NCBI GenBank assembly: GCA_963761705.1 | Contig: CAVXHK010000003.1 | Coordinates: 577,455-641,454 of the forward strand | Length of the DNA: 64,000 nt | Source of the DNA: an uncultured Verrucomicrobiae bacterium | Lineage (GTDB): Bacteria; Verrucomicrobiota; Verrucomicrobiia; Chthoniobacterales; JAATET01 | Direction of reading: 5' to 3' | Notes under the pieces: generated by a model | The model's input: only the letters and a program-made list of their open reading frames with translations | Told to the model about the DNA's origin: nothing | Databases searched by the model: none | Part shown: positions 1 to 64,000 of the stretch, piece by piece | How the letters are laid out: the number at the start of each line of letters is the position of its first letter | Numbering within the stretch: position 1 is the first letter of the stretch | Position numbers and translations under genes: made by a program

Positions 1-1553
1 TTGCGGTTGACCCACCAGGTGAAGTTGAGCAGCAGCTTCTGGAAAGTGCCTTCGAGAAAGGGTCGGTCGCGCTGCCCGCGGGCGGCGGTGAGTTTGTAAA
101 CGCGCCAGGCCGCCCACGCGTGAACGGGTGGATTTACGTCCGAGAAGTTCCACTCGTAGGCGGGGATCTGGCCGTTCGGGTGGAGGTACCACTCGCGGAG
201 GAAGAGCGTGAGCTGGGCTTTCGCGAAGCCCGGATCAATGCGGGCGAAGGGGAGCATGTGAAAGGCCGAATCCCACGCGGCGAACCACGGGTATTCCCAT
301 TTGTCGGGCATCGAGAGGACGTCGCGGGCGTAGACGTGCGGCCACTTTGCGTTGCGTCCCGACCGGCGGGCTCCGGGCGGGACGGGGCCATTCGCGTCGC
401 CGTCGAGCCAGTCTTCGACGATGTAGTGGTAGAATTGTTTGCTCCAGACGAGGCCCGCGTAGCCTTGGCGGGTGACGGCGCGCGCGGTTTCCGACAAAGT
501 GTGGGGAGCGACGGCGTCGTGGAAGGCGTTGGCCTCGGCCATGCGGATTGCGAAGGTCTCAGCGCTCGTCGCGGGCGGATGGTCGGTCGTCTTCGAAGCG
601 AGGCGGAAGTGGTGGGTGCGGGATTCGCCGGGACCAAGATCGCCGGTGAGGTGGGGCGCGAATTTCGTCCCGTGGGTTGCGTTCGTCGCGGAGGCATCGC
701 CGTGAATCACGGTGGCGTGAAAGCCGTCTTTGACGAAAGGCGAGGCGTTCGGCTGCCCGTAGAGTCGGGCGAAGTTTGTTTCGTTCTCGGTGAAGAGCGG
801 TGGGGCGTCGGCTTCGTCGTAGCGGAAGGTGAAGTCGCCGAGCTTGGGGTGCGATCCGTCGATTTCACCCGGACGGGCGAGCAAGAGGGTCGGCTTCGTC
901 GCGAGGCTCTCGTGCGCCGCGCCCCACGTCCAATCGTTGCGAAACCAGAGGGTCGGGAGGAGGTGATACGGCGCGGGGTCGGGGCCGCGGTTGGTGACGG
1001 TGATTCGGATCGCGATGTCGTCCGGGGCAGCCTTGGCGTATTCTGCCATGACGTCGAAGTATCGTTCGTCGGCGAAGATGCCCGTGTCGCTGAGCTCGAA
1101 CTCGCGGTCGCGGAGTCCGCGGCGGCCATTTTCGGCGACGAGCTGGTCGTAGGGGAAGGCGGCGTGCGGGTATTTGTAGAGGGCGCGGAGGTAGGAGGCG
1201 GTGGGAGTGGCGTCGAGGTAGAAGTAGTGCTCCTTCACGTCCTCGCCGTGGTTGCCCTGCGGGCCGGTGAGACCAAAAAGGCGCTCCTTCAGGATGGGGT
1301 CGCGTTCGTTCCAAAGCGCGAGCGCGAAGCAGAGTTGGCAGCGGGCATCGGTGATCCCGAGCAATCCGTCCTCGCCCCAACGATAAGCGCGGCTGCGTGC
1401 GTGGTCGTGGGGGAAGGCGCTCCAGGCGTCGCCGGTGGCGGAATAATCCTCGCGCACCGTGCCCCATTGTCGCTCCGAGAGGTAGGGACCCCACTGCGAC
1501 CAATAGCGCGCGCGCCGGTCATTCTCCTGGAGGCGTCGGTGTTCTGCAGTCAC
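1..1553 (-). CDS. GH63-family glucosidase (glucosyl/mannosylglycerate-hydrolase-like), N-terminal ~517 codons; gene runs off the left edge
   Basis: Absent from the ORF track because no stop lies in the window. Own minus-strand translation from GTG 1553 gives [69 protein letters not shown]...[23 protein letters not shown]. These are the conserved N-terminal blocks of GH63 enzymes. The + ORF 120..1577 is its antisense shadow. The start could be GTG 1553 or TTG 1589. Confidence 0.8.
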
Positions 1554-1638
1554 CGCGTTTTCATTAGCGATCGCTGAAGAAAATGACAAACCTCGTTCGC
1601 GGCAGTGACATTTTTCGCCGGACCGATAGGAGAGCGGA

Positions 1639-2681
1639 ATGCAGTTTGATCGGCGATTGGTAGCGTGGATGGGGGGAGTCGCGTTGTTCTACGTTGGTTG
1701 GCTGATCCTCGTCGGTGGTCGTTGGTCGGTGGTGGCCGCGCATTGGCCGATCGCGGTGACGATGGCGCTCGGATCCTACGTGGCGGGGGCGACTCCGATG
1801 GGTGGTGGGACGGTGGGGTTCCCGATTCTCGTTCTGGCGTTTCATCAGGCGGCGGAGCTGGGGCGGGATTTTTCGTTCGCGGTGCAGAGCGTTGGGATGA
1901 CGAGCGCGGCGTTGTTCATTTTGGCGAGACGTCAGCCGGTCGAGTGGCCGATGCTCCGGTGGGCGGTGCTGGGGTCGGCGCTCGGCACGCCGCTTGGGAT
2001 CGTGTTCATCGCGCCGCTGGTGCCGGGGATCGCGGTGAAGGTTGTTTTCGCCGTGGTGTGGGCGAGCTTCGGTGTGCTGCACTTGTTTCGATTGCGAGAG
2101 TTCGCGCGACACGACGGTCTCGCTCCCACCGCCCACCGGTTTGACCGGGTCGCGGGATTGGCTACCGGCTTGCTGGCGGGTGCGACCGTGGCAGCGGTGA
2201 CGGGCGTGGGCATCGACATGGCGATCTACTGCGTGCTGGTGCTGTTGTGCCAAGCGGACCTCAAAATCGCGATCCCGACGTCGGTCATTTTGATGGCGGC
2301 GACGTCACTCATCGGCCTCGCTACGAAATGGACGGTCGGCGGTGGGCTCCAGCCGGGAGTCTTCGAAAATTGGCTCGCGGCAGCACCGGTGGTGGTGGTC
2401 GGCGCGCCGCTCGGGGCATTCGTGGTCGATCGGATTGGCCGGACGCCGACTTTGTTCTTCGTATCGATCCTGTGCTTGGGCCAATTCGTTTGGGCGATGG
2501 TCGATGGCTGGTCGGGCTCGGAGTCGCTGGTCTGGCGATCTCGCTGTTCGGCGTGGGGATGCTGGTCGCTTTGTTCGGATGGTTCCACGCGATCGGCGAA
2601 CGCTGGAATCGCCGACGGGAACGCTCGTCTGCTCCGACCGTTCCGGCTAGTCTCCGCGGGAATGAGTTATCAGCCGATTGA
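1639..2681 (+). CDS. TSUP (TauE/SafE) family membrane permease, apparent 1-nt frameshift near 2503-2512
   Basis: The ATG 1639 frame encodes multiple TM helices ([20 protein letters not shown] motif) and turns non-membrane-like after ...FVWAMVDGW. The neighbouring frame continues with a clean last helix, [33 protein letters not shown], and stops at 2681. One extra C at gatggc|tgg would restore the frame. Confidence 0.65.
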
Positions 2682-4469
2682 GAATTACGGAGTCGTCGGC
2701 GACCTGCACACGGTCGCCTTGGTGGGAATGGACGCGTCGATCGATTTCATGTGTTTCCCTCACTTCGACTCGCCGTCGATCTTCGCGGCGATGCTCGACG
2801 ACGAGAAGGGTGGGAGATTTTCCCTTGCACCGGAGATGCGGGACGCGAAGCACCGGCAGATGTATCTGCCGGACACGAACATCTTGCTCACGCGCTTTCT
2901 GGCTCACGAGGGAATCGGGGAGGTCTCGGACTTCATGCCGGTGGAGGAAAAGGGCCACGCCCACCAGATCGTTCGCCGGGCCAAGGCGGTGCGAGGTGAC
3001 ATCCGGTTTCGGCTGAATTTCGCGCCAGCCTTCGACTACGGGCGCTCGGGGCACAAGGTTGAGCGGACGTCCGACGGGATTGTCTTCACGAGCGAGGGCC
3101 GGGATCAGACCGCCCTCCGGCTGATCGTCCAGCACGAGGCCGAGATCAACATCGAGAACGGAGCGGCGACCGCCGAGTTCAAGCTGCACGCGGGCGAAAG
3201 CGTGTTTGTGATCATGGAAGACGCTCGAGATTGCAACGCGCCGAGGCGGCGGCGGAGCGACGACGTCTCGGAGCTTTTCAAGGAGACGCTGAATTTCTGG
3301 CGGGGCTGGTGCCATCATTCGAACTACCGAGGCCGCTGGCGTGAGATGGTGAAACGCTCGGCGCTCACGCTCAAAATGCTGGTCTCGCACCCGCACGGAT
3401 CGATCGTCGCGGCACCGACGTTCGGCCTGCCGGAAGCCATCGGCGGCGGGCGGAATTGGGATTACCGCTACACCTGGATTCGCGATGCGTCGTTCACGAT
3501 CTACGGACTCATGCGGCTTGGCTACACGGCGGAGGCGAAGCACTTCATGGGCTGGATCGAGGAGCGCTGCCGGGAGCTGGCCGACGGTCAGATGGCGATC
3601 ATGTATTCCATCGACGGGCAGTCCGATCTCCCCGAGATCAACCTCGATCACTGGGAGGGCTACCGGAAGTCTTCGCCGGTGCGGATCGGCAACGCGGCGC
3701 ACGGACAGCTCCAGCTCGACATCTACGGCGAGCTGATGGACTCGGTTTATCTCTACAACAAATACGGCGAGCCGATCTCCTACGACCTGTGGACGAGCCT
3801 CACGCGAATGATCGATTGGGTCTGCGACAACTGGAATCGGCCGGACGAAGGGATCTGGGAGATCCGCGGAGAGAAACAGCATTTCACTTACTCTCGAGTC
3901 ATGTGTTGGGTCGCGGTCGACCGGGGCGTGCGGTTGGCGCTCAAACGCTCGTTCCCGGCACCGATGGAGCGGTGGATGAAAGTGCGCGACGAGATTTACC
4001 ACGACGTCTATCGCAATTTCTGGGACCCCGATCTGCAGACGTTCGTCCAGCACCTCGGCTCGAAAGCGGTCGATGCGGCCTGTCTCCTCATGCCGATGGT
4101 GAAATTCATCGGCCCGACCGATCCGCGTTGGATCTCGACCTTGCGAGCCATCGAGAAATCGCTGGTCGCGGATTCGACCGTCTACCGCTACAGCACGGAG
4201 GACGGGGCTCACGACGGTCTCGAGGGGACGGAGGGGACCTTCTCGATGTGCTCGTTCTGGTACGTCGAGTGCCTGTCGCGGGCGGGCGACGTGGACAAAG
4301 CGCGGTTCCTCTTCGAGAAGACCCTCGGCTACGCGAATCACCTGGGTCTCTACTCGGAGGAGTTGGGCCCTGCGGCGAGCACCTGGGCAATTTTCCCCAG
4401 GCGTTCACGCACCTCGCCCTCATCAGCGCGGCCTACAACCTAGATCAGGAGTTGACGGCCCGTCGCTAG
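2662..4469 (+). CDS. GH15 glycoside hydrolase (glucoamylase/trehalase family), apparent 1-nt frameshift near 4364-4376
   Basis: Starts [45 protein letters not shown] and contains [16 protein letters not shown], both GH15 hallmarks. The conserved C-terminus [23 protein letters not shown] lies in the adjacent frame, which stops at 4469. The 934-aa track ORF 1639..4443 is a read-through of two genes. Confidence 0.85.
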
Positions 4470-4487
4470 GGCGGGAGCCTTCCCCTG

Positions 4488-5285
4488 ATGAAGAATTTAC
4501 TGAGCACATTGGTGTTGGGAGCGATGGTCGTCGGCGGGACAAGGGCGGAAACAATGAGTCGGGAGGTGACCTATCCAGCTGGTCAGGTGATCGCCAATGG
4601 CCTGCTCGCGGTGCCCGCTGGTGAGGGAAAGCATCCCGGCGTGCTCGTGGTCCACGAGTGGTGGGGCATCAATGACTACGCGCGCGGTCGGGCAGAAATG
4701 CTGGCCGAGCTGGGCTACGTTGCGCTCGCCGTCGACATGTATGGCGACGGGAAGACGGCGGAGCACCCGGATGACGCGGGGGCATTTGCCAAAGCGGTGA
4801 TGAGCGATCTCCCGGAGGCGACCGAACGATTCGAGGCGGCGATGAAATTTCTTGCCGCCCAGCCCGAAGTCGAGTCCGGGAAGATCGCGGCGATCGGGTA
4901 TTGCTTTGGCGGTGGTATCGTCTTGCAGATGGCGGCGAGCGGCGTCGAAGGTCTGGACGCGGTGGTGAGCTTCCACGGGTCACTCGGCGCCAAAGTGCCG
5001 GACGGCGTGACGCCGACAGCGCGGATGCTGGTGCTGACGGGGACGGCCGACGAATTTGTTCCAGACGAGCAGGTGAAGGCTTTCGAGAAACGGATGAGCG
5101 CCGCGGGTGCCAATCTCACGGTCATCGAATACCCGGGCGCCGAGCACGGGTTCACCAATCCGGATGCCGACGCGGCGGCGGCTGAGTTCGAGGTGCCGAT
5201 CGGTTACGATCAGCACGCGGATCAGGCGTCGTGGGGAGAAATGAAGGAATTTCTCTCGGGTGTGTTTGGGATCGAAGGGCAGTAG
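4488..5285 (+). CDS. dienelactone hydrolase family protein (secreted)
   Basis: N-terminal signal-like segment, then HEWWGINDYARGRAEMLAELGYVALAVDMYGDG and GYCFGG, typical of DLH-fold hydrolases. Confidence 0.8.
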   Translation: MKNLLSTLVLGAMVVGGTRAETMSREVTYPAGQVIANGLLAVPAGEGKHPGVLVVHEWWGINDYARGRAEMLAELGYVALAVDMYGDGKTAEHPDDAGAFAKAVMSDLPEATERFEAAMKFLAAQPEVESGKIAAIGYCFGGGIVLQMAASGVEGLDAVVSFHGSLGAKVPDGVTPTARMLVLTGTADEFVPDEQVKAFEKRMSAAGANLTVIEYPGAEHGFTNPDADAAAAEFEVPIGYDQHADQASWGEMKEFLSGVFGIEGQ

Positions 5286-5358
5286 CGGAGAAGTCGACGG
5301 AGGGGGAGTCTGGCGCTCAGGCCCCGCTCTCTCTGCGTCTGCAAGTAAGCAGGACGCC

Positions 5359-6207
5359 TCACCCGCCGGTGGCGAAGCCGGGGTAGAGCGTCATCCCGCC
5401 GTCGACGAAGAGGGTGATCCCGTGGACGTAGTCCGACTCGTCCGAAGCAAGCCAAACAGCGGCGCGACCGATTTCTTCCGGTTCGCCGATGCGGTTGGCG
5501 GGGATGAGACGCATGAGGTCCCGGTTTTTTTCCGGGTCGCTCCACGTCTCCTTGTTGATCGGTGTCTGGATGGCACCCGGACCGATACTATTCACGCGGA
5601 TGTGATGGGGCCCGACCTCCTGCGCGATGGATTTCATCATCAACATCACACCGCCCTTCGAGGCGGCGTAGTTCACGTGACCCGCCCACGGGATCACTTC
5701 GTGAACGGAACTCATGCAGATGATCTTGCCGGCGGCGCAAGAGATCTCCGGTTTGACGCCGCGGCGCTTGAACTCGCGCACGGCAGCGCGGGCGCAGAGA
5801 AACTGGCCGGTCAGATTGACGCCGATCACTTTCTGCCACTGATCGAGCGTAATTTCGTCGAATGGAGCGTCCTGCTGGATGCCTGCGTTGTTGACCAGGA
5901 TGTCGACGGTGCCAAATTCCCGACAGACCCGTTCAAACATCGCGTCGACGTCCGACTCTTTCGAGACGTCGGCCTGCACCGCGATCGCGTGACCGCCAGT
6001 CGAGCGGATGTCCGCGACGACCGCGTCGGCCTTGTCCTCGCTCCCCACGTAGTTCACCGCGACGCTGGCTCCGGCGGCGGCGAGCGATTGGGCGACCGCC
6101 GTGCCGATCCCGGAACTGGCGCCGGTCACGATGGCCTTCTGACCTTCGAGCCGACGGCGGGTTGGCAGATTGGAAGGTGCGGAGTTGGTGTCGGTGGATT
6201 CGGTCAT
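5359..6207 (-). CDS. SDR family oxidoreductase (glucose 1-dehydrogenase-like)
   Basis: TGASSGIG Rossmann motif, NNAG, and a YAASKGG catalytic Tyr-x3-Lys. The + ORF 5260..6261 is its antisense shadow. Confidence 0.85.
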   Translation of the reverse strand: MTESTDTNSAPSNLPTRRRLEGQKAIVTGASSGIGTAVAQSLAAAGASVAVNYVGSEDKADAVVADIRSTGGHAIAVQADVSKESDVDAMFERVCREFGTVDILVNNAGIQQDAPFDEITLDQWQKVIGVNLTGQFLCARAAVREFKRRGVKPEISCAAGKIICMSSVHEVIPWAGHVNYAASKGGVMLMMKSIAQEVGPHHIRVNSIGPGAIQTPINKETWSDPEKNRDLMRLIPANRIGEPEEIGRAAVWLASDESDYVHGITLFVDGGMTLYPGFATGG

Positions 6208-6371
6208 CAGCCGTTAAACGTGCCTAGCCAGCTGAGCGGTCGCAAGTCCGGCGAGTCTTGACGACGCAATTGTGACATCCGCCAACTTTCCGAAGAAAAC
6301 TTTTGATTATCCAGGTGAAACCATTGATCATCTTATCAAGAAACTAAACTAACGGTCGGAGAAACTGAAAT

Positions 6372-7577
6372 ATGGTTGGTGAAATCGAAGGAGCGCGAAA
6401 GGGAGGTGAGATTTCGACCTTTCTCAAAACGTTCGAAGGCGCGGCGGCAACTTTTGGCGAGGAGGACCAGGCGTGGTCGCTGTGGCTGCCGGAAGTGAAC
6501 GCAGGCGATCGCCCCATTACGCCAGCTTCGCAGCTGTATTTTGCGGTGATTCTCCGCCACGAGGATCAGGCGTTCGCGATCAGATTTTTCTACGATTGTT
6601 CGACTGGGAAGATCCGCTATTACACGAGCGCGGTTCCGCGTGAGGTCGCGGAAGCACCGGAATTTGAGAACGCGGTCTCTGAGTTGTTCAGGCACACCTT
6701 GCCGGTGGAGCCGATTCGTCAAAGGAAGTTGCGCAGCTCGCCCAATCGGCGGCGGCGCGAAAAGAACGCAGCGAGGCGCGAAGAAGCGCCCCAGCAGAAG
6801 CGCGAAATTCCCGCCGTCATGGCGGACCCGGTGGTGGTGACACCTCCTGTCAATCGATTGGAAGAAAGAGCGGCGACCGAGGAGCCGCGAACCGAGGCCG
6901 CTTCAGCGGTCGATCCGCAAGTCGAGGAGTTCACCAAAGCTTCCGAGCCGGCGGAGAACGCGCTTGCCGCCACGAAGGATCCGATCCCAACGACGGCCTC
7001 AGCAAAGCTGGGAGCAGGCGAAAATCTCCCGAGGCCAGCCCCGGCCCTGCCCGTCGCAAAGACGGAGTCGGTCCGGAAACCTGAAGCCGAAGCTGCCAAG
7101 TCGGCTGCGAGCCGGATTGAGCGGGCTTCCGAGCCGCTGAAGGAAGTCAAGCCGATCGCCGAGCCGCTCAGCAAGCCAGCGTCTTCGCAGCTCTCGGTTC
7201 AGAAACCAAGCGTCGCGGCAGCGGGGGAGCGCAAAGCAGTGAGTTCGGTCTGGTCGGTGATCGATTCCAAGGCGCTCGCGGTTTCTACCGCCAACCCGAC
7301 GCCGACGAGGGAAGTGGCGATCGAGCCCCGGCCCGAAATGGCCGTGGCGCTTCCCGCCGAGCCGCCGAGAGTGGCGCAGGATTTTGATGGAGTCCGAAAG
7401 GTCGAGTTCGACGTCGGAGCCCGCATGCGTTCGGTTCTCATGTCGGTCATCTATGCCTGTGGGATCGTCGCAACGGTCGGGATTCTCGCTTACACCTACC
7501 TGGTCTTCACGGAGGACGCGGGAGTTAAGCACCATCGGCTGCAAAACGAAGCGCTTCGCAGTCAAGCCGGCCGATGA
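6372..7577 (+). CDS. hypothetical tail-anchored membrane protein with a long Pro/Ala/Glu-rich disordered centre
   Basis: Globular-looking N-terminal ~110 aa, encoded by visibly lower-GC DNA, then a low-complexity region and a single C-terminal TM (VLMSVIYACGIVATVGILAYTYLVF). I recognise no family. Confidence 0.45.
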   Translation: MVGEIEGARKGGEISTFLKTFEGAAATFGEEDQAWSLWLPEVNAGDRPITPASQLYFAVILRHEDQAFAIRFFYDCSTGKIRYYTSAVPREVAEAPEFENAVSELFRHTLPVEPIRQRKLRSSPNRRRREKNAARREEAPQQKREIPAVMADPVVVTPPVNRLEERAATEEPRTEAASAVDPQVEEFTKASEPAENALAATKDPIPTTASAKLGAGENLPRPAPALPVAKTESVRKPEAEAAKSAASRIERASEPLKEVKPIAEPLSKPASSQLSVQKPSVAAAGERKAVSSVWSVIDSKALAVSTANPTPTREVAIEPRPEMAVALPAEPPRVAQDFDGVRKVEFDVGARMRSVLMSVIYACGIVATVGILAYTYLVFTEDAGVKHHRLQNEALRSQAGR

Positions 7578-7620
7578 GGTCTCAGCGGGGATTGGTGGTG
7601 GCGTCTAGTCGGAGATCGTA

Positions 7621-7639
7621 GGTCAATTTTCAATTGACC
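7621..7639. terminator. perfect hairpin GGTCAATT-TTC-AATTGACC downstream of the 6372..7577 gene
   Basis: An 8-bp perfect stem with a 3-nt loop, read directly, 44 nt after the stop codon. There is no clear U-tract. Confidence 0.35.
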
Positions 7640-7701
7640 ACCCTTGGGCTGCCTCCTACTTTCTCGCCTCCCGGAAAGCTCGTTTTGAGCGAATCGGAAC
7701 G

Positions 7702-7776
7702 GCGCGGTTAGCTCAGCGGTAGAGCACCTCCCTGACACGGAGGGGGTCACTGGTTCGAACCCAGTATCGCGCACCA
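7702..7776 (+). tRNA. tRNA-Val (anticodon GAC)
   Basis: Cloverleaf read by eye: acceptor GCGCGGT/ATCGCGC, anticodon stem CCTCC/GGAGG with loop CTGACAC, T-arm ACTGG-TTCGAAC-CCAGT, and an encoded CCA. Confidence 0.9.
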
Positions 7777-7810
7777 TTTATCCAGGCCGAGGGGTGTCCG
7801 GAGTCTAGGT

Positions 7811-8377
7811 TCAATCGAGGATTGACTCCGCAGCTTGCTTGAATTTTTCAAAATCCAGGGGGCCTTCGATGTAGGAGCGAATGTTTCCCTCGCGGTCGAT
7901 GAAGAACGTGGTCGGGAAGACCCGCACGTTTCCGTAGGCGGAGAGGGTGTCGCGGTCGGCAAGTGCGACGGGGTAGTTGATTCCAGCCTCCTTGACGAAC
8001 GACGCGAGGGCGGCGGAATTTGGTTCCGCCGCGATTCCGATCACGGCGAGATCGCGGTCGGCGAACTCGCTTTGAAGTCGGACGAGCGCGGGGATCTCTT
8101 CAACGCAGGGCGGGCACCACGTGCCCCAAAAATTCAGAATCACCGCTTTCCCGGCGAAATCGGTGCTGGATATCGTGCCTCCTTCCGGCTTTTCGAGCGA
8201 CCACTCCGGGGCGGGACCGACCCGCACCGGCAGGGCGGCGGTCGCGGTTGGGATGATGCCGGGCATCAGCGGAGCGCAGGTGCGGGACGACCCCGACTCC
8301 AGGAAGTCGTAAACGGGGAAGCCAAAAACGAGGGCGATGGCGAACCAATGACGGCGGAAGTAGGGTTGGCGTTTCAT
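7811..8377 (-). CDS. TlpA-family thiol:disulfide oxidoreductase (thioredoxin fold)
   Basis: FWGTWCPPCVEEIPAL active site. I place the start at ATG 8377 (MKRQPYFRRHWFAIALVF, signal anchor) rather than the track's 8542. Confidence 0.8.
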   Translation of the reverse strand: MKRQPYFRRHWFAIALVFGFPVYDFLESGSSRTCAPLMPGIIPTATAALPVRVGPAPEWSLEKPEGGTISSTDFAGKAVILNFWGTWCPPCVEEIPALVRLQSEFADRDLAVIGIAAEPNSAALASFVKEAGINYPVALADRDTLSAYGNVRVFPTTFFIDREGNIRSYIEGPLDFEKFKQAAESILD

Positions 8378-8510
8378 CTTTGAGATTCTTCCATACGCCA
8401 CGATGACTCTGAGCGCTAGCCACGGACGGCAAAAGCGACGCTGTTCCGCGTCTTTTCCGTCGACGGGGCATCTATTTTTTGGATGATGACGTTTCCTCTT
8501 TCGAGGCTGC

Positions 8511-9053
8511 ATGATGACCGATTCGACCACCCAACAAGCCACTGAGATCCCGGACGATTTGCTCGCCGAACTCGACGAGATGGTGACGCACTACCCAGTC
8601 TCGAAGCGGAGCGCGTCGCTGCCACTCCTCCACCTCTGGCAGAATCACTTCGGTTTCATCGACGAGTCGGGTGTCGAGTGGATTGCCGCGAAGTTGGAAT
8701 TAGAACCCGTCAACATTCTGGAACTCGTGACCTTCTACCCTTGGTTTCGCCGGGAAGCCGCCGGTAAGACGATCGTCCGCGTCTGCCGGACTCTCGCCTG
8801 TGCGATGGCCGGTTCTTACGAGCTGAAGGACAAATTCTGCGAAGCGACTGGGATCGATCCGGCTTTGAGCCACCACGGATTCGGACACGCGCCGCCGACG
8901 AGTGAGGACGGACAGTTCAGCGTGGAGTTTGTCGAGTGCCTCGCGAGTTGTGGCACGGCCCCGGTCTGTTTGATCAACGACCAGTTGCACGAAAATGTCG
9001 GTCTCGACGACGTCGCTCAGATCGTAACGGATTGTTCAACGGTCGAAGCGTAA
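8511..9053 (+). CDS. nuoE: NADH-quinone oxidoreductase subunit E-like (24-kDa, 2Fe-2S)
   Basis: HYPVSKRSASLPLLHLWQ...VRVCRTLACAMAGS...ECLASCGTAPV, the NuoE Cys pattern. Confidence 0.85.
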   Translation: MMTDSTTQQATEIPDDLLAELDEMVTHYPVSKRSASLPLLHLWQNHFGFIDESGVEWIAAKLELEPVNILELVTFYPWFRREAAGKTIVRVCRTLACAMAGSYELKDKFCEATGIDPALSHHGFGHAPPTSEDGQFSVEFVECLASCGTAPVCLINDQLHENVGLDDVAQIVTDCSTVEA

Positions 9054-9058
9054 GTCCC

Positions 9059-10402
9059 ATGGTCTCTCTCATCCCACAACCTCACCCTAAAGAACGCCGA
9101 GTCATCTTCGGCAACATCAGCCAGCCTGGCTGGTCGCCAGACATTGACACCTACCTTGCCAACGATGGCTATGAGGCTCTGAAAAAAGCTCTCGCCATGG
9201 AGCCGGCGGCGATCGTTGACCTCGTGAAGGCGGCGAATCTGCGCGGGCGGGGTGGCGCGGGTTTTCCGTGCGGAGTGAAGTGGAGCTTTATCAAGCGGGA
9301 CGACGGCAAAGAGCATTACATCGTGGTGAACGCCGACGAGTCGGAGCCGGGCACGTTCAAGGACCGCTACATTTTGCACAACGATCCGCATCAGCTGCTC
9401 GAGGGACTTCTCATCGCGGCGTGGGCGAACAACGTGAAGCTGGCCTACATCTACATCCGCTGTGAGTTCCCGCACGCAGCTAAGATCGTGTGGAACGCCA
9501 TCAAGGAAGCGAAGGCGAAGGGATTCATCGGAAAAGACATCTGCGGCAGCGGCTTCGACTGCGACATCTACGTGCACCAAGGCGCGGCGGCCTACATCTG
9601 CGGCGAAGAGACGAGCCTGCTCGAGTCGCTGGAGGGCAAGCGGCCCTACCCACGAATCAAGCCGCCGTATTTCCCCGCGGTGCTGGGCCTCTACATGAAG
9701 CCGACGATCGTGAACAACGTGGAGACGCTTTGCCACGTGAAGCACATTGTGAATCTCGGCGCGGAAGAATACACGAAGATGGGTTCGCCCGGCGACGGCG
9801 GAACGCGCACGATGTGCGTGAGCGGTGACGTGGTGAAGCCTGGCTACTACGAGCTACCTTGCGGGGCGGTGACGCTCGGCGAGCTGATTTTTGACATCTG
9901 CGGCGGCTTGAAGCCCGGGCGGACTTTGAAGGCGGTGATCCCGGGTGGGAGTTCAGCGAAGGTCCTGCGGGCGGACGAGACGTTCAAAGTGAAGTCGAAG
10001 GGGGCGGATGGCGAGATGGTCGAGAAGGAGATCAAGATGCTCGACGTCACGATGGACGCGGCTGGTCTCGCTTCGGTTGGAACGATGGTCGGGAGCGGCG
10101 GGGTTATGGTGCTCGACGACACGCGGAGCGCGGTTTGGGCGCTTAACAATCTTAATCAGTTCTACGCCCACGAGAGCTGCGGTCAATGCACGCCGTGCCG
10201 CGAGGGCAGTCTGTGGATGTCGAAAATGACGACCCGGATGCTGGCGGGTGAGGGTGCCGCGCAGGACCCGAAGACGCTGCAAAACGTGGCGGACAACATC
10301 GCGGGGCGGACGATCTGCGCGTTCGGCGAAGCGTGCGCTTGGCCTACGCAGAGTTTCTTGGCCAAGTTTCCAGAGGAGTTCGCCGGAGCCGCGGGCAGTT
10401 GA
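9059..10402 (+). CDS. nuoF: NADH-quinone oxidoreductase subunit F-like (51-kDa, FMN/NADH-binding)
   Basis: LRGRGGAGFPCGVKWSF, ADESEPGTFKDR and ESCGQCTPCREG motifs. Start at ATG 9059 (MVSLIPQ...), 5 nt after the nuoE stop. The track's 8936 start overlaps nuoE. Confidence 0.9.
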   Translation: MVSLIPQPHPKERRVIFGNISQPGWSPDIDTYLANDGYEALKKALAMEPAAIVDLVKAANLRGRGGAGFPCGVKWSFIKRDDGKEHYIVVNADESEPGTFKDRYILHNDPHQLLEGLLIAAWANNVKLAYIYIRCEFPHAAKIVWNAIKEAKAKGFIGKDICGSGFDCDIYVHQGAAAYICGEETSLLESLEGKRPYPRIKPPYFPAVLGLYMKPTIVNNVETLCHVKHIVNLGAEEYTKMGSPGDGGTRTMCVSGDVVKPGYYELPCGAVTLGELIFDICGGLKPGRTLKAVIPGGSSAKVLRADETFKVKSKGADGEMVEKEIKMLDVTMDAAGLASVGTMVGSGGVMVLDDTRSAVWALNNLNQFYAHESCGQCTPCREGSLWMSKMTTRMLAGEGAAQDPKTLQNVADNIAGRTICAFGEACAWPTQSFLAKFPEEFAGAAGS

Positions 10403-10592
10403 TTTTCGGAACGCGCGCCTGCGTTCTTGAGCAAAAAGTGGCGGAGGGGGCAAAGGAGAGAACGACGAGGTGGGCTTGAGCTCGTTCGTTCTAGCCGCTG
10501 CTGGCTCGGACGCCTCCTGGTTAAAGCGAATTTTTAGGTTTCTGGTGGCCGTTGTTTGACGGTCAGGGGCATTTTGGACACGGTCTTGGGCT

Positions 10593-12125
10593 ATGGGAAA
10601 ACCCGTGACTCTAATCATTCGTGACGGCTGGGGCATCAATCCGAACGGGCGGGCCGGGGCGGAAGCCGATGGAAACGCGACGTTATTGGCGAAGACTCCC
10701 TTCCACGATGAATTGTACGCCAAATATCCGCAGGGGACGCTGAGTGCGAGCGGGCTGGACGTCGGGTTGCCCGATGGCCAGATGGGGAACTCGGAAGTCG
10801 GGCACTTGAACCTGGGGGCGGGGCGGGTGGTGTACCAGGATTTTACGAAGATCAACAAGGCGATCGCGGACGGGGAGCTGGCGGGTAACGAGGTGCTCGT
10901 GGAGGCGTTTGCGAAGGCGAAGGGGGGAAGGTTGCATCTACTGGGGCTCGTCTCTGACGGAGGAGTGCACAGTCACCAGGAACACTTGGTGGCGTTGGCC
11001 GGCGCGGCGAGGGATGCGGGGGTTGACGATATTCTCGTGCACGCGATCACGGACGGGCGGGACACTTCGCCGACCGGCGGGAAGGATTACCTCGCCGAGG
11101 TGGTGGCGGGGTTAAGGCCGTCTGGCGCGGTGGTCGCGACGGTGGTTGGACGGTATTTTGCCATGGACCGGGACGAGCGGTGGGATCGGAATAAGCTGGC
11201 TTGGGACGCGATCGTGCTGGGGCGGGGCGAGGTGACGGAGAGTTCGCCGAGTGAGGCCTTGGCGGCGCGCTACGAAGCGGGGGAGACGGATGAATTCATT
11301 AAGCCGATCATTTTTGCGCACGCCGACGAGCAGCGGGTACGCGACGGGGACGTGGTGCTGTTTTTCAACTTCCGGGCGGACCGGGCGCGGCAGTTGTCGC
11401 GGGCTTTTCTGGAGTCGGACTTCGATGGGTTCGACCGCGAGCTAACGCCGAAGGTCGCTTACGTGACGCTCACGCAATACGACAAGAAGTACGGCGTGCC
11501 GGTGGTGTTTCCGAAGGAGCCACCGCGGCGGATTCTGGGCGAGATCGTGAGCGGGGCTGGGCTAAAACAGCTGCGGATCGCGGAGACCGAGAAATATCCG
11601 CACGTGACCTATTTCTTCAACGGAGGCGTCGAGAAGCAGTTCGACGGCGAAGATCGGAAGATCGTCCCGTCTCCGCAGGACGTGGCGACCTACGATCTCA
11701 AACCGGAGATGAGCGCGCCTGAGGTGGTGCGGGCCGTCGTCGAACAGCTGAAACATTACGACTTGGTGATCCTCAATTTCGCGAACCCGGACATGGTCGG
11801 GCACACCGGCGTCGTCGAAGCGGGCGTGAAAGCGGTGGAAATGATCGACGAGGGCGTGCGGCAGGTCATCGGCGAGGTCTTGAGGCTCGGCGGGTGTGCG
11901 CTCGTCACGGCGGATCACGGCAACTGCGAGACGATGCGCAATCCGGACGGAACGCCGAACACGGCGCACACGACCAACTTGGTGCAATGCCTCTACGTGG
12001 GAGCGGACGCGGCGGGTGTGACGGTGCGGGACGGGATCCTCGCGGACGTGGCTCCGACGTTGCTGGATCTGCTGGGGCTGGAGAAGCCAGCGGAAATGAC
12101 GGGCTCGAGCTTGGTGGTGCGCTGA
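10593..12125 (+). CDS. gpmI: 2,3-bisphosphoglycerate-independent phosphoglycerate mutase
   Basis: DGWG...GNSEVGHLNLGAGR...SDGGVHSH...ADHGN; full-length iPGM. Confidence 0.92.
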   Translation: MGKPVTLIIRDGWGINPNGRAGAEADGNATLLAKTPFHDELYAKYPQGTLSASGLDVGLPDGQMGNSEVGHLNLGAGRVVYQDFTKINKAIADGELAGNEVLVEAFAKAKGGRLHLLGLVSDGGVHSHQEHLVALAGAARDAGVDDILVHAITDGRDTSPTGGKDYLAEVVAGLRPSGAVVATVVGRYFAMDRDERWDRNKLAWDAIVLGRGEVTESSPSEALAARYEAGETDEFIKPIIFAHADEQRVRDGDVVLFFNFRADRARQLSRAFLESDFDGFDRELTPKVAYVTLTQYDKKYGVPVVFPKEPPRRILGEIVSGAGLKQLRIAETEKYPHVTYFFNGGVEKQFDGEDRKIVPSPQDVATYDLKPEMSAPEVVRAVVEQLKHYDLVILNFANPDMVGHTGVVEAGVKAVEMIDEGVRQVIGEVLRLGGCALVTADHGNCETMRNPDGTPNTAHTTNLVQCLYVGADAAGVTVRDGILADVAPTLLDLLGLEKPAEMTGSSLVVR

Positions 12126-12187
12126 GGAGATCGGTTTGCGCGCCAAGGCATCCGGCGGCGGGATCGGGCGCGTTTCGACTCTAGACA

Positions 12188-12715
12188 ATGAAAAACTTCA
12201 CCACGCACCTCGCCTTTCTCGCAACCGGGTCGCTTCTCCTTCTCTCTAACGCCATGGCTTTTACGAACGAACCGATTGCTGACATCGACCTCAAAAAATT
12301 CGACGGAAAGTGGTATTCGCTGACCTCGATTCCGACGGCCTTGGACAAGGATTGGTTGGAGACGGTCGAGTATTACACGTTGCGCGAGGACGGGACTTAC
12401 GACGTGCGGACGACGTACCGGAAAGAAGGTGAGGATGAGGAAAAAGAGATCAGCTCGCGGCTGTTCCCGGGTGACGATGGCGAAGAAGGGGAGATGAAGG
12501 CTCAGTTTTTTTGGCCTTTCAAGGTGGGGTATCGGATCATCGATTTACCCGAGGATTATTCCTACGTGGTGATCGGACATCCGAAAAAGAAGTATCTCTT
12601 CATCATGAGCCGCGACGCCTCGCTGCCGGAGGGGAAGCTGGCGGAGATTGTGACGCGTTGCAAGGAGTTGGGTTACGCGACGGACGAGCTGAAGAGTCAG
12701 GAACACGGCAGTTGA
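12188..12715 (+). CDS. bacterial lipocalin (Blc-like)
   Basis: Signal peptide plus the KFDGKWYSL lipocalin motif; ~175 aa. Confidence 0.8.
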   Translation: MKNFTTHLAFLATGSLLLLSNAMAFTNEPIADIDLKKFDGKWYSLTSIPTALDKDWLETVEYYTLREDGTYDVRTTYRKEGEDEEKEISSRLFPGDDGEEGEMKAQFFWPFKVGYRIIDLPEDYSYVVIGHPKKKYLFIMSRDASLPEGKLAEIVTRCKELGYATDELKSQEHGS

Positions 12716-12786
12716 TCGCGTGAGTTGGCGGCGGTGGAGCTCAGCGGGAGAGCTCGCCCGCGAAATTTCCGGCGTAGATCAAGGAC

Positions 12787-13071
12787 GTGACCGATGGCTT
12801 GCGTTGGATCGTGTCAAACCGACGCGGATGCCGACGATCCGCCAACTTTTTCGCTGCACGGGAGAAGGACGAAGTCGTGCCGGTCGAGCGGAGTGGGATG
12901 ATGATGGCGGAGCTGGATCGAGTTGGGGTGCCGGTGGAATTGGTGACGTTTTCGGAGGAGGCTCATGGGTCTCCGCCGGATGCGGAGACGTTGCAGCGAG
13001 TCGCTGCCCTCTTTGGGCGGTGGCTTTCGTGCCGCGCTCACGGAGAATTTAAGGCAGGACCATTTTGGTGA
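12787..13071 (+). pseudogene. C-terminal remnant of an alpha/beta-hydrolase (esterase/peptidase S9-like)
   Basis: Only the last ~90 aa of the fold are present (DDPPTFSLHG|EKDEVVPVERS...VELVTFSEEAHG). They are split between two frames at cacGGGagaagg (about 12858-12863). There is no room for the N-terminal part, because the lipocalin stop is at 12715. Confidence 0.5.
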
Positions 13072-13082
13072 CGGCGATCTTT

Positions 13083-13118
13083 CCGGCTGGAAGCCGGAAA
13101 GGACGGGCTGGAAGCCCG
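13083..13118. repeat. two adjacent GGCTGGAAGCC-core hairpins
   Basis: CCGGCTGGAAGCCGG (13083-13097) and CGGGCTGGAAGCCCG (13104-13118). The same core recurs at 38279-38289 and as ACCGGCTGGAAGCCGGT at 56945-56961. Confidence 0.5.
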
Positions 13119-13143
13119 CGCTCCCCGGTGGTTAAGGTGGGGG

Positions 13144-14598
13144 ATGGAAGAGACCGGTTTGAGTGAGTTGCTGGCGGTGCGCCGGCAGAAGTTGGACGCG
13201 TTGGTGGAGGCAGGGGTGGCTCCGTACGGGGCGGCGTACGAGACCGATGGGGCGGTCGCGGACGTGCGGGCGCAGTTCGCGGAGGAAGCTCCGCTGCGGA
13301 TGGCTGGGCGGATCACGGCGCATCGTGACATGGGGAAGAGTCAATTTCTCGACCTGTCCGACGCGACGGGACGGATGCAGATTTACGTTCACGCGAAGGA
13401 AATCGGGGTGGATCAATTCGCGATTTTTCAACAGCTGGACATCGGGGATTTCGTGGGCGTGGAAGGGGTCGGGTTCATGACGCGAACCGGGGAACCGACC
13501 GTCAAGGTTAGTGGGTTCAAGGTGCTCAGCAAATCGCTGAAGCCGCTGCCGGACAAGTGGCACGGGGTGCAGGACACGGAAATCCGCTACCGGCAGCGGT
13601 ATCTGGATCTCATCGCTAACGAGGAGTCGCGGGAGATTTTTCAGAAGCGGGTGACGATCGTGCGGGAGATCCGGCGATTTCTGGAAGACCGGGCCTTTAT
13701 CGAGGTCGAGACGCCGATGATGCAGTCGGTCGCGGGGGGCGCGGCGGCAGAGCCTTTTAAGACGCACCACAACGCGCTCGGGATGGACCTTTTCCTGCGG
13801 ATCGCGCCGGAGCTGTACCTCAAGAGGCTGCTGGTGGGTGGATTCCCGAAGATCTTCGAGCTGAATCGAAATTTTCGAAACGAGGGGATTTCGCGGCGGC
13901 ACAATCCGGAATTCACGATGCTGGAGGCGTATTGGGCCTTCGCCGATTTCGAGAAGATGGCGGATCTGGTCGAAGAAATGATCTGTCACCTCGCGGAGAT
14001 GGTTTGTGGCGGGTTGAAGATCGAGCACAAGGATGGTGACGGGAACGTGACACGGACGATTGATCTCACGCGTCCCTGGAAGCGGGAGCGCTACGCGGAT
14101 CTGATCAAGTCGGTTCAGCCGGACTGGTATGAGCTGACGCCAGAACGGCGGCGCGAGCGCTGCCGGGAGATTGGGTTGGAGGTGTCGCAGTGCGTGGCGG
14201 ATTTCGAGGTGACCCAGCACGTGTTCGAGAAGCTGATCGAGGAGAAGCGGATGGATCCGCTCTACGTGACGCACTGCCCGAAGGAGCTGGTGCCCCTGGC
14301 GAAACAGAACGTCGAGGATCCGTCGGTCGTGGACGTTTATGAATTGGTCATCAACGGCCAGGAGATCTCGCCGGGTTATTCCGAGCTCAACGACCCCACG
14401 GTGCAGCGGGAGCGACTGATGGAGCAGAGCGGCGGGGAGACGCAGATGCTGGATGAGTCGTTTCTCGAAGCGCTGGAATACGGGATGCCGCCGGCGGGCG
14501 GGATCGGGATCGGGATCGACCGGTTGGTGATGATGTTGACCGGAGCGGAATCGATTCGCGACGTCTTGTTCTTCCCGCAGATGAAACCGCGAGGGTAG
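13144..14598 (+). CDS. lysS: lysine--tRNA ligase (class II)
   Basis: Full-length LysRS-II: OB-fold N-domain, FRNEGISRRHNPEFTMLE (motif 2 region) and GGIGIGIDRLVMMLT (motif 3). Confidence 0.92.
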   Translation: MEETGLSELLAVRRQKLDALVEAGVAPYGAAYETDGAVADVRAQFAEEAPLRMAGRITAHRDMGKSQFLDLSDATGRMQIYVHAKEIGVDQFAIFQQLDIGDFVGVEGVGFMTRTGEPTVKVSGFKVLSKSLKPLPDKWHGVQDTEIRYRQRYLDLIANEESREIFQKRVTIVREIRRFLEDRAFIEVETPMMQSVAGGAAAEPFKTHHNALGMDLFLRIAPELYLKRLLVGGFPKIFELNRNFRNEGISRRHNPEFTMLEAYWAFADFEKMADLVEEMICHLAEMVCGGLKIEHKDGDGNVTRTIDLTRPWKRERYADLIKSVQPDWYELTPERRRERCREIGLEVSQCVADFEVTQHVFEKLIEEKRMDPLYVTHCPKELVPLAKQNVEDPSVVDVYELVINGQEISPGYSELNDPTVQRERLMEQSGGETQMLDESFLEALEYGMPPAGGIGIGIDRLVMMLTGAESIRDVLFFPQMKPRG

Positions 14599-14640
14599 GT
14601 GGCGCTTGCCGCCGCGGAAGGGGTGGCGTTTGATCGACCG

Positions 14641-15291
14641 ATGGAAAATGCAACTCCCGACTCGATCGTCGAAGCTCTGAATTGGCGTTATGCGACCAAG
14701 AAATTTGACCCGGAGCGGCGGATCGACGCCGCGACCTGGGAGGCCCTCGAGCAGTCGCTCGTCCTGGCTCCGTCGTCGTTTGGGTTGCAGCCGTGGAAGT
14801 TTGTGGTGGTCGAGGACCCGGCTAAACGTGAGGAGTTAGTCGGGAAATCCTGGGGCCAGAAGCAAGTGGTGAACGCGTCGCACTTGGTTGTGTTCGCGGT
14901 AAAGAGTCCGCTGGACGCTTCGGACGTGCGGCGGCACATCGAACGGACGGCGGCGGTGCAGGGGATGCCGGTCGAGACGCTGGCCGGATTTGAAAAAGTG
15001 GTGGCCGGATTTTTGGAGAAACCACCTTATCCCTTGGATCTGCGAGAGTGGGGTTCGCGCCAGGTTTACATAGCCCTGGGGAACTTCATGCTAGCGGCGG
15101 CGATGATGGGAGTGGACACCTGTCCAATGGAAGGGCTCGATCCGGCGGGTTACGACGACGTGCTGGGACTGACTGGAACCGGTTTTTTCACGGTCGTCGC
15201 GTGTCCGACCGGTTACCGCGCGACGGACGACGCGTCGGCGGGGCGGGCGAAGGTGCGATTCCCACGCGAGGACGTGATCATCCACGCCTGA
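14641..15291 (+). CDS. NAD(P)H nitroreductase family protein
   Basis: MENATPDSIVEALNWRYATKKFD...SSFGLQPW, the nitroreductase-fold N-terminus. The ATG at 14641 is preferred to the track's 14599 alternative start. Confidence 0.8.
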   Translation: MENATPDSIVEALNWRYATKKFDPERRIDAATWEALEQSLVLAPSSFGLQPWKFVVVEDPAKREELVGKSWGQKQVVNASHLVVFAVKSPLDASDVRRHIERTAAVQGMPVETLAGFEKVVAGFLEKPPYPLDLREWGSRQVYIALGNFMLAAAMMGVDTCPMEGLDPAGYDDVLGLTGTGFFTVVACPTGYRATDDASAGRAKVRFPREDVIIHA

Positions 15292-15320
15292 GTCTCCGAC
15301 GGAAATGCGAATGCGTTTCT

Positions 15321-15424
15321 AACCGGAAGGTAACGAAGGGAACGAGGAATACAGAATTTGGCTCGGAAAGTGTGAGTTGCTCGAGGAGATGCCGAAGGCA
15401 GGCACCTCTATGTTACCTTTGGTT
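15321..15424. repeat. REP-like palindromic element, degenerate copy A
   Basis: Left arm AACCGGAAGGTAACGAAGGG pairs with right arm GTTACCTTTGGTT, which overlaps the MMPL stop codon. It shares the GAAGGTAACGAAGG core with copies at 21034-21124 and 28460-28535. Confidence 0.5.
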
Positions 15425-17779
15425 CAAACGGGATTGTATTTCCACCCAAAGCCGCGGGAGTAGGTAAATGGCGATGGCCGTGTTGGCGGCGAAACCGAGC
15501 GCGCAGACTCGGCCGAGGCTGGCCAGGCCTTCGCTGGCGGCCCAGCTGATACTGGCGAAGCCGACGGTCGTCGTGATGCCGCACAGGAGAAGGGCGGTAC
15601 CGACGGTGCGGTGAGTGGTGGCTAGGTTACCGTTCGTTTCGCGGAGGGCGCGGATGAGGTGGATGCTGAAATCGACGCCGGTGCCGAGGAGGAGAAGAGC
15701 GGCGGCGATGTTCATGAAGTTCCACGTGAATCCGAGCAGAGTCATTCCGCCGAGCAGCGTGAGGGTGTTAAGCGTGAGGATGCCCATGGCGAACAGCACG
15801 TCGAACGCGTTGCGGAAGGCGAGGATGAGCATGACGATGAGCACGGCGGCGAAGATCGCGAGGGGGATGATCATTTCCTCGGCGGCGAAGCGGGCGAGCT
15901 CTTGCCCAAGGAGTGGCCAGCTGAGGAGCGCGATGCCGGGGGCGTTGATCTTGGCGGGGAGGGAGGCGTAGTCGGCGTCGGAGAGAGAGGGGGCGGGTTC
16001 GACCGCGCCCATCGCGGCGTTGGGGCGGTGGACGGCGCGGCGGAGGATCCAGAGGGTCCGGTCGTCGTGGGGCCAGATCGGTGGGGTTGAGAATGTCTCC
16101 CACCGGTCCAACAAAGCGTCGGTGAGGGCGAAGGCTTGCTCGGTGAAGCCCGCTGTTTCGAGCGCGGAAGCGAGTTGGTCGCGAGCAGCGATGGCGGGCG
16201 CGATGGCCGCGAGGTTCCTTTGCTGGGCGGCGGAGTCTGGCCAGAAAGCGGTGGGTAGAAGGGAACTCTTCACGAGGCCCTCCGCTTTGAGCCGTTCAAT
16301 CGACGCGGTGGCGTCGAGGAGGCGGGCGTGGATCTGAGTCGGATCGTCGCCGGTGACGAGGAGGTTGAGCGTGCGGGGTGAGTCGGCGAGTTTTTCGTAG
16401 ATCCGGTTAACCGTCTCGTAGGCGAGGCTGTTGCGGGGTTTCAACGCGGCGGCGGTGGATTCAAGGCCCGGGAAGCCATCGACCACGAGGGTTGCGAGCG
16501 CGGAGAAGACAGCGAGACCGGTGAGGGCCGCTCCGGTCGCCAAGCCGCGGACCCGAGACTGGGTGGCGGGCGCTGGCCTCGCGAAGCGGACGACGGCCTT
16601 GGTGAAAAGCGTCAGCATGAGGGTTGCTCCCGCAATGACGCCGAGGGCGACGAGGAGCCCGAGCTGGGCGAGGCCGGGGACGCCGGAGAAGAGGAGGCTG
16701 GCGAAGGCGGCGGCGGTGGTGGCGGCGGCCCACGCGATGCCGGGGGTGCATTCGCGGCGGAGGGTGGCGGCGTCGGTACGGCGGTTGAGGTGGGTCTGGT
16801 AGATGATGAGGCCGTAGTCGACGTTGATGCCCACGAGGATGGAGGCGAAACCGGCGCTGATGATGGTGATGCCGCTCTCGATGAATCCGGCGACCGAAAG
16901 GGCGATGACGAAACTCAGACCGAGGAGGCCGATGAGAACGGCAAGGGTGATGAAGCGGCGGTAAACGGCGAAGAAAATGATCCCGACAATGGCGGCGGTC
17001 ACGAGGCCACTTTGGCGCATTTCGGTTTCCATCCCGGAGGAAAGCTCCGAGACGAAGGCGGGGTCTCCGGCGATGCCGATCTGGATCGCCGCGGGGTCGG
17101 GTTGGGATTTTTTCCAATCCGCGATGCTGGCTTTAACGGCGGTGATCCAGTCGGTCGCGAGGCGGTAGTTGGCGAGGTCGGTGGCGGCGGTGACGTAGAG
17201 GGCGCGAAAGGTGCCGTCGGCGGAGACGAATTCGGATTTGCTGGGGGAGTCGCCGGTGGGGGCGATGGTCTGGAGGTTGGGAAGGAGGCGGTAGGGATCG
17301 TAGCCGAGGAGGGCCAGGTCCTGTCCCGAAAGCGTGTTCGTGAGCTCGGCGAGGGCAGATTGGGCGTTGGCGGGGGCGGCGGCGGGGTCGAGTGCGCCGA
17401 CGATCTTGGCGAAGTCAGCGGGCGGGAGGTTGATCGCGGTGTAGGCGGCGAAGTCGGCGAGCTTCTCGGGCTCGGCTTCCCAGAGGGGCCGGTCGACAAC
17501 GAGCTTGGTGAGGTCGGACTCGCTGCGGAGGTGGTCGGCGAGGCTGGAGGCCGCGAAGGTGGTGAGGTTGGGGTCGGCGGTTTCGACCGTGACGATGAGT
17601 TCGTTCGGAAGGCCAAAGTTCTCGAGGACGGTCGCGAGACCCTCGGCTTGGTCGATGTTCGGCGGGAGGAGGTCGAGGATCTCGACGTTGAAGCTGATGC
17701 GGGAGAGGCCGAGGAAGATCAACGCGCAGGCGAGGACGATGAATACGGGTTTGGACCACGGATGGGCACGAATGGACAC
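15413..17779 (-). CDS. MMPL/RND-superfamily exporter
   Basis: 788 aa with two blocks of ~6 TM helices separated by large loops, the architecture of 'predicted exporter' MMPL proteins. It is the last gene of the 21026->15413 operon. Confidence 0.75.
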   Translation of the reverse strand: MSIRAHPWSKPVFIVLACALIFLGLSRISFNVEILDLLPPNIDQAEGLATVLENFGLPNELIVTVETADPNLTTFAASSLADHLRSESDLTKLVVDRPLWEAEPEKLADFAAYTAINLPPADFAKIVGALDPAAAPANAQSALAELTNTLSGQDLALLGYDPYRLLPNLQTIAPTGDSPSKSEFVSADGTFRALYVTAATDLANYRLATDWITAVKASIADWKKSQPDPAAIQIGIAGDPAFVSELSSGMETEMRQSGLVTAAIVGIIFFAVYRRFITLAVLIGLLGLSFVIALSVAGFIESGITIISAGFASILVGINVDYGLIIYQTHLNRRTDAATLRRECTPGIAWAAATTAAAFASLLFSGVPGLAQLGLLVALGVIAGATLMLTLFTKAVVRFARPAPATQSRVRGLATGAALTGLAVFSALATLVVDGFPGLESTAAALKPRNSLAYETVNRIYEKLADSPRTLNLLVTGDDPTQIHARLLDATASIERLKAEGLVKSSLLPTAFWPDSAAQQRNLAAIAPAIAARDQLASALETAGFTEQAFALTDALLDRWETFSTPPIWPHDDRTLWILRRAVHRPNAAMGAVEPAPSLSDADYASLPAKINAPGIALLSWPLLGQELARFAAEEMIIPLAIFAAVLIVMLILAFRNAFDVLFAMGILTLNTLTLLGGMTLLGFTWNFMNIAAALLLLGTGVDFSIHLIRALRETNGNLATTHRTVGTALLLCGITTTVGFASISWAASEGLASLGRVCALGFAANTAIAIYLLPRLWVEIQSRLNQR

Positions 17780-17809
17780 GGCTGGATGAAATGCTCGGAC
17801 GGATCCGGG

Positions 17810-18448
17810 TTAATCTGTGTTCATCCGGGGTTCGAAGATGTCGGCGGGGAGGGGGTGGTTGACGTCGACCTTGGTGAACTTGGTTTCGAGGCCGCCACCG
17901 TTGGTGAGCTCGACGTTGAACTTGGTGAGGATGCCGGTGGCGGTTTCGTATTCGAGGTTGATCGCCGCGACGAATTTGGTGGCCTGCGCGTCGCGGGGAA
18001 CGAGGTCGAGCTCGGTGCGGTCGCCGGATTCGTCCATGCGCGTTACGTCGAAGAGTTGGCGGAACTTCGCGAGCGAATCGGTCACGGGGAACCGCATGAG
18101 CATGAGCTGCTGGGTCTCCGGGTTGGCGGCGGACTCGTTGATCTCGCGAACGGTGTTCTTTGTTTTGTCGAGGAGCGTGAGGGTGTCACCGCGGCGGATG
18201 GCGATGGTCTCGGGCGGCTCACCGAGTTGGAAGCGGAAGCTGCCGTCGTTCTCGAACCAGATCTTGCCGGTGGTGCGGGAGGGGATGCGGAGGGTGGGGA
18301 GGCGGCGGGTCTGGGCAAATTCACCCTGGAGGGTACGAACGGTTTGCTGCCGGGCGATCCAACTCTCAATCGCTAACCAGTCGGGTTCGGCGGATTGGAT
18401 TGGCCGCGAGAAGGCGCAGAAGGCGCAGAGAAGGAGGAGAATTTTCAT
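17810..18448 (-). CDS. LolA-like outer-membrane lipoprotein carrier family protein
   Basis: Real start is ATG 18448 (MKILLLLCAFCAFSRPIQSAEP, signal peptide), which overlaps the upstream stop as ATGA. Size and sequence fit LolA-fold proteins of lipid-export clusters. The rest of track ORF 17810..18853 is a spurious extension. Confidence 0.65.
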   Translation of the reverse strand: MKILLLLCAFCAFSRPIQSAEPDWLAIESWIARQQTVRTLQGEFAQTRRLPTLRIPSRTTGKIWFENDGSFRFQLGEPPETIAIRRGDTLTLLDKTKNTVREINESAANPETQQLMLMRFPVTDSLAKFRQLFDVTRMDESGDRTELDLVPRDAQATKFVAAINLEYETATGILTKFNVELTNGGGLETKFTKVDVNHPLPADIFEPRMNTD

Positions 18449-19686
18449 CGGATCGCGAATTTGCGGGGATCGCTGCGGGCGGTGGCGAGGTGGCCGACAG
18501 CTTTGAGGAGTTGGCGGCTGTACGTGCGGGTCGTGAAAGCTCCGGAAGCCATGCAGCCGAGGTGCTTGGCGATGTGCGCGTCGATGAGTGTGGTGACGCG
18601 ATTCGGGTGGGCGGCGCGCCACTTGGCTCCGGTCTCGTGCATGGCGAAGATGTGTCCGCTGTAGAAATACTCGATGAATTGCATCCAGCAGGTGAGGTGG
18701 TGATTCATCCAATTGCCGTAGGCGGAGAGAGCGTGGTCTGGTTTTTTTTCGGCGAGAAGGTCGGCGAGTTTCTCGGCGGAACCGAGGGCGGTGATCATGC
18801 CCGGTGAGAGCATGGGGTCGACGAACCCGAACGCGTCGCCGATGGCAGCCCAATTCTCGCCGGTGCCGCGCTCGGAGATGAGCTGGTAGTTCGCGTAGGT
18901 CTGGACGGGGGTGATTCGACGGGCGTTGCGGGCTTCATGGCTGAGAGCAGGGTCGTGGCGAAGGACGTGGTCGAGACGGGCTTCGGGGGTGTCGCCCAGA
19001 TCGGCGGCCCGGCGGTTGTCGAGGACGATACCGAAGGAGGTGCAATCGCGAAGCGGGATCCGCCAGGCCCAACCGTGGTCGAGGTGAATCGCGGCGATCT
19101 GGCCGCGGGGCGACTCGGCGGTAAAACCTTCGTAGTGGGCGAAATGCGAGACGTCTTTGCGCGGACCGAATTGGGCGGGGATCCGGAGAAGACGGGCGAA
19201 CGCGCGGCGGCGTCCCGTCGCGTCGATCAGGAGATCGGGCTGGCGGTCGTGCCAATCGGGGACCTCGGATAGGCTTTCGGGAGTGAGCTCGACGCGGCCA
19301 TCGGTGGCCTGAACGTCGGCTCGACGACGGATCACCGTGGCTCCGGCATCGCGGGCGGTTGAGGCAAGCAGGTCGTCGAACTTGGGGCGGGGGATGTTGT
19401 AGGAGTAAGTCGGGAGGTAACCGCGAACGGTCTCGAACGTGAAGTCGATGGCGTCTTCGGGAAACGGGACGAACGATGCGCCGGGCTTGCGGAGGCTGAA
19501 GGCGGCGACTTTCTCCTCGATGCCGAGGCGTTGGAGAATCGGGACGACGGCGGGGATGTTTGACTCTCCGACGATCAGGTCGGGCCGTTGGCCTTCGTCG
19601 AAGATTGCGACATCGCAGCCACGCCGGGTGGCGAAGGTCGCGAAGGCGGATCCGGCGGGCCCGCCGCCGATGACTGCGATTCTCAT
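18445..19686 (-). CDS. FAD-dependent halogenase-like oxidoreductase
   Basis: N-terminal GGGPAGS dinucleotide motif and a WxWxIP motif (GWAWRIP, nt 19054-19071), the signature that separates flavin halogenases from monooxygenases. ATGA overlaps at both ends. Confidence 0.7.
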   Translation of the reverse strand: MRIAVIGGGPAGSAFATFATRRGCDVAIFDEGQRPDLIVGESNIPAVVPILQRLGIEEKVAAFSLRKPGASFVPFPEDAIDFTFETVRGYLPTYSYNIPRPKFDDLLASTARDAGATVIRRRADVQATDGRVELTPESLSEVPDWHDRQPDLLIDATGRRRAFARLLRIPAQFGPRKDVSHFAHYEGFTAESPRGQIAAIHLDHGWAWRIPLRDCTSFGIVLDNRRAADLGDTPEARLDHVLRHDPALSHEARNARRITPVQTYANYQLISERGTGENWAAIGDAFGFVDPMLSPGMITALGSAEKLADLLAEKKPDHALSAYGNWMNHHLTCWMQFIEYFYSGHIFAMHETGAKWRAAHPNRVTTLIDAHIAKHLGCMASGAFTTRTYSRQLLKAVGHLATARSDPRKFAIR

Positions 19687-21026
19687 GAGACCGGGGTGCG
19701 TCTGATTTTGCCGCTGGGGGTTTTTGGGATTTCGGTGACGGTGCGGAATTCGAGCGGGACCTTATACCGAGCGAGGTGTTCGCGACAATACCGGGAGAGG
19801 ATCGCGGCGGATGGCGGATTCCCCGGGTCGGAGGGGAAGATCTCAGCGGCGGGGACGGAGCCGAACTGCGCGCTCGGTCGCGGGTAAACGCGGGCTTCGC
19901 GGACGGCTTCGTGAAGCGTGAGGACGGCTTCGATTTCTTCGGGAAAGCACTTGAGGCCGCCGACGTTGATCACGCAGGCGGTGCGGCCTTCGAGATAAAG
20001 AAATCCCTCGGCGTCCTGCCGAGCGAGGTCGCCGGTCGCGAACCAACCGTCGGCGTCAAGGACCTCGGTGCGGCTGCGCGGAGGTGAAAGGTAGGCGTCA
20101 AAGAAACCGGGGCCGCGGACGTGGAGGGGGCCGATGCCCTGCGGGTCGGGGTCGCGGACTTCGACTTCGAAACCGGGTTGCGGACGCCCAACGGATTCTG
20201 GACGCCCGGCGGGGTCGTCGAGGTTGAGGCACGGGAGACCGCATTCGATGATGCCGAGGCCCTGGCTGGGCGCGAGGCCGTAGCGGGTGGCGAAGGCGCG
20301 CGAGGTCTCGGCGGGAAGACGGGCGGAGGTGGAGACCGAGAGGCGAAGGGTCGGCCAAGGATCGCTGGATTTTTCCGCGGCGAGAAGTTGGTGGTGGAAC
20401 GGGGAGCCGTAGAAGACGGTGGCGTCGTGTTGGCGGGCGGTGGCCAGAATATCTGCGGCGAAGTGGCGATCGGGGAGGACGGTGGCGGCTCCATTCCAGA
20501 GGTAGAGCATGATCGAGACGGCGAAATGGTGTGCCATCGGGAGGATCCAGACGATGCGGTCGTCGGGGGTGATGCGGAGTCCGGCGTTGGCGGCTTCGAT
20601 GCGGGCGAGGAGGGTTTCGTGGGAGATGAGGACCCCTTTACTCGTGCCGGTGGTGCCAGAGCTGAAGCGGATGAAGGCCGGGTAAATTTGCTCACGCGAA
20701 GCCCTGAAGTCGCGAAGGGAAAGGGCAGCGGAATTGTCGAGAACGAGATCGGCCCCGGTGGTCGCGAGGAGCCGCTCGCGCTCGGGTGGAGCGAGTTCCG
20801 GGGGGATGGGGATGAAGGTGGCTCCGGAGCGGAGGATGGCGAGGGCTTGGACGATGTAATCGACGCCGTCGGGGTGGAGGAGGGCGATGCGGGGGACGGG
20901 CGGGAGGGTGGCGGCGGCTTCGGCGGAGAGGCTGTCAAGTTCGCCGTAGGTGACGGAGCGGGTGGGCGTCAGGATCGCTGGGGATGAAGGGATGGCGCGA
21001 CGGAAGATTTCTGTGGTTAGGTTCAT
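19683..21026 (-). CDS. AMP-dependent synthetase/ligase (adenylating enzyme)
   Basis: Start at ATG 21026 (MNLTTEIF...). Contains FSSGTTGTSKGV (A3 core), GWFATGD and PKTPSGKIRR (A10). The 773-aa track ORF's P/A/T/S-rich N-terminus is off-frame reading through the autotransporter 3' end. Confidence 0.85.
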   Translation of the reverse strand: MNLTTEIFRRAIPSSPAILTPTRSVTYGELDSLSAEAAATLPPVPRIALLHPDGVDYIVQALAILRSGATFIPIPPELAPPERERLLATTGADLVLDNSAALSLRDFRASREQIYPAFIRFSSGTTGTSKGVLISHETLLARIEAANAGLRITPDDRIVWILPMAHHFAVSIMLYLWNGAATVLPDRHFAADILATARQHDATVFYGSPFHHQLLAAEKSSDPWPTLRLSVSTSARLPAETSRAFATRYGLAPSQGLGIIECGLPCLNLDDPAGRPESVGRPQPGFEVEVRDPDPQGIGPLHVRGPGFFDAYLSPPRSRTEVLDADGWFATGDLARQDAEGFLYLEGRTACVINVGGLKCFPEEIEAVLTLHEAVREARVYPRPSAQFGSVPAAEIFPSDPGNPPSAAILSRYCREHLARYKVPLEFRTVTEIPKTPSGKIRRTPVS

Positions 21027-21033
21027 GCGGTTT

Positions 21034-21124
21034 TTGAACAGAAGGAAACGAAGGTAACCAAGGGGCGAAAATGCAATGAGGCGTCCCCCGTATTTCTTCG
21101 TTTCCTTCGTTACCGTTTGTTCAA
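21034..21124. repeat. REP-like palindromic element, copy B
   Basis: GAAGGAAACGAAG (21041-21053) pairs perfectly with CTTCGTTTCCTTC (21096-21108), and TTGAACA pairs with TGTTCAA at the outer ends. The loop core GGGGCGAAAATGCAATGAGGCGTC is 21/24 identical to copy C. It fills the gap between the autotransporter stop and the ligase start. Confidence 0.6.
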
Positions 21125-24100
21125 AACTGGATTCCGAGGCTCGCCGATACGGTGTGGCTGGTGAGGTCTTGGCGACCGAAGTCGGCATTGTAGTAAACGG
21201 AAGTGTTCCAGCGGTCGCCGAGTTGCGCGGTGACGCCAGCGCCCGCGAAGACACCGTCGCGACCGGGGTCGGCGGTGGCGGTGTCGAAGCTGGGGCCGGA
21301 TCCGGCGTCGAGGGCGGATCCGATGTTGCGGGAATTGTTGAGGAATTCGTGCTGCCAGAGGAGGCGGATCTCCGGAATGAGGCGGATGTTCGTTGTGAGG
21401 TCGATTGAGTAGGCGACGCGGCCGCCGAGGGTGGAGCGGAGACTGTGGACGTCCTGCTGATCGACGCGGAGGTCGAGGCTGTCGGCGTTGGTTTCGGTGA
21501 AGGGGGCGATGCCGAGGTAGGTGTATTGGGCTCCGGCGATGGGGCCGAAGGTGAAATTGCCGATGGTCCAGTCTTTACCGAGGTTGAGGGCGGCGCTTGC
21601 TTGGCCGGTCTCCTGGTCGCTGCGGGCCAGGCGGTCGACGGTGGAAAACTCGATTGCGCGGCGGACGCGGGCGCTGCTGAAGCCGCCGGAGATGACGCCG
21701 TCGGCGTAGTAGCCTTCGTGGGTGCAGCTGGCATAGGTGCCGAAGAGGGCGGAATTGATGACGGTGGAGCCGCCGCCGTCGTAGTCGGCGGTGGTGCCTT
21801 GGTAGCCGGCGAAAACGCCGGTGGTGAGGCCGTCGCGTTCGCTTCCATTCCAATCGTAGTCGGCTCCGATGAGGAAGCCGCCCGAGTCGAAACGGTGGTT
21901 GGGGACCTGGTTAACGCTGGTGACGCGGGCGAAGATGCCGCTGCCCATGGCCCAAGCGGTCCAGTCTGTGGGGGTGTTGGCGGCGGGGTCTTTGGGGTCG
22001 GCAAAGGCCTTGCCGTCCTTGTCGAAGGTGAGCGGTTCTTCGTCGAGGCCCATGAGCTGGAAGCCGCGGGCGCCGAGCCGGGCGGAGCTGAGGCGTTGGT
22101 TGACGAGTTGGGTGCGGGTGAAGGTTTCCTGAATCTGAATGTTGGCGATGCTCTGGTGGAAGGCGGGCGAGATCTGGTCGAAGGCGGCGGGGTAGCCTTC
22201 GGCGGTCAGAAAGTCGAGAGCGAGGGAGACGCGGTTGCGGTCGGGGTCGGACGAATCGATGAAGCTGTCCAGGGCGCGGGCGACGTTGCGCTGGTTCTGA
22301 GTTCCGGCCACGAGCGTGTAGCTGGCCGGCGCGATGAGGAGAGTGCCGGTGCCGGAGTCGTTCAAGAAGCGACCGCGGTAACGGGAGGGATCGGCGAAGG
22401 TGATGCGGTCGAAGTCGCCGGTGATGCGGTCGGCGAAGAGGAGGGGGATTCTTTGGCCGAAGGCAAACGACTTGCCGAGATTGATGGTGCGGAGGGTCCC
22501 GGCGAGCGCCGCGGTGCCGGTGACGAGGAGACGGTCGAAGGCGGCGGGGCTGGCAACTTCGAGATCGAAAGTGCCGGTGGCGGTCTGGGCGAAGTCGCCG
22601 TTGATGGAGAGGGTGCCGGGACTGTTGCCGGGGGAAAGAGTGCCGCGGTTGGTGACATCGCCGATGAGGAGGCCGGTGCCACCGAGGAGGGCGGTGCGGG
22701 CGACGTCGACGCCGCCGGGCGATCGAAGGGTGCCGTTGACGAGGAGACCGCCAGACTCGACGAGGGTGGCGCCGGCGACGTCGAAGGTATTGCTCGTGAT
22801 CAAAGAGCCGGGGCCGGTCTTGCGGAGATCGCCGGGAGTGCGCAGGAGGTCGCCGGTGATGAGGCTGGTGCCGCCGAGCGCGTTGAGTTCGCCGGAGGTG
22901 ACGGTGAGGGTGTTGAAGATTTGGAGCGAGCTGCCGGGCTGGAAGCGGAGGGAGTTAATGGTGTTGTCCTCGGTCGGGGTGCCGGTGGTGACGCGGCCGT
23001 CCACCGTGAAGTCGGCGGTGGTCGCGACGTTGACGGGATTGCTGTTTTGGAGGAGGGGGCCGGAGGTGACGGGCGGCGGCGTGAAGGTGACGAACAGGCG
23101 CTTGCCCGCGATGCGGAAGATGGGGACGAGTTGTTGAAGGCGGTTGCCGAGGAAGTCGGTGATGGCGTCGAAGCGCGCGAGATTGCGGGCGGTGAGGATG
23201 AGATACTCGGCGGCGGGGTCGAAGCGGGCGGTGTTGTTGAAGCGGAAGCGAATGGGATCGGACAGGCTCAGTCGACCCCGGGCGTTGACGAGGTCGGTTT
23301 TGTTGCCGAGATCGGTGGCGATCCGGCCTCCACGGTAGTCGAGCGAGTTGATGTTCAGCGTTCCCACCGGGTCGAGAGTGCCGTCGTTCAACGTCACCGC
23401 CGCGCGGCGACCGAGGGCGGAGGAATTGGTCGTCCGAACGGTCCCGGCGTCGATGGTGGTGCCGCCGGTGTAGCTGCTTTGGCGGGAGAGCGTCAGCGTG
23501 CCGGCCCCGGTTTTGGTGAGTCCGCCGGCGCCGGAAATGGGAGCGTTCAGGCGAAGGGTGGCGTCGGCTTGCAGGGTGCCGCCGCGTTTTTCGAGGACGA
23601 AGAACCGGCTCGTTGCGAGGGCGGCGGTGTTTTGCAGGGTTCCGCCGTCGAAGGTCACGAACGTGCTCCGAGCGCCGAGGTTTTCGTCGCGGCTGATCGA
23701 GAGGGTGCCTTTGGAAAGATGGGTGCCGCCGGAATAGGTGTTGGTGCCGGTGAGGATGGTGCGGCCAGGGCCGCTGTGATTGACGGTGACGGTGCCCGAG
23801 ATCGTGATGGGCGCGCCGCCCGGCGTGCCGTCGGTGGTGAACGCGTAGTTGGACTGCGAGTGGTCGAAGTTCAGCGTGGCCATTCCGTCTCCACCGTTGA
23901 TTTCCCCGACCGAGAGAATGCCCGCGGTGCCGCCGGTGCCGACGTTGATCGTGCCGATGGAACCGCTTTCTTCGGCGAGGGCGATGACGGGAGCGCGGAC
24001 GGTGCCCCCGGTAAGGTCGAGGCGACCGGTGCCGCCGGAGCCGACGGAGAGACCGTCCGAGTTGGTCCAAGAGCCGCCGCTGACCTGAACGGTGCCGGTC

Positions 24101-25146
24101 GAGCCGGGTTCGACGCCGAGGAAGCTGATCTGGTTGGTCACGCTGCCCGTCCCGCTGACCTCGAGGATGCCTTCGCCCTCGAAACCGAGGATGAGGTTGG
24201 ACGCGAGGGTCCACGAACCACCGCTGAGCGATACCGTGCCGATGGCGTCCTGATCGAAGCCGACGATGGCGCCCTGGCTGTCGACCTGCCCGGTGCCGCT
24301 GATTTCGAGCGTGCCCATGCCGCGATTGCCGACGGTGAGGGTGTCGGAGTTCGTCCAGGTCCCGCTGGAGATGCGGGCGGTGCCGACGGAACCTTCGAGG
24401 AAGCCGAGGAAGCCGGTGGCGTTCGTGACGGTGCCGCCGTTGGTGACCTCGAGGGTGCCGTTGCCGCTGGACCCGATGACGATGGCGCCGTTGCTGGCGA
24501 GGGTTCCCCCTGATACTCGCGCGACTCCAGTGGATCCGGTGTCGCCCGCAATGCCGACCACGACGCCGGTGACCGAGCCGCCGGTCGGAACGTTGAGCGT
24601 GGCGTTGTCTCCCGGGTCGAAGCCGACGACGATCTGGCCGGAAGGGGTGTTGATCGAGCCGGAGACGGCGAGGGTGCCGGTGCTGATGACGGTGTCGCCG
24701 GTGTAGGAGTTGGCGGCGGAGAGGGTGAGGGTGCCGGGACCCTGTTTGGTCAGGGAACCTGAGCCGGTGACCGGGGCGGAGATGGAGGTGTTGCCAGCGG
24801 CGGTGGTGAAGTTGGTGTTCCCAGCGATCTCCAAATTGCCTGACCCCGAGGCCGTGACGGTGTAGCCCGGAGTCTGGAAATCGACGTCGGCGGGGTCAGC
24901 GGTGAAGCCGTCGGCGATGGTGGCGGTGCCAGCTGTACCGGCGAAGACGGCGTCAAGCCCGCCCGCCCAAGTTGCGTTGGCGGTGCCGGCGGTGTTGGTC
25001 CAGTTGGTGGTGGCGACGTTCCAGATGCCGGTGCCGCCGTCGATGGTGCCATTGGCGGTAGTGTTGGCTCCGTCCCAGAACTGCTGAGCGTCCAATGTTG
25101 CGATGGTAAGCGCCGCTAAGAGGAGCAATGAGAATTTGGTTGTCAT
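21121..25146 (-). CDS. autotransporter outer-membrane protein with autotransporter-associated beta-strand (PATR) repeats
   Basis: Signal peptide from ATG 25146 (MTTKFSLLLLAALTIATLDAQ). It has a dozen or more G-T/S-rich 'GxGTLTLSxxNSYTGxTxIxxGTL' repeats and a C-terminal beta-barrel domain ending ...SLGIQF with a terminal Phe. The + ORF 21445..24513 is its antisense shadow. Confidence 0.85.
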   Translation of the reverse strand: MTTKFSLLLLAALTIATLDAQQFWDGANTTANGTIDGGTGIWNVATTNWTNTAGTANATWAGGLDAVFAGTAGTATIADGFTADPADVDFQTPGYTVTASGSGNLEIAGNTNFTTAAGNTSISAPVTGSGSLTKQGPGTLTLSAANSYTGDTVISTGTLAVSGSINTPSGQIVVGFDPGDNATLNVPTGGSVTGVVVGIAGDTGSTGVARVSGGTLASNGAIVIGSSGNGTLEVTNGGTVTNATGFLGFLEGSVGTARISSGTWTNSDTLTVGNRGMGTLEISGTGQVDSQGAIVGFDQDAIGTVSLSGGSWTLASNLILGFEGEGILEVSGTGSVTNQISFLGVEPGSTGTVQVSGGSWTNSDGLSVGSGGTGRLDLTGGTVRAPVIALAEESGSIGTINVGTGGTAGILSVGEINGGDGMATLNFDHSQSNYAFTTDGTPGGAPITISGTVTVNHSGPGRTILTGTNTYSGGTHLSKGTLSISRDENLGARSTFVTFDGGTLQNTAALATSRFFVLEKRGGTLQADATLRLNAPISGAGGLTKTGAGTLTLSRQSSYTGGTTIDAGTVRTTNSSALGRRAAVTLNDGTLDPVGTLNINSLDYRGGRIATDLGNKTDLVNARGRLSLSDPIRFRFNNTARFDPAAEYLILTARNLARFDAITDFLGNRLQQLVPIFRIAGKRLFVTFTPPPVTSGPLLQNSNPVNVATTADFTVDGRVTTGTPTEDNTINSLRFQPGSSLQIFNTLTVTSGELNALGGTSLITGDLLRTPGDLRKTGPGSLITSNTFDVAGATLVESGGLLVNGTLRSPGGVDVARTALLGGTGLLIGDVTNRGTLSPGNSPGTLSINGDFAQTATGTFDLEVASPAAFDRLLVTGTAALAGTLRTINLGKSFAFGQRIPLLFADRITGDFDRITFADPSRYRGRFLNDSGTGTLLIAPASYTLVAGTQNQRNVARALDSFIDSSDPDRNRVSLALDFLTAEGYPAAFDQISPAFHQSIANIQIQETFTRTQLVNQRLSSARLGARGFQLMGLDEEPLTFDKDGKAFADPKDPAANTPTDWTAWAMGSGIFARVTSVNQVPNHRFDSGGFLIGADYDWNGSERDGLTTGVFAGYQGTTADYDGGGSTVINSALFGTYASCTHEGYYADGVISGGFSSARVRRAIEFSTVDRLARSDQETGQASAALNLGKDWTIGNFTFGPIAGAQYTYLGIAPFTETNADSLDLRVDQQDVHSLRSTLGGRVAYSIDLTTNIRLIPEIRLLWQHEFLNNSRNIGSALDAGSGPSFDTATADPGRDGVFAGAGVTAQLGDRWNTSVYYNADFGRQDLTSHTVSASLGIQF

Positions 25147-25838
25147 TGGCGATTCGTTGCATTCGGTCTGCCCGATTTTCTGAGTCGTCCTGCAGCAGTC
25201 TCGGACGGGCTTTGCCATCCTCCGCGAGTTTCTCGAGATCGGAGCGAAAAGGTCAGGGCAATTCCTCCGATCACGAGGAGGGCAATCACGCCCGGCTCAG
25301 GGACTGCGCCGGTGACAATGGGTTGGTTGAATTCGGTCTCGATGGCGTGGTCGACGAGGGTGAGGGTTGAATTTGGCCCGTCGTCGACGTAGGTGAAGCG
25401 CGCCCAGCCGAAGCGGGTATTGTCCTCGTCGGCACCGGTCATGAGTCCGATGAACCCGGTCGCGCCGCCGCCGTAGCCGCCGACGGTCTCGTTGAAGAGG
25501 TCCTGGTAGAAGAAGCCGTTGTTCTGGGCGGAGAGGAACGTCTTGTCGATGGTGACGCCTGGTCCGATGAGTGGGAGACCTTCGTTCGGGTTTGCGCGGA
25601 TGAGGCCGGTGAAGCCTTCGACCTCGGGCGAAGCGGGATCGTTGGAGAGGAAGAGGAGGCGGGCGTCGTTGCCGGGGCCGCCGCTGTAGTTGAAGAAGGC
25701 GTCGCCGCCGGTGGGGGTGATCGTGAGGTTGACCGGGCCGGAGTAGATGATGGCGGCGTGGGTGAATGGCGCGAGGGGGAGGATGAGGATGAGGCCTGCA
25801 GCGGTCGCGCCGAGTAATTTGAATGGCGTTGCGATCAT
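25143..25838 (-). CDS. PEP-CTERM domain protein
   Basis: Signal peptide and a C-terminal VPEPGVIALLVIGGIALTFSLRSR sorting motif (PEP + TM + basic). Its stop overlaps the autotransporter ATG as ATGA. Confidence 0.75.
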   Translation of the reverse strand: MIATPFKLLGATAAGLILILPLAPFTHAAIIYSGPVNLTITPTGGDAFFNYSGGPGNDARLLFLSNDPASPEVEGFTGLIRANPNEGLPLIGPGVTIDKTFLSAQNNGFFYQDLFNETVGGYGGGATGFIGLMTGADEDNTRFGWARFTYVDDGPNSTLTLVDHAIETEFNQPIVTGAVPEPGVIALLVIGGIALTFSLRSRETRGGWQSPSETAAGRLRKSGRPNATNRQ

Positions 25839-25860
25839 TTTGACGGTTCGCGGCGGCGGG

Positions 25861-27441
25861 TCAGCGTCGGAAGCGGCCGAAGGTGTAGCGGGGGCGGCGG
25901 GTGGTGTTGTCGTTTTCGACGAAGGCTTCGGTGTAGTCGTCGAAGTCGAAGTAGTCGTCGAGGGCGGGGAGGTTGAGTTGCCGGAACCGGGCGTCGCGGG
26001 CGTTGGTGAAGCGGGCGGCCCGGAGACCGGTGCGGTCTTCGCCCCGGGTCATGTAATAGAACGTGTCGCCGGAGAAGTGCCGGAGGATGAATCGCTGGCG
26101 GTCGGGGCCGATGCGCATGATCAGGCGATTGCCGCGGGCTTGGAGGCGGACGGGGCCGTAGAAGCCGCTCCGGTAGCGGCCGGCGTAGGAGGAGAGGGGG
26201 CGCGGTGGGGTGAAATCGGCGGGGCGGCGGCGGTAGTCGGTTGGGTCGCGACCAAGCTGGTCGGCAGCGAGTTCCGCGAAGCGCTCGTTGGCGAAGGCGA
26301 CCCAGTTGCGGCTGAGCTTGCCGAGGAAGAGGAAGTCAGCGAACGAGAAGTCGAGGCCTTCCGGGATGCCGTGCGGAGCGGAGTTGCAGAGGACGGCAAT
26401 GCCGAGATTTTCGGTTGGGTAAAGCGCGACGGCGGAGCGGACGCCCAGGAAGAATTCGCCGGAGTGGGACCAAACGGTGCGGTCGAATCGGGTGCCAACG
26501 TTCCAGCCCAGACCATAGAATCCGCCAGTGGTCTTGATCTGGGGGCGGTGGGTTTCGCCGAGGGGCTGGGCGGCAATGATCTGCCGGCCCTCGAAACGTC
26601 CGCCGTTGAGCTGGAGTCGCAACCAGCGCGACAGATCGCGAACGTTGGTGCTGACGCCGCCGGCGGGGGCTTGGGCGTCGGCGTTGCGACGGAAGCGGGC
26701 GACCCATTTTCCGTTCATGATAAAATCGTTGTCGTCCGGGGTATGCATGGCGGCCCGGTTGGGCGCGGACCGAAAGTCGGCTGAGCGCATGCTGGTGGAG
26801 GTCATGCCCAGAGGGTCGAACAGGCGGCGTTCCGCGATGGTGGGCCAGTCGGTGCCGGCCGCGGCAGCGGCGGCGAGTCCGCCCACGGTGAGCCCCATGT
26901 TCGAGTACTCGTAGCGGGAGCGGAATCCGCCGAGGAGGGGAAATTGGCGGAGGCGGCGGACGATCGGCGCTTGGGAAAAGCCGAGGTTTTCGAGGAGATC
27001 GCCGGCGTGAGGGGGGAGGCCGGTGCGGTGACTGAAGGCATCGCGGAGACTGACATTCCGGGTGGCGGCGGGATTGCTGAGGCGGAAATTGGGGAGGTTC
27101 CTGATGAGGGGCTCGTCCCAGGTGACGGTGCCGTCGCCGACGAGTCCGGCGACGATGGTGCTGGAGATGGGCTTGGAGACGGAGGCGATCTGAAAGACCG
27201 TGTCCGGCGTGACGGGCTGCGAGGTTCCCACTTTGCGAACACCGTAGCCCTTGAGGAAGATGACCTCGTCATTGTGAACGACCGCGATGGCCATGCCCGG
27301 AATCCCGGTCGTGCGCATGGCGCGCTCGGCGACGGCGTCCATGCGAAGGACGGCGGTTTGGACGGCTTCGCGACTGAGCTGGGCCGAGAGCGACGAGATA
27401 GCAAGGAGGCTGGCGAGAGTGGTGGCGAGGCGGGTTTTCAT
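25861..27441 (-). CDS. serine hydrolase, beta-lactamase/PBP4* family (secreted)
   Basis: Signal peptide and an SxxK motif (ASVSKP) about 70 aa in; 526 aa with a C-terminal extension domain. Confidence 0.8.
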   Translation of the reverse strand: MKTRLATTLASLLAISSLSAQLSREAVQTAVLRMDAVAERAMRTTGIPGMAIAVVHNDEVIFLKGYGVRKVGTSQPVTPDTVFQIASVSKPISSTIVAGLVGDGTVTWDEPLIRNLPNFRLSNPAATRNVSLRDAFSHRTGLPPHAGDLLENLGFSQAPIVRRLRQFPLLGGFRSRYEYSNMGLTVGGLAAAAAAGTDWPTIAERRLFDPLGMTSTSMRSADFRSAPNRAAMHTPDDNDFIMNGKWVARFRRNADAQAPAGGVSTNVRDLSRWLRLQLNGGRFEGRQIIAAQPLGETHRPQIKTTGGFYGLGWNVGTRFDRTVWSHSGEFFLGVRSAVALYPTENLGIAVLCNSAPHGIPEGLDFSFADFLFLGKLSRNWVAFANERFAELAADQLGRDPTDYRRRPADFTPPRPLSSYAGRYRSGFYGPVRLQARGNRLIMRIGPDRQRFILRHFSGDTFYYMTRGEDRTGLRAARFTNARDARFRQLNLPALDDYFDFDDYTEAFVENDNTTRRPRYTFGRFRR

Positions 27442-27529
27442 GTTGATTGGTGGGTATGGGTCGAGGTGGTGCCGATGCTACGGGTTTTATCCGCTACTCT
27501 GTCGATAAAACCTATTATTACTCGTCGAA

Positions 27530-27558
27530 TGACATCAATTGTTGACGGGTGACATCGA
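27530..27558. promoter_or_regulatory. direct repeat TGACATCAA-N11-TGACATCGA in the divergent promoter region (candidate LytTR box)
   Basis: Two 9-mers, 8/9 identical, start 20 bp apart just upstream of or overlapping the LytTR regulator start. LytTR regulators typically bind paired 9-bp direct repeats about two helical turns apart. Confidence 0.3.
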
Positions 27559-27578
27559 CTGGATTGAATGCCGCTCCG

Positions 27579-28454
27579 ATGAGGGCGGTGGACGAGGCGA
27601 TTTTTTGGCGTAGGACGGCGGCGTTGCTGCTCGGAGCGTCCGTTGATGGGGGGATCAATCGCATTCTGAGGATGCTCGGCGAGGCCCACGGGGCGGATCG
27701 GGCGTGGTTAATTCGCTACGATTGGGGGTTTACGCATTTTTGGAACACGCACGAGTGGGCGCGGGGTGAGGCGAGCGCGTACGTGGGCGAGCTCCAGGGT
27801 ATCCCCGTGGAGCTCGCTGCGTGGTTGCACGAGAGCCTGCTGAACGATCGCCCGGTGTATCTGGCGGATACGCGGAAGATGCCCCGGCGGGCGCGGGCTC
27901 TGCAGGCCGAGTTTCGGCGGCAGGGGATCAAGTCGCTGCTGGCGGTGCCGGTCTTTTTTCGGGGACGCCTGGCGCTCCAGATCGGTTACGACACCACGCG
28001 GGAGAGGGCGAGTTGGACGGAGGAGGACGTTGAACTTCTGCGGAGGGTGGGTCGGTTATTTGCGCGGAGGCTGCTCGCGTATTCGCGCGCGCCGGCCTTT
28101 GCGGAGGGGATCAAGCCGGGGGAGCCAGCGGTGGTGCATCTGCAGAATGCGTCGGAGCATCGCGGGGTTGGGATGGCGGAGATCACGCACCTGGCAGCGC
28201 AGGGGGATTACAGTCGGGTGCATTTGCTCGGCGGCGGGACGGCGTTGGACTCGCGGAGCCTGAAGCACTGGGAGAGCGAGTTGTCGGAACGGCAGTTCGT
28301 TCGGGTGTCGCGGTCGGTGATCGTAAACTTTGCTTACGTGGAGGGTCTGGACCGGCGGGGAGGGGCCTGGCGGCTGGCGGTGCGGGAAGTCGAAGGAGCG
28401 ATCGCCGTAGGTCGGAGCTATCGACCGGGACTGCGGCAGCGGATGGATTTCTGA
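27579..28454 (+). CDS. GAF-domain / LytTR DNA-binding transcriptional regulator
   Basis: The C-terminal ~100 aa (ITHLAAQGDYSRVHLLGG...FVRVSRSVIVNFAYV) match the LytTR domain, and the N-terminal ~170 aa are GAF-like. I prefer ATG 27579 (MRAVDEAIF...); the track's GTG 27549 is possible. Confidence 0.7.
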   Translation: MRAVDEAIFWRRTAALLLGASVDGGINRILRMLGEAHGADRAWLIRYDWGFTHFWNTHEWARGEASAYVGELQGIPVELAAWLHESLLNDRPVYLADTRKMPRRARALQAEFRRQGIKSLLAVPVFFRGRLALQIGYDTTRERASWTEEDVELLRRVGRLFARRLLAYSRAPAFAEGIKPGEPAVVHLQNASEHRGVGMAEITHLAAQGDYSRVHLLGGGTALDSRSLKHWESELSERQFVRVSRSVIVNFAYVEGLDRRGGAWRLAVREVEGAIAVGRSYRPGLRQRMDF

Positions 28455-28459
28455 TTTTG

Positions 28460-28535
28460 AACAGAAGGTAACGAAGGGGCGAAAAGGCAACGAGACGTCA
28501 TCCGGATTCCTGCCTTTCCTTCGTTACCTTCTGTT
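28460..28535. repeat. REP-like palindromic element, copy C (probable bidirectional terminator)
   Basis: Perfect 18-bp inverted repeat AACAGAAGGTAACGAAGG (28460-28477) / CCTTCGTTACCTTCTGTT (28518-28535) with a 40-nt loop. It fills the convergent gap between the LytTR gene and the FAD-oxidoreductase gene, and the right arm overlaps that gene's stop codon. Confidence 0.7.
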
Positions 28536-29569
28536 TAAATCGCATCGATCGCGAGCCGACCGGCGGCTAGGGCGGTGCCGATGACGCGGAGGGCGGCTTG
28601 GGCTTCGTGGGTGGCGCTGAGGCAGCGACCGGCGGTAAGGAGCTTCGGGTTGCTTTCGGATCGGAGGGCGCGGGCGGGGATCTGACAGGGGCCGACGGGG
28701 TAGCGAAACTTTGGGCCGTGGATCGTCTCGCGGAGCTCGATGGGCCAGGTCGAGACCGCGACGGCGTCGGGGAACGTGGCGCCAGTGAGGATGTCGTCCG
28801 CGGTGAGTTGGTATTGGCCGTGGGCGAGGTGGCTCTCGCGGATGCCGAGCTGGATCGGGAGGGTCTTAATTTGAACGAATTCGAAGCTGGGGAGTGAGTG
28901 GAGCTCGCCAATGACTTCGTGGGCGACTTCCAGGGCGCGGTCAAAGTCTTCGTGCGGGAGGTCGATCGTGACGTAGGTCTCGCCGACGCTTTCGCGGAGG
29001 GCGGTGCCGGGGGCAACGTGGCGGAGGTGATTCGCGATCTGGAGACGAAGGTTCGGGGTGAGGGGGGGAGCGTCCGCGAGGGTGAAAATGATCGAGGGTC
29101 GCTGGAGGGTCTTCGCGAGGTCGGATGCGTCCGGGCTCAGAGCCGCGGCACCGGTCGTGTCGATCACGACGGATGCGGTCTCGAGAGTCGTGGAGTTGAG
29201 ACGGACGCTGAGGTTTTTCGTCTCACTGACGAGCGTGGCCGCGAGCTGGGCGAAGGCGGCGGGGTTGGTGGGAAGGACGTCGAGGCGGCCCAGCCGAAGG
29301 GGTGGCTCGGCGCCGCCGATGCGGAGGAGGCGTTCGGCGAATTCCCGGGGGAAGCCGTCGTGGGCGTATTCGAAGCCGGGTTTTTCGCGGATGTGGTAGA
29401 GGCCGCAGATGGTGTGGACGAGAGCGTTGGCGGCGTTGCCTCCGAGTTGGTGGGTGCGCTCGACGAGGGTCGTTCGCGCTCCGGCGCGGGCGGCGGTGGT
29501 GGCGGCGGCGATCCCGGCTGGGCCTCCGCCGACGACGAGGACGTCAGGCTGGTCGGGGGAGCGGTGCAC
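28535..29569 (-). CDS. FAD-dependent oxidoreductase (FAD_oxidored-like)
   Basis: VLVVGGGPAGIAAATTAARAGARTTLVE dinucleotide-binding N-terminus; 344 aa; last gene of operon 33152->28535. Confidence 0.7.
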   Translation of the reverse strand: MHRSPDQPDVLVVGGGPAGIAAATTAARAGARTTLVERTHQLGGNAANALVHTICGLYHIREKPGFEYAHDGFPREFAERLLRIGGAEPPLRLGRLDVLPTNPAAFAQLAATLVSETKNLSVRLNSTTLETASVVIDTTGAAALSPDASDLAKTLQRPSIIFTLADAPPLTPNLRLQIANHLRHVAPGTALRESVGETYVTIDLPHEDFDRALEVAHEVIGELHSLPSFEFVQIKTLPIQLGIRESHLAHGQYQLTADDILTGATFPDAVAVSTWPIELRETIHGPKFRYPVGPCQIPARALRSESNPKLLTAGRCLSATHEAQAALRVIGTALAAGRLAIDAI

Positions 29570-30893
29570 CGAGAAGGTCTTCGCAGGTGGTGAGGAGGAG
29601 TTTCTCCGCCTCGGTATCGGTGACGCTACCTTCGCGCCAGGTGGTGACGACGGTGAGGTGGCCCTGGTTTTCGTTGCAGAAGACGCCGGAGCCAGGGGGG
29701 TTGCAGAGGGAGGGGACGTGGTAGGCGTTGGTGACGCGCGCGCCGTGCAGCTCGGTGAGATTGGGCGCGAAGGGGCCCGTGTGAGAGTGGAAGAAGCTGG
29801 TGATCTCGCCGTTGAATTGCCAGCGGACCTGCCCCATGTAGGGCCGGGCGGGGAGTCGGCGCATGAGCTGCATCATGGCTCCGAAGGCGACTTCGAGCTT
29901 CTGCCGGGTCATGTCGGCGAATTGCTGGTGGGCGGATCTGGTGGCGTGTTCGAGGGTGCCGAGGGTGTCGCGTTCGAGGCCGAAGAACATGATGCTCATC
30001 CGATTCTGGAAGAAGTTCGCTTTCGCGCCCTTGCGGCGAACCTGGATCGGGATACTGACGACGTAGCGGTCGGGGTCCTGTCCGCGGTCGAGGAAGATGG
30101 CGCGGTGGGCGCGGGCGACGGCGGCGAGGAAATAAGCGAGGTTGAAGAGCGGGCCGGTGAGGGCGCGAGCGCGGGTGCGGATTGTCTCGGATTCGTCGGC
30201 GTTGAACGTCCGGTAGAGGGCGCGGATGCGACCGGGTCGGGCGGTGGGGCCGGCGAGAGACTGGAAACCGAGGCGCGAAAAGCGGTTGAGCCGATCCATG
30301 ATGAGGAAGGACTTCTTGAGGTGATCGAGCAGGGTTGGGAGCGGGTTCGCGTTGGGCGACGGAAGGTCGATGTCGGCGGCTGGTGCCGATGGGTCGGCGA
30401 GTTCCGTGGCGAAATACTCCGCGCCCTTGCCGTCGAAGAGGAGATGGGACCAGGAAAGGATGAGAACGGCGGTTGCATCGGTGCGGAGATAGAGGTCGAG
30501 ACGGAGATTCACCGTGCGATCGGGGCGGGGGGTATTGAGAAGCTCTTCCGCCCAGGTGTCGAACGGAGCGGCGGGGGTGAAGGGGCGGTCAGGGGGAGGC
30601 GAGGCGCTGCGGTCGTGCCAGAACTGAACGGGAAGAGGGTGATCGCCGGAAATGGGATGCCAGCGGGCCTCGGAGGTGAGGAGGCCTCGGTTGATGCGGG
30701 CGTGGAGAAGAGGATGGACCGCGGCGAGGCGCGTGGCGGCGGACTGGAGAGCGTCGAGGTCGGGGAGGCGGTCGAGTTCGATGCGGCTTTGGCTGACGAG
30801 TTCATCCTGGCCGGTGCGGCGCATCAGCTCGTTGACGGATAGGACGAAGGCGTCGGCTCCGGTGAGCGGGATGGTCTGTCGCGTGGCGGGCAT
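29544..30893 (-). CDS. stand-alone condensation-domain-like acyltransferase (HxxxDG)
   Basis: 449 aa, with SWSHLLFDGKG (HLLFDG at nt 30429-30446) at the position expected for the NRPS-C / WS-DGAT / PapA5-type catalytic HHxxxDG motif. Confidence 0.6.
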   Translation of the reverse strand: MPATRQTIPLTGADAFVLSVNELMRRTGQDELVSQSRIELDRLPDLDALQSAATRLAAVHPLLHARINRGLLTSEARWHPISGDHPLPVQFWHDRSASPPPDRPFTPAAPFDTWAEELLNTPRPDRTVNLRLDLYLRTDATAVLILSWSHLLFDGKGAEYFATELADPSAPAADIDLPSPNANPLPTLLDHLKKSFLIMDRLNRFSRLGFQSLAGPTARPGRIRALYRTFNADESETIRTRARALTGPLFNLAYFLAAVARAHRAIFLDRGQDPDRYVVSIPIQVRRKGAKANFFQNRMSIMFFGLERDTLGTLEHATRSAHQQFADMTRQKLEVAFGAMMQLMRRLPARPYMGQVRWQFNGEITSFFHSHTGPFAPNLTELHGARVTNAYHVPSLCNPPGSGVFCNENQGHLTVVTTWREGSVTDTEAEKLLLTTCEDLLGAPLPRPA

Positions 30894-30917
30894 CTCTTGT
30901 GCGGCTGAGGTGAGAAC

Positions 30918-31217
30918 TCAGAGTTTCTTCACTTCGTTCAAAGTGACAGGGGGGAGGTGCACCGCTTGGTATTGGAGGACGAGGGCGGTGATGGCTTTGA
31001 TGGTACCGAAATTTTCGGTGGTCATTTCTTCGGGAGGGATGGCGACGCCGAAGCCGTCTTCGATCATCACGAGGAGTTGCATGATGGCCATGGAATCGAG
31101 GCCTGCGGCGAAGAGGTCGGACTCGATGCTGAAATCGGGTGGTGTCTCGAGGAGGTTGTTGGCAATCATTTCGAGGAGCGCGGCTTCAATGGTTTCGGGT
31201 GTGAGATCAGACGGCAT
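30918..31217 (-). CDS. acyl carrier protein
   Basis: Start ATG 31217 (MPSDLTPETIEAALLEMI...), with a GLDSMAIMQL phosphopantetheine-attachment motif; ~99 aa. Confidence 0.8.
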   Translation of the reverse strand: MPSDLTPETIEAALLEMIANNLLETPPDFSIESDLFAAGLDSMAIMQLLVMIEDGFGVAIPPEEMTTENFGTIKAITALVLQYQAVHLPPVTLNEVKKL

Positions 31218-32100
31218 GTGCGGGTGTCGGTGAATGGATGGGATTGAGTCGAAGCGGGTGCTCGGCAAGGAGGCGGGCGGCGGTGGCGGCTCCGGTGTCG
31301 ACAAGGTGCCGGCGGTCGGAGTGATCGCCGAATTTCGGGCGACGGTAGATCGAGCGGTAGTGAACGAGACGTTTGCCTTTGGCCTCGGCGAGTTGAACGG
31401 TGAGGTCCTGGACGCGTTTGAGGATGATGCTGTGGGCGACGTTGATGCCGTCGGCGATGGTGAAATGGGTGCCGCGGTGGGCGAGTTCGGTGTGCTCGGG
31501 GTGATCGGCGGTGTGGATGATGATGGTGTCGATGGTCGGATCGTCGAGGAGGTGAGTCACCGGACTGCCGTTGGCGATGCCGCCGTCCCAGTAGAGCGAA
31601 TCGCCGACGCGCGCTCCGGCGAAGAGCCCGGGGACGGACCAACTGGCGGCGACGAAGTCCGCGATGGGGCCAGCGGTGATGATCTCCGACTGACCGTGCG
31701 TGAGGTTCGCAACGGCGAGGCTGAGCTCGGCGGTCTCGCAGTCCTCGATCCGGCGATCACCGATGACGTCTCGGAGCCGGGCGAGCGCGTGGCGACCGCT
31801 CAGGAGACCGGTGAAACCTCGGAGATTGACGAGCATGGGGAAGCCACGCAAGACGCAGAGCCAATCCCAGAATGAGAGGACCATTTTCGGGTCCATGATG
31901 ATCTCACGGATCCGGGCGGGGGGGAGGCCGGCGGCGTAAAGAGCGGCGACGTACGCGCCGGCGGAGGCTCCGGTGACGTGGGCGGGTGTGATGCCCGCGG
32001 CGACGAGCGTCTCGAGAAAGCCAATGTGGGCGAAGAAGCCGAGGAACGACGCGCTGAGACAGATGGCGATTCGGTCGTTGGAGGGAAGTGCGTTGGTCAC
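31207..32100 (-). CDS. patatin-like phospholipase
   Basis: GASAG (GxSxG) nucleophile elbow and a WDGG catalytic-Asp motif. GTG 32100 overlaps the upstream stop as GTGA. The track's ATG 32169 would overlap the upstream gene by 73 nt. Confidence 0.75.
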   Translation of the reverse strand: MTNALPSNDRIAICLSASFLGFFAHIGFLETLVAAGITPAHVTGASAGAYVAALYAAGLPPARIREIIMDPKMVLSFWDWLCVLRGFPMLVNLRGFTGLLSGRHALARLRDVIGDRRIEDCETAELSLAVANLTHGQSEIITAGPIADFVAASWSVPGLFAGARVGDSLYWDGGIANGSPVTHLLDDPTIDTIIIHTADHPEHTELAHRGTHFTIADGINVAHSIILKRVQDLTVQLAEAKGKRLVHYRSIYRRPKFGDHSDRRHLVDTGAATAARLLAEHPLRLNPIHSPTPAHAV

Positions 32101-33152
32101 TGATCGTTCGGTGATTTGCGATAGAAGGCGAAGACGAGACCGCCGACAAGGTTCCAGACGCTCCAACACGCGAATCCCCCGAGTGAGACGAGCACCGCGC
32201 TTTCCATGGGTATGTCAGCGAGGGCTTCGAGGAGGTATTCGAAGGATTTCTCCCGCACCCCGAGGCCGGCGACCGAGACAGGAAGGGAGATGAGCGCTTC
32301 GACGATGGGCATGACCGAAAGAAATGACGGGAGCGAGACCGGGACGGCGAGCGCGCGGGCGGCGGCGAAAAACGTGAAGTAATACGCAAAGATCGCGACG
32401 AACGAGACCGCGACGGCCGCGAGACTGGAGCGCCATTGGCGGCGCATCTGCGTGAACGCCGCGTGCATGTCGTCGGCAACTTTGCCGAGGCTGGCGGGGA
32501 TCGGGGCCCAGGACGGGATGGGAAATTTCGAGATGAGAACGCACAGCGCAATTCCGACGAGAGCGAACGAAATGTAGCCGATGACGAACCAAAACATGGT
32601 GGCCGTCACGGGGTTTGCCAGAAACAGGTCCGCGCGCGAGACGGTGAAAATGACGGTCGCTGCCAGGAGCGCTCCGAGGCCGCTCATGTGGTCCATGGCC
32701 AGACTCATGAACGCGGTCGTCTTACGGTCGGGGTATTCGCGGATCACGCAGACGGCTTTGGCGGCGTCGCCGCCCGTGGCTCCGATGAGGAAGAGATCGA
32801 AGAAACCTCCAATCAGGTAGATGGCGGTGAGGCGAATCCACGAGAGGCGGAGGTCGAGCATCTCCAGAAAAAAACGCCAACGGACGATCCCAGCGGCGAC
32901 TCCGATGCCCGCGCTGGCGATCGCGACGAGGGTCCACGAGTGATCGGCTTCGGCCAGAAGTGTGGTCATCGCTCCCTGGCGATCGAGATCGGAAAAAATC
33001 CACGCAAGCAGCCCGGCCGAGATGGCAATCTGGAAGAGCGAAATGACGACGCGGCGAACCCGGGATGGCGCCGGAGCATCCTCCGGCGGAGCGAGCGAAC
33101 CGGGTTTTCCGCTCGGTGTGGTCGGCGGGGAATCAGTTGGTGGACTCGTCAT
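32097..33152 (-). CDS. flippase-like / lysylphosphatidylglycerol-synthase TM-domain family (UPF0104) membrane protein
   Basis: About 8 TM helices; N-terminal region VVISLFQIAISAGLLAWIF and IGGFFDLFLIGATGGDAAK are typical of this family. First gene of the operon. Confidence 0.65.
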   Translation of the reverse strand: MTSPPTDSPPTTPSGKPGSLAPPEDAPAPSRVRRVVISLFQIAISAGLLAWIFSDLDRQGAMTTLLAEADHSWTLVAIASAGIGVAAGIVRWRFFLEMLDLRLSWIRLTAIYLIGGFFDLFLIGATGGDAAKAVCVIREYPDRKTTAFMSLAMDHMSGLGALLAATVIFTVSRADLFLANPVTATMFWFVIGYISFALVGIALCVLISKFPIPSWAPIPASLGKVADDMHAAFTQMRRQWRSSLAAVAVSFVAIFAYYFTFFAAARALAVPVSLPSFLSVMPIVEALISLPVSVAGLGVREKSFEYLLEALADIPMESAVLVSLGGFACWSVWNLVGGLVFAFYRKSPNDQ

Positions 33153-33234
33153 GGCTGCGATGATGGACAGGTGAAACGACGAGGCGACGAGGGGCGAGTG
33201 ATTTATTTCGATCGAGGCAACGTCACGTAACCGG

Positions 33235-33658
33235 TTGTATGATGGAAGGAGGCTTGCCGCGTTGGCCGTTTTTTGTTTATCCGCATCGTCTTGGTGGGCT
33301 GATAGCTGGGTCTATCAGATTCAGAATCCGAACCCGCGGACGCTGGCGAGAGCTGGGTTCGACGCCGCGGTCATGGATGACTCGAAGGACGGAACGGCGA
33401 AGACGCGGTTCAAACGGTCGGCGATCCGCAAGTTGCAGCGGAGAGGCGTCGATGCTTTGGCGTCTTTCTCGATTGGGGAAGCGGGTGTTGTGCGTGGATT
33501 ACGTCGACAACGGGAAGCGAGGGGACGCGAAGAACAACGCGCGCATCGCGGACTTCCTGGCGAAATGCGGACGGTTTCGGTTCGAGCCCTACGTTGCGAA
33601 CGCGGATCGTGAGCTGGATTCGATCAATCGAATTCCCGGGCTCCAGCCGGCTGAGTAG
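33235..33658 (+). pseudogene. decayed remnant of a GH114/TM1410-like glycoside hydrolase
   Basis: One frame gives WVYQIQ...FDAAVMDDSKDG...ALASFSIGEA, the family's N-terminal blocks. The next frame gives VLCVDYVDN...FEPYVANADREL. Total length is about half a normal gene, which implies an internal deletion plus a frameshift. Confidence 0.4.
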
Positions 33659-33786
33659 CGATCTGGATCAAGACCAGTTCGGTGGTCGAGTCGTCGTGCG
33701 CGGACGTCCGACGTGGCAGTGAAGGGAGCGTGAGATCGTGTTGCCGAACCAGCGGCTGACGATGAAGAGGAGGCGGGGAATTTGAT

Positions 33787-34836
33787 TCATCGGAGAGCAG
33801 ATGTGCGCTGATCCGCCGGTGGGATCGGGTGGAAGATCGAGGTCTTGGCTCCGGGGAGGTTGGAGTCAGTCGCGTTGAGTTTCTGGAGGTGCGCCAGCAG
33901 AGCGGTGACCTCCGCCGCGGGAGCGAGGGTGAGGAGATGGCAATCGGCGCGGCGGTTGAGAATGCGATTGAGGGTGGGCCAGATAAAGAGGGCGAGGAAG
34001 CACCAGGTCGTGATGATCGCCGGGCCGAGGAAGGCGGATTGGATCGGGAATGGGGCGGGAAAAAGTAGAGCGAGGGTCACGCCGACCAGAAGCCAGAGAG
34101 CGGCGATGGCGGTGACGAGGGGCCCGGCACCGGAGCGGATTAACCAGTTTTCGCGAGCGGCGAGGAGGGCGGTTTCGCGTGAGGTGAGGTGCTTGGCGAC
34201 GTTGGTCGCGAGGCAGAGTTGCCGGGGTGGGATCGGTCGGACGTAACCGTTGACGGTGGTGGTCTCGGCGTTGTCGAACCAGCGGATCGGGCGGGCGATT
34301 TGGTCGAGCGCGGTGAGCTCGACCGCGAGCTTCGTCTCGTAGGCGGCTTCGGGTGAGCCAGGTGGGGCTTCGTGGCCCGACGGAAGGCGGAAGAGGCCGG
34401 CAGCGATGAACAGGACAGCCAGGATCAAGAACGGGAACGCCAGTTCGGCGCTGGCCGCCAAGTAGAAAAACGTGAAGGCGACGAACAGGGCGGCGGCGGT
34501 GACGGCAGACGACCGGAGCCAGTCGGTGAGCCATTCGCGGAGAGGTTGGGTGGTACGTTCGAAAGCGGTCTCGGTGGCGTGGCCGGTGAGGATCTCGAAC
34601 GGGAGGTTGGCGAGCGGCCAAGCGAAGGCAATCAGCGCGAAGACGGCGACGATGGGGAACTGCTCCGGAATGAGCGGGGCCCAGCCGACGGCGGTGAGCG
34701 CGAGGATCCAGATCGCCCCAAGGTTGCCGCCGATGGAAGTGATGCCGCTCCAAAGCCGGACGCGTTGGTAGTGGGTGGGGTTCACGTGGGATGGATGGTT
34801 TGAGGTTCCGCCAGAGGATACGTTCGACGATTGCAA
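33787..34836 (-). CDS. hypothetical polytopic membrane protein
   Basis: 349-aa ORF with about 7 hydrophobic helices. I see no catalytic motif such as HExxH. The start (TTG 34836) is uncertain. Confidence 0.45.
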   Translation of the reverse strand: MQSSNVSSGGTSNHPSHVNPTHYQRVRLWSGITSIGGNLGAIWILALTAVGWAPLIPEQFPIVAVFALIAFAWPLANLPFEILTGHATETAFERTTQPLREWLTDWLRSSAVTAAALFVAFTFFYLAASAELAFPFLILAVLFIAAGLFRLPSGHEAPPGSPEAAYETKLAVELTALDQIARPIRWFDNAETTTVNGYVRPIPPRQLCLATNVAKHLTSRETALLAARENWLIRSGAGPLVTAIAALWLLVGVTLALLFPAPFPIQSAFLGPAIITTWCFLALFIWPTLNRILNRRADCHLLTLAPAAEVTALLAHLQKLNATDSNLPGAKTSIFHPIPPADQRTSALR

Positions 34837-34902
34837 ATCGCCGCTCCCGGAGGAGGAGCGAATTTCAGCGGCTGGACATCGCCGCTCTTTGCAGGGATTT
34901 GG

Positions 34903-36228
34903 TTAGGCGTCGCCGATGGCCTGGTCGAGGACTTCGAGGATGAAGTCGACGTCGTCCTGGTTGATGCACATCGGCGGCTTGATGCGGAGGACGTTGCCGT
35001 CGAGGCCGCCCTTGCCGACTAGCAGGCCGAGATCCTTGGCGCGTTCGAACACGCGGAGACAAAGGTCCTTGGCCGGGGTCTTGCTTTCGCGATCTTGGAC
35101 GAGCTCGACTCCGAGCATGAGGCCGAGCCCGCGGACTTGGCCGATGGCGGGGTGGCGGTCTTGGAGCTTACGAAGGCCTTCGAGGAGGCGGTTGCCCATC
35201 GCGAGAGCGTTGGCTTGGAGACCGTCTTCTTCGATGACTTCGAGGACGGCTTTGCCTTGGGCGCAGGCCATGGGATTGCCGCCGTAAGTGTTGAAGTGAA
35301 CGCGGGCGGAGATGGTCTTCGCGATTTCGGGGGTGGTGACGACGGCACCGAGCGGGAAGCCATTGCCGATGCCTTTGGCCATGGTGACGATGTCGGGGAT
35401 GACGCCCTGGGTCTCGAAGCCCCAGTAGTGGCTGCCGGTGCGGCCAAAGCCGGATTGGACTTCGTCGGCGACGCAGAGGCCGCCCGCGTCGCGGACGTGG
35501 CGGTAGGCCTCTTTGAGATAATTGTCGGGGAAGACGACGGCTCCGCCGACGCCCTGAATGGACTCGGCGATGAAGCCGGCGATGCGGCCAGAGGTGGCGA
35601 AGCGGATGGTCTCGCGGATGTCCTCGGCGTAGCGGGGGCCGGAGTCGGCGTCGGTCCAGCGGCCGCGGTAGAGGTCGGGGGCGATGGCGTGGTGGATGCC
35701 GAAGGAGTGCGGGACGTTGAACTTCCACGTGTGGTGGGAGGTGAGGCCCATTGTGGATTGCGAGCCGCCGTGATAACAGTTGCGGAGTGCCAGGAAGTCG
35801 AAACTCTCGGTGTAAGCGCGGGCCATGAGGAGCGCGAGGTCGTTGGCCTCGGAGCCGGAATTGGTGAAGTAGACGACCTTGAGATCGCCGGGGAGGGTGG
35901 CGGCGAGTTTGGCGGAATATTCCGAAATGTTTGGGTGCAGGTAGATCGTGGTGGTGTGCTGGAGGAGTTCGTTCTGGCGGTTGAGTGCCGCGACGACCTT
36001 GGGGTGGCAATGGCCGACGCTGACCGTGACAATGCCGCCGAACGCGTCGAGGAAACGGCGTCCCGTTTCGTCGTAGAGGTATTGCATCTTTCCCTCCACG
36101 ATCATGATCGGCTCTTTGTAAAAGAGGAAAATGCCGGGGTTGACGTGCTGCTCGCGCAGGGCGCGGACCTCGGCTTTGGTCGGGCCGGTGTAGGGGGCGG
36201 GCGGGTGGTCGAAGGCTGGAATCGGCAT
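34903..36228 (-). CDS. class-III (aspartate aminotransferase family) PLP aminotransferase
   Basis: Start ATG 36228, 5 nt after the upstream stop. Contains [23 protein letters not shown] and [12 protein letters not shown], which includes the PLP-binding Lys region. Confidence 0.85.
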
Positions 36229-36232
36229 GGGA

Positions 36233-37675
36233 TTATTTACGTTTGGATGAAAAGGCGAGGTGCAGGGCGAAGGCGAAGGCAAAGCCGGAGAACCAACTGT
36301 AGGTGTAGAGGGACTGGAAGAAAGCGGGGACTTGATCGGGGGTGAGGGCGTTGATGGAAACGAGGAAACCGGGGACGTGGGGGAGGATGGCGAGGAAGAG
36401 GGCGGCGAGCGCGCGGAGGTTGAAGCCGCGGGTGAAGGAGTATACGCCGGTGGGATCGTAGAGGGCGTCGGAGTCGAGCTTCTGTTTTCGGACGATGAAG
36501 TAGTCGGCGATCATGATGCCGCCGATGGGTCCGAGGAGGGCGCTGTAGCCGATGAGCCAGGCGAAGATGGTGCCTTCTGCGACGAGCTTCCACGGAAAAA
36601 CGAGGATGCCGAGGGCACCGGTGATGAGGCCGCCGATCTTGAAGCTGACGTGGCGGGGCGCGAGGTTGCAGAAGTCGTTCGCTGGCGAGACGACGTTGGC
36701 GGCGATGTTGGTCGTGAGGGTCGCGATGACGAGGGCGATGAGGCCAGGGACGACGATCCACGGGCTGTCGAAGCGACCGAGGAGTGCGACCGGATCGGCG
36801 ACGGCTTCGCCAAAAACGACGACCGTCGCGCTGGTCGTGGCAATTCCGATGAAGGCGTAGAGCGCCATCGTGCCGGGCATGCCGATGGCCTGGCCGAGGA
36901 CTTGGTCACGCTGCGATACCGCGAAGCGGGAAAAGTCCGGGATGTTGAGCGAGAGGGTTGCCCAGTAGCCGACCATGGCGGTGAGGCCGGGGATGAAGAC
37001 GGGCCAGAACTCGCCGAACGTCGCGAAGTTCGAAGGCTGACTGAGCATCGGGCCAAAGCCGTCGGCGGCGACGTAGGCCCACGCGAGCAGCCCGAGGCCG
37101 ACGGCGAGGAGGAAGGGCGCACCCACGGCTTCGAGCCAGCGGATGGAGTCGATGCCGCGGACGACGACGGCCATGTTGATGGCCCAGAAGATCAGGAAGC
37201 AGAGGAATTGTCCGCCGGAGATGCCGAGGATGGGAAGTGGGACCGCGGCGGCGGTGTCGAAGCCCACAACGATGGCGGTCATTTGGTAAATTGCGGCGCC
37301 ACCGATCCACGTCTGGATGCCGAACCAACCGCAGGCGACGATGGCGCGCATGAGGGCGGGAATGTTTGATCCGAAAACGCCGAAGGAGGAACGGAGTAGG
37401 ACGGGAAACGGGATGCCGTAGGCGGTGCCGGCGCGGGCGTTCAGGGCAAGGGGAACGAGGACGATGAGGTTGCCCAGAAGAACGGTGAGCGTGGCCTGCC
37501 ACCAGTTCATCCCGGCGTCGATGAGGCCACCCGCGATCATGTAGGTCGGAATGCAGACCGCCATGCCAACCCACAGGGCGGCGATGTGCCATTTGTTCCA
37601 GGTGCGCTCGCTCAGCGGGACCGGGGCGAGATCAGGATTCCAGAGAGACGAGGCTGGCGGTGGCGGGGACGACAT
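36233..37675 (-). CDS. NCS1 family nucleobase/hydantoin-type cation symporter
   Basis: Start ATG 37675 (MSSPPPPASSLWNPDLAPVPLSERTWNKWHIAALW...), 12 TM-type profile. The track's extra 60 N-terminal residues are spurious. Confidence 0.8.
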   Translation of the reverse strand: MSSPPPPASSLWNPDLAPVPLSERTWNKWHIAALWVGMAVCIPTYMIAGGLIDAGMNWWQATLTVLLGNLIVLVPLALNARAGTAYGIPFPVLLRSSFGVFGSNIPALMRAIVACGWFGIQTWIGGAAIYQMTAIVVGFDTAAAVPLPILGISGGQFLCFLIFWAINMAVVVRGIDSIRWLEAVGAPFLLAVGLGLLAWAYVAADGFGPMLSQPSNFATFGEFWPVFIPGLTAMVGYWATLSLNIPDFSRFAVSQRDQVLGQAIGMPGTMALYAFIGIATTSATVVVFGEAVADPVALLGRFDSPWIVVPGLIALVIATLTTNIAANVVSPANDFCNLAPRHVSFKIGGLITGALGILVFPWKLVAEGTIFAWLIGYSALLGPIGGIMIADYFIVRKQKLDSDALYDPTGVYSFTRGFNLRALAALFLAILPHVPGFLVSINALTPDQVPAFFQSLYTYSWFSGFAFAFALHLAFSSKRK

Positions 37676-37989
37676 GTGACGACCGCACTGAAAGCAATTC
37701 CGGTGCCCAACGGGTCGGCGGCCGCGGCAAGGAGGGCGAAAATGGTGGGTCAGTTTCTCATTAAATGCGGGACCTGTCTCGGGCTGGTCGAGCGGCCTGA
37801 ACGATCCCCGGCTCGGCTGTTCGACAATTTTGTAGATTGGAGGCCTTTGATCCAATCGTCCGGGCCGGTGGGAATGTCGGGACGCGGACGGTTACCCGTC
37901 ACCGTTGTGGGGCGGCGAGCGACAAGCCCCGCGATCGCTTGCCGGTTTGCGGGTTGTTCAACGGGAGGGAAACGCCTTTTATTGGAGGG

Positions 37990-38211
37990 ATGAGAGATGA
38001 TGATGTCGTGACCGTTCGGGGTGTGCCGATTGAGCTGTGTCAGCTGCTAAAGTTCGCTGGGGTCGCGGATAGCGGGGGCGCGGCGAAGGTGGTGATCGCG
38101 GGCGGACTCGTGAGCGTCAACGGGGAGGTTGAGACGCGGAAGCGACGGAAGGTGCTGGCGGGAGACCGGGTGGAATTTGACGGTCGGGAGTTTTTCGTCG
38201 CGGTGGGGTGA
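37990..38211 (+). CDS. S4-domain RNA-binding protein (YbcJ-like)
   Basis: 73 aa: IELCQLLKFAGVADSGGAAKVVIAGGLVSVNGEVETRKRRKVLAGDRVEF. ATG 37990 is preceded by GGAGGG. Confidence 0.75.
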   Translation: MRDDDVVTVRGVPIELCQLLKFAGVADSGGAAKVVIAGGLVSVNGEVETRKRRKVLAGDRVEFDGREFFVAVG

Positions 38212-38384
38212 GCTGAGGCGGCTCAGGCGTTTGGGTGGTCTCGGGTGGATTGGGCGTCGGAGCTCGCGTTGCCGCGCTGGGCTGGAAGCCTGGGCACCCC
38301 GACTTTGCGGAATCTGGTGGTGGGAATGGCCGTTCGGCGGTATTTCTCTTGCCGCGCAAACAGCTGCGCGCTGCCCCCCGGAAT

Positions 38385-39788
38385 ATGAAAAACGACCCCT
38401 CCGCTGAATCGGATAATCTTCGATTCATCGCCCTCATCAGCATCGTTGCGACGATCGGCGGTTTTCTCTTTGGCTTCGATTCGGGGGTGATCAACGGGAC
38501 CGTCGATGGACTCAAGACGGCCTTCAAATCGGACAGCGTCGTCACGGGATTTAACGTGGCGTCGATGCTACTCGGCTGCGCGGTGGGAGCGTTTCTCGCC
38601 GGGTGGATGGCGGATCGATTTGGACGGCGGAGCATCCTTATCGTGGCGTCGGTGTTCTTTGCGGTGAGTGCGTGGGGTTCGGGAATCGCGACGTCGTCGG
38701 GCGAGTTCATTGTCTATCGAGTGCTGGGGGGACTGGCGGTTGGGGCGGCGTCCGTTTTGGCACCCGCTTACATCAGCGAAGTGTCGCCGGCGAAATGGCG
38801 GGGTCGGCTGGCGTCGATTCAGCAGATCGCGATCATCTCGGGTTTGTTCTGCGCATTTTTGAGCAACTACTTCATCGCGGGAGTGGCTGGGAGCTCGCTC
38901 GGGGTCTTTGCTTGGGGTTACGAGGCTTGGCGGTGGATGTTTTGGGTGGAGTTGGTGCCGGCGGTGGCGTTTTTCGCGGCGCTACTGGGCATCCCGGAGA
39001 GTCCGCGATTTCTCGTCGCTCGGGGTAAGCGCGAAGCAGCACTGCACGTTCTGCGGCGGTTGATGGGAGAACGAGCGGAGGGGAAATACGGCGAGATCGC
39101 GGCGTCTCTGGTGAGCGACCACCAGCCGCGGATGCGCGATTTGATCGGCCCAAATGGGGTGCGGCCCATCGTCTGGGTCGGCATCGCACTCGCGGTATTG
39201 CAGCAGCTTGTTGGGATCAACGTCGTGTTCTACTACGGTTCGGTGCTCTGGCAATCGGCGGGGTTCGAGGAGAGCGATGCGTTGCTGATCAACGTGCTGT
39301 CGGGCGGCGTGAGCATCGGTGCCTGCGCGGTGGCGATATCGGTGATTGATCGGATTGGTCGGCGTCCGATGCTGTTGATCGGGTCGGTCGGAATGTTTGT
39401 GACGTTGGCGGCGCTGGCGTTGATCTTCGGCCTGGCGGGAACGAACTCCGCGGGGAACTTGCGACTGGAGGGAAGCGCGGGGCCGATCGCGCTGGTGGCG
39501 GCAAATCTTTACGTGATCTTCTTCAACTTCTCGTGGGGGCCGGTGATGTGGGTGATGCTCGGCGAGATGTTTCCCAATCAGATTCGCGGTTCGGGTCTGG
39601 CGGTGAGCGGTCTGGGGCAGTGGGTCGCCAACTTCGGGATTACGATGACGTTTCCGATCATGCTTGCCGGGATCGGTTTGGGTGGAGCGTATGCGTCTTA
39701 CGCCGCGTTCGCTTTGGTGTCGGTATTCTTCGTTCTCTGGTTCGTCCGGGAGACAAAGGGGCGGGAGCTGGAAGAGATGGAGGGGTGA
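38385..39788 (+). CDS. MFS sugar porter family transporter
   Basis: Start ATG 38385. Contains GGFLFGFDSGVING, GRRSILI and PESPRFL, the sugar-porter signatures. Confidence 0.88.
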   Translation: MKNDPSAESDNLRFIALISIVATIGGFLFGFDSGVINGTVDGLKTAFKSDSVVTGFNVASMLLGCAVGAFLAGWMADRFGRRSILIVASVFFAVSAWGSGIATSSGEFIVYRVLGGLAVGAASVLAPAYISEVSPAKWRGRLASIQQIAIISGLFCAFLSNYFIAGVAGSSLGVFAWGYEAWRWMFWVELVPAVAFFAALLGIPESPRFLVARGKREAALHVLRRLMGERAEGKYGEIAASLVSDHQPRMRDLIGPNGVRPIVWVGIALAVLQQLVGINVVFYYGSVLWQSAGFEESDALLINVLSGGVSIGACAVAISVIDRIGRRPMLLIGSVGMFVTLAALALIFGLAGTNSAGNLRLEGSAGPIALVAANLYVIFFNFSWGPVMWVMLGEMFPNQIRGSGLAVSGLGQWVANFGITMTFPIMLAGIGLGGAYASYAAFALVSVFFVLWFVRETKGRELEEMEG

Positions 39789-39855
39789 CGTTGCGCGGCT
39801 CGCGGCTTGGCTGAGCGGGTTGGGTCATTGGCTGGAAACCAATGCCACGGGCGAT

Positions 39856-41337
39856 TCAGCTCTCGCCGCGAATTTCGGCTCGGTCTTCGAATCTCGTGTA
39901 TTCCTTCAGGAACGTCAGGGGGATGTCACCGGTGGGGCCATTTCGCTGCTTGGCGATGATGAGTTCGGCCTCGCCAGCTTTCTCCTGCTTCGCTTCGTCG
40001 TCGTCTTCATAGACTTCGGACCGGACGAGGAGGCCGACGATGTCGGCGTCCTGCTCGATGGAACCAGATTCCCGCAAATCGCTGATGCGCGGTCGGCCTT
40101 TCGATGCGCCGGTGCGGCTTTCGGGATTTCGATTGAGCTGGGCGAGGACGATGACGGGGATGTTTAACTCCTTGGCGAGAGCTTTGATGCCGGAGGAGAT
40201 TTCCGCGATTTCGATCTGGCGGTTTTCCTGAGCCCGCTTGGAGCTGGAGCGCAGGAGCTGGAGGTAATCGATGACGATGAGCTCGATGCCGTGTTGAGCT
40301 TGAAGGCGGCGGGCTTTGGCGCGGAGCTCGAGAACGGTGATGCCCGGGGTGTCGTCGATGAAGATGCGGCTCTCGATGAGGAGCTTGGCGGCTTGCCCGA
40401 TCTTCTCGGAGTCGGCGCGGCTGAGGAAACCGTCGCGGATGCGGGCGAGGTTGACCCGGGCGCAGGAGCAGAGGAGGCGCTGGACGAGCTGGGAGCTCGA
40501 CATTTCGAGGCTGAAGACGGCGACGGATTTTTGCGAAGTGACCGCGACGTGCTCGGCGATGTTCATCGAAAACGCCGTTTTTCCCATCGATGGTCGGGCG
40601 GCGATGACGAACATCTCCGCGCCGCGCATGCCGCCGGTCATTTGGTCGAGTTGCTTGAATCCGGTGGAAAGACCGGTGAGGCCGCCCTTGTTTTTGTAGA
40701 GGGTCTCGATTTCGTCGATGGCGGAGAGGATCATCGTCCGCATGTCCGGGAGGTTACCCTTGAAGCGGTCTTCGCCGATGGCCATGACGGCTTTTTCGAC
40801 GTCGTCCAGCAGGACCTTCACTTCGCCTTGCTCCTCGTAGCACCGGGACGCGGCCTCGGTGCAGGCCGCGATCATGGAGCGAAGGAGGAATTTCTCGCGG
40901 ACGATTTCGAGGTAGAACGTCGCGTTTGTTGCGGTCGGGACAAACGTGAAGAGTTCCGAGATCGTGGCGGGGCCGCCGCAGGCTTCGAGTTGATCGTGGT
41001 CGTCGAGGATCTGCGTGAGCGTGATGAAATCGACGGGCTTCGAGTCCTTCCACTGCTGGACCATCACCTCGTAGATGGTCTGATGGGGCGGGTGGTAGAA
41101 ATGATTCGGGCCGATCCGCTCGGCGCAGTCGACCATGACGCCGTTGGGCGAGAGCAGGGCCGAACACAGAAGGCCCTTCTCGGCGTCGAGGCTCTGGGGG
41201 AGCGTTCTGTGAATATCCGGTAAATAACTCCCGGATTTTTGGGGATAACTCCCGGAACGGGATTCCCGGCTGCCTCGCCCTTCCCCGTTATTTCTAGCGG
41301 GATTCTCCGGCTTTCTGGCCTGAGAATCTTCGGACAT
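39856..41337 (-). CDS. dnaB: replicative DNA helicase
   Basis: Full-length DnaB: Walker A ARPSMGKTAF, plus IIAKQRNGPTG. Confidence 0.92.
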   Translation of the reverse strand: MSEDSQARKPENPARNNGEGRGSRESRSGSYPQKSGSYLPDIHRTLPQSLDAEKGLLCSALLSPNGVMVDCAERIGPNHFYHPPHQTIYEVMVQQWKDSKPVDFITLTQILDDHDQLEACGGPATISELFTFVPTATNATFYLEIVREKFLLRSMIAACTEAASRCYEEQGEVKVLLDDVEKAVMAIGEDRFKGNLPDMRTMILSAIDEIETLYKNKGGLTGLSTGFKQLDQMTGGMRGAEMFVIAARPSMGKTAFSMNIAEHVAVTSQKSVAVFSLEMSSSQLVQRLLCSCARVNLARIRDGFLSRADSEKIGQAAKLLIESRIFIDDTPGITVLELRAKARRLQAQHGIELIVIDYLQLLRSSSKRAQENRQIEIAEISSGIKALAKELNIPVIVLAQLNRNPESRTGASKGRPRISDLRESGSIEQDADIVGLLVRSEVYEDDDEAKQEKAGEAELIIAKQRNGPTGDIPLTFLKEYTRFEDRAEIRGES

Positions 41338-41411
41338 CGGTGCGGTCTGTCGTGGCGGCGACGCTTGAGGTGCAGAGCGTCATGGAAGCTCCGCTACGGC
41401 CTGCGCCTTGA

Positions 41412-41909
41412 TTAGTCGTCGTCCTCGTCGGGAGCGGTCGTCTTTTCAATCACGTTTGCGGTGACTTTGACTTTGAGCTTGGCGGTGACGTCGGGATGGA
41501 TTTTGACGGGGACCTCGTGGTCGCCGGATTCCTTGATTCCCTTGTCGAGAACGACGGCGTGCTTGGGGAGGGTGACGTTCTGGAGTTCCTGCTCAATCTT
41601 CTCGGTGAGGTCCTTGGCGGTGATGGATCCGAAGGCCTTGCCGGACTCGCCGGTGTCGAGGGTGAGGTTGATGCGGAGCTTGTTGATGCGGGAGGCAAGT
41701 TCCTCGGCTTCGTTAAGCTCACGACCTTCGCGCTCGGCCCGCTTGGCTTTGAGGTGATTGATGGCGCGCATCGAGCCGGCGTTGGCTTCGAGCGCCTTGC
41801 CCTGGGGCAGAAGGAAATTGCGGGCGTAGCCGCGGCGAACCTTGACGATGTCCGCTTCGGCTCCGAGCGGGCCAATATTTTCAGTGAGGATAACTTCGGT
41901 GAGTGCCAT
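41412..41909 (-). CDS. rplI: 50S ribosomal protein L9
   Basis: Start ATG 41909 (MALTEVILTENIGPLGAEADIVKVRRGYARNFLLPQGKA). Confidence 0.9.
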   Translation of the reverse strand: MALTEVILTENIGPLGAEADIVKVRRGYARNFLLPQGKALEANAGSMRAINHLKAKRAEREGRELNEAEELASRINKLRINLTLDTGESGKAFGSITAKDLTEKIEQELQNVTLPKHAVVLDKGIKESGDHEVPVKIHPDVTAKLKVKVTANVIEKTTAPDEDDD

Positions 41910-42010
41910 GGTATGAGAGATTAGTGGGAGGGGAGAGGCTAGGGGGCGCGGGCGGGGAGTCAATTTATTTTGCGGCCGAGATTTTCTTGCCGCGAGAAGG
42001 CGTGGAACCC

Positions 42011-42760
42011 TCAGAAGTTCCGCTCGGCGATGGTTCGGAGGCCTTGGAGGGTCAAGGTCGGGTCGATGGTGTCGAAAATTTTCAGGGAGCCGCCGATGAG
42101 TTCCGCGTCGCCGCCGGTGGCAATGATGCGGGGGCGGCGGCGCGGGAAAGCTTCGCGGCGGATCTGGGCGAGGATTTCTTTGATGAGGCCGCGGTAGCCG
42201 TGGACGGCTCCGGCGAGCATGGCGGCAGGGGTTGATTTGCCGACAGCGGTGGTGGGTTCCGCGAGAGTGATGGCGGGGAGAAGTGCGGTGCGGTCGTGGA
42301 GGTAATGGGTCATCGCCTCGAGGCCGGGGGCGATGACGCCACCGATGTAGGCAGGTCCGGGGGGACCTGCAGCGATGATGTCGAAGGTCACGGCGGTGCC
42401 GAAGTCAACGACGATGGCGGGGAGGCGATGGAGGAGAGCGCAGGCGGCGGCGTTGGCGAGGCGGTCGGCTCCGATGGTGTCGGGTGCGGGGTAGTCGATG
42501 GTGACGCCGAGGTCGAGGGCGGCGGAGACCTCGAGAAAGGCCGACTTGTTCAGCGCGTGACGGATGACCTCAGCCTTGGGCGGAACGACCGAGGCGAAAA
42601 TGGCCCGGTCGAAGTCGAGCGACGCTAGAGTGGCTCTGAGACCTGTTGCCGTCAGGTCTGGCGTCGTGAGCCGGTGGACTCGACCAATTTTGTCGCCGGT
42701 GGCGACGGCGAACTTTGTGAAAGAGTTGCTGTTGTCGAGGAGGAGTGTGCGGCTGGCCAC
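42011..42760 (-). CDS. coaX: type III pantothenate kinase
   Basis: LLLDNSNSFTKFAV N-terminus and VVDFGTAVTFD, of the ASKHA fold; 249 aa. Confidence 0.85.
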   Translation of the reverse strand: MASRTLLLDNSNSFTKFAVATGDKIGRVHRLTTPDLTATGLRATLASLDFDRAIFASVVPPKAEVIRHALNKSAFLEVSAALDLGVTIDYPAPDTIGADRLANAAACALLHRLPAIVVDFGTAVTFDIIAAGPPGPAYIGGVIAPGLEAMTHYLHDRTALLPAITLAEPTTAVGKSTPAAMLAGAVHGYRGLIKEILAQIRREAFPRRRPRIIATGGDAELIGGSLKIFDTIDPTLTLQGLRTIAERNF

Positions 42761-42764
42761 AAGG

Positions 42765-43904
42765 TTACGCGAGCGGCTTGCGCTGCGGCGGTTTGCCTTT
42801 CTCGTCGGTTTCCGACGCGCCGGAGCTGTTGGCGAGTTCGGCCTCTTCAGGAGGGAGGAAATTGCGGAAGCGGCCTTTGTCGATGGCCTTCATGTAGGCT
42901 TCGTGTGGGGACACGTCGCCGGTGCGGAGTTGCTCCCAGATGGCGTCGTCCATGAATTGCATCCCCTCAGCGCGTCCGCCGACGATGACGTCCTGAAGCT
43001 TTTGGGTCGCGCCTTCGCGGATGATGGCGGCCGCAGCGGAGTTGACGACGAGGATTTCGTTGACCGCGACGCGACCGCTGCCGTCCTCCTTTTTCATGAG
43101 GAGCTGCGCAATGACGCCGCGCAGGGATGACGCGAGCATGGTGCGGACTTGCGCTTGTTGATCGGACGGAAAGACGTCGATCATCCGGTCGACGGTCTTT
43201 TGGGCGTTGTTCGTGTGAAGCGTGCCGAAGACCAGCATCCCGGTCTCGGCAGCGGTGAGGGCAAGCGAGATGGTCTCGAGATCGCGCATCTCACCAACGA
43301 GAACGATGTCGGCGTCTTCGCGGAGGGCGGCTTTGAGACCAGACGGAAACGAGGTGGAGTTCTCCGGGACTTCGCGCTGGGTGATGATCGAGTTCTTGTT
43401 TTTGTGAACGAATTCGATGGGTTCCTCGATGGTGACAATGTGGCGCGAGGAGGTCGAATTGATGTGATCGATCAGAGCGGCAAGGGTCGTCGACTTGCCT
43501 GAACCCGTGGGGCCGGTCACGAGGACCAGCCCGCCGCGGAGTTCGGCGAAACGTTTGATGACCTCCGGGACGCCCAGCTGGTCCAGGGTGGCGATTTTTG
43601 TCGGGATGAGGCGGAACACGGCTCCGTAGCCGTTCGATTGCTTGAGATAGTTGCAACGGAAGCGAGAGGCTTCATCCATCTCGTAGGCAAAATCGAGATC
43701 GCCGGATTTCTCGAAATCTTCCCACCGCTGGGGCGAGCAGATTTCGCTGAGCATGTAGGTCGCTTCGTCGCGGGTGATCACCTCGTCGCGAATGGGAAGA
43801 ATCTCACCGTGGCGCCGGACTTTTGGGGGTTCGCCTTCGGCGAGGTGGAGATCGGAGGCTCCGGATTCGATGAGGACTTTGAAGAATTGATCGATGTAGG
43901 CCAT
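42765..43904 (-). CDS. pilT: type IV pilus twitching-motility ATPase PilT
   Basis: GASDLHL, Walker A GPTGSGKSTT, and the VGEMRD / GTLHTN boxes. Confidence 0.9.
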   Translation of the reverse strand: MAYIDQFFKVLIESGASDLHLAEGEPPKVRRHGEILPIRDEVITRDEATYMLSEICSPQRWEDFEKSGDLDFAYEMDEASRFRCNYLKQSNGYGAVFRLIPTKIATLDQLGVPEVIKRFAELRGGLVLVTGPTGSGKSTTLAALIDHINSTSSRHIVTIEEPIEFVHKNKNSIITQREVPENSTSFPSGLKAALREDADIVLVGEMRDLETISLALTAAETGMLVFGTLHTNNAQKTVDRMIDVFPSDQQAQVRTMLASSLRGVIAQLLMKKEDGSGRVAVNEILVVNSAAAAIIREGATQKLQDVIVGGRAEGMQFMDDAIWEQLRTGDVSPHEAYMKAIDKGRFRNFLPPEEAELANSSGASETDEKGKPPQRKPLA

Positions 43905-43912
43905 GGGAGTTG

Positions 43913-43960
43913 GGTCGGAAGGTCGGAAGGTCGGAAGGTCGGAAGGTCGGAAGGTCTGAG
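43913..43960. repeat. octanucleotide tandem repeat (GGTCGGAA)x5 plus one degenerate unit
   Basis: Read directly. It fills most of the 61-nt spacer between the upstream PilT-family gene stop (43966) and the pilT ATG (43904). Confidence 0.95.
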
Positions 43961-43965
43961 GCCAG

Positions 43966-45084
43966 CTACTCGAGGCCGGTTAGTTTGCGCATGTCTTTCT
44001 TCTGGTCGGCGCGGGAGACGGCTTCTTCACCGGAGATGAGGCCTTGCTGAAAAAGCTCGGCGAGGGAGTCGTCCATGAGCCTCATGCCAAGACGTTTGCC
44101 CGTCTGGATGATGCCGGGGAGCATGAAGGTCTTGGCTTCGCGAATGGTGTTGGCGACGGCCGGAGAGTTCATTAGGACCTCGAGCGCGAGGCAGCGTCCG
44201 GTGCCGTCGGCGCGGGGAACGAGCTGCTGGCTGATGACGCCGCGGAGAGATTCCGACACCATGATGCGGATCTGATCGCGCTGATCGACTGGAAAGACGT
44301 CGAGCACGCGGTCGAGCGTCCGGGCGGCGTTGGCCGTGTGGAGGGTGCCGAGAACCAAGTGACCCGTCTCGGAGGCGGTGATGGCGAGCTGGATCGTCTC
44401 CAAGTCGCGCATCTCTCCGACCATGATGACGTCGGGGTCCTGTCGAAGGGCACCGCGGAGCGCAGCGGCGAAGGAGCCGGTGTGAGTGTGGACTTCTCGC
44501 TGGGTGACGTGGCAGCCGCGGGACGGGATGGTGTATTCGATCGGGTCCTCCAGAGTGATGATGTGGTCGCGGCGGCTCTTGTTGATCTCGTCGACGAGCG
44601 CAGCAAGCGTCGTCGACTTTCCGCTGCCGACCGCGCCGGTCACGAGGACGAGGCCGTTGTGGTATTGAGTCAGCAGCTTGAGTGAGGGGGGAAGACCGAG
44701 GTCGTCCATCGTGCGGATGCTGCTGTTAATGATGCGGAAGGTAAGATCGAGGCCGAGTCGCTGGCGGACGACGCTGGTTCGAAAGCGGCCCTGTTCGTTC
44801 GCGTAGGCGAAGTCGACGTCGCCGACGTCGGCGAGGTGGTGCTTCTGCGCGGCGGACAGAAAGCCCATGGCGAGCTTTTCGGTGTCGTCGGCGGTGAGCG
44901 GCGGCGCGTCGTCCCAGATCGGGGTGAGGCGGCCGAATCGACGCCAAGAGGGCGGCGAGTTCACACTCATGTGAATGTCGGAGGCTTCGTATTCTTTGCC
45001 GATATTGAGAAATTCGTCGACGTGCTGGAACTTCTGCTCGGGCTCGTGCATTAGTTCATCGGTAGCGGGGGCGGGTTGGCTCAC
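43966..45084 (-). CDS. PilT/PilU-family type IV pilus retraction ATPase (second paralogue)
   Basis: ASDIHM, Walker A GAVGSGKSTT, and the VGEMRD / GTLHTA boxes. Confidence 0.88.
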   Translation of the reverse strand: MSQPAPATDELMHEPEQKFQHVDEFLNIGKEYEASDIHMSVNSPPSWRRFGRLTPIWDDAPPLTADDTEKLAMGFLSAAQKHHLADVGDVDFAYANEQGRFRTSVVRQRLGLDLTFRIINSSIRTMDDLGLPPSLKLLTQYHNGLVLVTGAVGSGKSTTLAALVDEINKSRRDHIITLEDPIEYTIPSRGCHVTQREVHTHTGSFAAALRGALRQDPDVIMVGEMRDLETIQLAITASETGHLVLGTLHTANAARTLDRVLDVFPVDQRDQIRIMVSESLRGVISQQLVPRADGTGRCLALEVLMNSPAVANTIREAKTFMLPGIIQTGKRLGMRLMDDSLAELFQQGLISGEEAVSRADQKKDMRKLTGLE

Positions 45085-45161
45085 GGGGCAGACGGTAGAT
45101 TGGACACGTTATAGCGAACAAACGAAATCTCGCTTGAAGAATGGAAGGGTTCGGCGGCTCA

Positions 45162-45635
45162 ATGAACGCAGTTGTGAAAAAGAGATCGTGGCTGGTGGGC
45201 CGGGTTGCCGGAAATAGTTCGCACGCTCGGCTGGCGATCGGGCTCGTGCTGGCGATAACTTGCGGTTGCAACGAAACGAAGAGAGTCGACGATCGGAAGG
45301 TCGCGGCGGCGGTCCGAGCGCACGTCGAGGCGATGGCTGGTGGTGACGTTGGGGCCGCGTTGGCAACCGTAGATCCAGACGGTCCCGCGGCTGAAGACAT
45401 GGCGGCGAGCGTCGCGAGACTAGCCGAGTTCGAGGCGAGACTCGATTTGACTGACCTACGTTTCTCGGAACCCGGGATCGATAGCACCGAGGTCGGCTTC
45501 ACCTTGGTCGTCGAGGGCGGAGCGGGTTTTCGCGGCCGTGAGTTGAGGGGGACGCACGACATGCGCTGGAAAAGCGACGGTTGGAAGGTGTATTCGACCG
45601 AAATACGGTCAGTCGAATACCGGCCCACTGAGTGA
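45162..45635 (+). CDS. hypothetical exported/lipoprotein-like protein (NTF2-like small domain)
   Basis: Hydrophobic N-terminus ending ...LAITCGC, then ~120 aa with an alternating alpha/beta character. The opposing ORF 45056..45664 looks like its shadow. Confidence 0.45.
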   Translation: MNAVVKKRSWLVGRVAGNSSHARLAIGLVLAITCGCNETKRVDDRKVAAAVRAHVEAMAGGDVGAALATVDPDGPAAEDMAASVARLAEFEARLDLTDLRFSEPGIDSTEVGFTLVVEGGAGFRGRELRGTHDMRWKSDGWKVYSTEIRSVEYRPTE

Positions 45636-45816
45636 AGCGAAGGCGGGCCTAAACGCTTTCCCAACGGGATTCACACCAGCGGAGCTCGCCGCGCTCGTCG
45701 CCTGGGTCTCTTTCCATCGACTACGCGGGTCCGATTTGCTGCCGGTCAGAACTTTTGGGAATTGGATAAGCGCAGTTGCCGGTTGGAGCGCGTTTCACCT
45801 GTAACTCTATCTCATT

Positions 45817-45963
45817 ATGCTTTGGACCATCCTCATTATTCTCATCGTTCTTTGGGCTCTCGGCCTCGGTTTCGGCCTCGCGGGAAATCTGATTCATCTC
45901 ATTCTCTTGGTTGCGCTCGTCGTGCTGGTCGTTCAGCTGGTGACGGGGCGGCGGGTGCCCTGA
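45817..45963 (+). CDS. small membrane protein (lmo0937/DUF5670-like, 48 aa)
   Basis: Below the track's size cut-off. Own translation: MLWTILIILIVLWALGLGFGLAGNLIHLILLVALVVLVVQLVTGRRVP. The pattern MLWTI..LW.LG....G..IH.LLV...GRR is typical of this family. Confidence 0.6.
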   Translation: MLWTILIILIVLWALGLGFGLAGNLIHLILLVALVVLVVQLVTGRRVP

Positions 45964-46044
45964 GGGGTTCGCTCGAGAAGCAGGTCCTGATTCGCGCGGT
46001 TGGCCTTCGTTAAGAAACGGAGGAGAATCCAAGTGGGATCGACG

Positions 46045-46806
46045 CTAGTCTCCCAGGATTGCGCGCAGCGTCGCTGCGTCGGCGACGAGCTGGTCGGGGC
46101 TCTCGTCCTTGACGAATTCAAGCAGGGCGTGGCGGTCGGTCGGCGACTGCGCGATTTTTGCGAAGTAGCTTGCCCAGCGATCCGCCCCGACTGCGAGTGG
46201 CTGCCGTTCTCTTGTCGGGTGCCAGTGAAACACGTGGATGTTGCTCGTGCGCGCGAGGCAGGCTTCGAGGCTCTCGAGAGAATCCGCCTGAGACATCCCG
46301 ACCGGCGGTTGCCAGAGGGTGTCTAAATTCGGATGATCGGCGGCTTCGAGCAGCCGGAGCGTCGAGTCGGCCGTGTTCGTGTAGGTACCGCCGTGGAACT
46401 CGAGGGCGACGCGGATCTTTGCGGCAGCGGCTTGATCGCAGATGGTGTGCAGGCGATCCGCGAGAATCGCGGAGTCTGACGCGCTGACGTCCTCGGAGTC
46501 TTTTGTGCCCGCCCAGACGCGGACGGTCGGCGCTCCGAGCTCGGCGGCGGAGGCCAGGACGGGTTCGAAATCTGGTGCGGTTCCGTCGGCGGCGATGATC
46601 CGAAAATACGATCCGTATGCCGCGACGCTCAAACCGGCGTCGGCGGTCAGGGACCGGACTTCGCGGGCGGCGGCTTCGTTGCTTGGGGGCACGTGGACGT
46701 CGCCGCCCCATTCAATGGATTGGAGTCCCGCGCGGACGCAGAGTTCGGTGATCTCGCGGGGCGCGAGCGGGCGGAAGGTGATGGAAACGAGGCCGGGAGT
46801 GATCAT
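46045..46806 (-). CDS. sugar phosphate isomerase/epimerase (xylose-isomerase-like TIM barrel)
   Basis: 253 aa; ITPGLVSITFR...IEWGGDVH...ALEFHGGTYT, typical of the AP-endonuclease-2/TIM family. Confidence 0.75.
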   Translation of the reverse strand: MITPGLVSITFRPLAPREITELCVRAGLQSIEWGGDVHVPPSNEAAAREVRSLTADAGLSVAAYGSYFRIIAADGTAPDFEPVLASAAELGAPTVRVWAGTKDSEDVSASDSAILADRLHTICDQAAAAKIRVALEFHGGTYTNTADSTLRLLEAADHPNLDTLWQPPVGMSQADSLESLEACLARTSNIHVFHWHPTRERQPLAVGADRWASYFAKIAQSPTDRHALLEFVKDESPDQLVADAATLRAILGD

Positions 46807-46818
46807 GGTTAGGAGGGC

Positions 46819-47808
46819 TTACGCCATGCGGGCGGCGGCTTCGCGGGTGATGGCGGCGTGGAGGGGTTCGTCAGCCAAGTAGCGGCGACATTCGTCGACC
46901 ATCACTTGGCCCATGCGGCGGCATTCGTGGTTCTGGCTACCGGCGATGTGAGGGGTGAGAATGACGTTTGGCATCGTGAGCAACGGCGAATCGTGCTCGG
47001 GTGGCTCTGGATGGGTGACGTCGAGGATGGCGGTGAGGTCGGGGCGGTCGCGGAAGACCTCGATGAGGGCGGGTTCGTCGACGATGGCTCCGCGGGCGGT
47101 GTTGATGAACGTCGCGCCGGTCTTCATCGACGCGAGGAGGTCGCCGGTGATGAGGCCGATGGTCTCGGGGAGGAGGGGCGTATTGAGGGAGACGACGTCG
47201 CTGCGCCGAAAGAGATCGGCGAGAGAAACGAGCTCGACGTCGAGTTCGTCGGCTTGGGCTTCGGTCAAAAAAGGATCGTAGGCGATGACGTTGTGCTCGA
47301 ATGGCGCGAGGTAGCCGCGCAGGAGGCGGCCGGTCATTCCCATCGAAACGATGCCGACCGTGGACCGGTAGTTGCCCGGGACGGAGACGCGGGTCGGCAT
47401 TTTTCCGAATTCGCGGAGGGCGGCGGGGTAGGTCCAGGCGCGTTTGTTCGCGAGGATGATCTGGGCGAGGTTGAATTCGGCGACCGGGATGGCGTTGGCG
47501 GCCCAGGCGGAACAGATGGTGATGCCGCGATCCCAAGCCGCATCAGTCGCGAAGGCCTTGATCGAGCCGCTGCCGTAGAAGACGACTTTTAGATTGGGCG
47601 CTGAGGCGAGGAATTTTTCGTCGAGTCGCCGCATACCCCAACCGGAGAAGATCGCCTCCGCTTCGGCGAGGGCTTGCGGGTGTTCGTCGACCGTCTCGGC
47701 GGTCAGTGGCGGAGCGGTGACTTCGACCATCTTCTCGATCTGGCCGCGCTCAGCGGGGCCGTAGATGTTGTCGAACTGGTTGGAGACGAGCAGATAGATC
47801 GCTTTCAT
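46819..47808 (-). CDS. D-isomer-specific 2-hydroxyacid dehydrogenase family protein
   Basis: Start ATG 47808 overlaps the upstream stop as ATGA. NAD-binding [10 protein letters not shown], then ARGAIVDE and a catalytic-His region TPHIAG. Confidence 0.85.
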
Positions 47809-49358
47809 TGGAAGGGGCGCACCGCGAGCGAAGCGAGAAGGTCGACGGTGGCCGGGACATCTTTGATGATCTGGCTGCGGAGTGGACCAACGCCGATGTA
47901 GCGGAGGTTGGGTGGAGCGTCCTGGGCTCCCGCAACCTCGATGATGGCGCGGAGGACGGTCGCGACGTAGCGCTGGGCGGAGGCGGGGAGATCGGCGAAG
48001 TGGCGGGTGTCGCTCAGGTCTTCGGACCAGCCTGGGACGTATTCGTAGACGGGGCGAAGGGTGCGGCGGAACGTATCGTCGCGAGGAACGTGGTCGACGC
48101 GTTCGCCGTCGAGGGTCTCGTAGGCTACGCAGATCGCGAGTTCGCCGTCGGTCCAATCGCCTGAGTAACTCAGGGCATCGAGTTTGTTGAGGACGAGGTC
48201 CTGGTAGCCGCCGTAGCGGAGGGCGTCGCCTTTTTCGACCGCGTCGAACCAGCCGACCATGCGTTGGCGGCCGGTGGTGGAGCCAAATTCGATGCGGCGC
48301 AGCGTGCGGCCAAGCGGGTGGTCGTCGGTGAGTTCGGTGAGAAAAAGGTGGGTGCCGACCTTGGTGTCGTAGGCTTTGCAGCAGCCGATGGTGTGGACGG
48401 GCTGGGCGGGGATGCCGGCGGATTGGAAAAATTCCGGCGTGAAGGTGTGGGAGGCGGTGACGTTAGGTGGGAAGCCGTGGCGTTTGTCGAGCCAGTAGGC
48501 TTGGCCGAATTCACCAAGGATCGTTTGGCCTCGCGCGAGGGCTTGGAGGGTGAGTTCGCGGACGTCGGTGACGCTGGCGACGAGGGCCTGGCCGGCTTGC
48601 CAGTAAGTTTCGACGAGGAGTTCGACGTCGAGGGTGAAGGGCGGACCGGCGTTGAAACGGGTGAAGTCAAATTCGGCGGTGGAAAAGAGATCGGCGGCGA
48701 GGACCTCGGCGTGGGCGCGGGTCTCGGCGGTGGTGAGCGTCTCGAACAGTCCGGCCCAGCGGTCGGGGGAGAGTTGGCAGACGTGCTCGATGACCGCGAG
48801 GGCACGGTTGACGCGGGCGCGGACTTTGCGGTCGAAGAGCGAACGGTCGGCTCGGAAGTCGGAGTAGGTGATTTGGAATTGGGAAATCTCGTCCGTGTAG
48901 GCCGGGGTGATGCCGCGCCCAGTGGAACCCCGGGGTTCTTCGGCGAGGATCTCGGTCCGATAAAATTCCCACGCGAGGTCGAGGAGGCGGTGACTGAGAT
49001 CGGAGACGAGGGTGCGTTCGTCGATGCGGAGGCGGGGGAGGGCGGTGTGGCCGTGGAGTTCGCAGTAGGCGGCTTCCCAGAGGAATTTGCGTGGATCGGC
49101 GACGACGCCGGCGCCGATGGTGAGGTGCGGAACGTGGGGATCGACGACGCCCCCGGGGATGAGATTCAGTTTGACGTCGCCGACGGAATGGCCGGAGTTC
49201 GAACCGCCGTTGACTTTCATGACGGCGGCGACGGCGTCGGGGCGGCCGGTGGACTCGCGAATTTCGTCGAGGACCTCGAGGATAACGCGACCCTTGCCCT
49301 CGTCGCCGGTGGAGATGCCGGTGTCGGCGATGAGTTGGGATGTGAATGGGGATAACAT
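47805..49358 (-). CDS. purA: adenylosuccinate synthetase family protein, unusually long (517 aa)
   Basis: GDEGKGR P-loop, GGSNSGHS (=GGxNAGHT), [17 protein letters not shown] (=EGAQG), KAYDTKVG and [15 protein letters not shown] (=TTGRxRRxGW). It is about 85 aa longer than the 432-aa E. coli PurA, mostly through a central insertion. Confidence 0.75.
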
Positions 49359-49363
49359 GAGTT

Positions 49364-49402
49364 GGAAGGTCGAAGGTCGGAAAGTCGAAGGTCAGGAAGT
49401 GG
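49364..49402. repeat. degenerate 7/8-nt tandem tract (GGTCGAA/GGTCGGAA-type)
   Basis: GGAAGGTCGAAGGTCGGAAAGTCGAAGGTCAGGAAGTGG, immediately 5' of the PurA-like ATG (49358) in the guaB-purA spacer. It is related to the 43913-43960 and 55687-55714 tracts. Confidence 0.8.
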
Positions 49403-49464
49403 CTTCGCGTATCTAACAATCGCACCAGCGATTCTGAAACGACTTTCCGACCTTGGACTGCGCG

Positions 49465-51016
49465 TCATCGCGCTTCCGCCCCCGGCGTTGCCTTGACCGT
49501 GATGACGTCGTGGGGGTTGCTTTCGCGCTGGCCGGCGGGGCTGACGCGGATATAGCGGGCGTTTTCCCGGAGGGCGGGGAGGTCGCGGGCGCCGAGGTAG
49601 CCCATGCCGGACTGGAGGCCGCCGATGAGCTTCTCGGAGGACGGTGTCGAGGGGGCCGCTGGATTCTTTGAGGGCTTCGATGCCTTCGGGGGCGGCTTTC
49701 TGCGGGGCGTCGGATTTTTCGTGGCCGTAGCGGGCGGCGCTGCCTTCCTGCATGGCCTCGCGGGAACCCATGCCGCGGTATTGTTTGTAGACTTTGCCGT
49801 TGATCTCGATGATGCGGCCCGGGGATTCGTCGGCTCCGGCGAGGAGGCCGCCACAGATGACGGCGTCGGAGAGGGTGAGGGCTTTCACGATGTCGCCGGA
49901 CTTCGTGATACCGCCGTCGGCGATGGTGGTGACGTGATGCTCGGCGGCGGCGCGGGCGCAGACGTAAAGCGCGGTCATCTGCGGAATGCCGACGCCGGCG
50001 ACGACGCGGGTGGTGCAGATGCTGCCGGGTCCCTGGCCGATCTTGATCGTGCTGGCACCGGCTTTGGCTAGGAATTCCACGCCGTCGGCGCTGGTGACGT
50101 TGCCGGCGATGAGGGTGAGGTCGGGGAAGGCGTCGCGGATGAGGCGGACGGCGTCGCCGACGCCCTTCGTGAATCCGTGGGCGGTCGAGACGGCGATGGC
50201 GTCGATGCCTTCGTCGACGAGATTTCCGACGTGGCCGAGGATGCGGTCGCGGTCGAGGGTGCCGTCGGCGTGGCGGTGGGGCGAGACGGCGGCTCCGCAC
50301 ATGAGACGAAACTTGGCGTCGCGGGCGGGGCGGACGAGGCGACGGGTTTCCTCCTCGATGCGCTCGATGTCGGAGAGAGTGAAGAGGCCGCGGAGGCGGT
50401 CTTTTCCGTCAACGACGAGAAGCTTATGGATGCCGAGGTGTTCGGTGAAAAAGTGGTCGGCGGTGTCGATCGGCTTCGAGCGGATCTCGGATTCGGCGAT
50501 GGTGAAGACTTGGTCGCGCGGCGTCATGGCCTCGCGGACGGAGCGGTGGGCGTAGCGATTTTTCACGACGCGGCCTGGGAGTAAACCGAGGAGGCGATTT
50601 TCCGAATCGACGACCGGAAACGTGCTGAAGCCGAAGCGCTTTTTCGCGATGAGATCAAGGATTTCACCAATGAGCTGGTCGGGCCCGACCTTGATGGGCT
50701 CTTGAATGAAGCCGTGAATGTGATTTTTAACGCGGGCGACTTCTTTGACCTGAGCCTCATCGGTCATGTTGTAGTGGATGAGCCCGAGACCGCCGTTGAG
50801 GGCCATCTGGATCGCCATGCGCGACTCGGTCACGGTGTCCATGTCGGATGAGACGATGGGGAGTTGGAGCTGAAGGGAGTCCGAGAGGGCGACGGCCAGC
50901 TGGGCGTCACGGGGGAGAATCTCGGAGTAGCGCGTTGCGAGGCTGATGTCATCGAACGTGAGACCAACGGGCTGGCGGAAGAATTCGTCGGCGGCAAGGT
51001 AGAGGTCGTGGACCAT
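49465..51016 (-). CDS. guaB: IMP dehydrogenase, apparent frameshift near 49630-49645
   Basis: Full IMPDH with the CBS pair and GSICTTR active site. After ...[17 protein letters not shown] the conserved tail (E)[43 protein letters not shown] continues in the adjacent frame, which stops at 49465. Total length is 1552 nt, not a multiple of 3. Confidence 0.85.
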
Positions 51017-51149
51017 GGAGGAGGGTGTTAGCTCGTGTTTTGGGTGGCAAGGCGATTCTGTGAATGGCGGGGGAGCGGGCGAAAATGAACGGGCGGGTGG
51101 GGATTTTTGGAATTGGATCGGGGTGATCGCGGGGATAGCGTTGCGGCGG

Positions 51150-51638
51150 ATGAGACCGGGCGCCAGCATCGAGAAGCTTTGGATTTCTCCGGCGCACAAT
51201 TATTTTGGTCACTTCGGCAAGCCGCCGGGTGAACACGCGACCGTGTCGGTCGAGGCGGTGGAATGCCACGCTGGGAAGGGTCTGGTCGGGGATCGGTTTT
51301 ACGATTTCAAACCCGCGAAATTTCCGGATGGCTACGACGGGCAGGTCACGTTCTTCGCGGTCGAAACCTGGGAAGATTTGTGTGAGCTGATGGGAACGCG
51401 GGACCGGGGGCCGGAGGTCTTCCGGCGCAACGTGCTGACGCGGGGGGTGGATCTGCGGGGGATGAAGGGCGAGGAATTTTCGGTCCAGGGTGTGCGGTTT
51501 TTGGGGGTGAAAGAGGCGGCTCCGTGCCAGTGGATGGACGCGGCGTTTGGGCCGGGAGCCTTGACGGCGCTCAAGGGGCGGGGCGGTCTGCGGGCGCGGG
51601 TGCTGACGGATGGCGTGATTCGCGCGGGGGCGGCGTGA
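51150..51638 (+). CDS. MOSC domain-containing protein
   Basis: About 162 aa from ATG 51150: [15 protein letters not shown]...GLVGDRF...[11 protein letters not shown]...C.WMD...GGLRARVL, a MOSC-like beta-barrel pattern. Confidence 0.65.
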
Positions 51639-52201
51639 GCGGGCGGCTGGCGGCGGCCTTGTTGGTCGGCGGAAAGTCCGTGCGGATGGGGCGCGACAAG
51701 GCGTTCATCGAGTGGCAAGGCCGTCCGCTGTGGCGGCATCAGCTTGGGATTCTGCGCGCGCTCGGGCCGGACGAAGTCTTTCTCTGCATCGGGAACCGGA
51801 GCGACTTCAACGGCGATGGATCGGTGATGCTGAGTGACGATCCTGCGCACCGGGGTCCGATGGCGGGGATCGCGGCGGCTTTGGCGGCGACGGATTGCGA
51901 GTGGCTGCTCGTCCTGGCGATCGATCTGCCGGAGATGACCCCGCAGTTCCTGAAGCGGATGACCTCGAGCGCGACCGTCGAGGGTCGAGGGCAGGTGTTC
52001 GAACGGGGGGGCTATTTCGAAGGCCTGGCTGCCGTTTACGGGGAAGGCCTCAGCGCGTTGGCGGCGGAAGTGGCGGGAGGCTTGGACCCGTCGGTGCAAA
52101 ATTTCGTGCGCCTCGCTGCCGCCGCTGATGAAGTCCAGACGAGACCACTCCCCGCGTGGGACGAGTGGAAATTTCGGAATCTGAACACGCCCGATTCGTG
52201 A
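51635..52201 (+). CDS. mobA: molybdenum cofactor guanylyltransferase
   Basis: GTG 51635 overlaps the MOSC stop as GTGA. Contains LLVGGKSVRMGRDKAFIEW (LAGGxSxRMGxDK motif) and LVLAIDLPEM. Confidence 0.8.
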   Translation: MSGRLAAALLVGGKSVRMGRDKAFIEWQGRPLWRHQLGILRALGPDEVFLCIGNRSDFNGDGSVMLSDDPAHRGPMAGIAAALAATDCEWLLVLAIDLPEMTPQFLKRMTSSATVEGRGQVFERGGYFEGLAAVYGEGLSALAAEVAGGLDPSVQNFVRLAAAADEVQTRPLPAWDEWKFRNLNTPDS

Positions 52202-54457
52202 TCAGCGTGGCTCGAGCCGGACGGCGCACGCCTTGTAGGCGGGCTGGCGGGACGTCGGGTCGACTTCGTTGCGGGTGAGTTCGTTGGTGACGCCGTAGTG
52301 CATCGGGAGGAAGACCTGGCCGGGTTGGACGATGGGGGTGACGCAGGCGCGGACGGTGATCGTGCCGCGGCGGGAGGTGACGGCGACTTGCGATTCGGCG
52401 GTGATGCCGAGGCGGGCGGCGTCGGCGGGGTGGATCTCGACGTAGGCGTCGGCGGGATAGAGTTTGCGGAGGACGTCGCTCTTGCCGGTGCGGGTCTGGG
52501 TGTGCCACTGCGAAGAGGTGCCGCGGCCGGTGAGGAGCGTGAAGGGATACTCGGCGTCGGGGGGCTCGGCGAGCGGGCGGGGGGATTCGAAGATAAAGCG
52601 GGCGCGGCCGTCGGGGTGGTGAAACTGGCCGTCCTGAAAGAGCCGACGCTCTTGATTTATGATTGATGATTTACCATTGATGATTTGGGAAGTTTGGGCT
52701 TCGCCCTGGGTATAAGGCCATTGGATGCCGCCTTCGGTGTCGAGGTGCTGGTAGTCGCGGATGCCGGAGATGTCGCAGGGTTGGTCGGCCAGGGCGCGTT
52801 TCATGATTTGGAACGCGGCCTCGGGGCTGGTCCACTCGGCGAAGAGGTCGCCGCAACCCCACGCCTCGGCGAGGACGCGGATGATGCTGAAATCACTCAG
52901 CGCCTGGCCGGGGGCGCGGCGGACTTTTTTGACGAGGCCGATGCGGCGCTCGGAGTTGATGAAGGTGCCGTCTTTTTCGCCCCAGCCGGCGGCGGGGAGG
53001 ACGAGGTCGGCAAGCTGGGCGGTCTCGGTGGAATGATACATGTCCTGGACGACGAGGTAGTCGAGCTTGCGAAGGAGAGCCTGGGCGCGCTTGGATTGGA
53101 TCCAGGAATGGGCCGTGTTCGTGGCAACGACCCAAAGGCCTTTGATCTGGCCCGTCTCGATGCCGTCGATGATCTGGTCGTAGGCGAGGCTGTCGTCGTG
53201 CGGGATACGGTCGACGGGGATCCGGAGGGCGGCGGCGACTTTTTCGCGGTCGGCGGCGCTCTGGAACTTATGGCCGCCGAGGAGGTTCGTCGTGCTGGAG
53301 AAAATGCGCGACCCCATGGCGTTGCACTGGCCGGTGATGGAATTTGCGCCGGTGCCGGGGCGGCCGATGTTGCCCGTCATCAAAGCAAGGTTGATGATGG
53401 CTTGCGCGGTGCGGGTGGCTTCGTGGCTCTGATTCACGCCCATCGTCCACCAGAACGAAACGCGCCGACCGCGGGCGATGGTCGCGGCGAGGTCGTGGAT
53501 TTGCGCGACGGCGAGGCCGGTGTCGGCGGCGACGCGCTCGGGCGTGAAAGTGGTGGCGAACGCGGCGAACTCCTCGAAGCCGGTGGTGTGGGCTTCGATG
53601 AAACGGCGGTCGACGGTGTCGATGGCGATGAGCAGGGCGGCGACGCCGTAGAGGAGGGCGAGGTCGGATTTTGGACGGAGCGCGAGGTGATCGGTCGCGG
53701 CCATCGCGGTCTCGGTGCGTCGGGGATCGATGACGATGATGCGCGGATCGTGGGGATTGCGCATGACGCGCTGCCACATGATGGGGTGCGCGACGCAGAG
53801 GTTGGAACCGACAAAAACGAGCACGTCGGACTCCTCGAAGTCGGCGTAGGTGTAGGGCGGGGCGTCGAACCCGAACGACTCTTTGTAGGCGGATACGGCC
53901 GTGGCCATGCACTGCCGCGTGTTGCCGTCACCGTGGCGGATCCCCATTCCAAACTTGGCGACCACTCCAAGGAACGCCATCTCCTCGGAGACAATCTGGC
54001 CGGTGCTCAGGAACGCGAGACTGTCGGGACCGTGCTCGCGCTGGATGCGCTGGAAATGATCGCGGAAGGCCGTGGCGGCGGTCGGCCAGTCCGACGGCTT
54101 CAGCTCGCCGGTTCCGGCGTCCCGGATGAGCGGGGTCGTCGCCCGGTCGGGTGCATCGAGAGCGGACAGGGCCTCCCATCCTTTCGGACAGGCCATGCCA
54201 AGATTGACCGGATACTCGGTGTCGGCGGAGAGGTTGATCGCCTCGCCGTCCTTGAGGTGGATTCGGAGCCCGCAGCCGGTCGCGCAGTAGCCGCAGACGG
54301 CGGTCGTGGTCGCGTCGGGCGTGAGGCGGGTGGGCACGGAGCCGAGCCCGAACGCGGCGGGGGACTGAACGAGGTCGGCCGTGAGCGGGCCGGTGCGGGG
54401 GCGGAGGAGGGAGTCGGTTGAGAGTTGAGAGTCGATGGCCGAGCGGAGTTTTGACAT
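52202..54457 (-). CDS. nasA: assimilatory nitrate reductase catalytic subunit (molybdopterin oxidoreductase, NasA/NarB type)
   Basis: N-terminal CGYCATGCG 4Fe-4S motif, MGD-binding domains and a C-terminal molybdopterin dinucleotide-binding domain. No twin-arginine motif in the N-terminus. Confidence 0.88.
52652..52689. repeat. AT-rich heptamer-periodic element inside nasA, in-frame (encodes [12 protein letters not shown])
   Basis: On the coding strand it reads AAATCAT CAATGGT AAATCAT CAATCAT AAATCAA. Nt 52655-52688 are 34/34 identical to 61306-61339, the nrtC-nrtD spacer. Confidence 0.9.
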
Positions 54458-54485
54458 GGCAAGTTAGTTGGCTGGGTTGTTGGCC

Positions 54486-54760
54486 TTGGAAACGTTGGTC
54501 AACGTGGCGGAGCTGAAAACAATTTGAGTAAGTATCTCGCGAGGGTGGCGGAGGGGGAGACGGTGGTGATCTGCAATGGGAACCTGCCGATCGCGCGGGT
54601 CGAGGAGGTCTTCAAAAAAAGAACCGCAGCAAGGCGGGATTTGATCCGAGGGTCAAAATTCTCGGCTCGCTCCATGGCCCGCTCATTCCCGAGGAAGATT
54701 GGAACATGCCGCGGGATGATTTCGATCCGTTGGCGTGTGCGCAGTCGCGAAGGCGAGTGA
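54486..54760 (+). pseudogene. orphan Phd/YefM-type antitoxin remnant with at least 2 frameshifts, antisense to the nas operon
   Basis: TTG 54486 gives LETLVNVAELKTI*. The next frame gives LSKYLARVAEGETVVICNGNLPIARVEEV..., and a third gives LGSLHGPLIPEEDWNMPRDDFDPL. Together these form a typical antitoxin if one A is added at aaaacaAtttgag and one at tcaaaAttctc. No toxin ORF follows. The end coordinate is approximate. Confidence 0.5.
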
Positions 54761-54810
54761 ATCTTCCAACTCCTATTCTCAAACACCCGCACGTCCATTC
54801 GATGAGATGA

Positions 54811-56358
54811 TCACGCGCCGCCGGGCATGCGGTGGGCGACGACGGTGGTGAAGAATTGGTGGCGCTCGATGCCCTCGCTCAGGACGAGAATGGCCATACC
54901 GACGACCGGGAGGAAGGGGAGCAGCACCGCGCCAAGGACGGCGGTCGCGTTGCGCAGCAGCACCTGCCGGCGAAGCGGGCCGCGGAGGAGCTGGGCCGAG
55001 AGGGAATCGTGAGACGGGTCGGCGGGCGCGGCCTTTGCGCGGAAGCGGGCTTCGGCGAGAAGTTTTGCACCGAGGATCAGAAGCGCGATCGGATAACAGG
55101 CCGCGACGGCGGCGGTCGCAAAGAGTGCAACGGTGCCGTAAAACCGGAAAGCGGTGCGCGGAAAGCGCCAGAGTTCGCGCTGGGTATCGGCGTAGACCAT
55201 CACCGATGTGAATACGCAAAGGATGCCGTAGAGCGCAGCCGGGATGCCAATGAGACGCGGAAAGATCACCGCACCAGCGACGAGCGGCGGGAGAGCGCCG
55301 AAGGCGACGACCTCGCGGCTTAACCACGAGCGCCGCAGCCCGAGGAAGACGCGCCAGGCTTTGAGCGGCTGACCGAGGTGGAGGACGCTGGCGGTGAGGC
55401 CGGTCATGAGCGCCGCTAGCGCGGCGCAGTTGAGGGTTGAGAGTTTGAAGTTGAGAGTTGGTGAGAGGGTGAGGGGGAAGCTTGCCGACGAGATCGTTGC
55501 CGCGAGGACGAGACCAACGGCGGCCTGAGTGAGGGTGAGCATGATGACCAGCGGGAGGTGGCTGTGCTCGAGGCGGGGGCGGCGGGCGTCGGCGCGGCTG
55601 GCAGAGGACGGGATAATCTTTTTGGTGACGTAGCGGGTGGTGGGTTGCGTGTAGCTGGACGTGATGACGCCAGGCAGAAGCTGACCTTCGACCTTCGACT
55701 TTGGACTTTGGACTGAGACGATTTGAATCGCTTCCGTCGGGCAGGCTTGCACGCAGGCGGGGGCTTCGCCGACGGCGAGCCGCGAATGACACATGTCGCA
55801 TTTGCGGACGATGCCCTTTTTTTTGGAATACTTCGGGACGTCGTAGGGGCACTTGAGGCTGCAGTATTGGCAGCCGATGCACTGGTCGTCCAAATGGCGG
55901 ACGATGCCGGTGATTTCGTCCTTCTCGTAGGCGAGGACGGGGCAGCCGTTCGCGCAGGCGGGGTCGGCGCAGTGGTGGCAGGCGGTGGTGACGGTCTGCT
56001 GATACGCGATGCCTTCGGCTTCTCCGAGGAGCATACCGACGTCGCGCCACGTTTCGTTTTCCTCGAGTCCGTTCAGGCTGTGACAGGCGGAGACGCAGGC
56101 TTTGCAGCCGGTGCATTTGTCGAGGTCGACCTCGAACGCGTATTGCTCGCCGGGTCCGGGGGCGGTGAGGGGAATGAGGTCGCGGTAATGCTTGGCCTGA
56201 GTCGGACTCGTCGCGTCGGCGTGGTGCTGGGCGAAGCGCTCGGCCGCGGTGAGGTTGCGTTGCTCGGCGAGGAGTTCGTCGATGAGGTTGGGGGGAGTTG
56301 TTGGTTGTTGGTTATTGGTTATTGGTGAATGCCGCTCCGCTGGAGTGAGAGTGTTCAT
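54811..56358 (-). CDS. 4x[4Fe-4S] ferredoxin (DmsB/NrfC-like) fused to a DmsC-like polytopic membrane anchor
   Basis: Start ATG 56358 overlaps the DUF4202 stop as ATGA. Cys clusters CTGCKACVSAC, CHHCADPACANGC, CIGCQYCSLKC and CDMC...CVQAC, followed by ~8 TM helices. Three heptamer tracts lie in-frame. Confidence 0.75.
   Translation of the reverse strand: MNTLTPAERHSPITNNQQPTTPPNLIDELLAEQRNLTAAERFAQHHADATSPTQAKHYRDLIPLTAPGPGEQYAFEVDLDKCTGCKACVSACHSLNGLEENETWRDVGMLLGEAEGIAYQQTVTTACHHCADPACANGCPVLAYEKDEITGIVRHLDDQCIGCQYCSLKCPYDVPKYSKKKGIVRKCDMCHSRLAVGEAPACVQACPTEAIQIVSVQSPKSKVEGQLLPGVITSSYTQPTTRYVTKKIIPSSASRADARRPRLEHSHLPLVIMLTLTQAAVGLVLAATISSASFPLTLSPTLNFKLSTLNCAALAALMTGLTASVLHLGQPLKAWRVFLGLRRSWLSREVVAFGALPPLVAGAVIFPRLIGIPAALYGILCVFTSVMVYADTQRELWRFPRTAFRFYGTVALFATAAVAACYPIALLILGAKLLAEARFRAKAAPADPSHDSLSAQLLRGPLRRQVLLRNATAVLGAVLLPFLPVVGMAILVLSEGIERHQFFTTVVAHRMPGGA
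55430..55464. repeat. heptamer tract (TTGAGRG-type x5) in-frame in the membrane domain
   Basis: TTGAGGG TTGAGAG TTTGAAG TTGAGAG TTGGTGA, which encodes ...LSPTLNFKLSTLN.... Confidence 0.8.
55687..55714. repeat. heptamer tract (TTCGACC x2, TTGGACT x2) in-frame at the ferredoxin/membrane-domain junction
   Basis: Encodes VQSPKSKVEGQ between ...ACPTEAIQIVS and the first TM region. Confidence 0.85.
56298..56325. repeat. heptamer tract (TTGTTGG x2, TTATTGG x2) in-frame near the N-terminus
   Basis: Encodes ...SPITNNQQPTT..., 11-20 codons after the start. Confidence 0.85.
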
Positions 56359-56987
56359 GATGAGGCGAGCGCCTCGTTGAGGATCGACGCGGCCTCCGGG
56401 GAGACGGGGATGGCGGCGGCGAAGGCGTGCGCGGCGGGGGACATCTTTTTCCAGGTCTTGCGGAGGATCGTGACCAGTTGGTCGCGATTCGTTTTGTCGA
56501 TGAGCGCGTCGAGTTGTTGTTCGATGGTGACGAGGCAAAGGGCGTCTTCGAGGGTTTGCGTGTCGGGGTCGGTGCCGAGGTGTTCCTTGAGGTTGAGGGA
56601 GCGGACCCGGTCGATCAATTCGGTGTCGTAGCCAGCGGCGGCGAGGATGCCGGTCGCGGTGTCGGCGTGGAGGCGCTTGAGATTGGCTCGCCATTTGAGG
56701 TAACCGGGGCGAGTCATCGGGTAGGACGAACGCGGGACGCGCCACCGGGCGATGTGCTGGCAGCGGGCGGCGAGGCGAAGGGGTTCGGAGGGGGTGGGGT
56801 CAAGTTGGTGGACCCAGTGGGTGAGGCGTTGGGAATAGAAGAATTCGAAGGGGATGGGGGTCCCATCGACCTGGGCAGTTCGGGGGTCTTGGGCATTTTC
56901 CTCGTCGATTCTTGAAATGGCTTCTTCGAAGCGAGGGGAACGAGACCGGCTGGAAGCCGGTGCTACTCTGGGTTCAATACACATCAC
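56355..56987 (-). CDS. DUF4202-like protein
   Basis: RFEEAISRIDEENAQDP...RCQHIARWRVPRSSYPMTRPGYLKWRANLKRLHA matches my memory of DUF4202, which often neighbours nitrite/sulfite reductases. ATG 56987 overlaps the upstream gene by 14 nt. Confidence 0.55.
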   Translation of the reverse strand: MMCIEPRVAPASSRSRSPRFEEAISRIDEENAQDPRTAQVDGTPIPFEFFYSQRLTHWVHQLDPTPSEPLRLAARCQHIARWRVPRSSYPMTRPGYLKWRANLKRLHADTATGILAAAGYDTELIDRVRSLNLKEHLGTDPDTQTLEDALCLVTIEQQLDALIDKTNRDQLVTILRKTWKKMSPAAHAFAAAIPVSPEAASILNEALASS

Positions 56988-58734
56988 GTTGGTAGCGTTT
57001 GTTTGTTTTCAGGTCGGCTACGTAGGCGGCGGCTTCCTCTTCGGTTTTCCCTCCGGCGGTTTGGACGACTTGGTGGAGCGCCTCGTCGACGTCCTTGGCC
57101 ATGCGTTTGGCGTCGCCGCAGACGTAGAAATGCGCGCCGTCCTCGAGCCACGCCCAGAGGTCGGTCGCCCGCTCGATCATCCGATTCTGGACGTAGATTT
57201 TATCGGCCTGATCGCGGGAGAAAGCGGTGTCGAGGCGGGTGAGGTGGCCGTCCGCGAGAAAGGTTTCGAGTTCGTCCTCATAGAGAAAATCGGTGGCTGC
57301 TCTCTGGTCGCCAAAGAAGAGCCAGTTTTTTCCAGTTGCGCCGGTGGCTCGGCGATCATGGAGGAACGCGCGGAACGGCGCGATGCCGGTGCCGGGACCG
57401 ACCATGATCATCGGCGTGTCGCCCGACGGCGGGAGCCGGAAGCCTTTGGAGACCTGAACGAACACGGGGATCGGCCCCGTGACGCGGTCGGCGAGGAAGG
57501 TGGAGCAGACGCCCTTGCGCCCGCGACTGAAGCTGTCGTAGCGGACGGCGGCGATGGTGAGGTGGACTTGGTCGGGGAAGGCGTTGAGGCTCGACGAGAT
57601 TGAATAAAGCCGCGGCTGGAGCTTGCGAAGGTGGGACACGAAGTCGGCGGGCGTGAACGTGACGCCGGGGAAATCGACGAGCAGGTCGACGACCTCGCGG
57701 CCCCAGAGGTAATGCGCGAGCGCCTCCTTGGCTTCGGGGACCACGAGGTCGGCGAGCGTTTTGTCGGAGCTGCGTTCGGCGATGGCGTCGAGGAGCTGGG
57801 CGGGAATCCTGGTGATCTCGTAATCACGGACGAGGGCATTGCGGAGCGGGGCTTCGCCGCCTTCGGGCGTGGCCACGGCTTCCTCGCCGTCGCAATTGAG
57901 AGCGTGGAGGATCTCGTCGACGACGGCGGGGCAGTTCGACGGGATCACGCCGAGGGCGTCGCCGACTTCGTAGGTGAGGCCGGAGCCAGTGAGGTCGATT
58001 TCGAAGTGGCGGACTTCCTTGGCGGACGTGTCGGCGGTGAGCTTGCGGTTGGTGATGAGTTTGGCGGGGAAGGGGTGCTTTCTCCCGTAGGCGGGAGCAG
58101 GATTGATGATTGATGATTGATCATTTATGATTTGGGGAATGGCGGCTTCGCCGATTGGGAACTCGACCGACTCCAATGCGGTGAAGACGGCTTCCTGCCA
58201 GGTGGCGGCGGACTCTTCGTAGTCGACGTTGCAGTCGACTCGCTCGTAGAGGCGGCTGGCTCCGAGGTCGGTGAGGCGGGTGTCGACGTCGACTCCAAAT
58301 TTGCAGAACGCCTCGTAGTTCGTGTCGCCGAGGGCGAGGACGGAGTATCGGAAATTTTCGAGTCGCGGAGCCGTGTCGGCGATGAGTTCTTCGTGGAAAT
58401 CGTGGGCGTTGGCGGGTGGCTCGCCGTCGCCGAAGGTGCTCGTCACGATGAGGGCGACGGGCACGTTGGCTAAGTCCGCGACTTTGACTTTGTCGAGGCC
58501 GATGGCACTGGATTCCCAGCCGCGCTTCTTGGCGGCTTTGGCGATTTGTTTGGCCAGAGATTCGGCGTTGCCGCTTTCCGTGCCGAAGTAGATCGGGACC
58601 GTTTTTTTCGGGGCTTCGAGGGCCGCGGGAGTCGCGTCGTTGCCGGAGAAGACGCCCGCGAGGAAGCCGTTGAGCCAGGCGCGCTGCTCGGTCGAGAACG
58701 GAGCGGTGTCGGGAATGAAGGGTGCGGTGCTCAT
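56974..58734 (-). CDS. diflavin reductase (sulfite-reductase flavoprotein CysJ-like)
   Basis: Flavodoxin domain (IYFGTESGNAE, TFGDGEPP) plus an FAD/NADPH domain (RLYSISSS, MVGPGTGIAPFRAF, C-terminal ...YQRDVY). Confidence 0.85.
   Translation of the reverse strand: MSTAPFIPDTAPFSTEQRAWLNGFLAGVFSGNDATPAALEAPKKTVPIYFGTESGNAESLAKQIAKAAKKRGWESSAIGLDKVKVADLANVPVALIVTSTFGDGEPPANAHDFHEELIADTAPRLENFRYSVLALGDTNYEAFCKFGVDVDTRLTDLGASRLYERVDCNVDYEESAATWQEAVFTALESVEFPIGEAAIPQIINDQSSIINPAPAYGRKHPFPAKLITNRKLTADTSAKEVRHFEIDLTGSGLTYEVGDALGVIPSNCPAVVDEILHALNCDGEEAVATPEGGEAPLRNALVRDYEITRIPAQLLDAIAERSSDKTLADLVVPEAKEALAHYLWGREVVDLLVDFPGVTFTPADFVSHLRKLQPRLYSISSSLNAFPDQVHLTIAAVRYDSFSRGRKGVCSTFLADRVTGPIPVFVQVSKGFRLPPSGDTPMIMVGPGTGIAPFRAFLHDRRATGATGKNWLFFGDQRAATDFLYEDELETFLADGHLTRLDTAFSRDQADKIYVQNRMIERATDLWAWLEDGAHFYVCGDAKRMAKDVDEALHQVVQTAGGKTEEEAAAYVADLKTNKRYQRDVY
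58101..58136. repeat. AT-rich heptamer-periodic element in-frame in the flavodoxin-FNR linker (encodes QIINDQSSIIN)
   Basis: On the coding strand it reads AAATCAT AAATGAT CAATCAT CAATCAT CAATC. Confidence 0.9.
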
Positions 58735-58738
58735 TGGC

Positions 58739-60496
58739 TTAGTTCGTGAAGATTTCCTGCAGTTCGCCGACCGAATGCCGGGCCGTGAAGTCGCCGAAGG
58801 TCTCCGTGCCCTCGCGGCGTGCGAGGTAGGTTTTCAGGACGCCTTCGAGCAGCGCCGGGAGCTGCGGAAACGGAATGCCGGTGAAGACTTGGCGTCCGAT
58901 CATTTGCCCGCCGATGCTGCGTCCGCCGAGGACGACGTGGTAGCCGTCGACCTTCGCGCCGTTGTGGCTGACCTGGGCGCCGAGGAGGCCGATGTCGCCG
59001 ATGTAGTGCTGGGCGCAGGAATTCGGGCAACCGGTGAGGTGAATGTTGATCGGCTGGTCGAGGGTGAGCTTTTTCTGAAGGTGATTGGCTAATTCCAGCC
59101 CCTGCGCCTTGGTGGCGGATTGCGCCCATTTGCAGCCAGCGCTGCCGGTGCAGGCGATGAGGCCGCCGAGGATGGCGGTGGCTTCGTGGTGGAAGCCCAT
59201 GCGGACGAGGCTGCGCTTGACCGTCTCGACGAAGCCGTCGCTCACGTCGGGAACGAGGACGTTCTGCCAGACGGTGAGCCGGAGGTGGCCGGATCCGTGG
59301 TTCGCGGCGAGGTCGGCGAGCCGGTGCATCTGGCGGGAGGTCATCGTGCCGACGGGGGTGACGACGCCGACGTAATTGAGGTGTGGCTGTCTCTGACGCC
59401 AGACGCCGATGTGCGCGTGGGGGATCGGCGGGTGGGGTGGGGCGCAGGCTTCGAGGGGGAATGGGGTCAGCGGGAAGGCGAGTTTTTTCTCCGTTTCTTC
59501 GAGAAATTTCGGGATGCCCCACTGGTCGACCAAGTATTTGAGGCGCGCCTTTTTGCGGTTGGTGCGGTCGCCGTTTTCGGTGAAGACGCGGACCATGGCG
59601 GCGGCGACGGCGATGGCGTCGGCGGGTTTGACGAGGATGCCGGAGTCGGTGGCGAATTGCTCGTGGCCGGTGATGCCGCAGAGTTGAACGCGGAAGTAGA
59701 CGCCGGGCTCCACGGATTTCCCCTCGGGGACGCGGACGGCGAGGAAGCCGATGTCGTTGGTCTCGGCGACGGTGGCGATGGCGCCTCCGCCCTCGAAGGC
59801 GATGTTGAACTTCCGCGGCAGCTCATACATGTCGCGGTTGTTGAGGATGTAATAGTGCATTCCCTTGGCGAGCGGGCGGGTGTCGAGGAACTCGCCACGG
59901 TCGATGCCGCCGGTGGCCGACGCCGTGATGTTGCGCAGATTATCCACGCCGGATCCACGGGCGGTGAGGCCGAGGTCCTGCAATTTATTGAGCACGTTGA
60001 TCGTGTTCTTCGGCTCGATCTCGCGGATCTGCAGGTTGGCGCGGGTCGTGATGTGCGCGTATCCGCCGCCCCAGTCGTGCGCGATTTCCGCGATCCCGTG
60101 GAGTTGCGCGGACGTGAGTTCGCCGCCGGGGATCCGCATTCGCAGCATGAACGACTCCTGCACCGGGCTGACGTGGAAGAGGCCGAAATTGCGAAACTGA
60201 AACGTGTTGCGCTTGTCGGGAAGTTTGTTCTCCCGCGCGTGCTCGGCGAGGTCGTCCCACGTGTCGAGTCCGCTCTGCTCGTGCTTCCAGACTTCCTGCT
60301 CGCACAGGTCCTCGATCGGGGTGCCGTGGACCGTTGCCTCCGCGAGGTTCGGCGCGCCGGAGTCGGGGTCGCTGGTAAGGAGGCCGTCCGACTGCCGCCC
60401 GACGAAGGGTGCCCGCTGCGCGGCTCCGGCGAAGAAACCTTGCAGGTATTCCTTCTGTTCGGCGGTGAAGGGTTGAGTGGGCAGTTCGCTCATCAC
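58739..60496 (-). CDS. nirA: nitrite/sulfite reductase hemoprotein (siroheme-[4Fe-4S], NirA-type)
   Basis: Two NiR/SiR repeats and the Cys cluster CTGSAGC...LTGCPNSC. The + ORF 59120..60499 is its antisense shadow. Confidence 0.85.
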   Translation of the reverse strand: MMSELPTQPFTAEQKEYLQGFFAGAAQRAPFVGRQSDGLLTSDPDSGAPNLAEATVHGTPIEDLCEQEVWKHEQSGLDTWDDLAEHARENKLPDKRNTFQFRNFGLFHVSPVQESFMLRMRIPGGELTSAQLHGIAEIAHDWGGGYAHITTRANLQIREIEPKNTINVLNKLQDLGLTARGSGVDNLRNITASATGGIDRGEFLDTRPLAKGMHYYILNNRDMYELPRKFNIAFEGGGAIATVAETNDIGFLAVRVPEGKSVEPGVYFRVQLCGITGHEQFATDSGILVKPADAIAVAAAMVRVFTENGDRTNRKKARLKYLVDQWGIPKFLEETEKKLAFPLTPFPLEACAPPHPPIPHAHIGVWRQRQPHLNYVGVVTPVGTMTSRQMHRLADLAANHGSGHLRLTVWQNVLVPDVSDGFVETVKRSLVRMGFHHEATAILGGLIACTGSAGCKWAQSATKAQGLELANHLQKKLTLDQPINIHLTGCPNSCAQHYIGDIGLLGAQVSHNGAKVDGYHVVLGGRSIGGQMIGRQVFTGIPFPQLPALLEGVLKTYLARREGTETFGDFTARHSVGELQEIFTN

Positions 60497-60504
60497 TAAT
60501 CGGG

Positions 60505-61302
60505 TCAGTCCGCGAGGACCGGGTCGCCGAAGCGCTCGTAAAGGAAATCGAGGATCTGGTTGCGCAGCGTGTAATAGCGCGGGTCTTCGCCGATGGCGTC
60601 GCGGGAGCGCGGGCGCTCGAAGGGGACGTCGAAAATCTCGCCGACCGTGGCGGCGGGGCCGTTCGTGAGCATGACGATGCGGTCGGCGAGGAGAATGGCT
60701 TCGTCGATGTCGTGGGTGATCATCACGACGGTCGTGCGGGTCGCTTCCCAGATTTCGAGAAGCTGATCCTGAACTTCCTCGCGCGTGAGGGCGTCGAGCG
60801 CGCCAAATGGCTCGTCCAGGAGGAGGACTTTCGGGCGGATGGCGAGCGCGCGGGCGATGGCGACGCGTTGCTTCATTCCGCCGGAGAGTTCGCCGGGGCG
60901 CTTGTGGGCGCTGGGCGTGAGGCCGACCATCTCGATGTGTTCGTCGGTGATGCGGGCGCGCTCGGCCTTCGAGATCTTCGGCATCGTGGCGTCGACGGCG
61001 AGGCGGACGTTGTCGGTGGCGGTCAGCCAGGGGAGGAGCGAGTAGTTTTGGAAAACCATCATGCGGTCGGGGCCGGGTTCGGTCACTTCCCGGCCTTCGA
61101 GGATCACGCCGCCTTCGGTCGGGGCGCTCATGCCGGCGATGGCGTTCATGAGCGTGGATTTGCCGCAGCCGGAATGCCCGAGAAGGACGATGAACTCACC
61201 TTCCTCGACCTTGAGCGCGATGTCCTTGAGCACGCACGTCGGCGGACCGCCCGCGCGACCGGGATAGGTCTTCGTCAGTTTGGTGAGTTCGAGGTAGGGC
61301 AT
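60505..61302 (-). CDS. nrtD: nitrate/nitrite (NitT/TauT family) ABC transporter ATP-binding protein, NrtD-like
   Basis: Walker [19 protein letters not shown] signature, Walker [12 protein letters not shown]; 265 aa. Confidence 0.85.
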
Positions 61303-61303
61303 G

Positions 61304-61340
61304 TTATTTATGATTGATGATTTACCATTGATGATTTGGC
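61304..61340. repeat. AT-rich heptamer-periodic element filling the nrtC-nrtD intercistronic spacer
   Basis: The 42-nt gap between stop 61345 and ATG 61302 is essentially this element. 61306-61339 is identical to 52655-52688. Confidence 0.9.
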
Positions 61341-61344
61341 CGGG

Positions 61345-63138
61345 TTAGGCGGGCTGGAGGGTGGGGGACGGGTGGACTTGGTCGAGGAGAGTTTCGGGGT
61401 CCGCGGGCGGGGCGACGACTTTCCAGCGGGTGAGGCCTGCGAGGATGTTTTCCGACTCGGCGCGGGTGAGGGTGGTTTCGGAGAAGACGTTGAAGTCGGG
61501 GACTTCGGCGGTCTTTCCGTGGCCGTAGTCGTAGGTGCCGTCGAGACCGCGGGCGCTGTAGGCGGGGTCGGCGTTGACGTAGGTTTTTTGCGAAATGATT
61601 TCGATGAGCTCGGCGCGGTTGGCGGGTTCGTCGCACCAGCCGCAGGCTTCTTCGAGGGCGGCGACGATGGACGCGTGCTTGTCGACGTTGGCGTTCGCCC
61701 ACGCGGGCGTGGTGCCGAGGAGCTTCTCGACGTGGCCGGGGGCGAGGTCGAGGTCGGTTGCGACGACGTAGCCGATGCCCTCGTGAACGGCGCGGGCGTT
61801 CCAAGGTTCGCCGACGCAATAGCCGTCGAGGTTGCCGGCGGCGAGGTTGGCGACCATCTGCGCGGGCGGGACGGCGATAATCTCGACGTCCGTATCGGGG
61901 TCGATCCCGCCCGCGCTCAGCCAATCGCGGAGCAGGATATTGTGGGTGGAGGTCGGGAAAACCACGCCGAAGATGAGCTTGCGGTCGCCCGCGTCGCGTC
62001 CGTCGAGGTAGGCCCGAAGGTCGGTGGCGGTCTGGATCCCGCGGGCGTGAAAGCGCTCGGCGAGCGTGATGGCGTTGCCATTTCGGCTCAGGACCATCGA
62101 TGCGACGACGGGTTGCGGGTTCACCCCCGGGCGGCCCAGGGTGGAGCCGAGCGGCATACCGGCCACCATGGCGGCGAGGTCGAGTCGGCTGTCGAGGACG
62201 CCGTCGAGGATGGCCTTCCAACTCGGCTCGCGGCAGAGCTGAACGTCGACGCCGTGCTTCTCGAAAAATCCCTTTTCTTTTGCGATGGCTAATGGGGCGC
62301 AGTCGGAGAGCGGAATGAACCCGATGGTCGTGGCGGTTCGCTTCGGACCGTCGGCCTTTCTGGCTTTGTGCTTGTTGAGGAAATAGAGGAGTTCGTTGCG
62401 CTGCCGGTAATAGTTCGGGTGATTGATGGCCTCGCCGCGGGTGCGGGGTCGGGTGAGACCGACGGTCATGAGCTCGCCCACCTTGGCGGCGGGGCCGTTG
62501 GACATCATCACGACGCGGTCGGAGAGCAGGATCGCTTCTTCGACGTCGTGGGTGACCATGAGGACGGTGATGCGATGGGCCTCCCAAATGCTGAGGAGTT
62601 GTTCCTGCAGGCGGCCGCGGGTGAGGGCGTCGAGGGCGCCGAAGGGTTCGTCGAGGAGGAGGACGCGGGGCTTGACGACGAGGGCGCGGGCGATGCCGAC
62701 GCGCTGCTTCATGCCGCCGGAGATTTCGCCGGGGAGTTTGTCGGCGGCGGGGATGAGCGAGACCATGGCCAGGTGCTCGTCCACGAGGGCGGTCCGGTCG
62801 GCTTTGCCAAGGGTGCCGTGGACGGCGTCGACGCTGAGGCGGACGTTCTGGCGGACTGTTAGCCACGGGAGGAGGGAGTGGTTCTGGAAAACGAACATGC
62901 GGTCGGGGCCGGGGCCGGTGACGGGTTTGCCGCCAACGGTGATGCTGCCGGTGTCGCAGAGGTGGAAACCGCCGACCATGTTGAGAAGGGTCGATTTGCC
63001 GCAACCGGAGTGGCCGATGAGAGCCACGAATTCGCCCTCGCTAACGCTCAAATTGACCCCTTGGAGGGCGGTGAACGTTTTGCCGTCGGGGGACTTGAAG
63101 GTCTTTCCAGCGTCTTGAATGTCGATGAAAGCGGTCAA
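61345..63138 (-). CDS. nrtC: nitrate ABC transporter ATP-binding protein with a C-terminal NrtA-like solute-binding/regulatory domain, NrtC-like
   Basis: N-terminal ABC ATPase ([18 protein letters not shown]) plus a ~330-aa periplasmic-binding-protein-like domain, which is the NrtC architecture. The only possible start is TTG 63138, because an in-frame TAA lies directly upstream. Confidence 0.85.
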   Translation of the reverse strand: MTAFIDIQDAGKTFKSPDGKTFTALQGVNLSVSEGEFVALIGHSGCGKSTLLNMVGGFHLCDTGSITVGGKPVTGPGPDRMFVFQNHSLLPWLTVRQNVRLSVDAVHGTLGKADRTALVDEHLAMVSLIPAADKLPGEISGGMKQRVGIARALVVKPRVLLLDEPFGALDALTRGRLQEQLLSIWEAHRITVLMVTHDVEEAILLSDRVVMMSNGPAAKVGELMTVGLTRPRTRGEAINHPNYYRQRNELLYFLNKHKARKADGPKRTATTIGFIPLSDCAPLAIAKEKGFFEKHGVDVQLCREPSWKAILDGVLDSRLDLAAMVAGMPLGSTLGRPGVNPQPVVASMVLSRNGNAITLAERFHARGIQTATDLRAYLDGRDAGDRKLIFGVVFPTSTHNILLRDWLSAGGIDPDTDVEIIAVPPAQMVANLAAGNLDGYCVGEPWNARAVHEGIGYVVATDLDLAPGHVEKLLGTTPAWANANVDKHASIVAALEEACGWCDEPANRAELIEIISQKTYVNADPAYSARGLDGTYDYGHGKTAEVPDFNVFSETTLTRAESENILAGLTRWKVVAPPADPETLLDQVHPSPTLQPA

Positions 63139-63176
63139 TTTATTTATGATTTACCATTTATGATTGATGATTTGGG
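63139..63176. repeat. AT-rich heptamer array, left boundary of the four-helix-bundle cassette
   Basis: TTTATTTATGATTTACCATTTATGATTGATGATTTGGGG. Nt 63142-63165 match the reverse complement of 63527-63550 at 23/24 positions. Confidence 0.9.
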
Positions 63177-63184
63177 GTGAGATC

Positions 63185-63541
63185 ATGAATCGGGATCAAC
63201 TGGCGGCTCGGACGAAAGAGTTTGCGAAACGCGTGCTGAGGGTGGCTGAGGCGTTGCCGACTGGTTACGCGGGGCGGACGATTGGGAATCAGATCTGCCG
63301 AAGCGGGTGTTCGGTGGCCGCGAACTACCGGGCGGCTCTGCGCGGGAAGTCCCGAGCCGACTTTGCCAATAAGATCACCGTCGTTCTCGAGGAGGCGGAC
63401 GAAACGATGTTCTGGCTCGAAATGATCGACGAAATGGACCTGCTTCCGAAGAGCAAACTCGAGCCCCTCCTCGGCGAAGCCGGAGAGCTGGTCAAGATCT
63501 TCGGAGCAACCCTCGCCACCACCAAAAATCATAAATCGTAA
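63185..63541 (+). CDS. four-helix-bundle protein (23S rRNA IVS protein / Avd-like family), full-length copy 1
   Basis: 118 aa: MNRDQLAARTKEFAKRVLRVAEALP...GNQICRSGCSVAANYRAA.RGKSRADFANKI..VLEEADETMFWLEM. The family pattern (F...v......P........Q..RS..SI.AN..EG....S..DF..k......E..ET..WL) is recognisable. It lies antisense to the nrt operon. Confidence 0.8.
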   Translation: MNRDQLAARTKEFAKRVLRVAEALPTGYAGRTIGNQICRSGCSVAANYRAALRGKSRADFANKITVVLEEADETMFWLEMIDEMDLLPKSKLEPLLGEAGELVKIFGATLATTKNHKS

Positions 63542-63560
63542 ATCATAAATCATAAATCTA
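63526..63560. repeat. (AAATCNT)x5 heptamer array, right boundary of copy 1
   Basis: AAATCAT AAATCGT AAATCAT AAATCAT AAATCTA. It overlaps the last codons and the stop of copy 1. Confidence 0.95.
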
Positions 63561-63562
63561 AC

Positions 63563-63856
63563 GTGGCGTTGCCGACTGGTTACGCGGGGCGGACGATTGG
63601 GAATCAGATCTGCCGAAGCGGGTGTTCGGTGGCCGCGAACTACCGGGCGGCTCTGCGCGGGAAGTCCCGAGCCGACTTTGCCAATAAGATCACCATCGTT
63701 CTGGAGGAGGCGGACGAAACGATGTTCTGGCTCGAAATGATCGACGAAATGGACCTGCTTCCGAAGAGCAAACTCGAGCCCCTCCTCGGCGAAGCCGGAG
63801 AGCTGGTCAAGATCTTCGGAGCAACCCTCGCCGCCACCAAAAATTATAAATCGTAA
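63563..63856 (+). CDS. four-helix-bundle protein, 5'-truncated tandem copy 2
   Basis: Homology to copy 1 begins at 63566 (=63251). It lacks the first ~22 codons, and GTG 63563 is a possible start. I count 4 substitutions over ~290 nt versus copy 1. It may be non-functional. Confidence 0.6.
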   Translation: MALPTGYAGRTIGNQICRSGCSVAANYRAALRGKSRADFANKITIVLEEADETMFWLEMIDEMDLLPKSKLEPLLGEAGELVKIFGATLAATKNYKS

Positions 63857-63882
63857 ATCATAAATCATAAATCATAAATCTA
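63841..63882. repeat. (AAATNNT)x6 heptamer array after copy 2
   Basis: AAATTAT AAATCGT AAATCAT AAATCAT AAATCAT AAATCTA, one unit more than after copy 1. Confidence 0.95.
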
Positions 63883-63884
63883 AC

Positions 63885-64000
63885 GTGGCGTTGCCGACTG
63901 GTTACGCGGGGCGGACGATTGGGAATCAGATCTGCCGAAGCGGGTGTTCGGTGGCCGCGAACTACCGGGCGGCTCTGCGCGGGAAGTCCCGAGCCGACTT
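63885..64000 (+). CDS. four-helix-bundle protein, 5'-truncated tandem copy 3 (partial; runs off the right edge)
   Basis: Sequence from 63888 repeats 63566 onward, with the same junction CTAACGTGGCGTTGCCGAC. Confidence 0.55.
   Translation, partial: MALPTGYAGRTIGNQICRSGCSVAANYRAALRGKSRAD

Follow-up and report, generated by a model that had tools for sequence, protein, structure and literature searches.

The window, that is, the whole 64-kb stretch of DNA that was analysed, carries on its minus strand an operon of four genes for an AMP-ligase (19683-21026, 447 aa; Pfam PF00501, E 2e-45, plus AMP-binding_C), a Trp_halogenase-family flavoprotein (18445-19686, 413 aa; PF04820, E 4e-25), a LolA-like protein (17810-18448, 212 aa; PF03548, E 2e-12), and an MMPL protein (15413-17779, 788 aa; PF03176, E 2e-24). 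Direct inspection of the sequence showed that start and stop codons overlap as ATGA at 19686-19683 and again at 18448-18445, and that the LolA-like and MMPL genes are 30 nt apart (17780-17809). The gene set, the gene identities, and the tight packing given in a preliminary description of this DNA were thus confirmed by the open reading frames, the Pfam domains, and this inspection. The operon does not, however, stand by itself: the four genes appear to be the distal half of a larger cluster conserved across Verrucomicrobia, the rest of which lies on the same strand at 28535-33152, 7.5 kb upstream.

The upstream half, encoded entirely on the minus strand, begins with an MprF-type flippase-like membrane protein (32097-33152; LPG_synthase_TM, PF03706, E 2.5e-26), followed by a patatin-like phospholipase (31207-32169; Pfam Patatin, E 2e-22), the start codon of which is uncertain, and an acyl carrier protein (ACP) of 99 aa (30918-31217; Pfam PP-binding, E 9.5e-13) with GLDSM as its phosphopantetheine site. 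The next gene (29544-30893) encodes a protein of 449 aa, hereafter the C-like protein, for which no Pfam model matched at E ≤ 5; its sequence has diverged beyond the reach of the Condensation and PapA models of Pfam. It contains an invariant W148-S-H150-xxx-D154-G155 (HxxxDG), and its family profile matched NRPS C domains at E 1e-5 and also PapA5; a weak WS/DGAT match was obtained as well. The best Foldseek match of its AF2 model (pLDDT 86.5) was 8S6L (E 6e-22, TM 0.73), annotated as PapA5-like, followed by TRI3 and NRPS C/Cy domains. From motif, profile, and fold, the C-like protein is predicted to be a stand-alone acyltransferase of the condensation superfamily (PapA5/WS-DGAT/NRPS-C-like). 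The last gene of this half (28535-29569) encodes an FAD-dependent oxidoreductase of 344 aa (PF12831, Pfam FAD_oxidored, E 1.5e-55), which is shorter than its relatives (approximately 410 aa) and keeps the invariant H52, C55, Q156-R-P158, R244-E245, W275-P276-x-E278, and H321. A structure search with its AF2 model (pLDDT 93) returned only generic FAD folds with TM < 0.5 and no informative relative.

The two halves are separated by a segment (21121-28454) whose four genes, assigned by Pfam and lying on both strands, were read as standing outside the pathway: an autotransporter (21121-25218), a PEP-CTERM-like ORF (25143-25838), and a beta-lactamase-family gene (25861-27441) on the minus strand, and a GAF-LytTR regulator (27549-28454) on the plus strand. 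Two unstranded copies of the same palindromic repeat mark its boundaries, one next to the AMP-ligase gene (21032-21126), with inverted arms of 31 nt that are 84% complementary and an RNA fold of -34.7 kcal/mol (z -3.5), and the other next to the flavoprotein gene (28456-28539), with inverted arms of 22 nt that are 95% complementary. A 13-mer of the repeat occurs in 5 copies in the window against 0.21 expected. In the close relative L005, the autotransporter alone occupies the insert position (71% identity over 613 aa), and in other Verrucomicrobia the flanking flavoprotein and AMP-ligase genes are adjacent. A 7.3-kb autotransporter-containing insert bracketed by the repeat appears to have split the cluster in this lineage.

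Conservation of the cluster in Verrucomicrobia

A search with the C-like protein gave 60 related loci (type-A loci). Across these loci, the genes for the ACP, the C-like protein, the flavoprotein, the AMP-ligase, and the halogenase occur in contiguous order. The flavoprotein gene comes next after that of the C-like protein in 56 of 57 loci and is directly followed by the AMP-ligase gene in 50 of the 53 loci with enough sequence, and the halogenase gene follows in 41 of 50. MMPL (20/42) and LolA (18/40) genes recur, as does a patatin gene upstream of the ACP gene (26/52), and the flippase-like gene adjoins the cluster again in nine loci (L005, L006, L014, L028, L030, L031, L034, L064, and L065). 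This recurrent synteny indicates that the two halves in the window belong together. Furthermore, some relatives have ACP-C fusion proteins of 566-584 aa, suggesting that the ACP and the C-like protein are functionally linked.

The Chthoniobacterales versions add PlsC acyltransferases, a deacetylase, a methyltransferase, and MMPL-LolA. In the cultured C. flavus Ellin428, the full set is contiguous: the genes for ACP, C-like protein, flavoprotein, AMP-ligase, and halogenase are accompanied by those for patatin, a polysaccharide (PS)-deacetylase, two PlsC proteins, a methyltransferase, two MMPL-LolA pairs, and three halogenase paralogues. No ketosynthase (KS) is encoded in these 21 kb. In Prosthecobacter, the five-gene core stands alone as a tight operon amid housekeeping genes, and represents a minimal self-contained core. 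Unlike these relatives, the 64-kb window has no gene for PlsC, the deacetylase, or the methyltransferase; as the cluster is also split, what remains here may be a reduced or rewired form.

The AMP-ligase, the halogenase, and the export pair

The product of 19683-21026 is predicted to be a short ANL-family AMP-ligase that loads the ACP. It contains the motif LPMAHHF, which we take to mark the acyl/aryl-CoA-ligase type and not the amino-acid type. Its best PDB matches were a mixture of oxalate-, malonyl-, feruloyl-, and fatty-acyl-CoA ligases, with no close characterised relative among them.

Judged by its sequence, the product of 18445-19686 looks like a genuine flavin-dependent halogenase of the PltA/Mpy16/CmlS/FasV type. 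The GGGPAGS and GWAWRIP motifs noticed in the preliminary description are present, the former as residues 7-13 and WAWRIP encoded at 19071-19054. In an alignment with 38 relatives, GxGxxG (7-12), G40-E41, K67, and W206xW208xI210P211 were invariant. K67 aligns with the Lys of KKP/KKF/RKY in CmlS, Mpy16, and FasV, so that the catalytic Lys, which had been left to be checked, is present. A WxWxIP motif together with this Lys separates halogenases from monooxygenases of the same fold.

A hydroxylase or reductase of that fold, either a QhpG/LodB-like monooxygenase or a geranylgeranyl-reductase-like enzyme, would oxidise or reduce the lipid and leave it unhalogenated. Among NCBIfam models, the QhpG monooxygenase was indeed the top match (118 bits), slightly ahead of CmlS (106 bits), both under cut-off, and the geranylgeranyl-reductase and LodB/GoxB families also matched below their cut-offs. 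In the PDB sequence search, however, the top matches were all halogenases, namely 8ZOP (FasV, E 5e-41), 5BUK, 7FCO, 3I3L, 5DBJ, and 5BUL; eight halogenases were matched at E 5e-41 to 1e-21, whereas QhpG (7CTQ, a peptidyl-Trp dihydroxylase) reached only E 9e-8. With WxWxIP and the Lys also invariant family-wide, paralogues included, we regard a non-halogenating enzyme as unlikely.

The two remaining products are predicted to be an MMPL/RND-type inner-membrane exporter (15413-17779) and a LolA-like periplasmic carrier with an N-terminal signal sequence (17810-18448). The MMPL protein shared 38.5% identity along its whole length with the MMPL protein of the C. flavus cluster, against 23% with E. 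coli ApeM (E 4e-7). The LolA-like protein scored above the cut-off of Pfam LolA (47.8 bits), had flexirubin LolA2 as its best NCBIfam match (53 bits against a cut-off of 125), and was 33% identical to LolA of the C. flavus cluster. These identities to the C. flavus pair suggest orthology of the export pair. None of the tested cluster proteins reached an NCBIfam equivalog cut-off.

The best NCBIfam matches of the MMPL protein, HpnN and BstA, would suit a general hopanoid (HpnN-like) or sterol (BstA-like) lipid exporter that, with its LolA partner, neighbours the other two genes by chance; moreover, MMPL-LolA is missing from roughly half of the related loci and, where present, is usually convergent and not co-directional. 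Yet both scores are far under their cut-offs (127 against 752 for HpnN; 67 against 1400 for BstA), the LolA-like gene is coupled to the halogenase gene by the ATGA overlap (translational coupling) and the MMPL gene follows closely, and MMPL-LolA stands beside the same core in approximately 20 independent genomes, twice over in C. flavus. Chance neighbourhood is therefore highly improbable.

A candidate lipid pathway and its relation to known systems

According to the preliminary description, the window holds no KS, CLF, KR, or dehydratase (DH) gene. For KS, CLF, and DH, this stood in a Pfam scan of all called genes but a few short ORFs, and six-frame tblastn of the window with FabF, FabH, ApeO, ApeR, and ApeC detected no KS or CLF. 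For KR there is a small caveat: an SDR/KR-family gene (5359-6207; 37% identity to E. coli FabG) is present, set among unrelated genes approximately 9 kb past the operon. In a six-frame search, no verrucomicrobial type-A locus yielded a KS less than 10 kb away from the cluster.

The KS, CLF, KR, and DH genes might nevertheless be located at another locus, the window then holding only those genes of an ordinary aryl-polyene (APE) or xanthomonadin pathway that serve loading, tailoring, anchoring to lipid, and export. The arcuflavin genes of Azoarcus are split in exactly this manner: the arcM-arcX locus carries genes for a methyltransferase, PS-deacetylase, exporter, LolA, acyltransferase, AMP-ligase, and ACP, and KS/CLF/KR and the halogenase are encoded elsewhere. 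In L065, from a 'Spartobacteria' MAG, one operon joins KS, CLF-like, FabA-like DH, and LpxL-like genes with that for an MMPL protein 37% identical to that of the window, and in L047 and L055, from other phyla, genes for the C-like protein, halogenases, flavoprotein, and AMP-ligases stand beside KS, CLF, ACP, and KR genes. Given these relatives and the split Azoarcus loci, a KS may be encoded elsewhere in this genome. Against this stand the KS-free window and verrucomicrobial surroundings, the tight self-contained Prosthecobacter operon, the C-like protein, PF12831 flavoprotein, and patatin, which have no counterpart in described APE gene rosters, and a marginal or nil similarity to the E. coli Ape proteins. 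We consider a distant KS locus a serious but distinctly less probable explanation.

We lean, with moderate confidence, toward a PKS-independent pathway that loads, halogenates, transfers, and exports an acyl group for an outer-membrane lipid, encoded here by a cluster split by the 7.3-kb insert. From the gene identities, motifs, folds, synteny, and ACP-C fusion observed above, we infer the following order of steps, with product, substrates, and activities predicted for every member. The AMP-ligase would adenylate a carboxylic acid of a kind other than amino acids, in all likelihood phenolic or otherwise electron-rich, and load it onto the dedicated ACP (30918-31217). On this carrier, the PF12831 flavoprotein would modify the acyl group and the flavin-dependent halogenase would halogenate it. 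The condensation-family enzyme would then take the acyl group off the ACP and attach it to a membrane lipid through a hydroxyl or amino group of the latter. The patatin-like lipase presumably prepares this acceptor lipid, a task in which two PlsC-type acyltransferases and a NodB-type deacetylase would take part in relatives. Finally, the MprF-like protein would flip the product, the MMPL protein would pull it out of the inner membrane, and the LolA-like protein would carry it through the periplasm to the outer membrane, a scheme that would not need chain elongation by a ketosynthase. A carrier and an attachment step had already been postulated in the preliminary description, and genes for both are present at 28535-33152. 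Such a KS-free variant of loading, halogenation, lipid attachment, and export appears to be undescribed as a pathway.

The likeness to APE and xanthomonadin clusters proposed in the preliminary description seems to hold at the level of protein families only, as for the Azoarcus arc cluster, and the similarity to true APE proteins is remote. Azoarcus sp. BH72 arcA-X and Xanthomonas pig share with the present cluster and its relatives an AMP-ligase (which activates hydroxybenzoate there), a dedicated ACP, a halogenase, and the families of SAM methyltransferase, polysaccharide deacetylase, phospholipid-type acyltransferases, exporter, and LolA-like protein; their product is a halogenated membrane-bound pigment lipid, and their genes can sit at several loci. 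There, however, KS, CLF-like, KR, and DH proteins build a polyene, none of which is encoded near the verrucomicrobial cluster, whereas the condensation-family transferase, PF12831 flavoprotein, and patatin are found only in the latter. With apeA-R of E. coli CFT073 and Xenorhabdus, which lead to outer-membrane lipids (APE lipids), as is proposed here, the families shared by the cluster and its relatives are ACP, acyl-ACP synthetase (ApeH), LolA-like protein (ApeL), RND/MMPL exporter (ApeM), lysophospholipid acyltransferase (ApeD), and methyltransferase (ApeB). The ACP matched ApeE at E 3e-4, and BLASTP of the AMP-ligase against ApeH and of the LolA-like protein against ApeL gave no match. The core that defines APE (KS apeO/R, CLF apeC, DH apeI/P, KR apeQ) is missing here, as are ApeG and ApeN (DUF3261).

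In the mycobacterial FadD-Pks-PapA-MmpL pathways for PDIM, sulfolipid-1, and polyacyltrehalose, an adenylating enzyme loads a carrier, PapA, a stand-alone acyltransferase of the condensation family, acylates a lipid or sugar acceptor, and MmpL exports the product. The logic of the present cluster would be the same, and the best fold match of the C-like protein is PapA5-like. Here, however, the system is a diderm one that lacks Pks and includes flavin halogenase(s) and a periplasmic carrier of LolA type.

The PltF/PltL/PltE/PltA, Bmp1-4, and Mpy cassettes likewise hold an adenylating enzyme, a carrier, a flavin oxidoreductase, and a halogenase side by side, and halogenases of the PltA/Mpy16/Bmp2 clade from these carrier-protein-dependent cassettes are among the best PDB relatives of the window's halogenase. 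The adenylating enzyme there is an amino-acid A domain, in contrast to the acyl/aryl-CoA-ligase type with LPMAHHF here, and the oxidoreductase is an acyl-CoA-dehydrogenase-type prolyl-PCP dehydrogenase in place of PF12831. Downstream, those cassettes lead to a diffusible antibiotic, whereas lipid attachment and export are proposed here.

Two halves of one cluster and their conservation

The four genes that had been described as a single operon were all found on the minus strand, and each was identified as an ORF with a Pfam match: an MMPL transporter (15413-17779), a LolA-like protein (17810-18448), a Trp_halogenase-family flavoprotein (18445-19686), and an AMP-binding enzyme (AMP-ligase, 19683-21026). 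The two ATGA overlaps of start and stop codons and the 30-nt gap between the LolA-like and MMPL genes were seen directly in the sequence, and the WAWRIP motif of the flavoprotein was present, encoded at 19071-19054. Thus, the gene content of the operon was as described, but a second half, encoded by the same strand and lying 7.5 kb upstream, had been overlooked. This half contained the genes for a PF12831 flavoprotein, identified with Pfam (28535-29569), a 449-aa protein without a Pfam match (29544-30893), designated C-like here, an ACP (30918-31217), a patatin (31207-32169), and an MprF-type flippase-like protein (32097-33152), all on the minus strand.

Just upstream of the flippase-like gene were the genes for a 349-aa membrane protein without a Pfam match (33787-34836) and a class-III aminotransferase (34903-36282), whose synteny was restricted to two related loci from other genomes, L005 and L006. 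A scan for promoter and terminator consensus sequences in 15200-33400 showed no enrichment over shuffled sequence. The GC skew of the plus strand was strongly positive across the window (1-64000; +0.06 to +0.31 in 2-kb windows) whatever the gene orientation, and most genes from 15 kb on were on the minus strand, that is, located on the C-rich strand.

Relatives of the Trp_halogenase-family flavoprotein were abundant in Verrucomicrobiota. In these relatives, an ACP, a Pfam-less protein of approximately 450 aa, and a PF12831 FAD oxidoreductase directly preceded the AMP-ligase and the halogenase, and PlsC-type acyltransferases, a patatin, a NodB-type deacetylase, a methyltransferase, and a convergent LolA-MMPL pair were found around this five-gene core. 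The four genes first described form the distal half of a larger conserved cluster that includes the ACP, C-like, and PF12831 flavoprotein genes. A profile of the 449-aa protein was searched against one genome per species, which gave 80 loci, nearly all from Chthoniobacterales, Terrimicrobiaceae, 'Spartobacteria', Prosthecobacter, and Brevifollis; 60 of them had C-like together with its usual neighbours (type A). Among the type-A loci having sufficient sequence to judge, the PF12831 flavoprotein followed C-like in 56 of 57, and the AMP-ligase and the halogenase were found in 50 of 53 and 41 of 50, respectively. The methyltransferase (25/50), MMPL (20/42), and LolA (18/40) were less constant.

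In the cultured type strain Chthoniobacter flavus Ellin428 (L087, GCA_004341915.1, 100-20995), the cluster was contiguous and consisted of approximately 19 genes, including two MMPL-LolA pairs, three halogenase paralogues, and a Lip_A_acyltrans gene. For PF12831, the 2008 draft of this strain (L072, 11335-12583) gives an apparently frameshifted gene; the newer assembly has an undisturbed reading frame of 415 aa, and the frameshift is therefore attributed to a sequencing error. In Prosthecobacter, the five-gene core stood alone, surrounded by housekeeping genes. A Rce1-like/CPBP-family membrane protein followed the core in Prosthecobacter and Brevifollis (L084, 15272-16018; also L077 and L078), replacing the methyltransferase or the MMPL-LolA pair. 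Paralogues of C-like in Terrimicrobiaceae (type B, approximately 33-35% identical; L053, L056-L063, L066-L070, L073, L074, and L076) were orphans amid housekeeping genes, e.g. those for MnmG and TrpA; none had an ACP, AMP-ligase, or halogenase gene close by, and they were uninformative about the cluster. We consider the conservation of the cluster, and with it the new transferase family, to be solid.

Predicted functions of the enzymes and the export pair

For C-like, neither a PDB search with the single sequence nor Pfam at E ≤ 5, including the Condensation, WES_acyltransf, and PapA_C models, gave a match, and its identity was reached only through the family profile and structure prediction. 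The profile matched NRPS condensation domains at an E value of 1e-5 and also matched PapA5. The AF2 model (pLDDT 86.5, pTM 0.89) had a two-lobed CAT-like fold, for which Foldseek retrieved the PapA5-like 8S6L (E 6e-22, TM 0.73), TRI3 (1e-18), and many NRPS C/Cy domains (approximately 1e-17). The site corresponding to HHxxxDG was S149-H150-L-L-F-D154-G155, with Ser in place of the first His, and the H, D, and G of this SHxxxDG were invariant in 39 sequences. The NCBIfam WS/DGAT model was matched weakly (29.5 bits; cut-off, 310 bits), and C-like was fused to ACP in several relatives. By its modelled fold and its motif, C-like is a member of the condensation superfamily, but it lies outside every curated family. 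Based on the SHxxxDG site, the profile matches, the AF2 fold, and the ACP fusions, C-like is predicted to be a stand-alone acyltransferase of this superfamily that takes its acyl donor from ACP. At a 50% identity threshold, its family, which no Pfam model covers, forms at least 429 clusters (E ≤ 1e-30).

The catalytic lysine of flavin-dependent halogenases is K79 in PrnA and K71 in CmlS. It had been considered that the flavoprotein of the operon might lack this residue and align with non-halogenating monooxygenases. We found K67 aligned with the Lys in KKP, KKF, KKY, and RKY of CmlS, Mpy16, ChlB4, and 8ZOP; counting residues and assuming a tag offset of 20 residues, we take it to be equivalent to CmlS K71. 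K67 was invariant in 38 sequences of the family, including the C. flavus paralogues, as were G40-E41, the GxGxxG motif for FAD binding (G7-G-G9-P-A-G12), and WxWxIP (W206-A-W208-R-I210-P211). The matches in PDB were 8ZOP (FasV, 5e-41), Mpy16 (2e-29), ChlB4 (6e-28), CmlS (1e-27), PltA (3e-24), and Bmp2 (4e-24), whereas the monooxygenase QhpG was matched at only 9e-8. NCBIfam alone was ambiguous, giving QhpG 118 bits and CmlS 106 bits, each below its cut-off. The top solved relatives of the flavoprotein are thus genuine halogenases, and a halogenating activity is predicted from its sequence. Substrates of this halogenase clade are, as a rule, carrier-tethered or phenolic. The cluster showed no flavin reductase gene of its own. 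A nitroreductase gene at 14599-15291 was considered as the flavin reductase partner; however, it is coupled to lysS and missing from all related loci, and hence was not counted in the system.

The AMP-ligase was a short ANL enzyme with no close characterised counterpart, and its motif LPMAHHF is one that we take to be of the acyl/aryl-CoA-ligase type. Because AMP-ligase, ACP, flavoprotein, and halogenase are adjacent, a cassette converting proline to a halopyrrole, analogous to PltF/L/E/A, was considered. This was judged unlikely because the ligase has LPMAHHF instead of the amino-acid FDxS motif with its Asp, and because the flavoprotein is outside the acyl-CoA-dehydrogenase family. Although it has internal deletions, the PF12831 flavoprotein retained every residue that is invariant in its family, and its model was confident (pLDDT 93); a fold search with it gave generic two-domain FAD folds alone (TM 0.35-0.49) and no informative structural relative.

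The MMPL and LolA-like proteins were 38 and 33% identical, respectively, to their counterparts in the C. flavus cluster. The LolA-like protein passed the general Pfam LolA model only and was below the NCBIfam equivalog cut-offs (49 vs 112 bits for TIGR00547 lolA; 53 vs 125 bits for LolA2_flexi). MMPL was likewise below such cut-offs (127 vs 752 bits for HpnN; 67 vs 1400 bits for BstA).

Relation to aryl polyene clusters and the putative pathway

The aryl polyene (APE) family is defined by ketosynthase (KS), chain-length factor (CLF), dehydratase (DH), and ketoreductase (KR) genes, all of which the preliminary description had reported as missing from the 64 kb. For KS, CLF, and DH, this agreed with our Pfam scan and with six-frame tblastn using FabF, FabH, ApeO, ApeR, and ApeC, which gave no match. 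The ketoacyl-synt domain was found in none of the window genes scanned, that is, all except a few short ORFs, and tblastn with FabF, FabH, ApeO, and ApeR gave no KS match, either for the window or for the type-A loci of Verrucomicrobia. CLF was matched in the window neither by ApeC in tblastn nor by Pfam. No FabA/FabZ-type DH was matched by Pfam in the window; because ApeI and ApeP are short, divergent queries, a very remote DH could escape them. As for KR, the window does contain a single gene of the SDR (KR) family (5359-6207), 9 kb from the operon in an unrelated context, and the cluster itself contains none.

An alternative explanation is that the cluster serves an APE- or xanthomonadin-type pathway whose KS, CLF, KR, and DH genes are at another genomic locus. 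Such cooperation is known for arcuflavin of Azoarcus, in which a KS-less locus (methyltransferase, deacetylase, exporter, LolA, acyltransferase, AMP-ligase, and ACP) can work together with KS genes located at other genomic sites. Moreover, three related loci contained KS. In L065, from a 'Spartobacteria' MAG, a minus-strand operon (13916-20717) encoded KS, a CLF-like protein, MMPL (37% identical to that of the window), LolA, a FabA-like DH, and an LpxL-like acyltransferase, and adjoined a halogenase paralogue, a flippase-like gene, and a paralogous C-like gene; it is a KS-containing, APE-like counterpart of the window system. In L047 (Binatia MAG) and L055 (deltaproteobacterial MAG), C-like, two halogenase paralogues, the PF12831 flavoprotein, and three AMP-ligases stood beside a FabF-like KS (38% identity), a second KS/CLF, an ApeE-like ACP (41%), and a FabG-like KR (44%). 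These contents indicate that the families of the cluster do occur in PKS-containing, APE-like clusters.

None of the verrucomicrobial type-A loci, however, had KS within 10 kb. The dedicated ACP, acyl-ACP synthetase, MMPL/RND exporter, and LolA-like protein of APE clusters are present in the window as families only: similarity of the window proteins to E. coli ApeE, ApeH, ApeM, and ApeL was marginal or undetectable, MMPL being only 23% identical to ApeM and the LolA-like protein having no BLASTP match to ApeL. Orthology to the E. coli APE proteins was thus not found by BLASTP. From this marginal similarity and the unsuccessful searches for KS, CLF, DH, and KR, we conclude that the window cluster is not a member of the APE family. 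APE and xanthomonadin/arcuflavin clusters are the closest described systems, having accessory families in common with it, and the literature searched contained no description of this cluster. The FadD-PapA-MmpL lipid pathways of mycobacteria and carrier-dependent halogenation cassettes follow a similar logic.

With the gene identities, motifs, folds, synteny, and ACP fusions as observed, we infer a substrate, an acceptor, an order of steps, and a destination as follows. The AMP-ligase would load a non-amino carboxylic acid onto ACP, and the PF12831 flavoprotein and the halogenase would then modify the tethered acyl group. The condensation-family enzyme would move this group onto a lipid acceptor, at a hydroxyl or an amine; this acceptor may be remodelled by the patatin and, in relatives, also by PlsC enzymes and the deacetylase. 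The product would finally reach the outer membrane via the flippase-like protein, MMPL, and the LolA-like protein. By extension, many Verrucomicrobia (Chthoniobacterales, Terrimicrobiaceae, Prosthecobacter, and Brevifollis) might make undescribed halogenated lipids of the outer membrane independently of PKS, by loading, flavin-dependent modification and halogenation on the carrier, and subsequent transfer by a transferase that represents a new condensation-superfamily branch lacking a Pfam model, with MMPL-LolA pairs dedicated to export; we put this forward tentatively, as a possibility somewhat on the doubtful side. It is directly testable in C. flavus Ellin428, which is cultured and has the complete contiguous cluster.

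If true, this would be an APE-like envelope-lipid system that has dispensed with the polyene, keeping loading, halogenation, lipid anchoring, and MMPL/LolA export while a condensation-type transferase replaces the PKS. The export and anchoring machinery would then be a reusable module that decorates the outer membrane with small acyl groups. A new enzyme family of at least 429 such 50%-identity clusters without a Pfam model would be gained, and halogenated envelope lipids would be expected in an abundant, poorly studied phylum of soil and freshwater.

Interruption of the cluster and a palindromic element

In the window, as in the loci closest to it, L005 and L006 (proteins 82-85% identical), the cluster was broken between the flavoprotein and AMP-ligase genes. 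The break held an autotransporter in L005 (12763-18186, 1807 aa) and another in the window (21121-25218, 1365 aa); both had PATR repeats and were 71% identical over 613 aa. Extra in the window were a PEP-CTERM-like ORF, a beta-lactamase-family gene, and a GAF-LytTR regulator. The autotransporter at the same break places the interruption before the divergence of these genomes.

The 7.3-kb splitting segment was exactly bracketed by two full copies (21032-21126 and 28456-28539) of a palindromic element of approximately 85-95 nt with the arms TTTTGAACAGAAGG[A/T]AACGAAGG..., and a half copy was found downstream of the MMPL gene (15326-15338). Its 13-mer occurred 5 times in the window against 0.21 expected, and the element was found in none of the 86 loci retrieved. 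The copy at 21032-21126 folded at -34.7 kcal/mol (z -3.5) and overlapped the stop codon of the autotransporter, leaving 5 nt to the ATG of the AMP-ligase. Every copy was at the 3' end of a gene, suggesting a REP- or terminator-like element.

Follow-up and report, generated by a model that had tools for sequence, protein, structure and literature searches.

The window, which is the whole 64-kb stretch of DNA that we analysed, derives from a Chthoniobacter-like verrucomicrobium and carries on its minus strand a compact run of five genes spanning positions 28535-33152. The first gene (32097-33152, 351 aa) encodes a polytopic membrane protein of the LPG_synthase_TM family (PF03706, UPF0104; Pfam E 2.5e-26). 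It is followed by genes for a putative patatin-like lipid acyl hydrolase (31207-32100, 297 aa; Pfam E 1.7e-22), a dedicated acyl/aryl carrier protein (ACP; 30918-31217, 99 aa; PP-binding E 9.5e-13) with its serine in a GLDSM motif, a stand-alone condensation-superfamily protein referred to below as C-like (29544-30893, 449 aa), and an FAD-dependent oxidoreductase of family PF12831 (28535-29569, 344 aa; Pfam E 1.5e-55). The genes are tightly packed: the patatin GTG start (32100) sits on the TGA stop of the LPG_synthase_TM gene in a GTGA overlap at 32097-32100, the ACP start codon (ATG, 31217) overlaps the end of the patatin gene (31207) by 11 nt, 24 nt separate the ACP and C-like genes, and the GTG start of the FAD gene (29569) produces a 26-nt overlap with the C-like gene. 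A first-pass annotation had described this five-gene operon with these overlaps, the ACP, patatin (GASAG and DGG) and C-like (HLLFDG, 30429-30446) motifs and a UPF0104 flippase-like protein, and all of these features were recovered when the coordinates were re-read from the sequence and the gene calls were compared with Pfam.

A second minus-strand operon encodes a class I adenylate-forming AMP-ligase (19683-21026, 447 aa; AMP-binding E 9.6e-45, together with AMP-binding_C), a flavin-dependent halogenase-like protein (18445-19686, 413 aa; Trp_halogenase E 4e-25), a LolA-like periplasmic lipid carrier (17810-18448, 212 aa; Pfam LolA E 6.7e-12) and an MMPL/HAE3-type RND lipid exporter (15413-17779, 788 aa; MMPL E 2.4e-24). 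Start/stop overlaps of 4 nt connect the ligase to the halogenase, at the ATG of the latter, and the halogenase to LolA. Between the two operons lies a lineage-specific insertion of ~7.5 kb with genes on both strands (21121-28454), in which Pfam identified an autotransporter (21121-25218, minus strand), a beta-lactamase-family protein (25861-27441, minus) and a GAF/LytTR regulator (27549-28454, plus), beside an unknown protein (25143-25838, minus). This autotransporter insertion is common only to the window and an 84%-identical relative (L003). In Chthoniobacter flavus, by comparison, the two halves are contiguous and the AMP-ligase directly follows the flavoprotein, and the same order, with the ligase immediately after the flavoprotein, is seen in 28 of the 31 related loci with enough flanking sequence. 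The first-pass annotation had pointed to 19683-21026 as the only adenylating enzyme nearby, which it is, at 7.5 kb from the FAD gene, and had suggested that the two operons form one split pathway. Gene order in the relatives argues for the same conclusion, indicating that both operons belong to one conserved Verrucomicrobia cluster, split here by the 7.5-kb insertion.

We assessed conservation across 83 related loci. In 63/81 the ACP gene either neighbours the C-like gene or is joined to it, 22 loci showing a fusion with the ACP at the N-terminus, and the flavoprotein gene comes immediately after the C-like gene in 35/70, a grouping that is not explained by chance. The conserved core in relatives comprises the ACP, the C-like protein and the PF12831 flavoprotein, directly followed by the AMP-ligase, a halogenase with a WxWxIP motif, often a UbiG-like methyltransferase, and the MMPL/LolA exporter pair. 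Among these 35 loci with the C-like and flavoprotein genes in direct succession, the set from which the ligase count above was also drawn, a halogenase orthologue occurred in 22/30, the methyltransferase in 17/30, MMPL in 10/14 and LolA in 9/14. A patatin gene neighbours the ACP, on either strand, in 21/30 loci, and LPG_synthase_TM orthologues occur within the cluster, in varying position and orientation, at 5/19; one is also found in the distant locus L088, there with a polysaccharide deacetylase. In L085 and L088 a four-gene cassette (ACP, C-like, flavoprotein and ligase) occurs without a patatin, and many loci with this cassette have neither a patatin nor a PlsC gene nearby. These counts indicate that the patatin is a frequent accessory and LPG_synthase_TM an occasional one, neither being part of the core, so that the earlier view of both as integral members does not hold.

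The C-like protein matched no Pfam family, and neither WES nor DUF1298 was matched even at E<=1. Its AlphaFold2 model (pLDDT 84, pTM 0.87) adopts the two-lobed, V-shaped condensation fold and yielded 303 PDB matches in Foldseek at E<=0.001, of which the best 50 were nearly all C, Cy or E domains, plus AzeD and TRI3. AzeD ranked first (8s6l; E 1.8e-21, TM 0.72), ahead of NRPS condensation/cyclisation domains and TRI3; at the sequence level AzeD is 19% identical, with an insignificant profile match (E 0.27). The HLLFDG sequence corresponds to an HxxxDG motif (H150 to G155) within S-H-L-L-F-D-G, with serine in place of the leading histidine of canonical HHxxxDG. Across 16 aligned homologues W148, H150, D154, G155 and G157 are invariant, the second histidine, aspartate and glycine of the motif among them, whereas the position of the first histidine varies. 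The family profile retrieved 414 representative clusters at E<1e-30. Fold and motif together identify the protein, at the level of the model, as a stand-alone condensation-superfamily enzyme from a family that no Pfam model covers.

Membership of the C-like protein in the wax-ester/diacylglycerol acyltransferases, which the first-pass annotation had raised as evidence that would count against its proposal, was rejected: the TIGR02946 match reached 29.5 bits, where the cut-off is 309.95, and involved the C-terminal part only (E 3.4e-7). The same was found for the possibility that the ACP is a duplicated housekeeping carrier of fatty-acid synthesis, as it scored 20.9 bits against 70.45 for the AcpP model TIGR00517 and fell below every NCBIfam ACP cut-off. 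A single C-like homologue carries the JGI label diacylglycerol O-acyltransferase, and PapA5 (1q9j) is one of the weak profile matches, with E 0.012 across 40 residues. For the ACP, DltC models gave a weak match (31.8 bits, cut-off 68) and the ACP_for_OlsHI model 25 bits against 130; it shares 25% identity with ApeE (E 3e-4).

In the patatin, the GxSxG (GASAG) and DGG dyad motifs are conserved, and the oxyanion motif GGGxRG is replaced throughout the subfamily by SASFLG (SSxLG-type). The mechanically called patatin ORF (31207-32169) exceeds the likely gene (31207-32100). The flavoprotein, at 344 aa, is shortened relative to orthologues of usually ~415 aa, with three deletions within the chain and a C-terminal GTxxATGEAAG motif that departs from theirs, and all invariant residues are kept; its model (pLDDT 85) matched only generic PHBH/GidA-type flavoprotein folds (TM <0.47). 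The window is also without the methyltransferase, PlsC, deacetylase and LpxL-type genes present in relatives, and these absences, together with the shortened flavoprotein, suggest that the pathway may be reduced or decaying here.

Among NCBIfam and PDB entries the ligase is closest to fatty-acid, aryl-acid and small-acid CoA ligases, with long-chain fatty-acid CoA ligases as its top NCBIfam matches (209 bits, cut-off 476). It is 39-44% identical to the same-cassette ligases of the distant loci L085, L088 and L091, and BLASTP found no significant similarity to E. coli ApeH. The halogenase carries GGGPAG (GxGxxG) and WAWRIP (WxWxIP) motifs as well as a lysine, in RKPGASF, that is conserved in the seven displayed sequences of a 25-sequence alignment and by its position is the putative catalytic lysine; with these motifs, and sub-threshold matches to CmlS and QhpG, 18445-19686 is predicted to encode a flavin-dependent halogenase. 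For LolA the best NCBIfam match is flexirubin LolA2 (53 bits, cut-off 125), and the MMPL protein weakly matches HpnN, HAE3 and BstA and aligns with E. coli ApeM along 609 aa at 23% identity (E 4e-7). The similarities of LolA and MMPL to Ape proteins are remote.

Among the closest known systems are the aryl-polyene clusters, such as apeA-R of E. coli CFT073 (PMC8253772; bioRxiv 10.1101/2020.12.19.423268). Window-type clusters share with ape a methyltransferase, a LolA-like carrier with an MMPL exporter directed to the outer membrane, lysophospholipid and LpxL-type acyltransferases, and a GT2, and they have a candidate for its acid:ACP ligase with a dedicated ACP. The exporter pair (17810-18448 and 15413-17779) and the ligase and ACP genes are all found in the window, although the ligase is not detectably like ApeH. 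E. coli ape, however, has no C-like protein, PF12831 flavoprotein, halogenase, patatin or LPG_synthase_TM, and the type II PKS core of aryl-polyene clusters (ketosynthase ApeO/R, chain-length factor ApeC, dehydratases ApeI/P and ketoreductase ApeQ) is not present within the 64 kb, where phmmer, queried with proteins of Ape, L087 and L091, detected none of the first three activities, and a search for tyrosine/phenylalanine ammonia-lyase found none. Most verrucomicrobial loci likewise have no ketosynthase, ketoreductase or dehydratase within 10 kb; in the phmmer searches L075 alone gave clear matches to ketosynthase, chain-length factor or dehydratase queries, and L018 gave weak ones. The window's one exception is an SDR at 5359-6207, which looks unrelated.

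In other phyla, the four genes of the cassette were found within genuine aryl-polyene clusters. At L091 the cassette, accompanied by a halogenase orthologue, lies in a cluster whose ketosynthase shares 58% identity with ApeR of E. coli; this cluster also includes homologues of ApeE, F, G, J, K, L and M, as well as genes for a DUF3261 protein and an aromatic ammonia-lyase. A C-like homologue also resides in another aryl-polyene-type cluster (L087), and at the verrucomicrobial L075 one adjoins a ketosynthase/chain-length-factor pair. Furthermore, the accessory genes of Chthoniobacterales (halogenase, methyltransferase, polysaccharide deacetylase, GT2, PlsC-type and LpxL-type acyltransferases, Na+/H+ antiporter, exporter, LolA, ligase and ACP) match the arcuflavin/xanthomonadin gene list (PMC3949708), a comparison of gene lists rather than sequences. 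The Azoarcus arc (arcuflavin) cluster, too, is spread over several loci; xanthomonadin/arcuflavin clusters differ in possessing a type II PKS and the XanB2 chorismatase, and a condensation-type enzyme is not among their listed genes (PMC3949708). From these comparisons, the system is best placed with the clusters for lipid anchoring and export of the aryl-polyene/xanthomonadin/flexirubin type. The earlier statement that no characterised system has this gene set stands, as we found none with the exact set, but the system is less isolated from known biology than had been thought, given the place of the four-gene cassette inside aryl-polyene clusters.

A comparable logic operates in the mycobacterial FadD/Pks/PapA/MmpL pathways for PDIM, sulfolipid-1 and polyacyltrehalose, where PapA5, a stand-alone HHxxxDG condensation-fold acyltransferase, esterifies the acceptor and an MMPL transporter then exports the lipid. 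The window shares an adenylating enzyme as presumed loader of a carrier, the condensation-fold protein and an MMPL exporter, but has no PKS, its sequence relation to PapA5 is insignificant, and its host is a diderm in which LolA is added as a periplasmic carrier. AzeD is a stand-alone condensation-family dehydratase of an NRPS pathway that acts on a free small molecule (bioRxiv 10.64898/2026.07.17.738954). The C-like protein resembles it in being stand-alone and in having another residue at the first histidine of HHxxxDG, and differs in that its family is linked or fused to an ACP.

On balance, the evidence leans towards the five genes being half of one cluster, split by the 7.5-kb insertion, whose products build a specialised acyl-lipid of the outer membrane, possibly a pigment-lipid, and export it. 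Our best reading is an aryl-polyene/xanthomonadin-type lipid cluster without nearby ketosynthase genes, in which the C-like protein off-loads the tailored acyl group. The AMP-ligase would adenylate a carboxylic acid, most probably an aromatic or aryl-derived one, and load it onto the 99-aa ACP, as gene adjacency and the aryl-polyene/xanthomonadin precedent suggest. The thioester-bound substrate would then be tailored by the halogenase and the flavoprotein and, in relatives, by the methyltransferase, before the C-like protein, by means of its HxxxDG histidine, transfers the acyl group carried by the ACP onto a hydroxyl or amine of an acceptor lipid or head group. This transfer role is suggested by the fold, by the absence of a thioesterase from the core and by the N-terminal ACP fusion, which corresponds to the donor-side arrangement of NRPS PCP-C didomains. 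Of the accessories, the patatin may supply or trim a lyso-lipid acceptor and LPG_synthase_TM may flip a lipid intermediate; MMPL and LolA, by analogy with ApeM and ApeL, would carry the product to the outer membrane.

Several observations count against this cluster reading: the window has no PKS genes and no visible gene for aromatic-acid supply, the ligase is unlike ApeH and best matches fatty-acid CoA ligases, LolA and MMPL are remote from Ape proteins, the closest structure, AzeD, is a dehydratase rather than a transferase, the Verrucomicrobiales fusion lies outside any cluster, and the relatives' accessory genes are missing alongside a shortened flavoprotein. In its favour are the gene overlaps, the contiguity in C. 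flavus, synteny, the C-like fold with its HxxxDG motif, the halogenase WxWxIP motif, the LolA2, HpnN and ApeM likenesses, the L091, L087 and L075 loci and the gene-list match.

The cluster could instead serve fatty-acid recycling or neutral-lipid synthesis, with the patatin freeing a fatty acid from a phospholipid, the ligase acting as an acyl-ACP synthetase, the flavoprotein oxidising or desaturating the chain, and a WS/DGAT- or PapA5-like C-like protein making a wax ester, an acylglycerol or a re-acylated lysolipid in a Lands-cycle-like manner. E. coli Aas sets a precedent by combining acyl-ACP synthetase activity with lysolipid acylation, and the ligase's best models, the weak C-terminal TIGR02946 match, the one JGI label and the linkage of a patatin and two PlsC-type acyltransferases to the cluster all fit; yet the model matches fall far below their cut-offs (29.5 vs 310 bits; 209 vs 476), it is difficult to see how a WxWxIP halogenase and a UbiG-like methyltransferase would act on a simple fatty acyl chain, and the cassette sits inside aryl-polyene clusters of other phyla, making this explanation unlikely, if one to be taken seriously. 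To a variant that keeps the cluster as we read it and changes only the chemistry, we give a small probability: the C-like protein would tailor the carrier-bound substrate as a dehydratase, epimerase or cyclase, and the patatin or a PlsC/LpxL-type enzyme would off-load it. A patatin/FabD-like fold can perform transacylation, AzeD offers the dehydratase precedent with the same histidine replaced, and aryl-polyene clusters attach their product via ApeD and ApeJ (PMC8253772). The distance to AzeD in sequence, the many cassette loci lacking a nearby patatin or PlsC (L085 and L088 have no patatin) and the donor-like ACP fusion argue the other way.

Less probable still is a reading developed from the first-pass annotation, which had suggested an acylated head-group lipid or lipoamino acid. 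For an aminoacylated or lipoamino-acid head-group lipid, the ligase would activate an amino acid and load it onto a DltC-like carrier, the C-like protein would join it to a lipid and LPG_synthase_TM would flip the product in an MprF-like manner. Condensation-type enzymes usually form amide bonds, the ACP has its weak DltC match, PF03706 is the MprF transmembrane domain, the ligase and carrier resemble DltA/DltC in outline, and LPG_synthase_TM recurs with the deacetylase in L088. However, fatty-acid and aryl-acid models give the ligase its highest scores, with the amino-acid adenylation model well below (128 bits, cut-off 317); only PF03706 is present (residues 39-325 of 351), without the MprF aminoacyl-PG synthase domain; there is no DltB or DltD; LPG_synthase_TM is so infrequent; and the conserved partners are the halogenase, methyltransferase, LolA and MMPL. 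No OlsB/OlsF or OlsH/OlsI families were found in the cluster, whose composition is unrelated to the OlsBA, OlsF and OlsHI ornithine-lipid pathways (PMC12493201). That the genes are chance neighbours with no shared pathway is scarcely credible: in Verrucomicrobiales the ACP/C-like fusion does sit among housekeeping genes, remote from any cluster, and in some Terrimicrobiaceae the C-like gene is similarly surrounded, but the gene overlaps, the fusion itself and a cassette order kept across phyla contradict such a view.

Five genes on the minus strand of the window lie at exactly the coordinates proposed in the first-pass annotation, and encode an LPG_synthase_TM protein (32097-33152), a patatin (31207-32100), an ACP (30918-31217), a stand-alone condensation-superfamily enzyme that we call the C-like protein (29544-30893), and a PF12831 FAD oxidoreductase (28535-29569); all are Pfam-supported apart from the C-like protein, for which there is no Pfam model. 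The GTGA, 11-nt and 26-nt overlaps between these genes, as well as the codons of the HLLFDG motif (30446..30429), read off the sequence as claimed. Another compact operon, also on the minus strand and at a distance of 7.5 kb, encodes an AMP-ligase (19683-21026), a halogenase-like flavoenzyme (18445-19686), a LolA protein (17810-18448) and an MMPL transporter (15413-17779), with a 4-nt overlap at both the ligase/halogenase and halogenase/LolA junctions. The mechanically called ligase ORF (19683-22004) adds 326 codons before the real start codon (ATG at 21026) and runs into the end of an autotransporter gene; we rejected this longer protein, as the extension is an artefact of high G+C (60-66% in the window). 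The genes outside the two operons and the block between them belong to ordinary metabolism, no ketosynthase occurs in the 64-kb window, and the closest relatives of the window proteins are found in Chthoniobacter-like Verrucomicrobiota. A consensus scan detected no promoter-like site and six terminator-like matches, no excess over the shuffled expectation of 4.5 ± 2.1.

Searches against Pfam, NCBIfam and PDB sequences did not yield a family identity for the C-like protein: Pfam gave no match even at E<=1 across 16 homologues, and no solved structure matched at the sequence level better than E 5e-4. Its AlphaFold2 model is confident (pLDDT 84, pTM 0.87), and the top structural match is AzeD (8s6l; E 1.8e-21, TM 0.72), followed by NRPS cyclisation, condensation and epimerisation domains and by TRI3. 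In an alignment of the 16 sequences, W148, H150, D154, G155 and G157 are invariant; of the two histidines in the canonical HHxxxDG the first is unconserved, leaving an HxxxDG motif; AzeD, a stand-alone condensation-family dehydratase, likewise lacks this first histidine (bioRxiv 10.64898/2026.07.17.738954). An HMMER profile of the C-like protein, run against 1.84 billion representative proteins, retrieved 1447 relatives at E<=1e-3; at the stricter E<1e-30, at least 414 representative clusters remained. A Pseudomonadota MAG and a Phycisphaerae MAG are among the sources of members, and the family is therefore large, multi-phylum and uncharacterised. The C-like protein scores 29.5 bits where the WS/DGAT cut-off is 309.95, and the ACP reaches 20.9 of the 70.45 bits needed for housekeeping AcpP, so that neither of the two identities named beforehand as refuting the finding applies.

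An exact search with the protein of the window itself matched no recorded contig. We performed a one-genome-per-species scan with a single peptide pattern, whose reach excludes distant groups, and kept the best 80 of 106 relatives; all 80 carry Verrucomicrobiota-lineage names (Chthoniobacterales, Verrucomicrobiales) except the generically titled L044 and L070. In Chthoniobacter flavus Ellin428 both operons are contiguous, in the order polysaccharide deacetylase, two PlsC-type acyltransferases, patatin, ACP, C-like protein, flavoprotein, AMP-ligase, halogenase and methyltransferase; two MMPL-LolA pairs, an LpxL-type acyltransferase and more halogenase-like genes border this block. In the window, the flavoprotein and ligase genes are separated by a 7.3-kb block (21121-28454) encoding a 1365-aa autotransporter with PATR repeats, a 231-aa unknown protein, a beta-lactamase/DUF3471 protein and a GAF-LytTR regulator. 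The autotransporter is shared at this position by the window and its closest relative (L003, 84% identical) alone, and the split of the cluster is a lineage-specific insertion.

HMM-based co-occurrence counts with domain-level coordinates across 83 loci separated core from accessory genes. The ACP is adjacent or fused to the C-like protein in 63 of 81 loci (fused in 22), and the flavoprotein gene lies directly downstream of the C-like gene in 35 of 70. Among these 35 flavoprotein-linked loci, counting those with enough flanking sequence, we found an AMP-ligase in 28/31, a halogenase in 22/30, a patatin in 21/30, a methyltransferase in 17/30, MMPL in 10/14, LolA in 9/14, a polysaccharide deacetylase in 8/19 and LPG_synthase_TM in 5/19. 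The earlier suggestion that the two operons form one split pathway was thus right, given the contiguous halves in C. flavus and the near-constant presence of the ligase. Of the proposed five-gene unit, the ACP, C-like protein and flavoprotein make up the conserved core; by these counts the patatin, and even more so the flippase-like LPG_synthase_TM protein, are accessories.

This four-gene cassette of ACP, C-like protein, flavoprotein and ligase occurs in Verrucomicrobiota and on three metagenomic contigs (L085, L088 and L091), while C-like homologues alone are found in the Pseudomonadota MAG, in Phycisphaerae and on a contig of 37% G+C (L087). In Verrucomicrobiales the ACP is fused at the N-terminus of the C-like protein, and the fusion gene usually sits amid housekeeping genes, with a halogenase gene directly after it in a few loci. 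Single fusions of 566-597 aa are seen in Prosthecobacter and Brevifollis (L044, 9584-11338; L059, 9605-11341); in L044 the neighbours are RtcB/RtcA upstream and PFK and thioredoxin downstream, a setting that suggests a constitutive rather than an accessory-cluster role there. A Binatia genome (L090, 7489-13677) encodes the ACP/flavoprotein/ligase trio without a C-like gene, next to a GT2 protein, a 417-aa protein with no Pfam match and a glycerophosphodiester phosphodiesterase (GDPD). We considered the 417-aa protein, encoded upstream of the trio, as a C-like candidate and rejected it as a polytopic membrane protein. Since the trio occurs here without it, the C-like gene is an add-on to a still wider ACP/flavoprotein/ligase module, which may be older than the four-gene cassette.

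Several of the distant relatives connect the cassette to aryl polyenes. In L091 (63% G+C), a genuine aryl-polyene cluster surrounds the ACP, C-like, flavoprotein and ligase genes and a halogenase 38% identical to that of the window. The ketosynthase of this cluster is 58% identical to E. coli ApeR; ApeE, F, G, J, K, L and M also have homologues in it, and a DUF3261 protein and an aromatic ammonia-lyase are encoded there as well. In the aryl-polyene-type cluster of L087 (1-21416), a C-like homologue lies between an MMPL gene and a B12-radical-SAM/GT2/LpxL-type/thioesterase set, and in the verrucomicrobial locus L075 the C-like gene stands beside a ketosynthase/chain-length-factor pair, MMPL and LolA. 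L085 and L088 (71% G+C) keep the four-gene cassette with GT2, PlsC, LpxL-type, deacetylase, LPG_synthase_TM, O-methyltransferase, three halogenase-like and MMPL genes. The C-like gene of L087 is followed by three genes with full B12-binding and radical-SAM domains and one with a weak B12-binding match only, and further by genes for a SPASM radical-SAM protein, GT2/DUF2062, an acyltransferase of LpxL type and KS III, an unusual combination. In L085 (8794-9621), the genes directly upstream of the cassette encode a membrane protein of the Caroten_synth family (PF04240) and a radical-SAM/SPASM protein, and 2-oxoacid dehydrogenase E1/E2/E3 genes lie directly downstream.

When gene lists are compared, Chthoniobacterales loci, L001 and L084 among them, share the accessory set of the Azoarcus arcuflavin/xanthomonadin cluster, which comprises a halogenase, methyltransferase, polysaccharide deacetylase, glycosyltransferase, acyltransferases, Na+/H+ antiporter, exporter, LolA, AMP-ligase and ACP (PMC3949708). 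In the E. coli aryl-polyene pathway, ApeH loads the ACP, ApeD and ApeJ attach the lipid, and ApeL, M and N act in export (PMC8253772). Similarity to the E. coli Ape proteins is only remote for the ACP, for MMPL and for the acyltransferases, and the window ligase was tested as a direct orthologue of an Ape protein and rejected. Because direct similarity is remote or absent, the relationship to the E. coli cluster is one of shared architecture and modules rather than orthology. The window cluster is best read as an aryl-polyene/xanthomonadin/flexirubin-type lipid-anchoring and export cluster built on an uncharacterised four-gene cassette, and PKS genes are usually absent near this cluster type in Verrucomicrobiota. 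Our literature search found nothing relevant on this gene set or on aryl polyenes in Chthoniobacter, and we set aside the OlsHI ornithine-lipid pathway, whose composition is unrelated (PMC12493201). Annotation has so far lacked both the C-like family and the cassette. Clear precedents exist for the overall logic, and the chemistry, as read from genes, is putative.

Other components of the cluster carry further information. The halogenase contains GGGPAG and WAWRIP (the WxWxIP motif), and the lysine of its RKPGASF stretch is kept in each of the seven aligned sequences that were displayed. In the patatin of the window (31207-32100) and its orthologues the Ser/Asp dyad motifs are kept and the glycine-rich oxyanion motif GGGxRG is replaced by L-S/N-S-S-x-L-G (SSxLG-type), which may mark a change of activity, for example to a transacylase rather than a hydrolase. 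The window flavoprotein has 344 aa, some 70 aa fewer than its orthologues (~415 aa), and carries three internal deletions; every invariant residue is kept, and the C-terminal motif is GTALAAGRLA in place of GTxxATGEAAG. This could reflect reductive evolution or early decay. A fold search with its model returned only generic two-domain PHBH/GidA-type flavoproteins (TM below 0.47) and no specific function, and homologue searches with the flavoprotein and ligase gave automatic names only.

In the mechanism that we propose, the ligase would charge the ACP with an acid, the halogenase and flavoprotein (joined in relatives by a methyltransferase) would tailor the carrier-bound substrate, and the C-like enzyme would off-load it through an ester or amide onto a lipid or head-group acceptor, a role suggested by its fold, the donor-side ACP fusion and the absence of a thioesterase from the core cassette. 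The patatin and LPG_synthase_TM would prepare or flip the anchor lipid, and MMPL and LolA would deliver the product to the outer membrane. In Xenorhabdus, the aryl polyene is carried as an ester on a diacylglycerol-phosphate-GalNAc lipid. We favour an aromatic substrate because of the halogenase, the UbiG-like and catechol-OMT-like methyltransferases of relatives, the flexirubin-type LolA and the aryl-polyene contexts.

The ligase is a short class I adenylate-forming enzyme that scores highest against fatty-acid, aryl-acid and small-acid ligases and lower against amino-acid adenylation domains. Fatty-acid recycling or neutral-lipid synthesis is an unlikely reading of the cluster, and the aminoacyl-lipid or lipoamino-acid product put forward in the first-pass annotation an improbable one. 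The observations of that annotation stand, and its interpretation is supported in part. That the C-like protein tailors rather than transfers has a precedent in AzeD and would be compatible with the cluster-level reading; we consider it quite unlikely. A chance neighbourhood is very improbable. Tentatively, the cassette may be an unrecognised cross-phylum module that takes an acid, activated separately, tailored by flavoenzymes and in many cases halogenated, and links it to a lipid anchor of the outer membrane, possibly working without a PKS in Chthoniobacterales to yield a new class of halogenated aryl-/acyl-lipids there and serving as an extra or alternative attachment step in aryl-polyene clusters.

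The way in which membrane anchors receive their acyl groups is understood in part. Here, a family without a Pfam model travels with its own carrier protein, ligase and flavoprotein; it is present within aryl-polyene clusters and also, where no ketosynthase genes are close by, in Verrucomicrobia of soil and fresh water. If the off-loading role is true, it names a candidate attachment enzyme, predicts an outer-membrane lipid, possibly halogenated, that would be new to an abundant and little-studied phylum, and implies a cluster type probably missed by searches keyed to a ketosynthase core. The idea is directly testable because C. flavus Ellin428, which has the intact contiguous cluster, is cultured and yellow-pigmented.

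Two further features of the window were observed. No sigma-70-like promoter was detected in the 634-bp gap upstream of the five-gene operon (33153-33786), where two overlapping ORFs on the plus strand (33235-33612, 125 aa; 33239-33658, 139 aa) may be a gene remnant. Strand composition is very strongly asymmetric across the window (1-64000), with a plus-strand GC skew of +0.06 to +0.31 in each 2-kb bin and a third-codon-position coding-strand skew of -0.53 in minus-strand genes versus +0.21 in plus-strand genes; the C-rich strand, by the usual rule the lagging strand, carries ~74% of the codons examined.

Follow-up and report, generated by a model that had tools for sequence, protein, structure and literature searches.

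The TAACTGA repeats of Beggiatoaceae, Cyanobacteria and Bacteroidetes (MacGregor 2015, PMC4679880) occur as genome-dispersed tandem sets of 2–6 or more heptamers, mostly a few nucleotides 5' of start codons lacking Shine-Dalgarno sites, with a patchy distribution over phyla and downstream genes without a common function. In one orientation every frame of the unit is closed by stops, leaving only the opposite orientation for ORFs; the few copies inside ORFs lie at protein peripheries, and a single indirect repeat is present among the 170 repeat sets of the BOGUAY genome (PMC4679880). S1, Csp and CsrA have been put forward as binding proteins for TAACTGA. The Xanthomonas GGGAATC, Nostoc GGGGAYT and cyanobacterial STRR repeats (Rehm 2015, PMC4692102) have a period of 7 and numerous dispersed sets, the majority of them between ORFs of like orientation and <50 bp from a start or stop codon; some form inverted pairs, and related species have repeats of varying length and sequence at the same intergenic positions.

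Rickettsia palindromic elements (RPE), in-frame intragenic MITEs of ~150 bp, are palindromic, not based on tandem repeats, and encode a conserved peptide (PMC10969869). Phase variation through a heptanucleotide is documented at the hmwA promoter of H. influenzae, which has been studied with 13–24 ATCTTTC units (PMC8262952). Here we describe a heptamer tract translated within an assimilatory nitrate reductase, which is probably a tolerated in-frame passenger copy of a dispersed start-codon repeat family and not a phase-variation switch.

Results

The window, the whole 64,000-nucleotide stretch analysed, contains a solo array of ~5.5 imperfect, AT-rich period-7 units in frame within NasA, 39 nt long in the reading frame and with limits set at 52653–52692 (Table 1). 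The plus strand reads TGATTTA TGATTGA TGATTTA CCATTGA TGATTTG G, and the gene sense CCAAATC ATCAATG GTAAATC ATCAATC ATAAATC AAG. An earlier note had reported an AT-rich heptamer element at 52652–52689, translated in frame, and its letters and encoded peptide are exactly as described there. Of the 7-nt periodicity it ascribed to the element, the period is present but the repeat is imperfect: Tandem Repeats Finder returns 4.7 copies with 73% matches at period 7 and 2.4 copies with 90% matches at period 14, with maximal exact runs of 6 and 11 nt, respectively. Local GC is 0.375–0.40 vs 0.634 for the whole window, and GC3 is 0.31 in the array-coded codons vs 0.85 for the gene. Only one of the six frames, the frame in use, is open, the other five holding stops.

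No RNA structure is predicted for the tract, a single non-palindromic arm (folding z = −0.8), Rfam yields no match at E ≤ 1 over 49000–64000, and a literature search with the repeat strings returned no relevant paper. To our knowledge, the tract has no complementarity to the 16S rRNA ends. An internal translation start is rejected by the absence of an in-frame ATG, GTG or TTG 3' of the tract. A promoter reading was likewise set aside, the sigma-70 hexamers and the Bacteroidetes −7 motif, compared by eye, giving the impression of unfit spacing.

NasA has thousands of homologues, some called 'assimilatory nitrate reductase catalytic subunit' by JGI, and among solved structures it is nearest to D. 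desulfuricans NapA (2jio). Pfam assigns a Molybdop_Fe4S4 domain, a Molybdopterin domain (residues 105–531) and a Molydop_binding domain (residues 639–745), which confirms the earlier placement of the tract just 5' of the C-terminal molybdopterin-dinucleotide-binding domain. Its 90% protein cluster has one member, the nearest relative being 85% identical; a metagenome scan recovered only orthologues of ≤67% identity, with no close strain in the databases searched.

The loop hosting the tract is hypervariable, spanning 8–43 aa in 119 orthologues. It measures only 8 aa in the next-closest orthologues, P0003 and P0004 (75–76% identical), and minimal loops of 8–10 aa without an array are found in many orthologues, these two included. 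The AlphaFold model has low confidence in the insert (pLDDT 56 at residues 591–600 vs 81 overall). Together, loop variability and low pLDDT suggest that the loop is solvent-exposed; of the surface loop proposed earlier, the length-variable loop stands. The variable loop and low-pLDDT insert also fit the alternative, raised at the same time, of a tolerated insertion.

Period 7 marks this loop beyond the window. Self-matches spaced by 7 aa total 231 over the 119 orthologue loops vs 71–134 at other spacings, and at least three such matches occur in 34 loops vs 5–15 loops for other periods. In the DNA, heptamer arrays are present in the loops of five chosen orthologues and of ~10 of 62 unselected metagenomic loops. 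These loop arrays are mostly inverted pairs, with folding z of −3 to −7.6; strong hairpins, with z of −3 to −9.3, are recorded for the versions in relatives. All 120 database orthologues are full length.

The tract has sister copies in the window. Positions 52655–52688 and 61306–61339, 8.6 kb apart, are identical at 34 of 34 nt. The second copy lies in array B, which is bounded by the nrtC TAA stop (61345–61347) and the nrtD ATG (61300–61302); nrtC, a fused ABC ATPase/NMT1-type binding-domain gene, and nrtD are labels given here from context. The 5' flank GGCGAAGCC (Gly-Glu-Ala) is common to the NasA copy and array D. Arrays C and E form inverted arms on either side of a PF05635 gene, 84% complementary with a duplex energy of −27.7 kcal/mol, and array E supplies the last codons and the stop codon of that gene. 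Arrays E and F sit in 315-bp tandem copies that are 97–99% identical, within which the previously noted 5-versus-6-unit difference at 63526/63841 is real.

Counting the NasA tract, the family has six sets in a 12-kb part of the window. Among the tandem repeats of the window, period 7 is the most frequent (nine arrays of ≥3 copies vs ≤4 for any other period). About 11 arrays fall in the 15-kb nitrate-assimilation cluster vs one in the other 49 kb, a clustering that a purely neutral model fails to explain.

Table 1. Positions of the heptamer arrays and of the genes that hold or adjoin them, in window coordinates
Feature	Coordinates	Strand	Description
NasA-type assimilatory nitrate reductase catalytic subunit	52202..54457	minus	751 aa, intact ORF; PF04879, PF00384, PF01568
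NasA-loop heptamer tract	52653..52692	minus	solo array, codons 590–602 of NasA, 13 aa
NasA N-terminal in-frame array	54417..54432	minus	unit TCTCAAC, different from loop tract
In-frame CTCAACT-type array	55428..55460	minus	membrane (DmsC-like) part of Fer4/DmsC fusion protein
In-frame GAAGGTC / CAAAGTC array	55683..55714	minus	linker between Fer4_11 and DmsC domains
In-frame CCAATAA / CCAACAA array	56297..56326	minus	encodes ITNNQQPTT; near N-terminus of Fer4/DmsC protein, gene 54811–56358
Diflavin reductase hosting array D	56974..58734	minus	Flavodoxin_1, FAD_binding_1, NAD_binding_1
Array D	58096..58142	minus	in-frame, encodes PQIINDQSSIINP; hinge between flavodoxin and FAD-binding domains
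ABC-transporter ATPase gene (nrtD by context)	60505..61302	minus	Pfam ABC_tran; start codon abuts array B
Array B	61303..61344	minus	fills whole nrtC–nrtD spacer; holds 34-nt copy
Array C	63139..63177	minus	ends exactly at TTG start 63136–63138 of nrtC; on plus strand precedes PF05635 gene
PF05635 gene (23S rRNA intervening-sequence protein / four-helix-bundle)	63185..63541	plus	between inverted arrays C and E
Array E	63520..63560	plus	(AAATCAT)n, 4.7 units; opposite orientation to array C
Array F	63835..63882	plus	(AAATCAT)n, 5.7 units; counterpart of array E in the following 315-bp tandem unit, with one extra heptamer

The arrays were compared with the locus of the closest relative, L001. 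The 85% identical NasA orthologue carries a different heptamer array at the same loop, and nrtC and nrtD overlap there (ATGA) with no array between them. Neither a target-site duplication nor terminal inverted repeats are visible at the NasA and nrtC/nrtD sites against L001, the flanks having diverged. The NasA-loop and diflavin-hinge arrays of L001 likewise have paralogues in that locus: the close paralogue of the NasA-loop array lies ~10 nt 5' of a start codon at 18070 (14 nt exact, ~33/37 by eye), and that of the diflavin-hinge array at 20809–20840.

Five other in-frame arrays have orthologues in L001. Four of them have the same length and the fifth differs by 2 aa, and their nucleotide identity, 57–86%, is about equal to or below the gene-wide 81–85%; the sequence of in-frame arrays is, on this comparison, apparently unconstrained. 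The N-terminal array of NasA corresponds to (CTCGACT)3.9 in L001, encoding LDSRLSTHSIL, and the array-coded stretch is equally long in both proteins, with a 3-aa indel at residues 3–5 just upstream. The arrays flanking the PF05635 gene are near-invariant: array E is identical to its L001 orthologue at 46 of 46 positions, and array C differs by one substitution and one indel in ~75 nt (about 73/75). Since fourfold-degenerate sites are only 54–72% identical between the two loci, the family motif is under constraint somewhere.

Over 86 loci, 35 of 71 period-7 arrays run in frame through ORFs, period 7 is dominant among the tandem repeats at all loci examined, and every ORF with an in-frame array that was examined is kept open. 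Many lineages again have arrays at the NasA loop and the diflavin hinge, a recurrence that could itself mean function and would then count against a passenger. A pure AAATCAT array encodes KS*IINH, with an in-frame TAA every seven codons, and has stops in all frames on both strands. Stop-free units (CATCCTT, CGAACAT) form perfect or near-perfect arrays, and stop-containing units carry a variant at the would-be stop. At locus L016, a small-element reading was rejected, the two array copies belonging to a ~420-bp duplicated region.

The family extends across phyla. A search of genome contigs with the 18-mer GATTTACSATTKATGATT gave at least 124 matches in more than 100 genomes of many phyla. An ORF of ≥60 aa starts ≤12 nt downstream in 45 of the 124 matches listed, and ~20 of the matches listed have the exact ending ...AATCATA-A-ATG. 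The genes 3' of the listed arrays are seemingly ordinary housekeeping genes, as judged by eye from N-terminal sequences. By these positions, the usual home of the family is the 30–45 bases immediately 5' of a predicted start codon. A general link between arrays and PF05635 was considered and rejected: eight ORFs matched the profile, three of them in the window and L001, and PF05635 lies near only ~5 of the 120 cross-phylum loci listed, so the association is no general rule; the local cassette is real.

Discussion

The best explanation of the NasA tract is that it represents a tolerated passenger copy of a family whose units in gene sense are (AAATCAT/CAATCAT)n, typically starting CCAAATC. The identical copy 8.6 kb away makes local slippage an unlikely origin, and the tract was most likely copied from a sister array by ectopic gene conversion or a transposition-like process. 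No transposase is linked to the arrays of the 64-kb window, a point against this account. The copy would have landed in the hypervariable loop that precedes the C-terminal domain, a site tolerant of additional residues, and survives because its 39 nt keep the frame, the frame in use is the only stop-free one of six and the variant units remove TAA. Selection against stop codons is the best reading of how the tract is held open, judged from its letters and those of other arrays. It adds 13 residues to the loop and probably nothing to catalysis. The internal copy might also be recognised by the same factor as the constrained arrays of the family, a possibility that speaks against a pure passenger.

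A broader proposal, which we regard as possible and advance tentatively, treats heptamer arrays, typically hairpin-forming inverted pairs, as a distinct class of very small, self-propagating or functionally maintained elements in Verrucomicrobiota and other Shine-Dalgarno-poor phyla. The near-invariant leaders, with their exact ends at start codons, would probably bind a conserved factor of translation or RNA processing, the inter-domain copies in NasA and the diflavin reductase would be translated and would persist or be re-acquired phylum-wide, and the NasA tract, rather than being a passive scar, would be one product of a system that works by copy-and-paste or at the RNA level.

An element acting on RNA or translation is improbable as an account of the NasA tract. 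The AU-rich array, kept at a domain boundary, might be bound by the factor that recognises leader arrays, slow or adjust translation where domain III gives way to domain IV, or guide processing of the mRNA. Recurrence at the NasA loop and diflavin hinge across many lineages, the strong hairpins of relatives' versions, the leader and cassette arrays that outlast divergence at fourfold sites, and the concentration of arrays in the nitrate-assimilation cluster all favour such a role. Against it, the window copy is the single unstructured arm described above, conservation of the NasA-loop sequence is lacking already in the orthologue of 85% identity, many orthologues (P0003 and P0004 among them) manage with the minimal array-free loop, and the tract is not followed by an internal start codon. 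Position alone does not discriminate between an RNA-level element and a passenger, since insertions are best tolerated at domain boundaries.

We give little credence to a microsatellite born in place by local heptamer duplication and slippage, with its likeness to other tracts reflecting the unit preference of the genome. In the part of Rehm 2015 (PMC4692102) that cites Mrazek 2007, heptameric simple repeats are described as over-represented in many bacteria, and polymerase slippage is proposed. The dominance of period 7 at all loci examined and the other heptamer array at the same loop of L001 are consistent with such an origin. However, the NasA tract has its order of variant units, including an unusual ACC unit, in common with 61306–61339 over 34 nt, an identity that independent slippage would not reproduce; moreover, the pairing of an in-frame array with a leader paralogue is repeated in L001, and the NasA and diflavin copies have the GGCGAAGCC flank in common.

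The contingency locus suggested in the earlier note, in which slipped-strand gain or loss of 7 nt switches NasA and thus nitrate assimilation off and on, is very unlikely: a unit that is not a multiple of three (a simulated ±7 indel ends NasA near residue 597, before domain IV), a pure sister tract that has changed by one unit between tandem copies (63526 vs 63841) and an 11-nt exact direct repeat at 14-nt spacing inside the NasA tract would permit it, but the NasA tract is degenerate; within a cytoplasmic metabolic enzyme it begins at codon 590 of 751, not near the 5' end or in the promoter of a gene for surface structures, host interaction or restriction-modification, so that a product of 590 aa would be wasted in the OFF state; length is unchanged in L001 for four of the five other in-frame arrays despite ~30% change at fourfold sites, with a 2-aa difference in the fifth; all in-frame arrays examined are open with no frameshifted allele seen among them or the 120 full-length database orthologues, and the same 34-mer stands in a non-coding spacer, which makes its occurrence in a CDS incidental.

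Taken as a passenger copy, the odd AT-rich segment of NasA is not an assembly error, a pseudogene lesion or a nitrate-assimilation switch, and the ORF annotation should stay intact. About half of the sampled heptamer arrays in such genomes are read through as protein, with avoidance of in-frame stops visibly shaping which units remain pure, and the NasA loop and diflavin hinge are occupied repeatedly by different heptamers, often as hairpins. At start codons, the sister arrays show far stronger conservation than synonymous sites do, and their unit is common across phyla. With these arrays, the phenomenon of TAACTGA repeats, so far little studied, is extended to further phyla and another unit, and they offer testable sites for start-codon marking in Shine-Dalgarno-poor bacteria and for the spread of 30–40-nt repeats without a known transposase.

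Among described systems, the heptanucleotide tract of the hmwA promoter (PMC8262952) resembles the NasA tract in its 7-nt unit, whose gain or loss would alter expression, here through the reading frame. The simple-sequence contingency loci (PMC8262952) differ in being long, pure and isolate-variable, in promoters or near the 5' ends of surface and host-interaction genes, whereas here 5.5 degenerate units lie late in a metabolic enzyme. The Xanthomonas, Nostoc and STRR repeats share with the arrays described here the period of 7 and the occurrence of inverted pairs. Unlike the Xanthomonas and Nostoc repeats, the NasA tract is AT-rich, unable to form a quadruplex and translated. It shares with RPE the character of a dispersed short repeat in frame in unrelated metabolic genes, adding extra peptide at fold-compatible positions, but is only 39 nt long, solo and non-palindromic, with no terminal inverted repeats or target duplication seen against the diverged flanks of L001. 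The unit of relatives, two inverted short repeats and a spacer folding into a hairpin, recalls REP/REPIN, with solo copies resembling REP singlets; REPs, however, are extragenic and are not heptamer arrays, whereas the window copy is a singlet inside a gene.

Translational-bypass insertions, such as those of T4 gene 60 and the 'byps' of Magnusiomyces mitochondria, are short mobile insertions in coding sequences, some of them able to form hairpins, and require neither an open frame nor a length that is a multiple of three. The arrays examined here are all open and in frame, with variants that avoid stops, and are thus read through, not skipped.

The TAACTGA repeats have in common with this family the tandem heptamers, the placement at start codons, the patchy distribution over phyla, downstream genes without a common function and the limits that stops set on orientation and frame; the unit of loci L003 and L153, TTACTGA, is one base off TAACTGA. 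Here, by contrast, the unit is AAATCAT, AAATCGT or CAATCAT and the host is GC-rich and of verrucomicrobial type; relatives carry the hairpin-forming inverted pairs, unlike BOGUAY, about half of the arrays in the sampled loci are in frame inside genes, and the NasA copy is internal to a conserved enzyme, not terminal. By its start-codon home, the family groups with the heptamer repeats of the TAACTGA and STRR types known from the literature.

The NasA array is degenerate and translated in frame

The heptamer array in the NasA gene is probably a tolerated, translated passenger of a start-codon-associated heptamer-array family, lodged in a permissive loop. The 7-nt-periodic AT-rich element of the earlier note is present with the peptide given there, but its periodicity requires correction: the repeat is degenerate, with 4.7 copies at period 7 (73% matches) and 2.4 copies at period 14 (90%) by Tandem Repeats Finder, and longest exact runs of 6 and 11 nt, respectively. 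Its GC content is 0.375-0.40 versus a window mean of 0.634, and GC3 of the array-coded codons is 0.31 versus 0.85 for the whole gene. In-frame translation holds, the host being one uninterrupted 751-aa ORF with Fe4S4, Molybdopterin (105-531), and Molydop_binding (639-745) domains and thousands of homologues, several annotated as the assimilatory nitrate reductase catalytic subunit. Stops interrupt five of the tract's six frames, and NasA uses the sixth, open one.

A pure AAATCAT array would be read as KS*IINH, every frame of both strands meeting a stop once per seven codons; alternation of AAATCAT with CAATCAT and CAATGGT units spares the NasA copy this. Among chosen NasA orthologues (loci L002-L005), stop-free units form arrays that are perfect or nearly so (CATCCTT in L002, 100% matches; CGAACAT in L004, 89%), and stop-generating units bear a variant exactly at the would-be stop (TAT for TAA in L003; GAA and TCA in L005). 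Across 86 loci, 35 of 71 period-7 arrays run in frame through ORF interiors, which argues for colinear decoding and excludes bypass or splicing of the arrays. These sequence patterns indicate that selection keeps the NasA tract open and that it is translated.

The array occupies a naturally variable loop

The NasA host site, defined in 119 aligned orthologues as the segment from GG(I/V)QWP to ERRLF, is a naturally variable loop of 8-43 residues (median 17). The next-closest proteins after that of L001, the closest relative, are P0003 and P0004 (75-76% identical), with loops of 8 residues versus 21 in the window, so that the window's 21 residues are largely an insertion, as had been proposed. 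The suggested surface loop stands in part, as a variable loop with an AlphaFold pLDDT of 56 at the insert (residues 591-600; mean 81). D. desulfuricans NapA carries its own loop of ~25 residues at the aligned position.

Loop self-matches number 231 at a spacing of seven residues, compared with 71-134 for spacings 3-10, and loops with at least three self-matches number 34 at spacing 7 versus 5-15 at other spacings. In the five chosen orthologues, the peptides are periodic because the loop DNA consists of heptanucleotide arrays, which in four of the five form an inverted pair around a GC-rich spacer. The inverted pairs of L001, L002, L003, and L005 fold with z of -3.0 to -7.6 against shuffled controls, and the single-arm tracts of the window (z = -0.8) and L004 (z = -0.1) show no structure against such controls. 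About 10 of 62 unselected metagenomic NasA loops contain heptamer arrays, most of the long ones being hairpins. The diflavin reductase hinge is a second recurrent array site (window, L001, and L003), with apparent further cases, judged by position, at loci L152, L179, and L196. The squalene-hopene cyclase gene of L002 also bears two heptamer hairpins, one astride the start codon (GTTCGAT / ATCGAAC, z = -8.1) and one read in frame inside the gene (AAGGATG / CATCCTT, z = -8.6), the latter built from the L002 NasA-loop unit.

Repeat arrays and associated features in the window and in orthologous loci
Feature	Coordinates	Unit, arms, or peptide	Position
NasA tract	52653-52692, + strand	TGATTTA TGATTGA TGATTTA CCATTGA TGATTTG G	NasA codons 590-602
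NasA ORF	52202..54457, minus strand		
Array B	61303-61344		Entire spacer, nrtC stop to nrtD ATG
Array C	63139-63177		Other strand; ends exactly at nrtC TTG start
Array D	58096-58142	PQIINDQSSIINP, in frame	Diflavin reductase hinge, flavodoxin-FAD domains
Array E	63520-63560		Inverted relative to C
Array F	63835-63882		Inverted relative to C
In-frame heptamer array	54417-54432	Other unit	NasA N-terminus
In-frame heptamer arrays	55428-55460, 55683-55714, 56297-56326	Other units	Fer4/DmsC fusion protein
Heptamer array	49365-49398	(GAAGGTC)4	Overlap of IMP dehydrogenase / adenylosuccinate synthetase stop-to-stop ORFs
Reverse-complement recurrence	55683-55699	(GACCTTC)	
Outlying heptamer array	1711-1733		
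Perfect octamer array	43913-43956	(CCTTCCGA)5.5, gene sense	Spacer of two PilT-like (T2SSE) ATPase genes, 14 nt upstream of second ATG
4Fe-4S dicluster + DmsC-like membrane anchor fusion gene	54811-56358		Between nitrite reductase gene and nasA
CysJ-like diflavin reductase gene	56974-58734		Between nitrite reductase gene and nasA
PF05635 gene with enclosing arrays C and E	63139-63560 (L001 991-1407)		Opposite strand, between two nitrate-transporter genes
315-bp tandem unit	63250-64000	2.4 copies	Runs past window end
L001 NasA loop		GAAATGN / CCATTTC	
L002 NasA loop		AAGGATG / CATCCTT	
L003 NasA loop		AGTAATC / GATTACT	
L005 NasA loop		AAGAATT / AATTCTT	
L002 squalene-hopene cyclase hairpins	19571-19665, 20855-20961		

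Sister arrays point to block copying

A low-GC island scan combined with a repeat search revealed five further tracts of this kind within the final 12 kb of the window (arrays B-F). Positions 61306-61339 of array B are identical over 34 nt to 52655-52688 of the NasA tract, odd ACC unit included. In L001, whose NasA is 85% identical, the two ABC-transporter genes, labelled nrtC and nrtD from their context, overlap by ATGA and lack the array, identifying array B as a gain in the window's lineage. Array D and the NasA copy are both preceded, 9 nt before the array, by an GGCGAAGCC (Gly-Glu-Ala) flank. L001 offers a parallel: the arm in its NasA loop is similar to an array lying ~10 nt before the start at 18070, the hinge array to one at 20809-20840, and the leader array at 5824 to the array in the DmsC loop. 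Together, the 34-nt identity, the common flank, and the L001 parallel argue for transfer of 35-40-nt blocks from site to site over stepwise addition of units; either ectopic gene conversion between arrays or transposition may be responsible. Comparison of the window with L001 at the NasA and nrtC/nrtD sites, whose flanks have diverged, revealed no target duplication or terminal repeat, and no transposase was found.

Heptamer arrays are concentrated around nitrate assimilation, with ~11 in the 15 kb comprising that cluster and its edges (49000-64000) versus one in the other 49 kb; L001 has the same bias (11 arrays within its first 13 kb). The fusion and diflavin reductase genes of this cluster are syntenic in L001-L005 and may provide an unusual electron supply for an assimilatory nitrate reductase.

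Leader arrays are near-invariant, and a switch at NasA is improbable

The window and L001 agree at 54-72% of fourfold-degenerate sites, yet array E is identical at 46/46 positions (chance ~2e-8 at 68% neutral identity) and array C differs by one substitution and one indel in ~75 nt (about 73/75). Recent cassette transfer is ruled out by the enclosed PF05635 gene, which is 54% identical at fourfold sites; the leader and cassette arrays are thus constrained or continually homogenised. The NasA-loop arrays of the two genomes are unrelated, and the other in-frame arrays (57-86% identical) roughly match or fall short of the gene-wide identity of 81-85%.

Arrays C, E, and F enclose the PF05635 (23S rRNA intervening-sequence protein, four-helix-bundle) gene. 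The inverted TGATTTA/AAATCAT arrays around it are 84% complementary (duplex -27.7 kcal/mol), a layout that recalls an rRNA intervening sequence but lies inside an mRNA operon. The 315-bp unit (97-99% identity between copies) comprises the 3' three-quarters of this gene together with the accompanying AAATCAT array. One more heptamer is present in the second copy, and the GTG after each array is a possible start of a truncated PF05635 ORF. This tandem could reflect genuine amplification, or else the assembly may have collapsed or expanded the repeat here.

A contingency switch for nitrate assimilation, the other proposal of the earlier note, relies on a unit length of 7 nt and on arrays E and F differing by one unit, a difference that is real (F is one heptamer longer). 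Those two arrays, however, are nearly pure and lie in non-essential DNA, whereas the NasA tract is degenerate and lies towards the end of a metabolic enzyme. Sister in-frame arrays keep their length (four of five have the same length in L001, and the DmsC-loop array differs by 2 aa), every orthologue and in-frame array seen is intact, and a documented heptanucleotide switch was examined as promoter tracts of 13-24 pure units (PMC8262952). The switch retains a small residual probability, and the tolerated insertion, a translated passenger in a permissive variable loop, is the proposal that survives. Of all tracts in the window, the octamer array is the purest and the likeliest to slip, which makes it a stronger candidate than the NasA tract for length variation.

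A more novel reading is kept alive by four features that the passenger reading leaves to be explained: repeated occupation of the same inter-domain sites by heptamer hairpins across a phylum, the array concentration in the nitrate-assimilation cluster, the near-invariance of leader arrays, and the mechanism of array spread.

The array family is widespread and resembles known heptamer repeats

An exact scan for GATTTACSATTKATGATT, with one genome per species, returned at least 120 stretches, of which 120 loci were fetched; ~70 chance matches are expected in 596 Gb (hand estimate, equal base frequencies). Among the matches listed, phyla include Verrucomicrobiota, Planctomycetota, Bacteroidota, Chloroflexota, Acidobacteriota, Ignavibacteria, and Patescibacteria, host GC of AAATCAT, AAATCGT, and CAATCAT arrays spans 27% to 68%, and nearly every match extends into more GATT(T/G)A(C/T) units, also in 55-68% GC genomes. 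In the AAATC sense, an ORF of at least 60 aa begins within 12 nt of 45 of the 124 listed arrays, and ~20 arrays end exactly in ...AATCATA-A-ATG. By eye, the N-terminal sequences of the downstream proteins resemble ordinary housekeeping enzymes (e.g., MetF, Fmt, DnaX, TrpS, SecY, and MurG). An inverted partner lies within 250 nt of 15/119 listed arrays, always upstream, giving an arm-loop-arm-start codon architecture. The motif also occurs in 49 viral contigs, and period 7 leads the tandem repeats of 784 kb of NasA-bearing metagenomic loci (25 arrays versus at most 10 for any other period).

The literature searched contained no description of the AAATCAT / AAATCGT / CAATCAT unit family; the published analogue is TAACTGA. 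Rehm et al. (2015, PMC4692102) documented an excess of heptameric repeats in Xanthomonas and Nostoc; these lie between genes, are in some cases inverted, and are depleted from coding regions. TAACTGA direct repeats of Beggiatoaceae, Cyanobacteria, and Bacteroidetes spread patchily across phyla and mostly lie within a few nt upstream of start codons without a Shine-Dalgarno site; they have stops in all frames in forward orientation, place a few of their copies at ORF peripheries, and have a proposed role in translation (MacGregor 2015, PMC4679880). The AAATCAT-type family described here matches this TAACTGA phenomenon.
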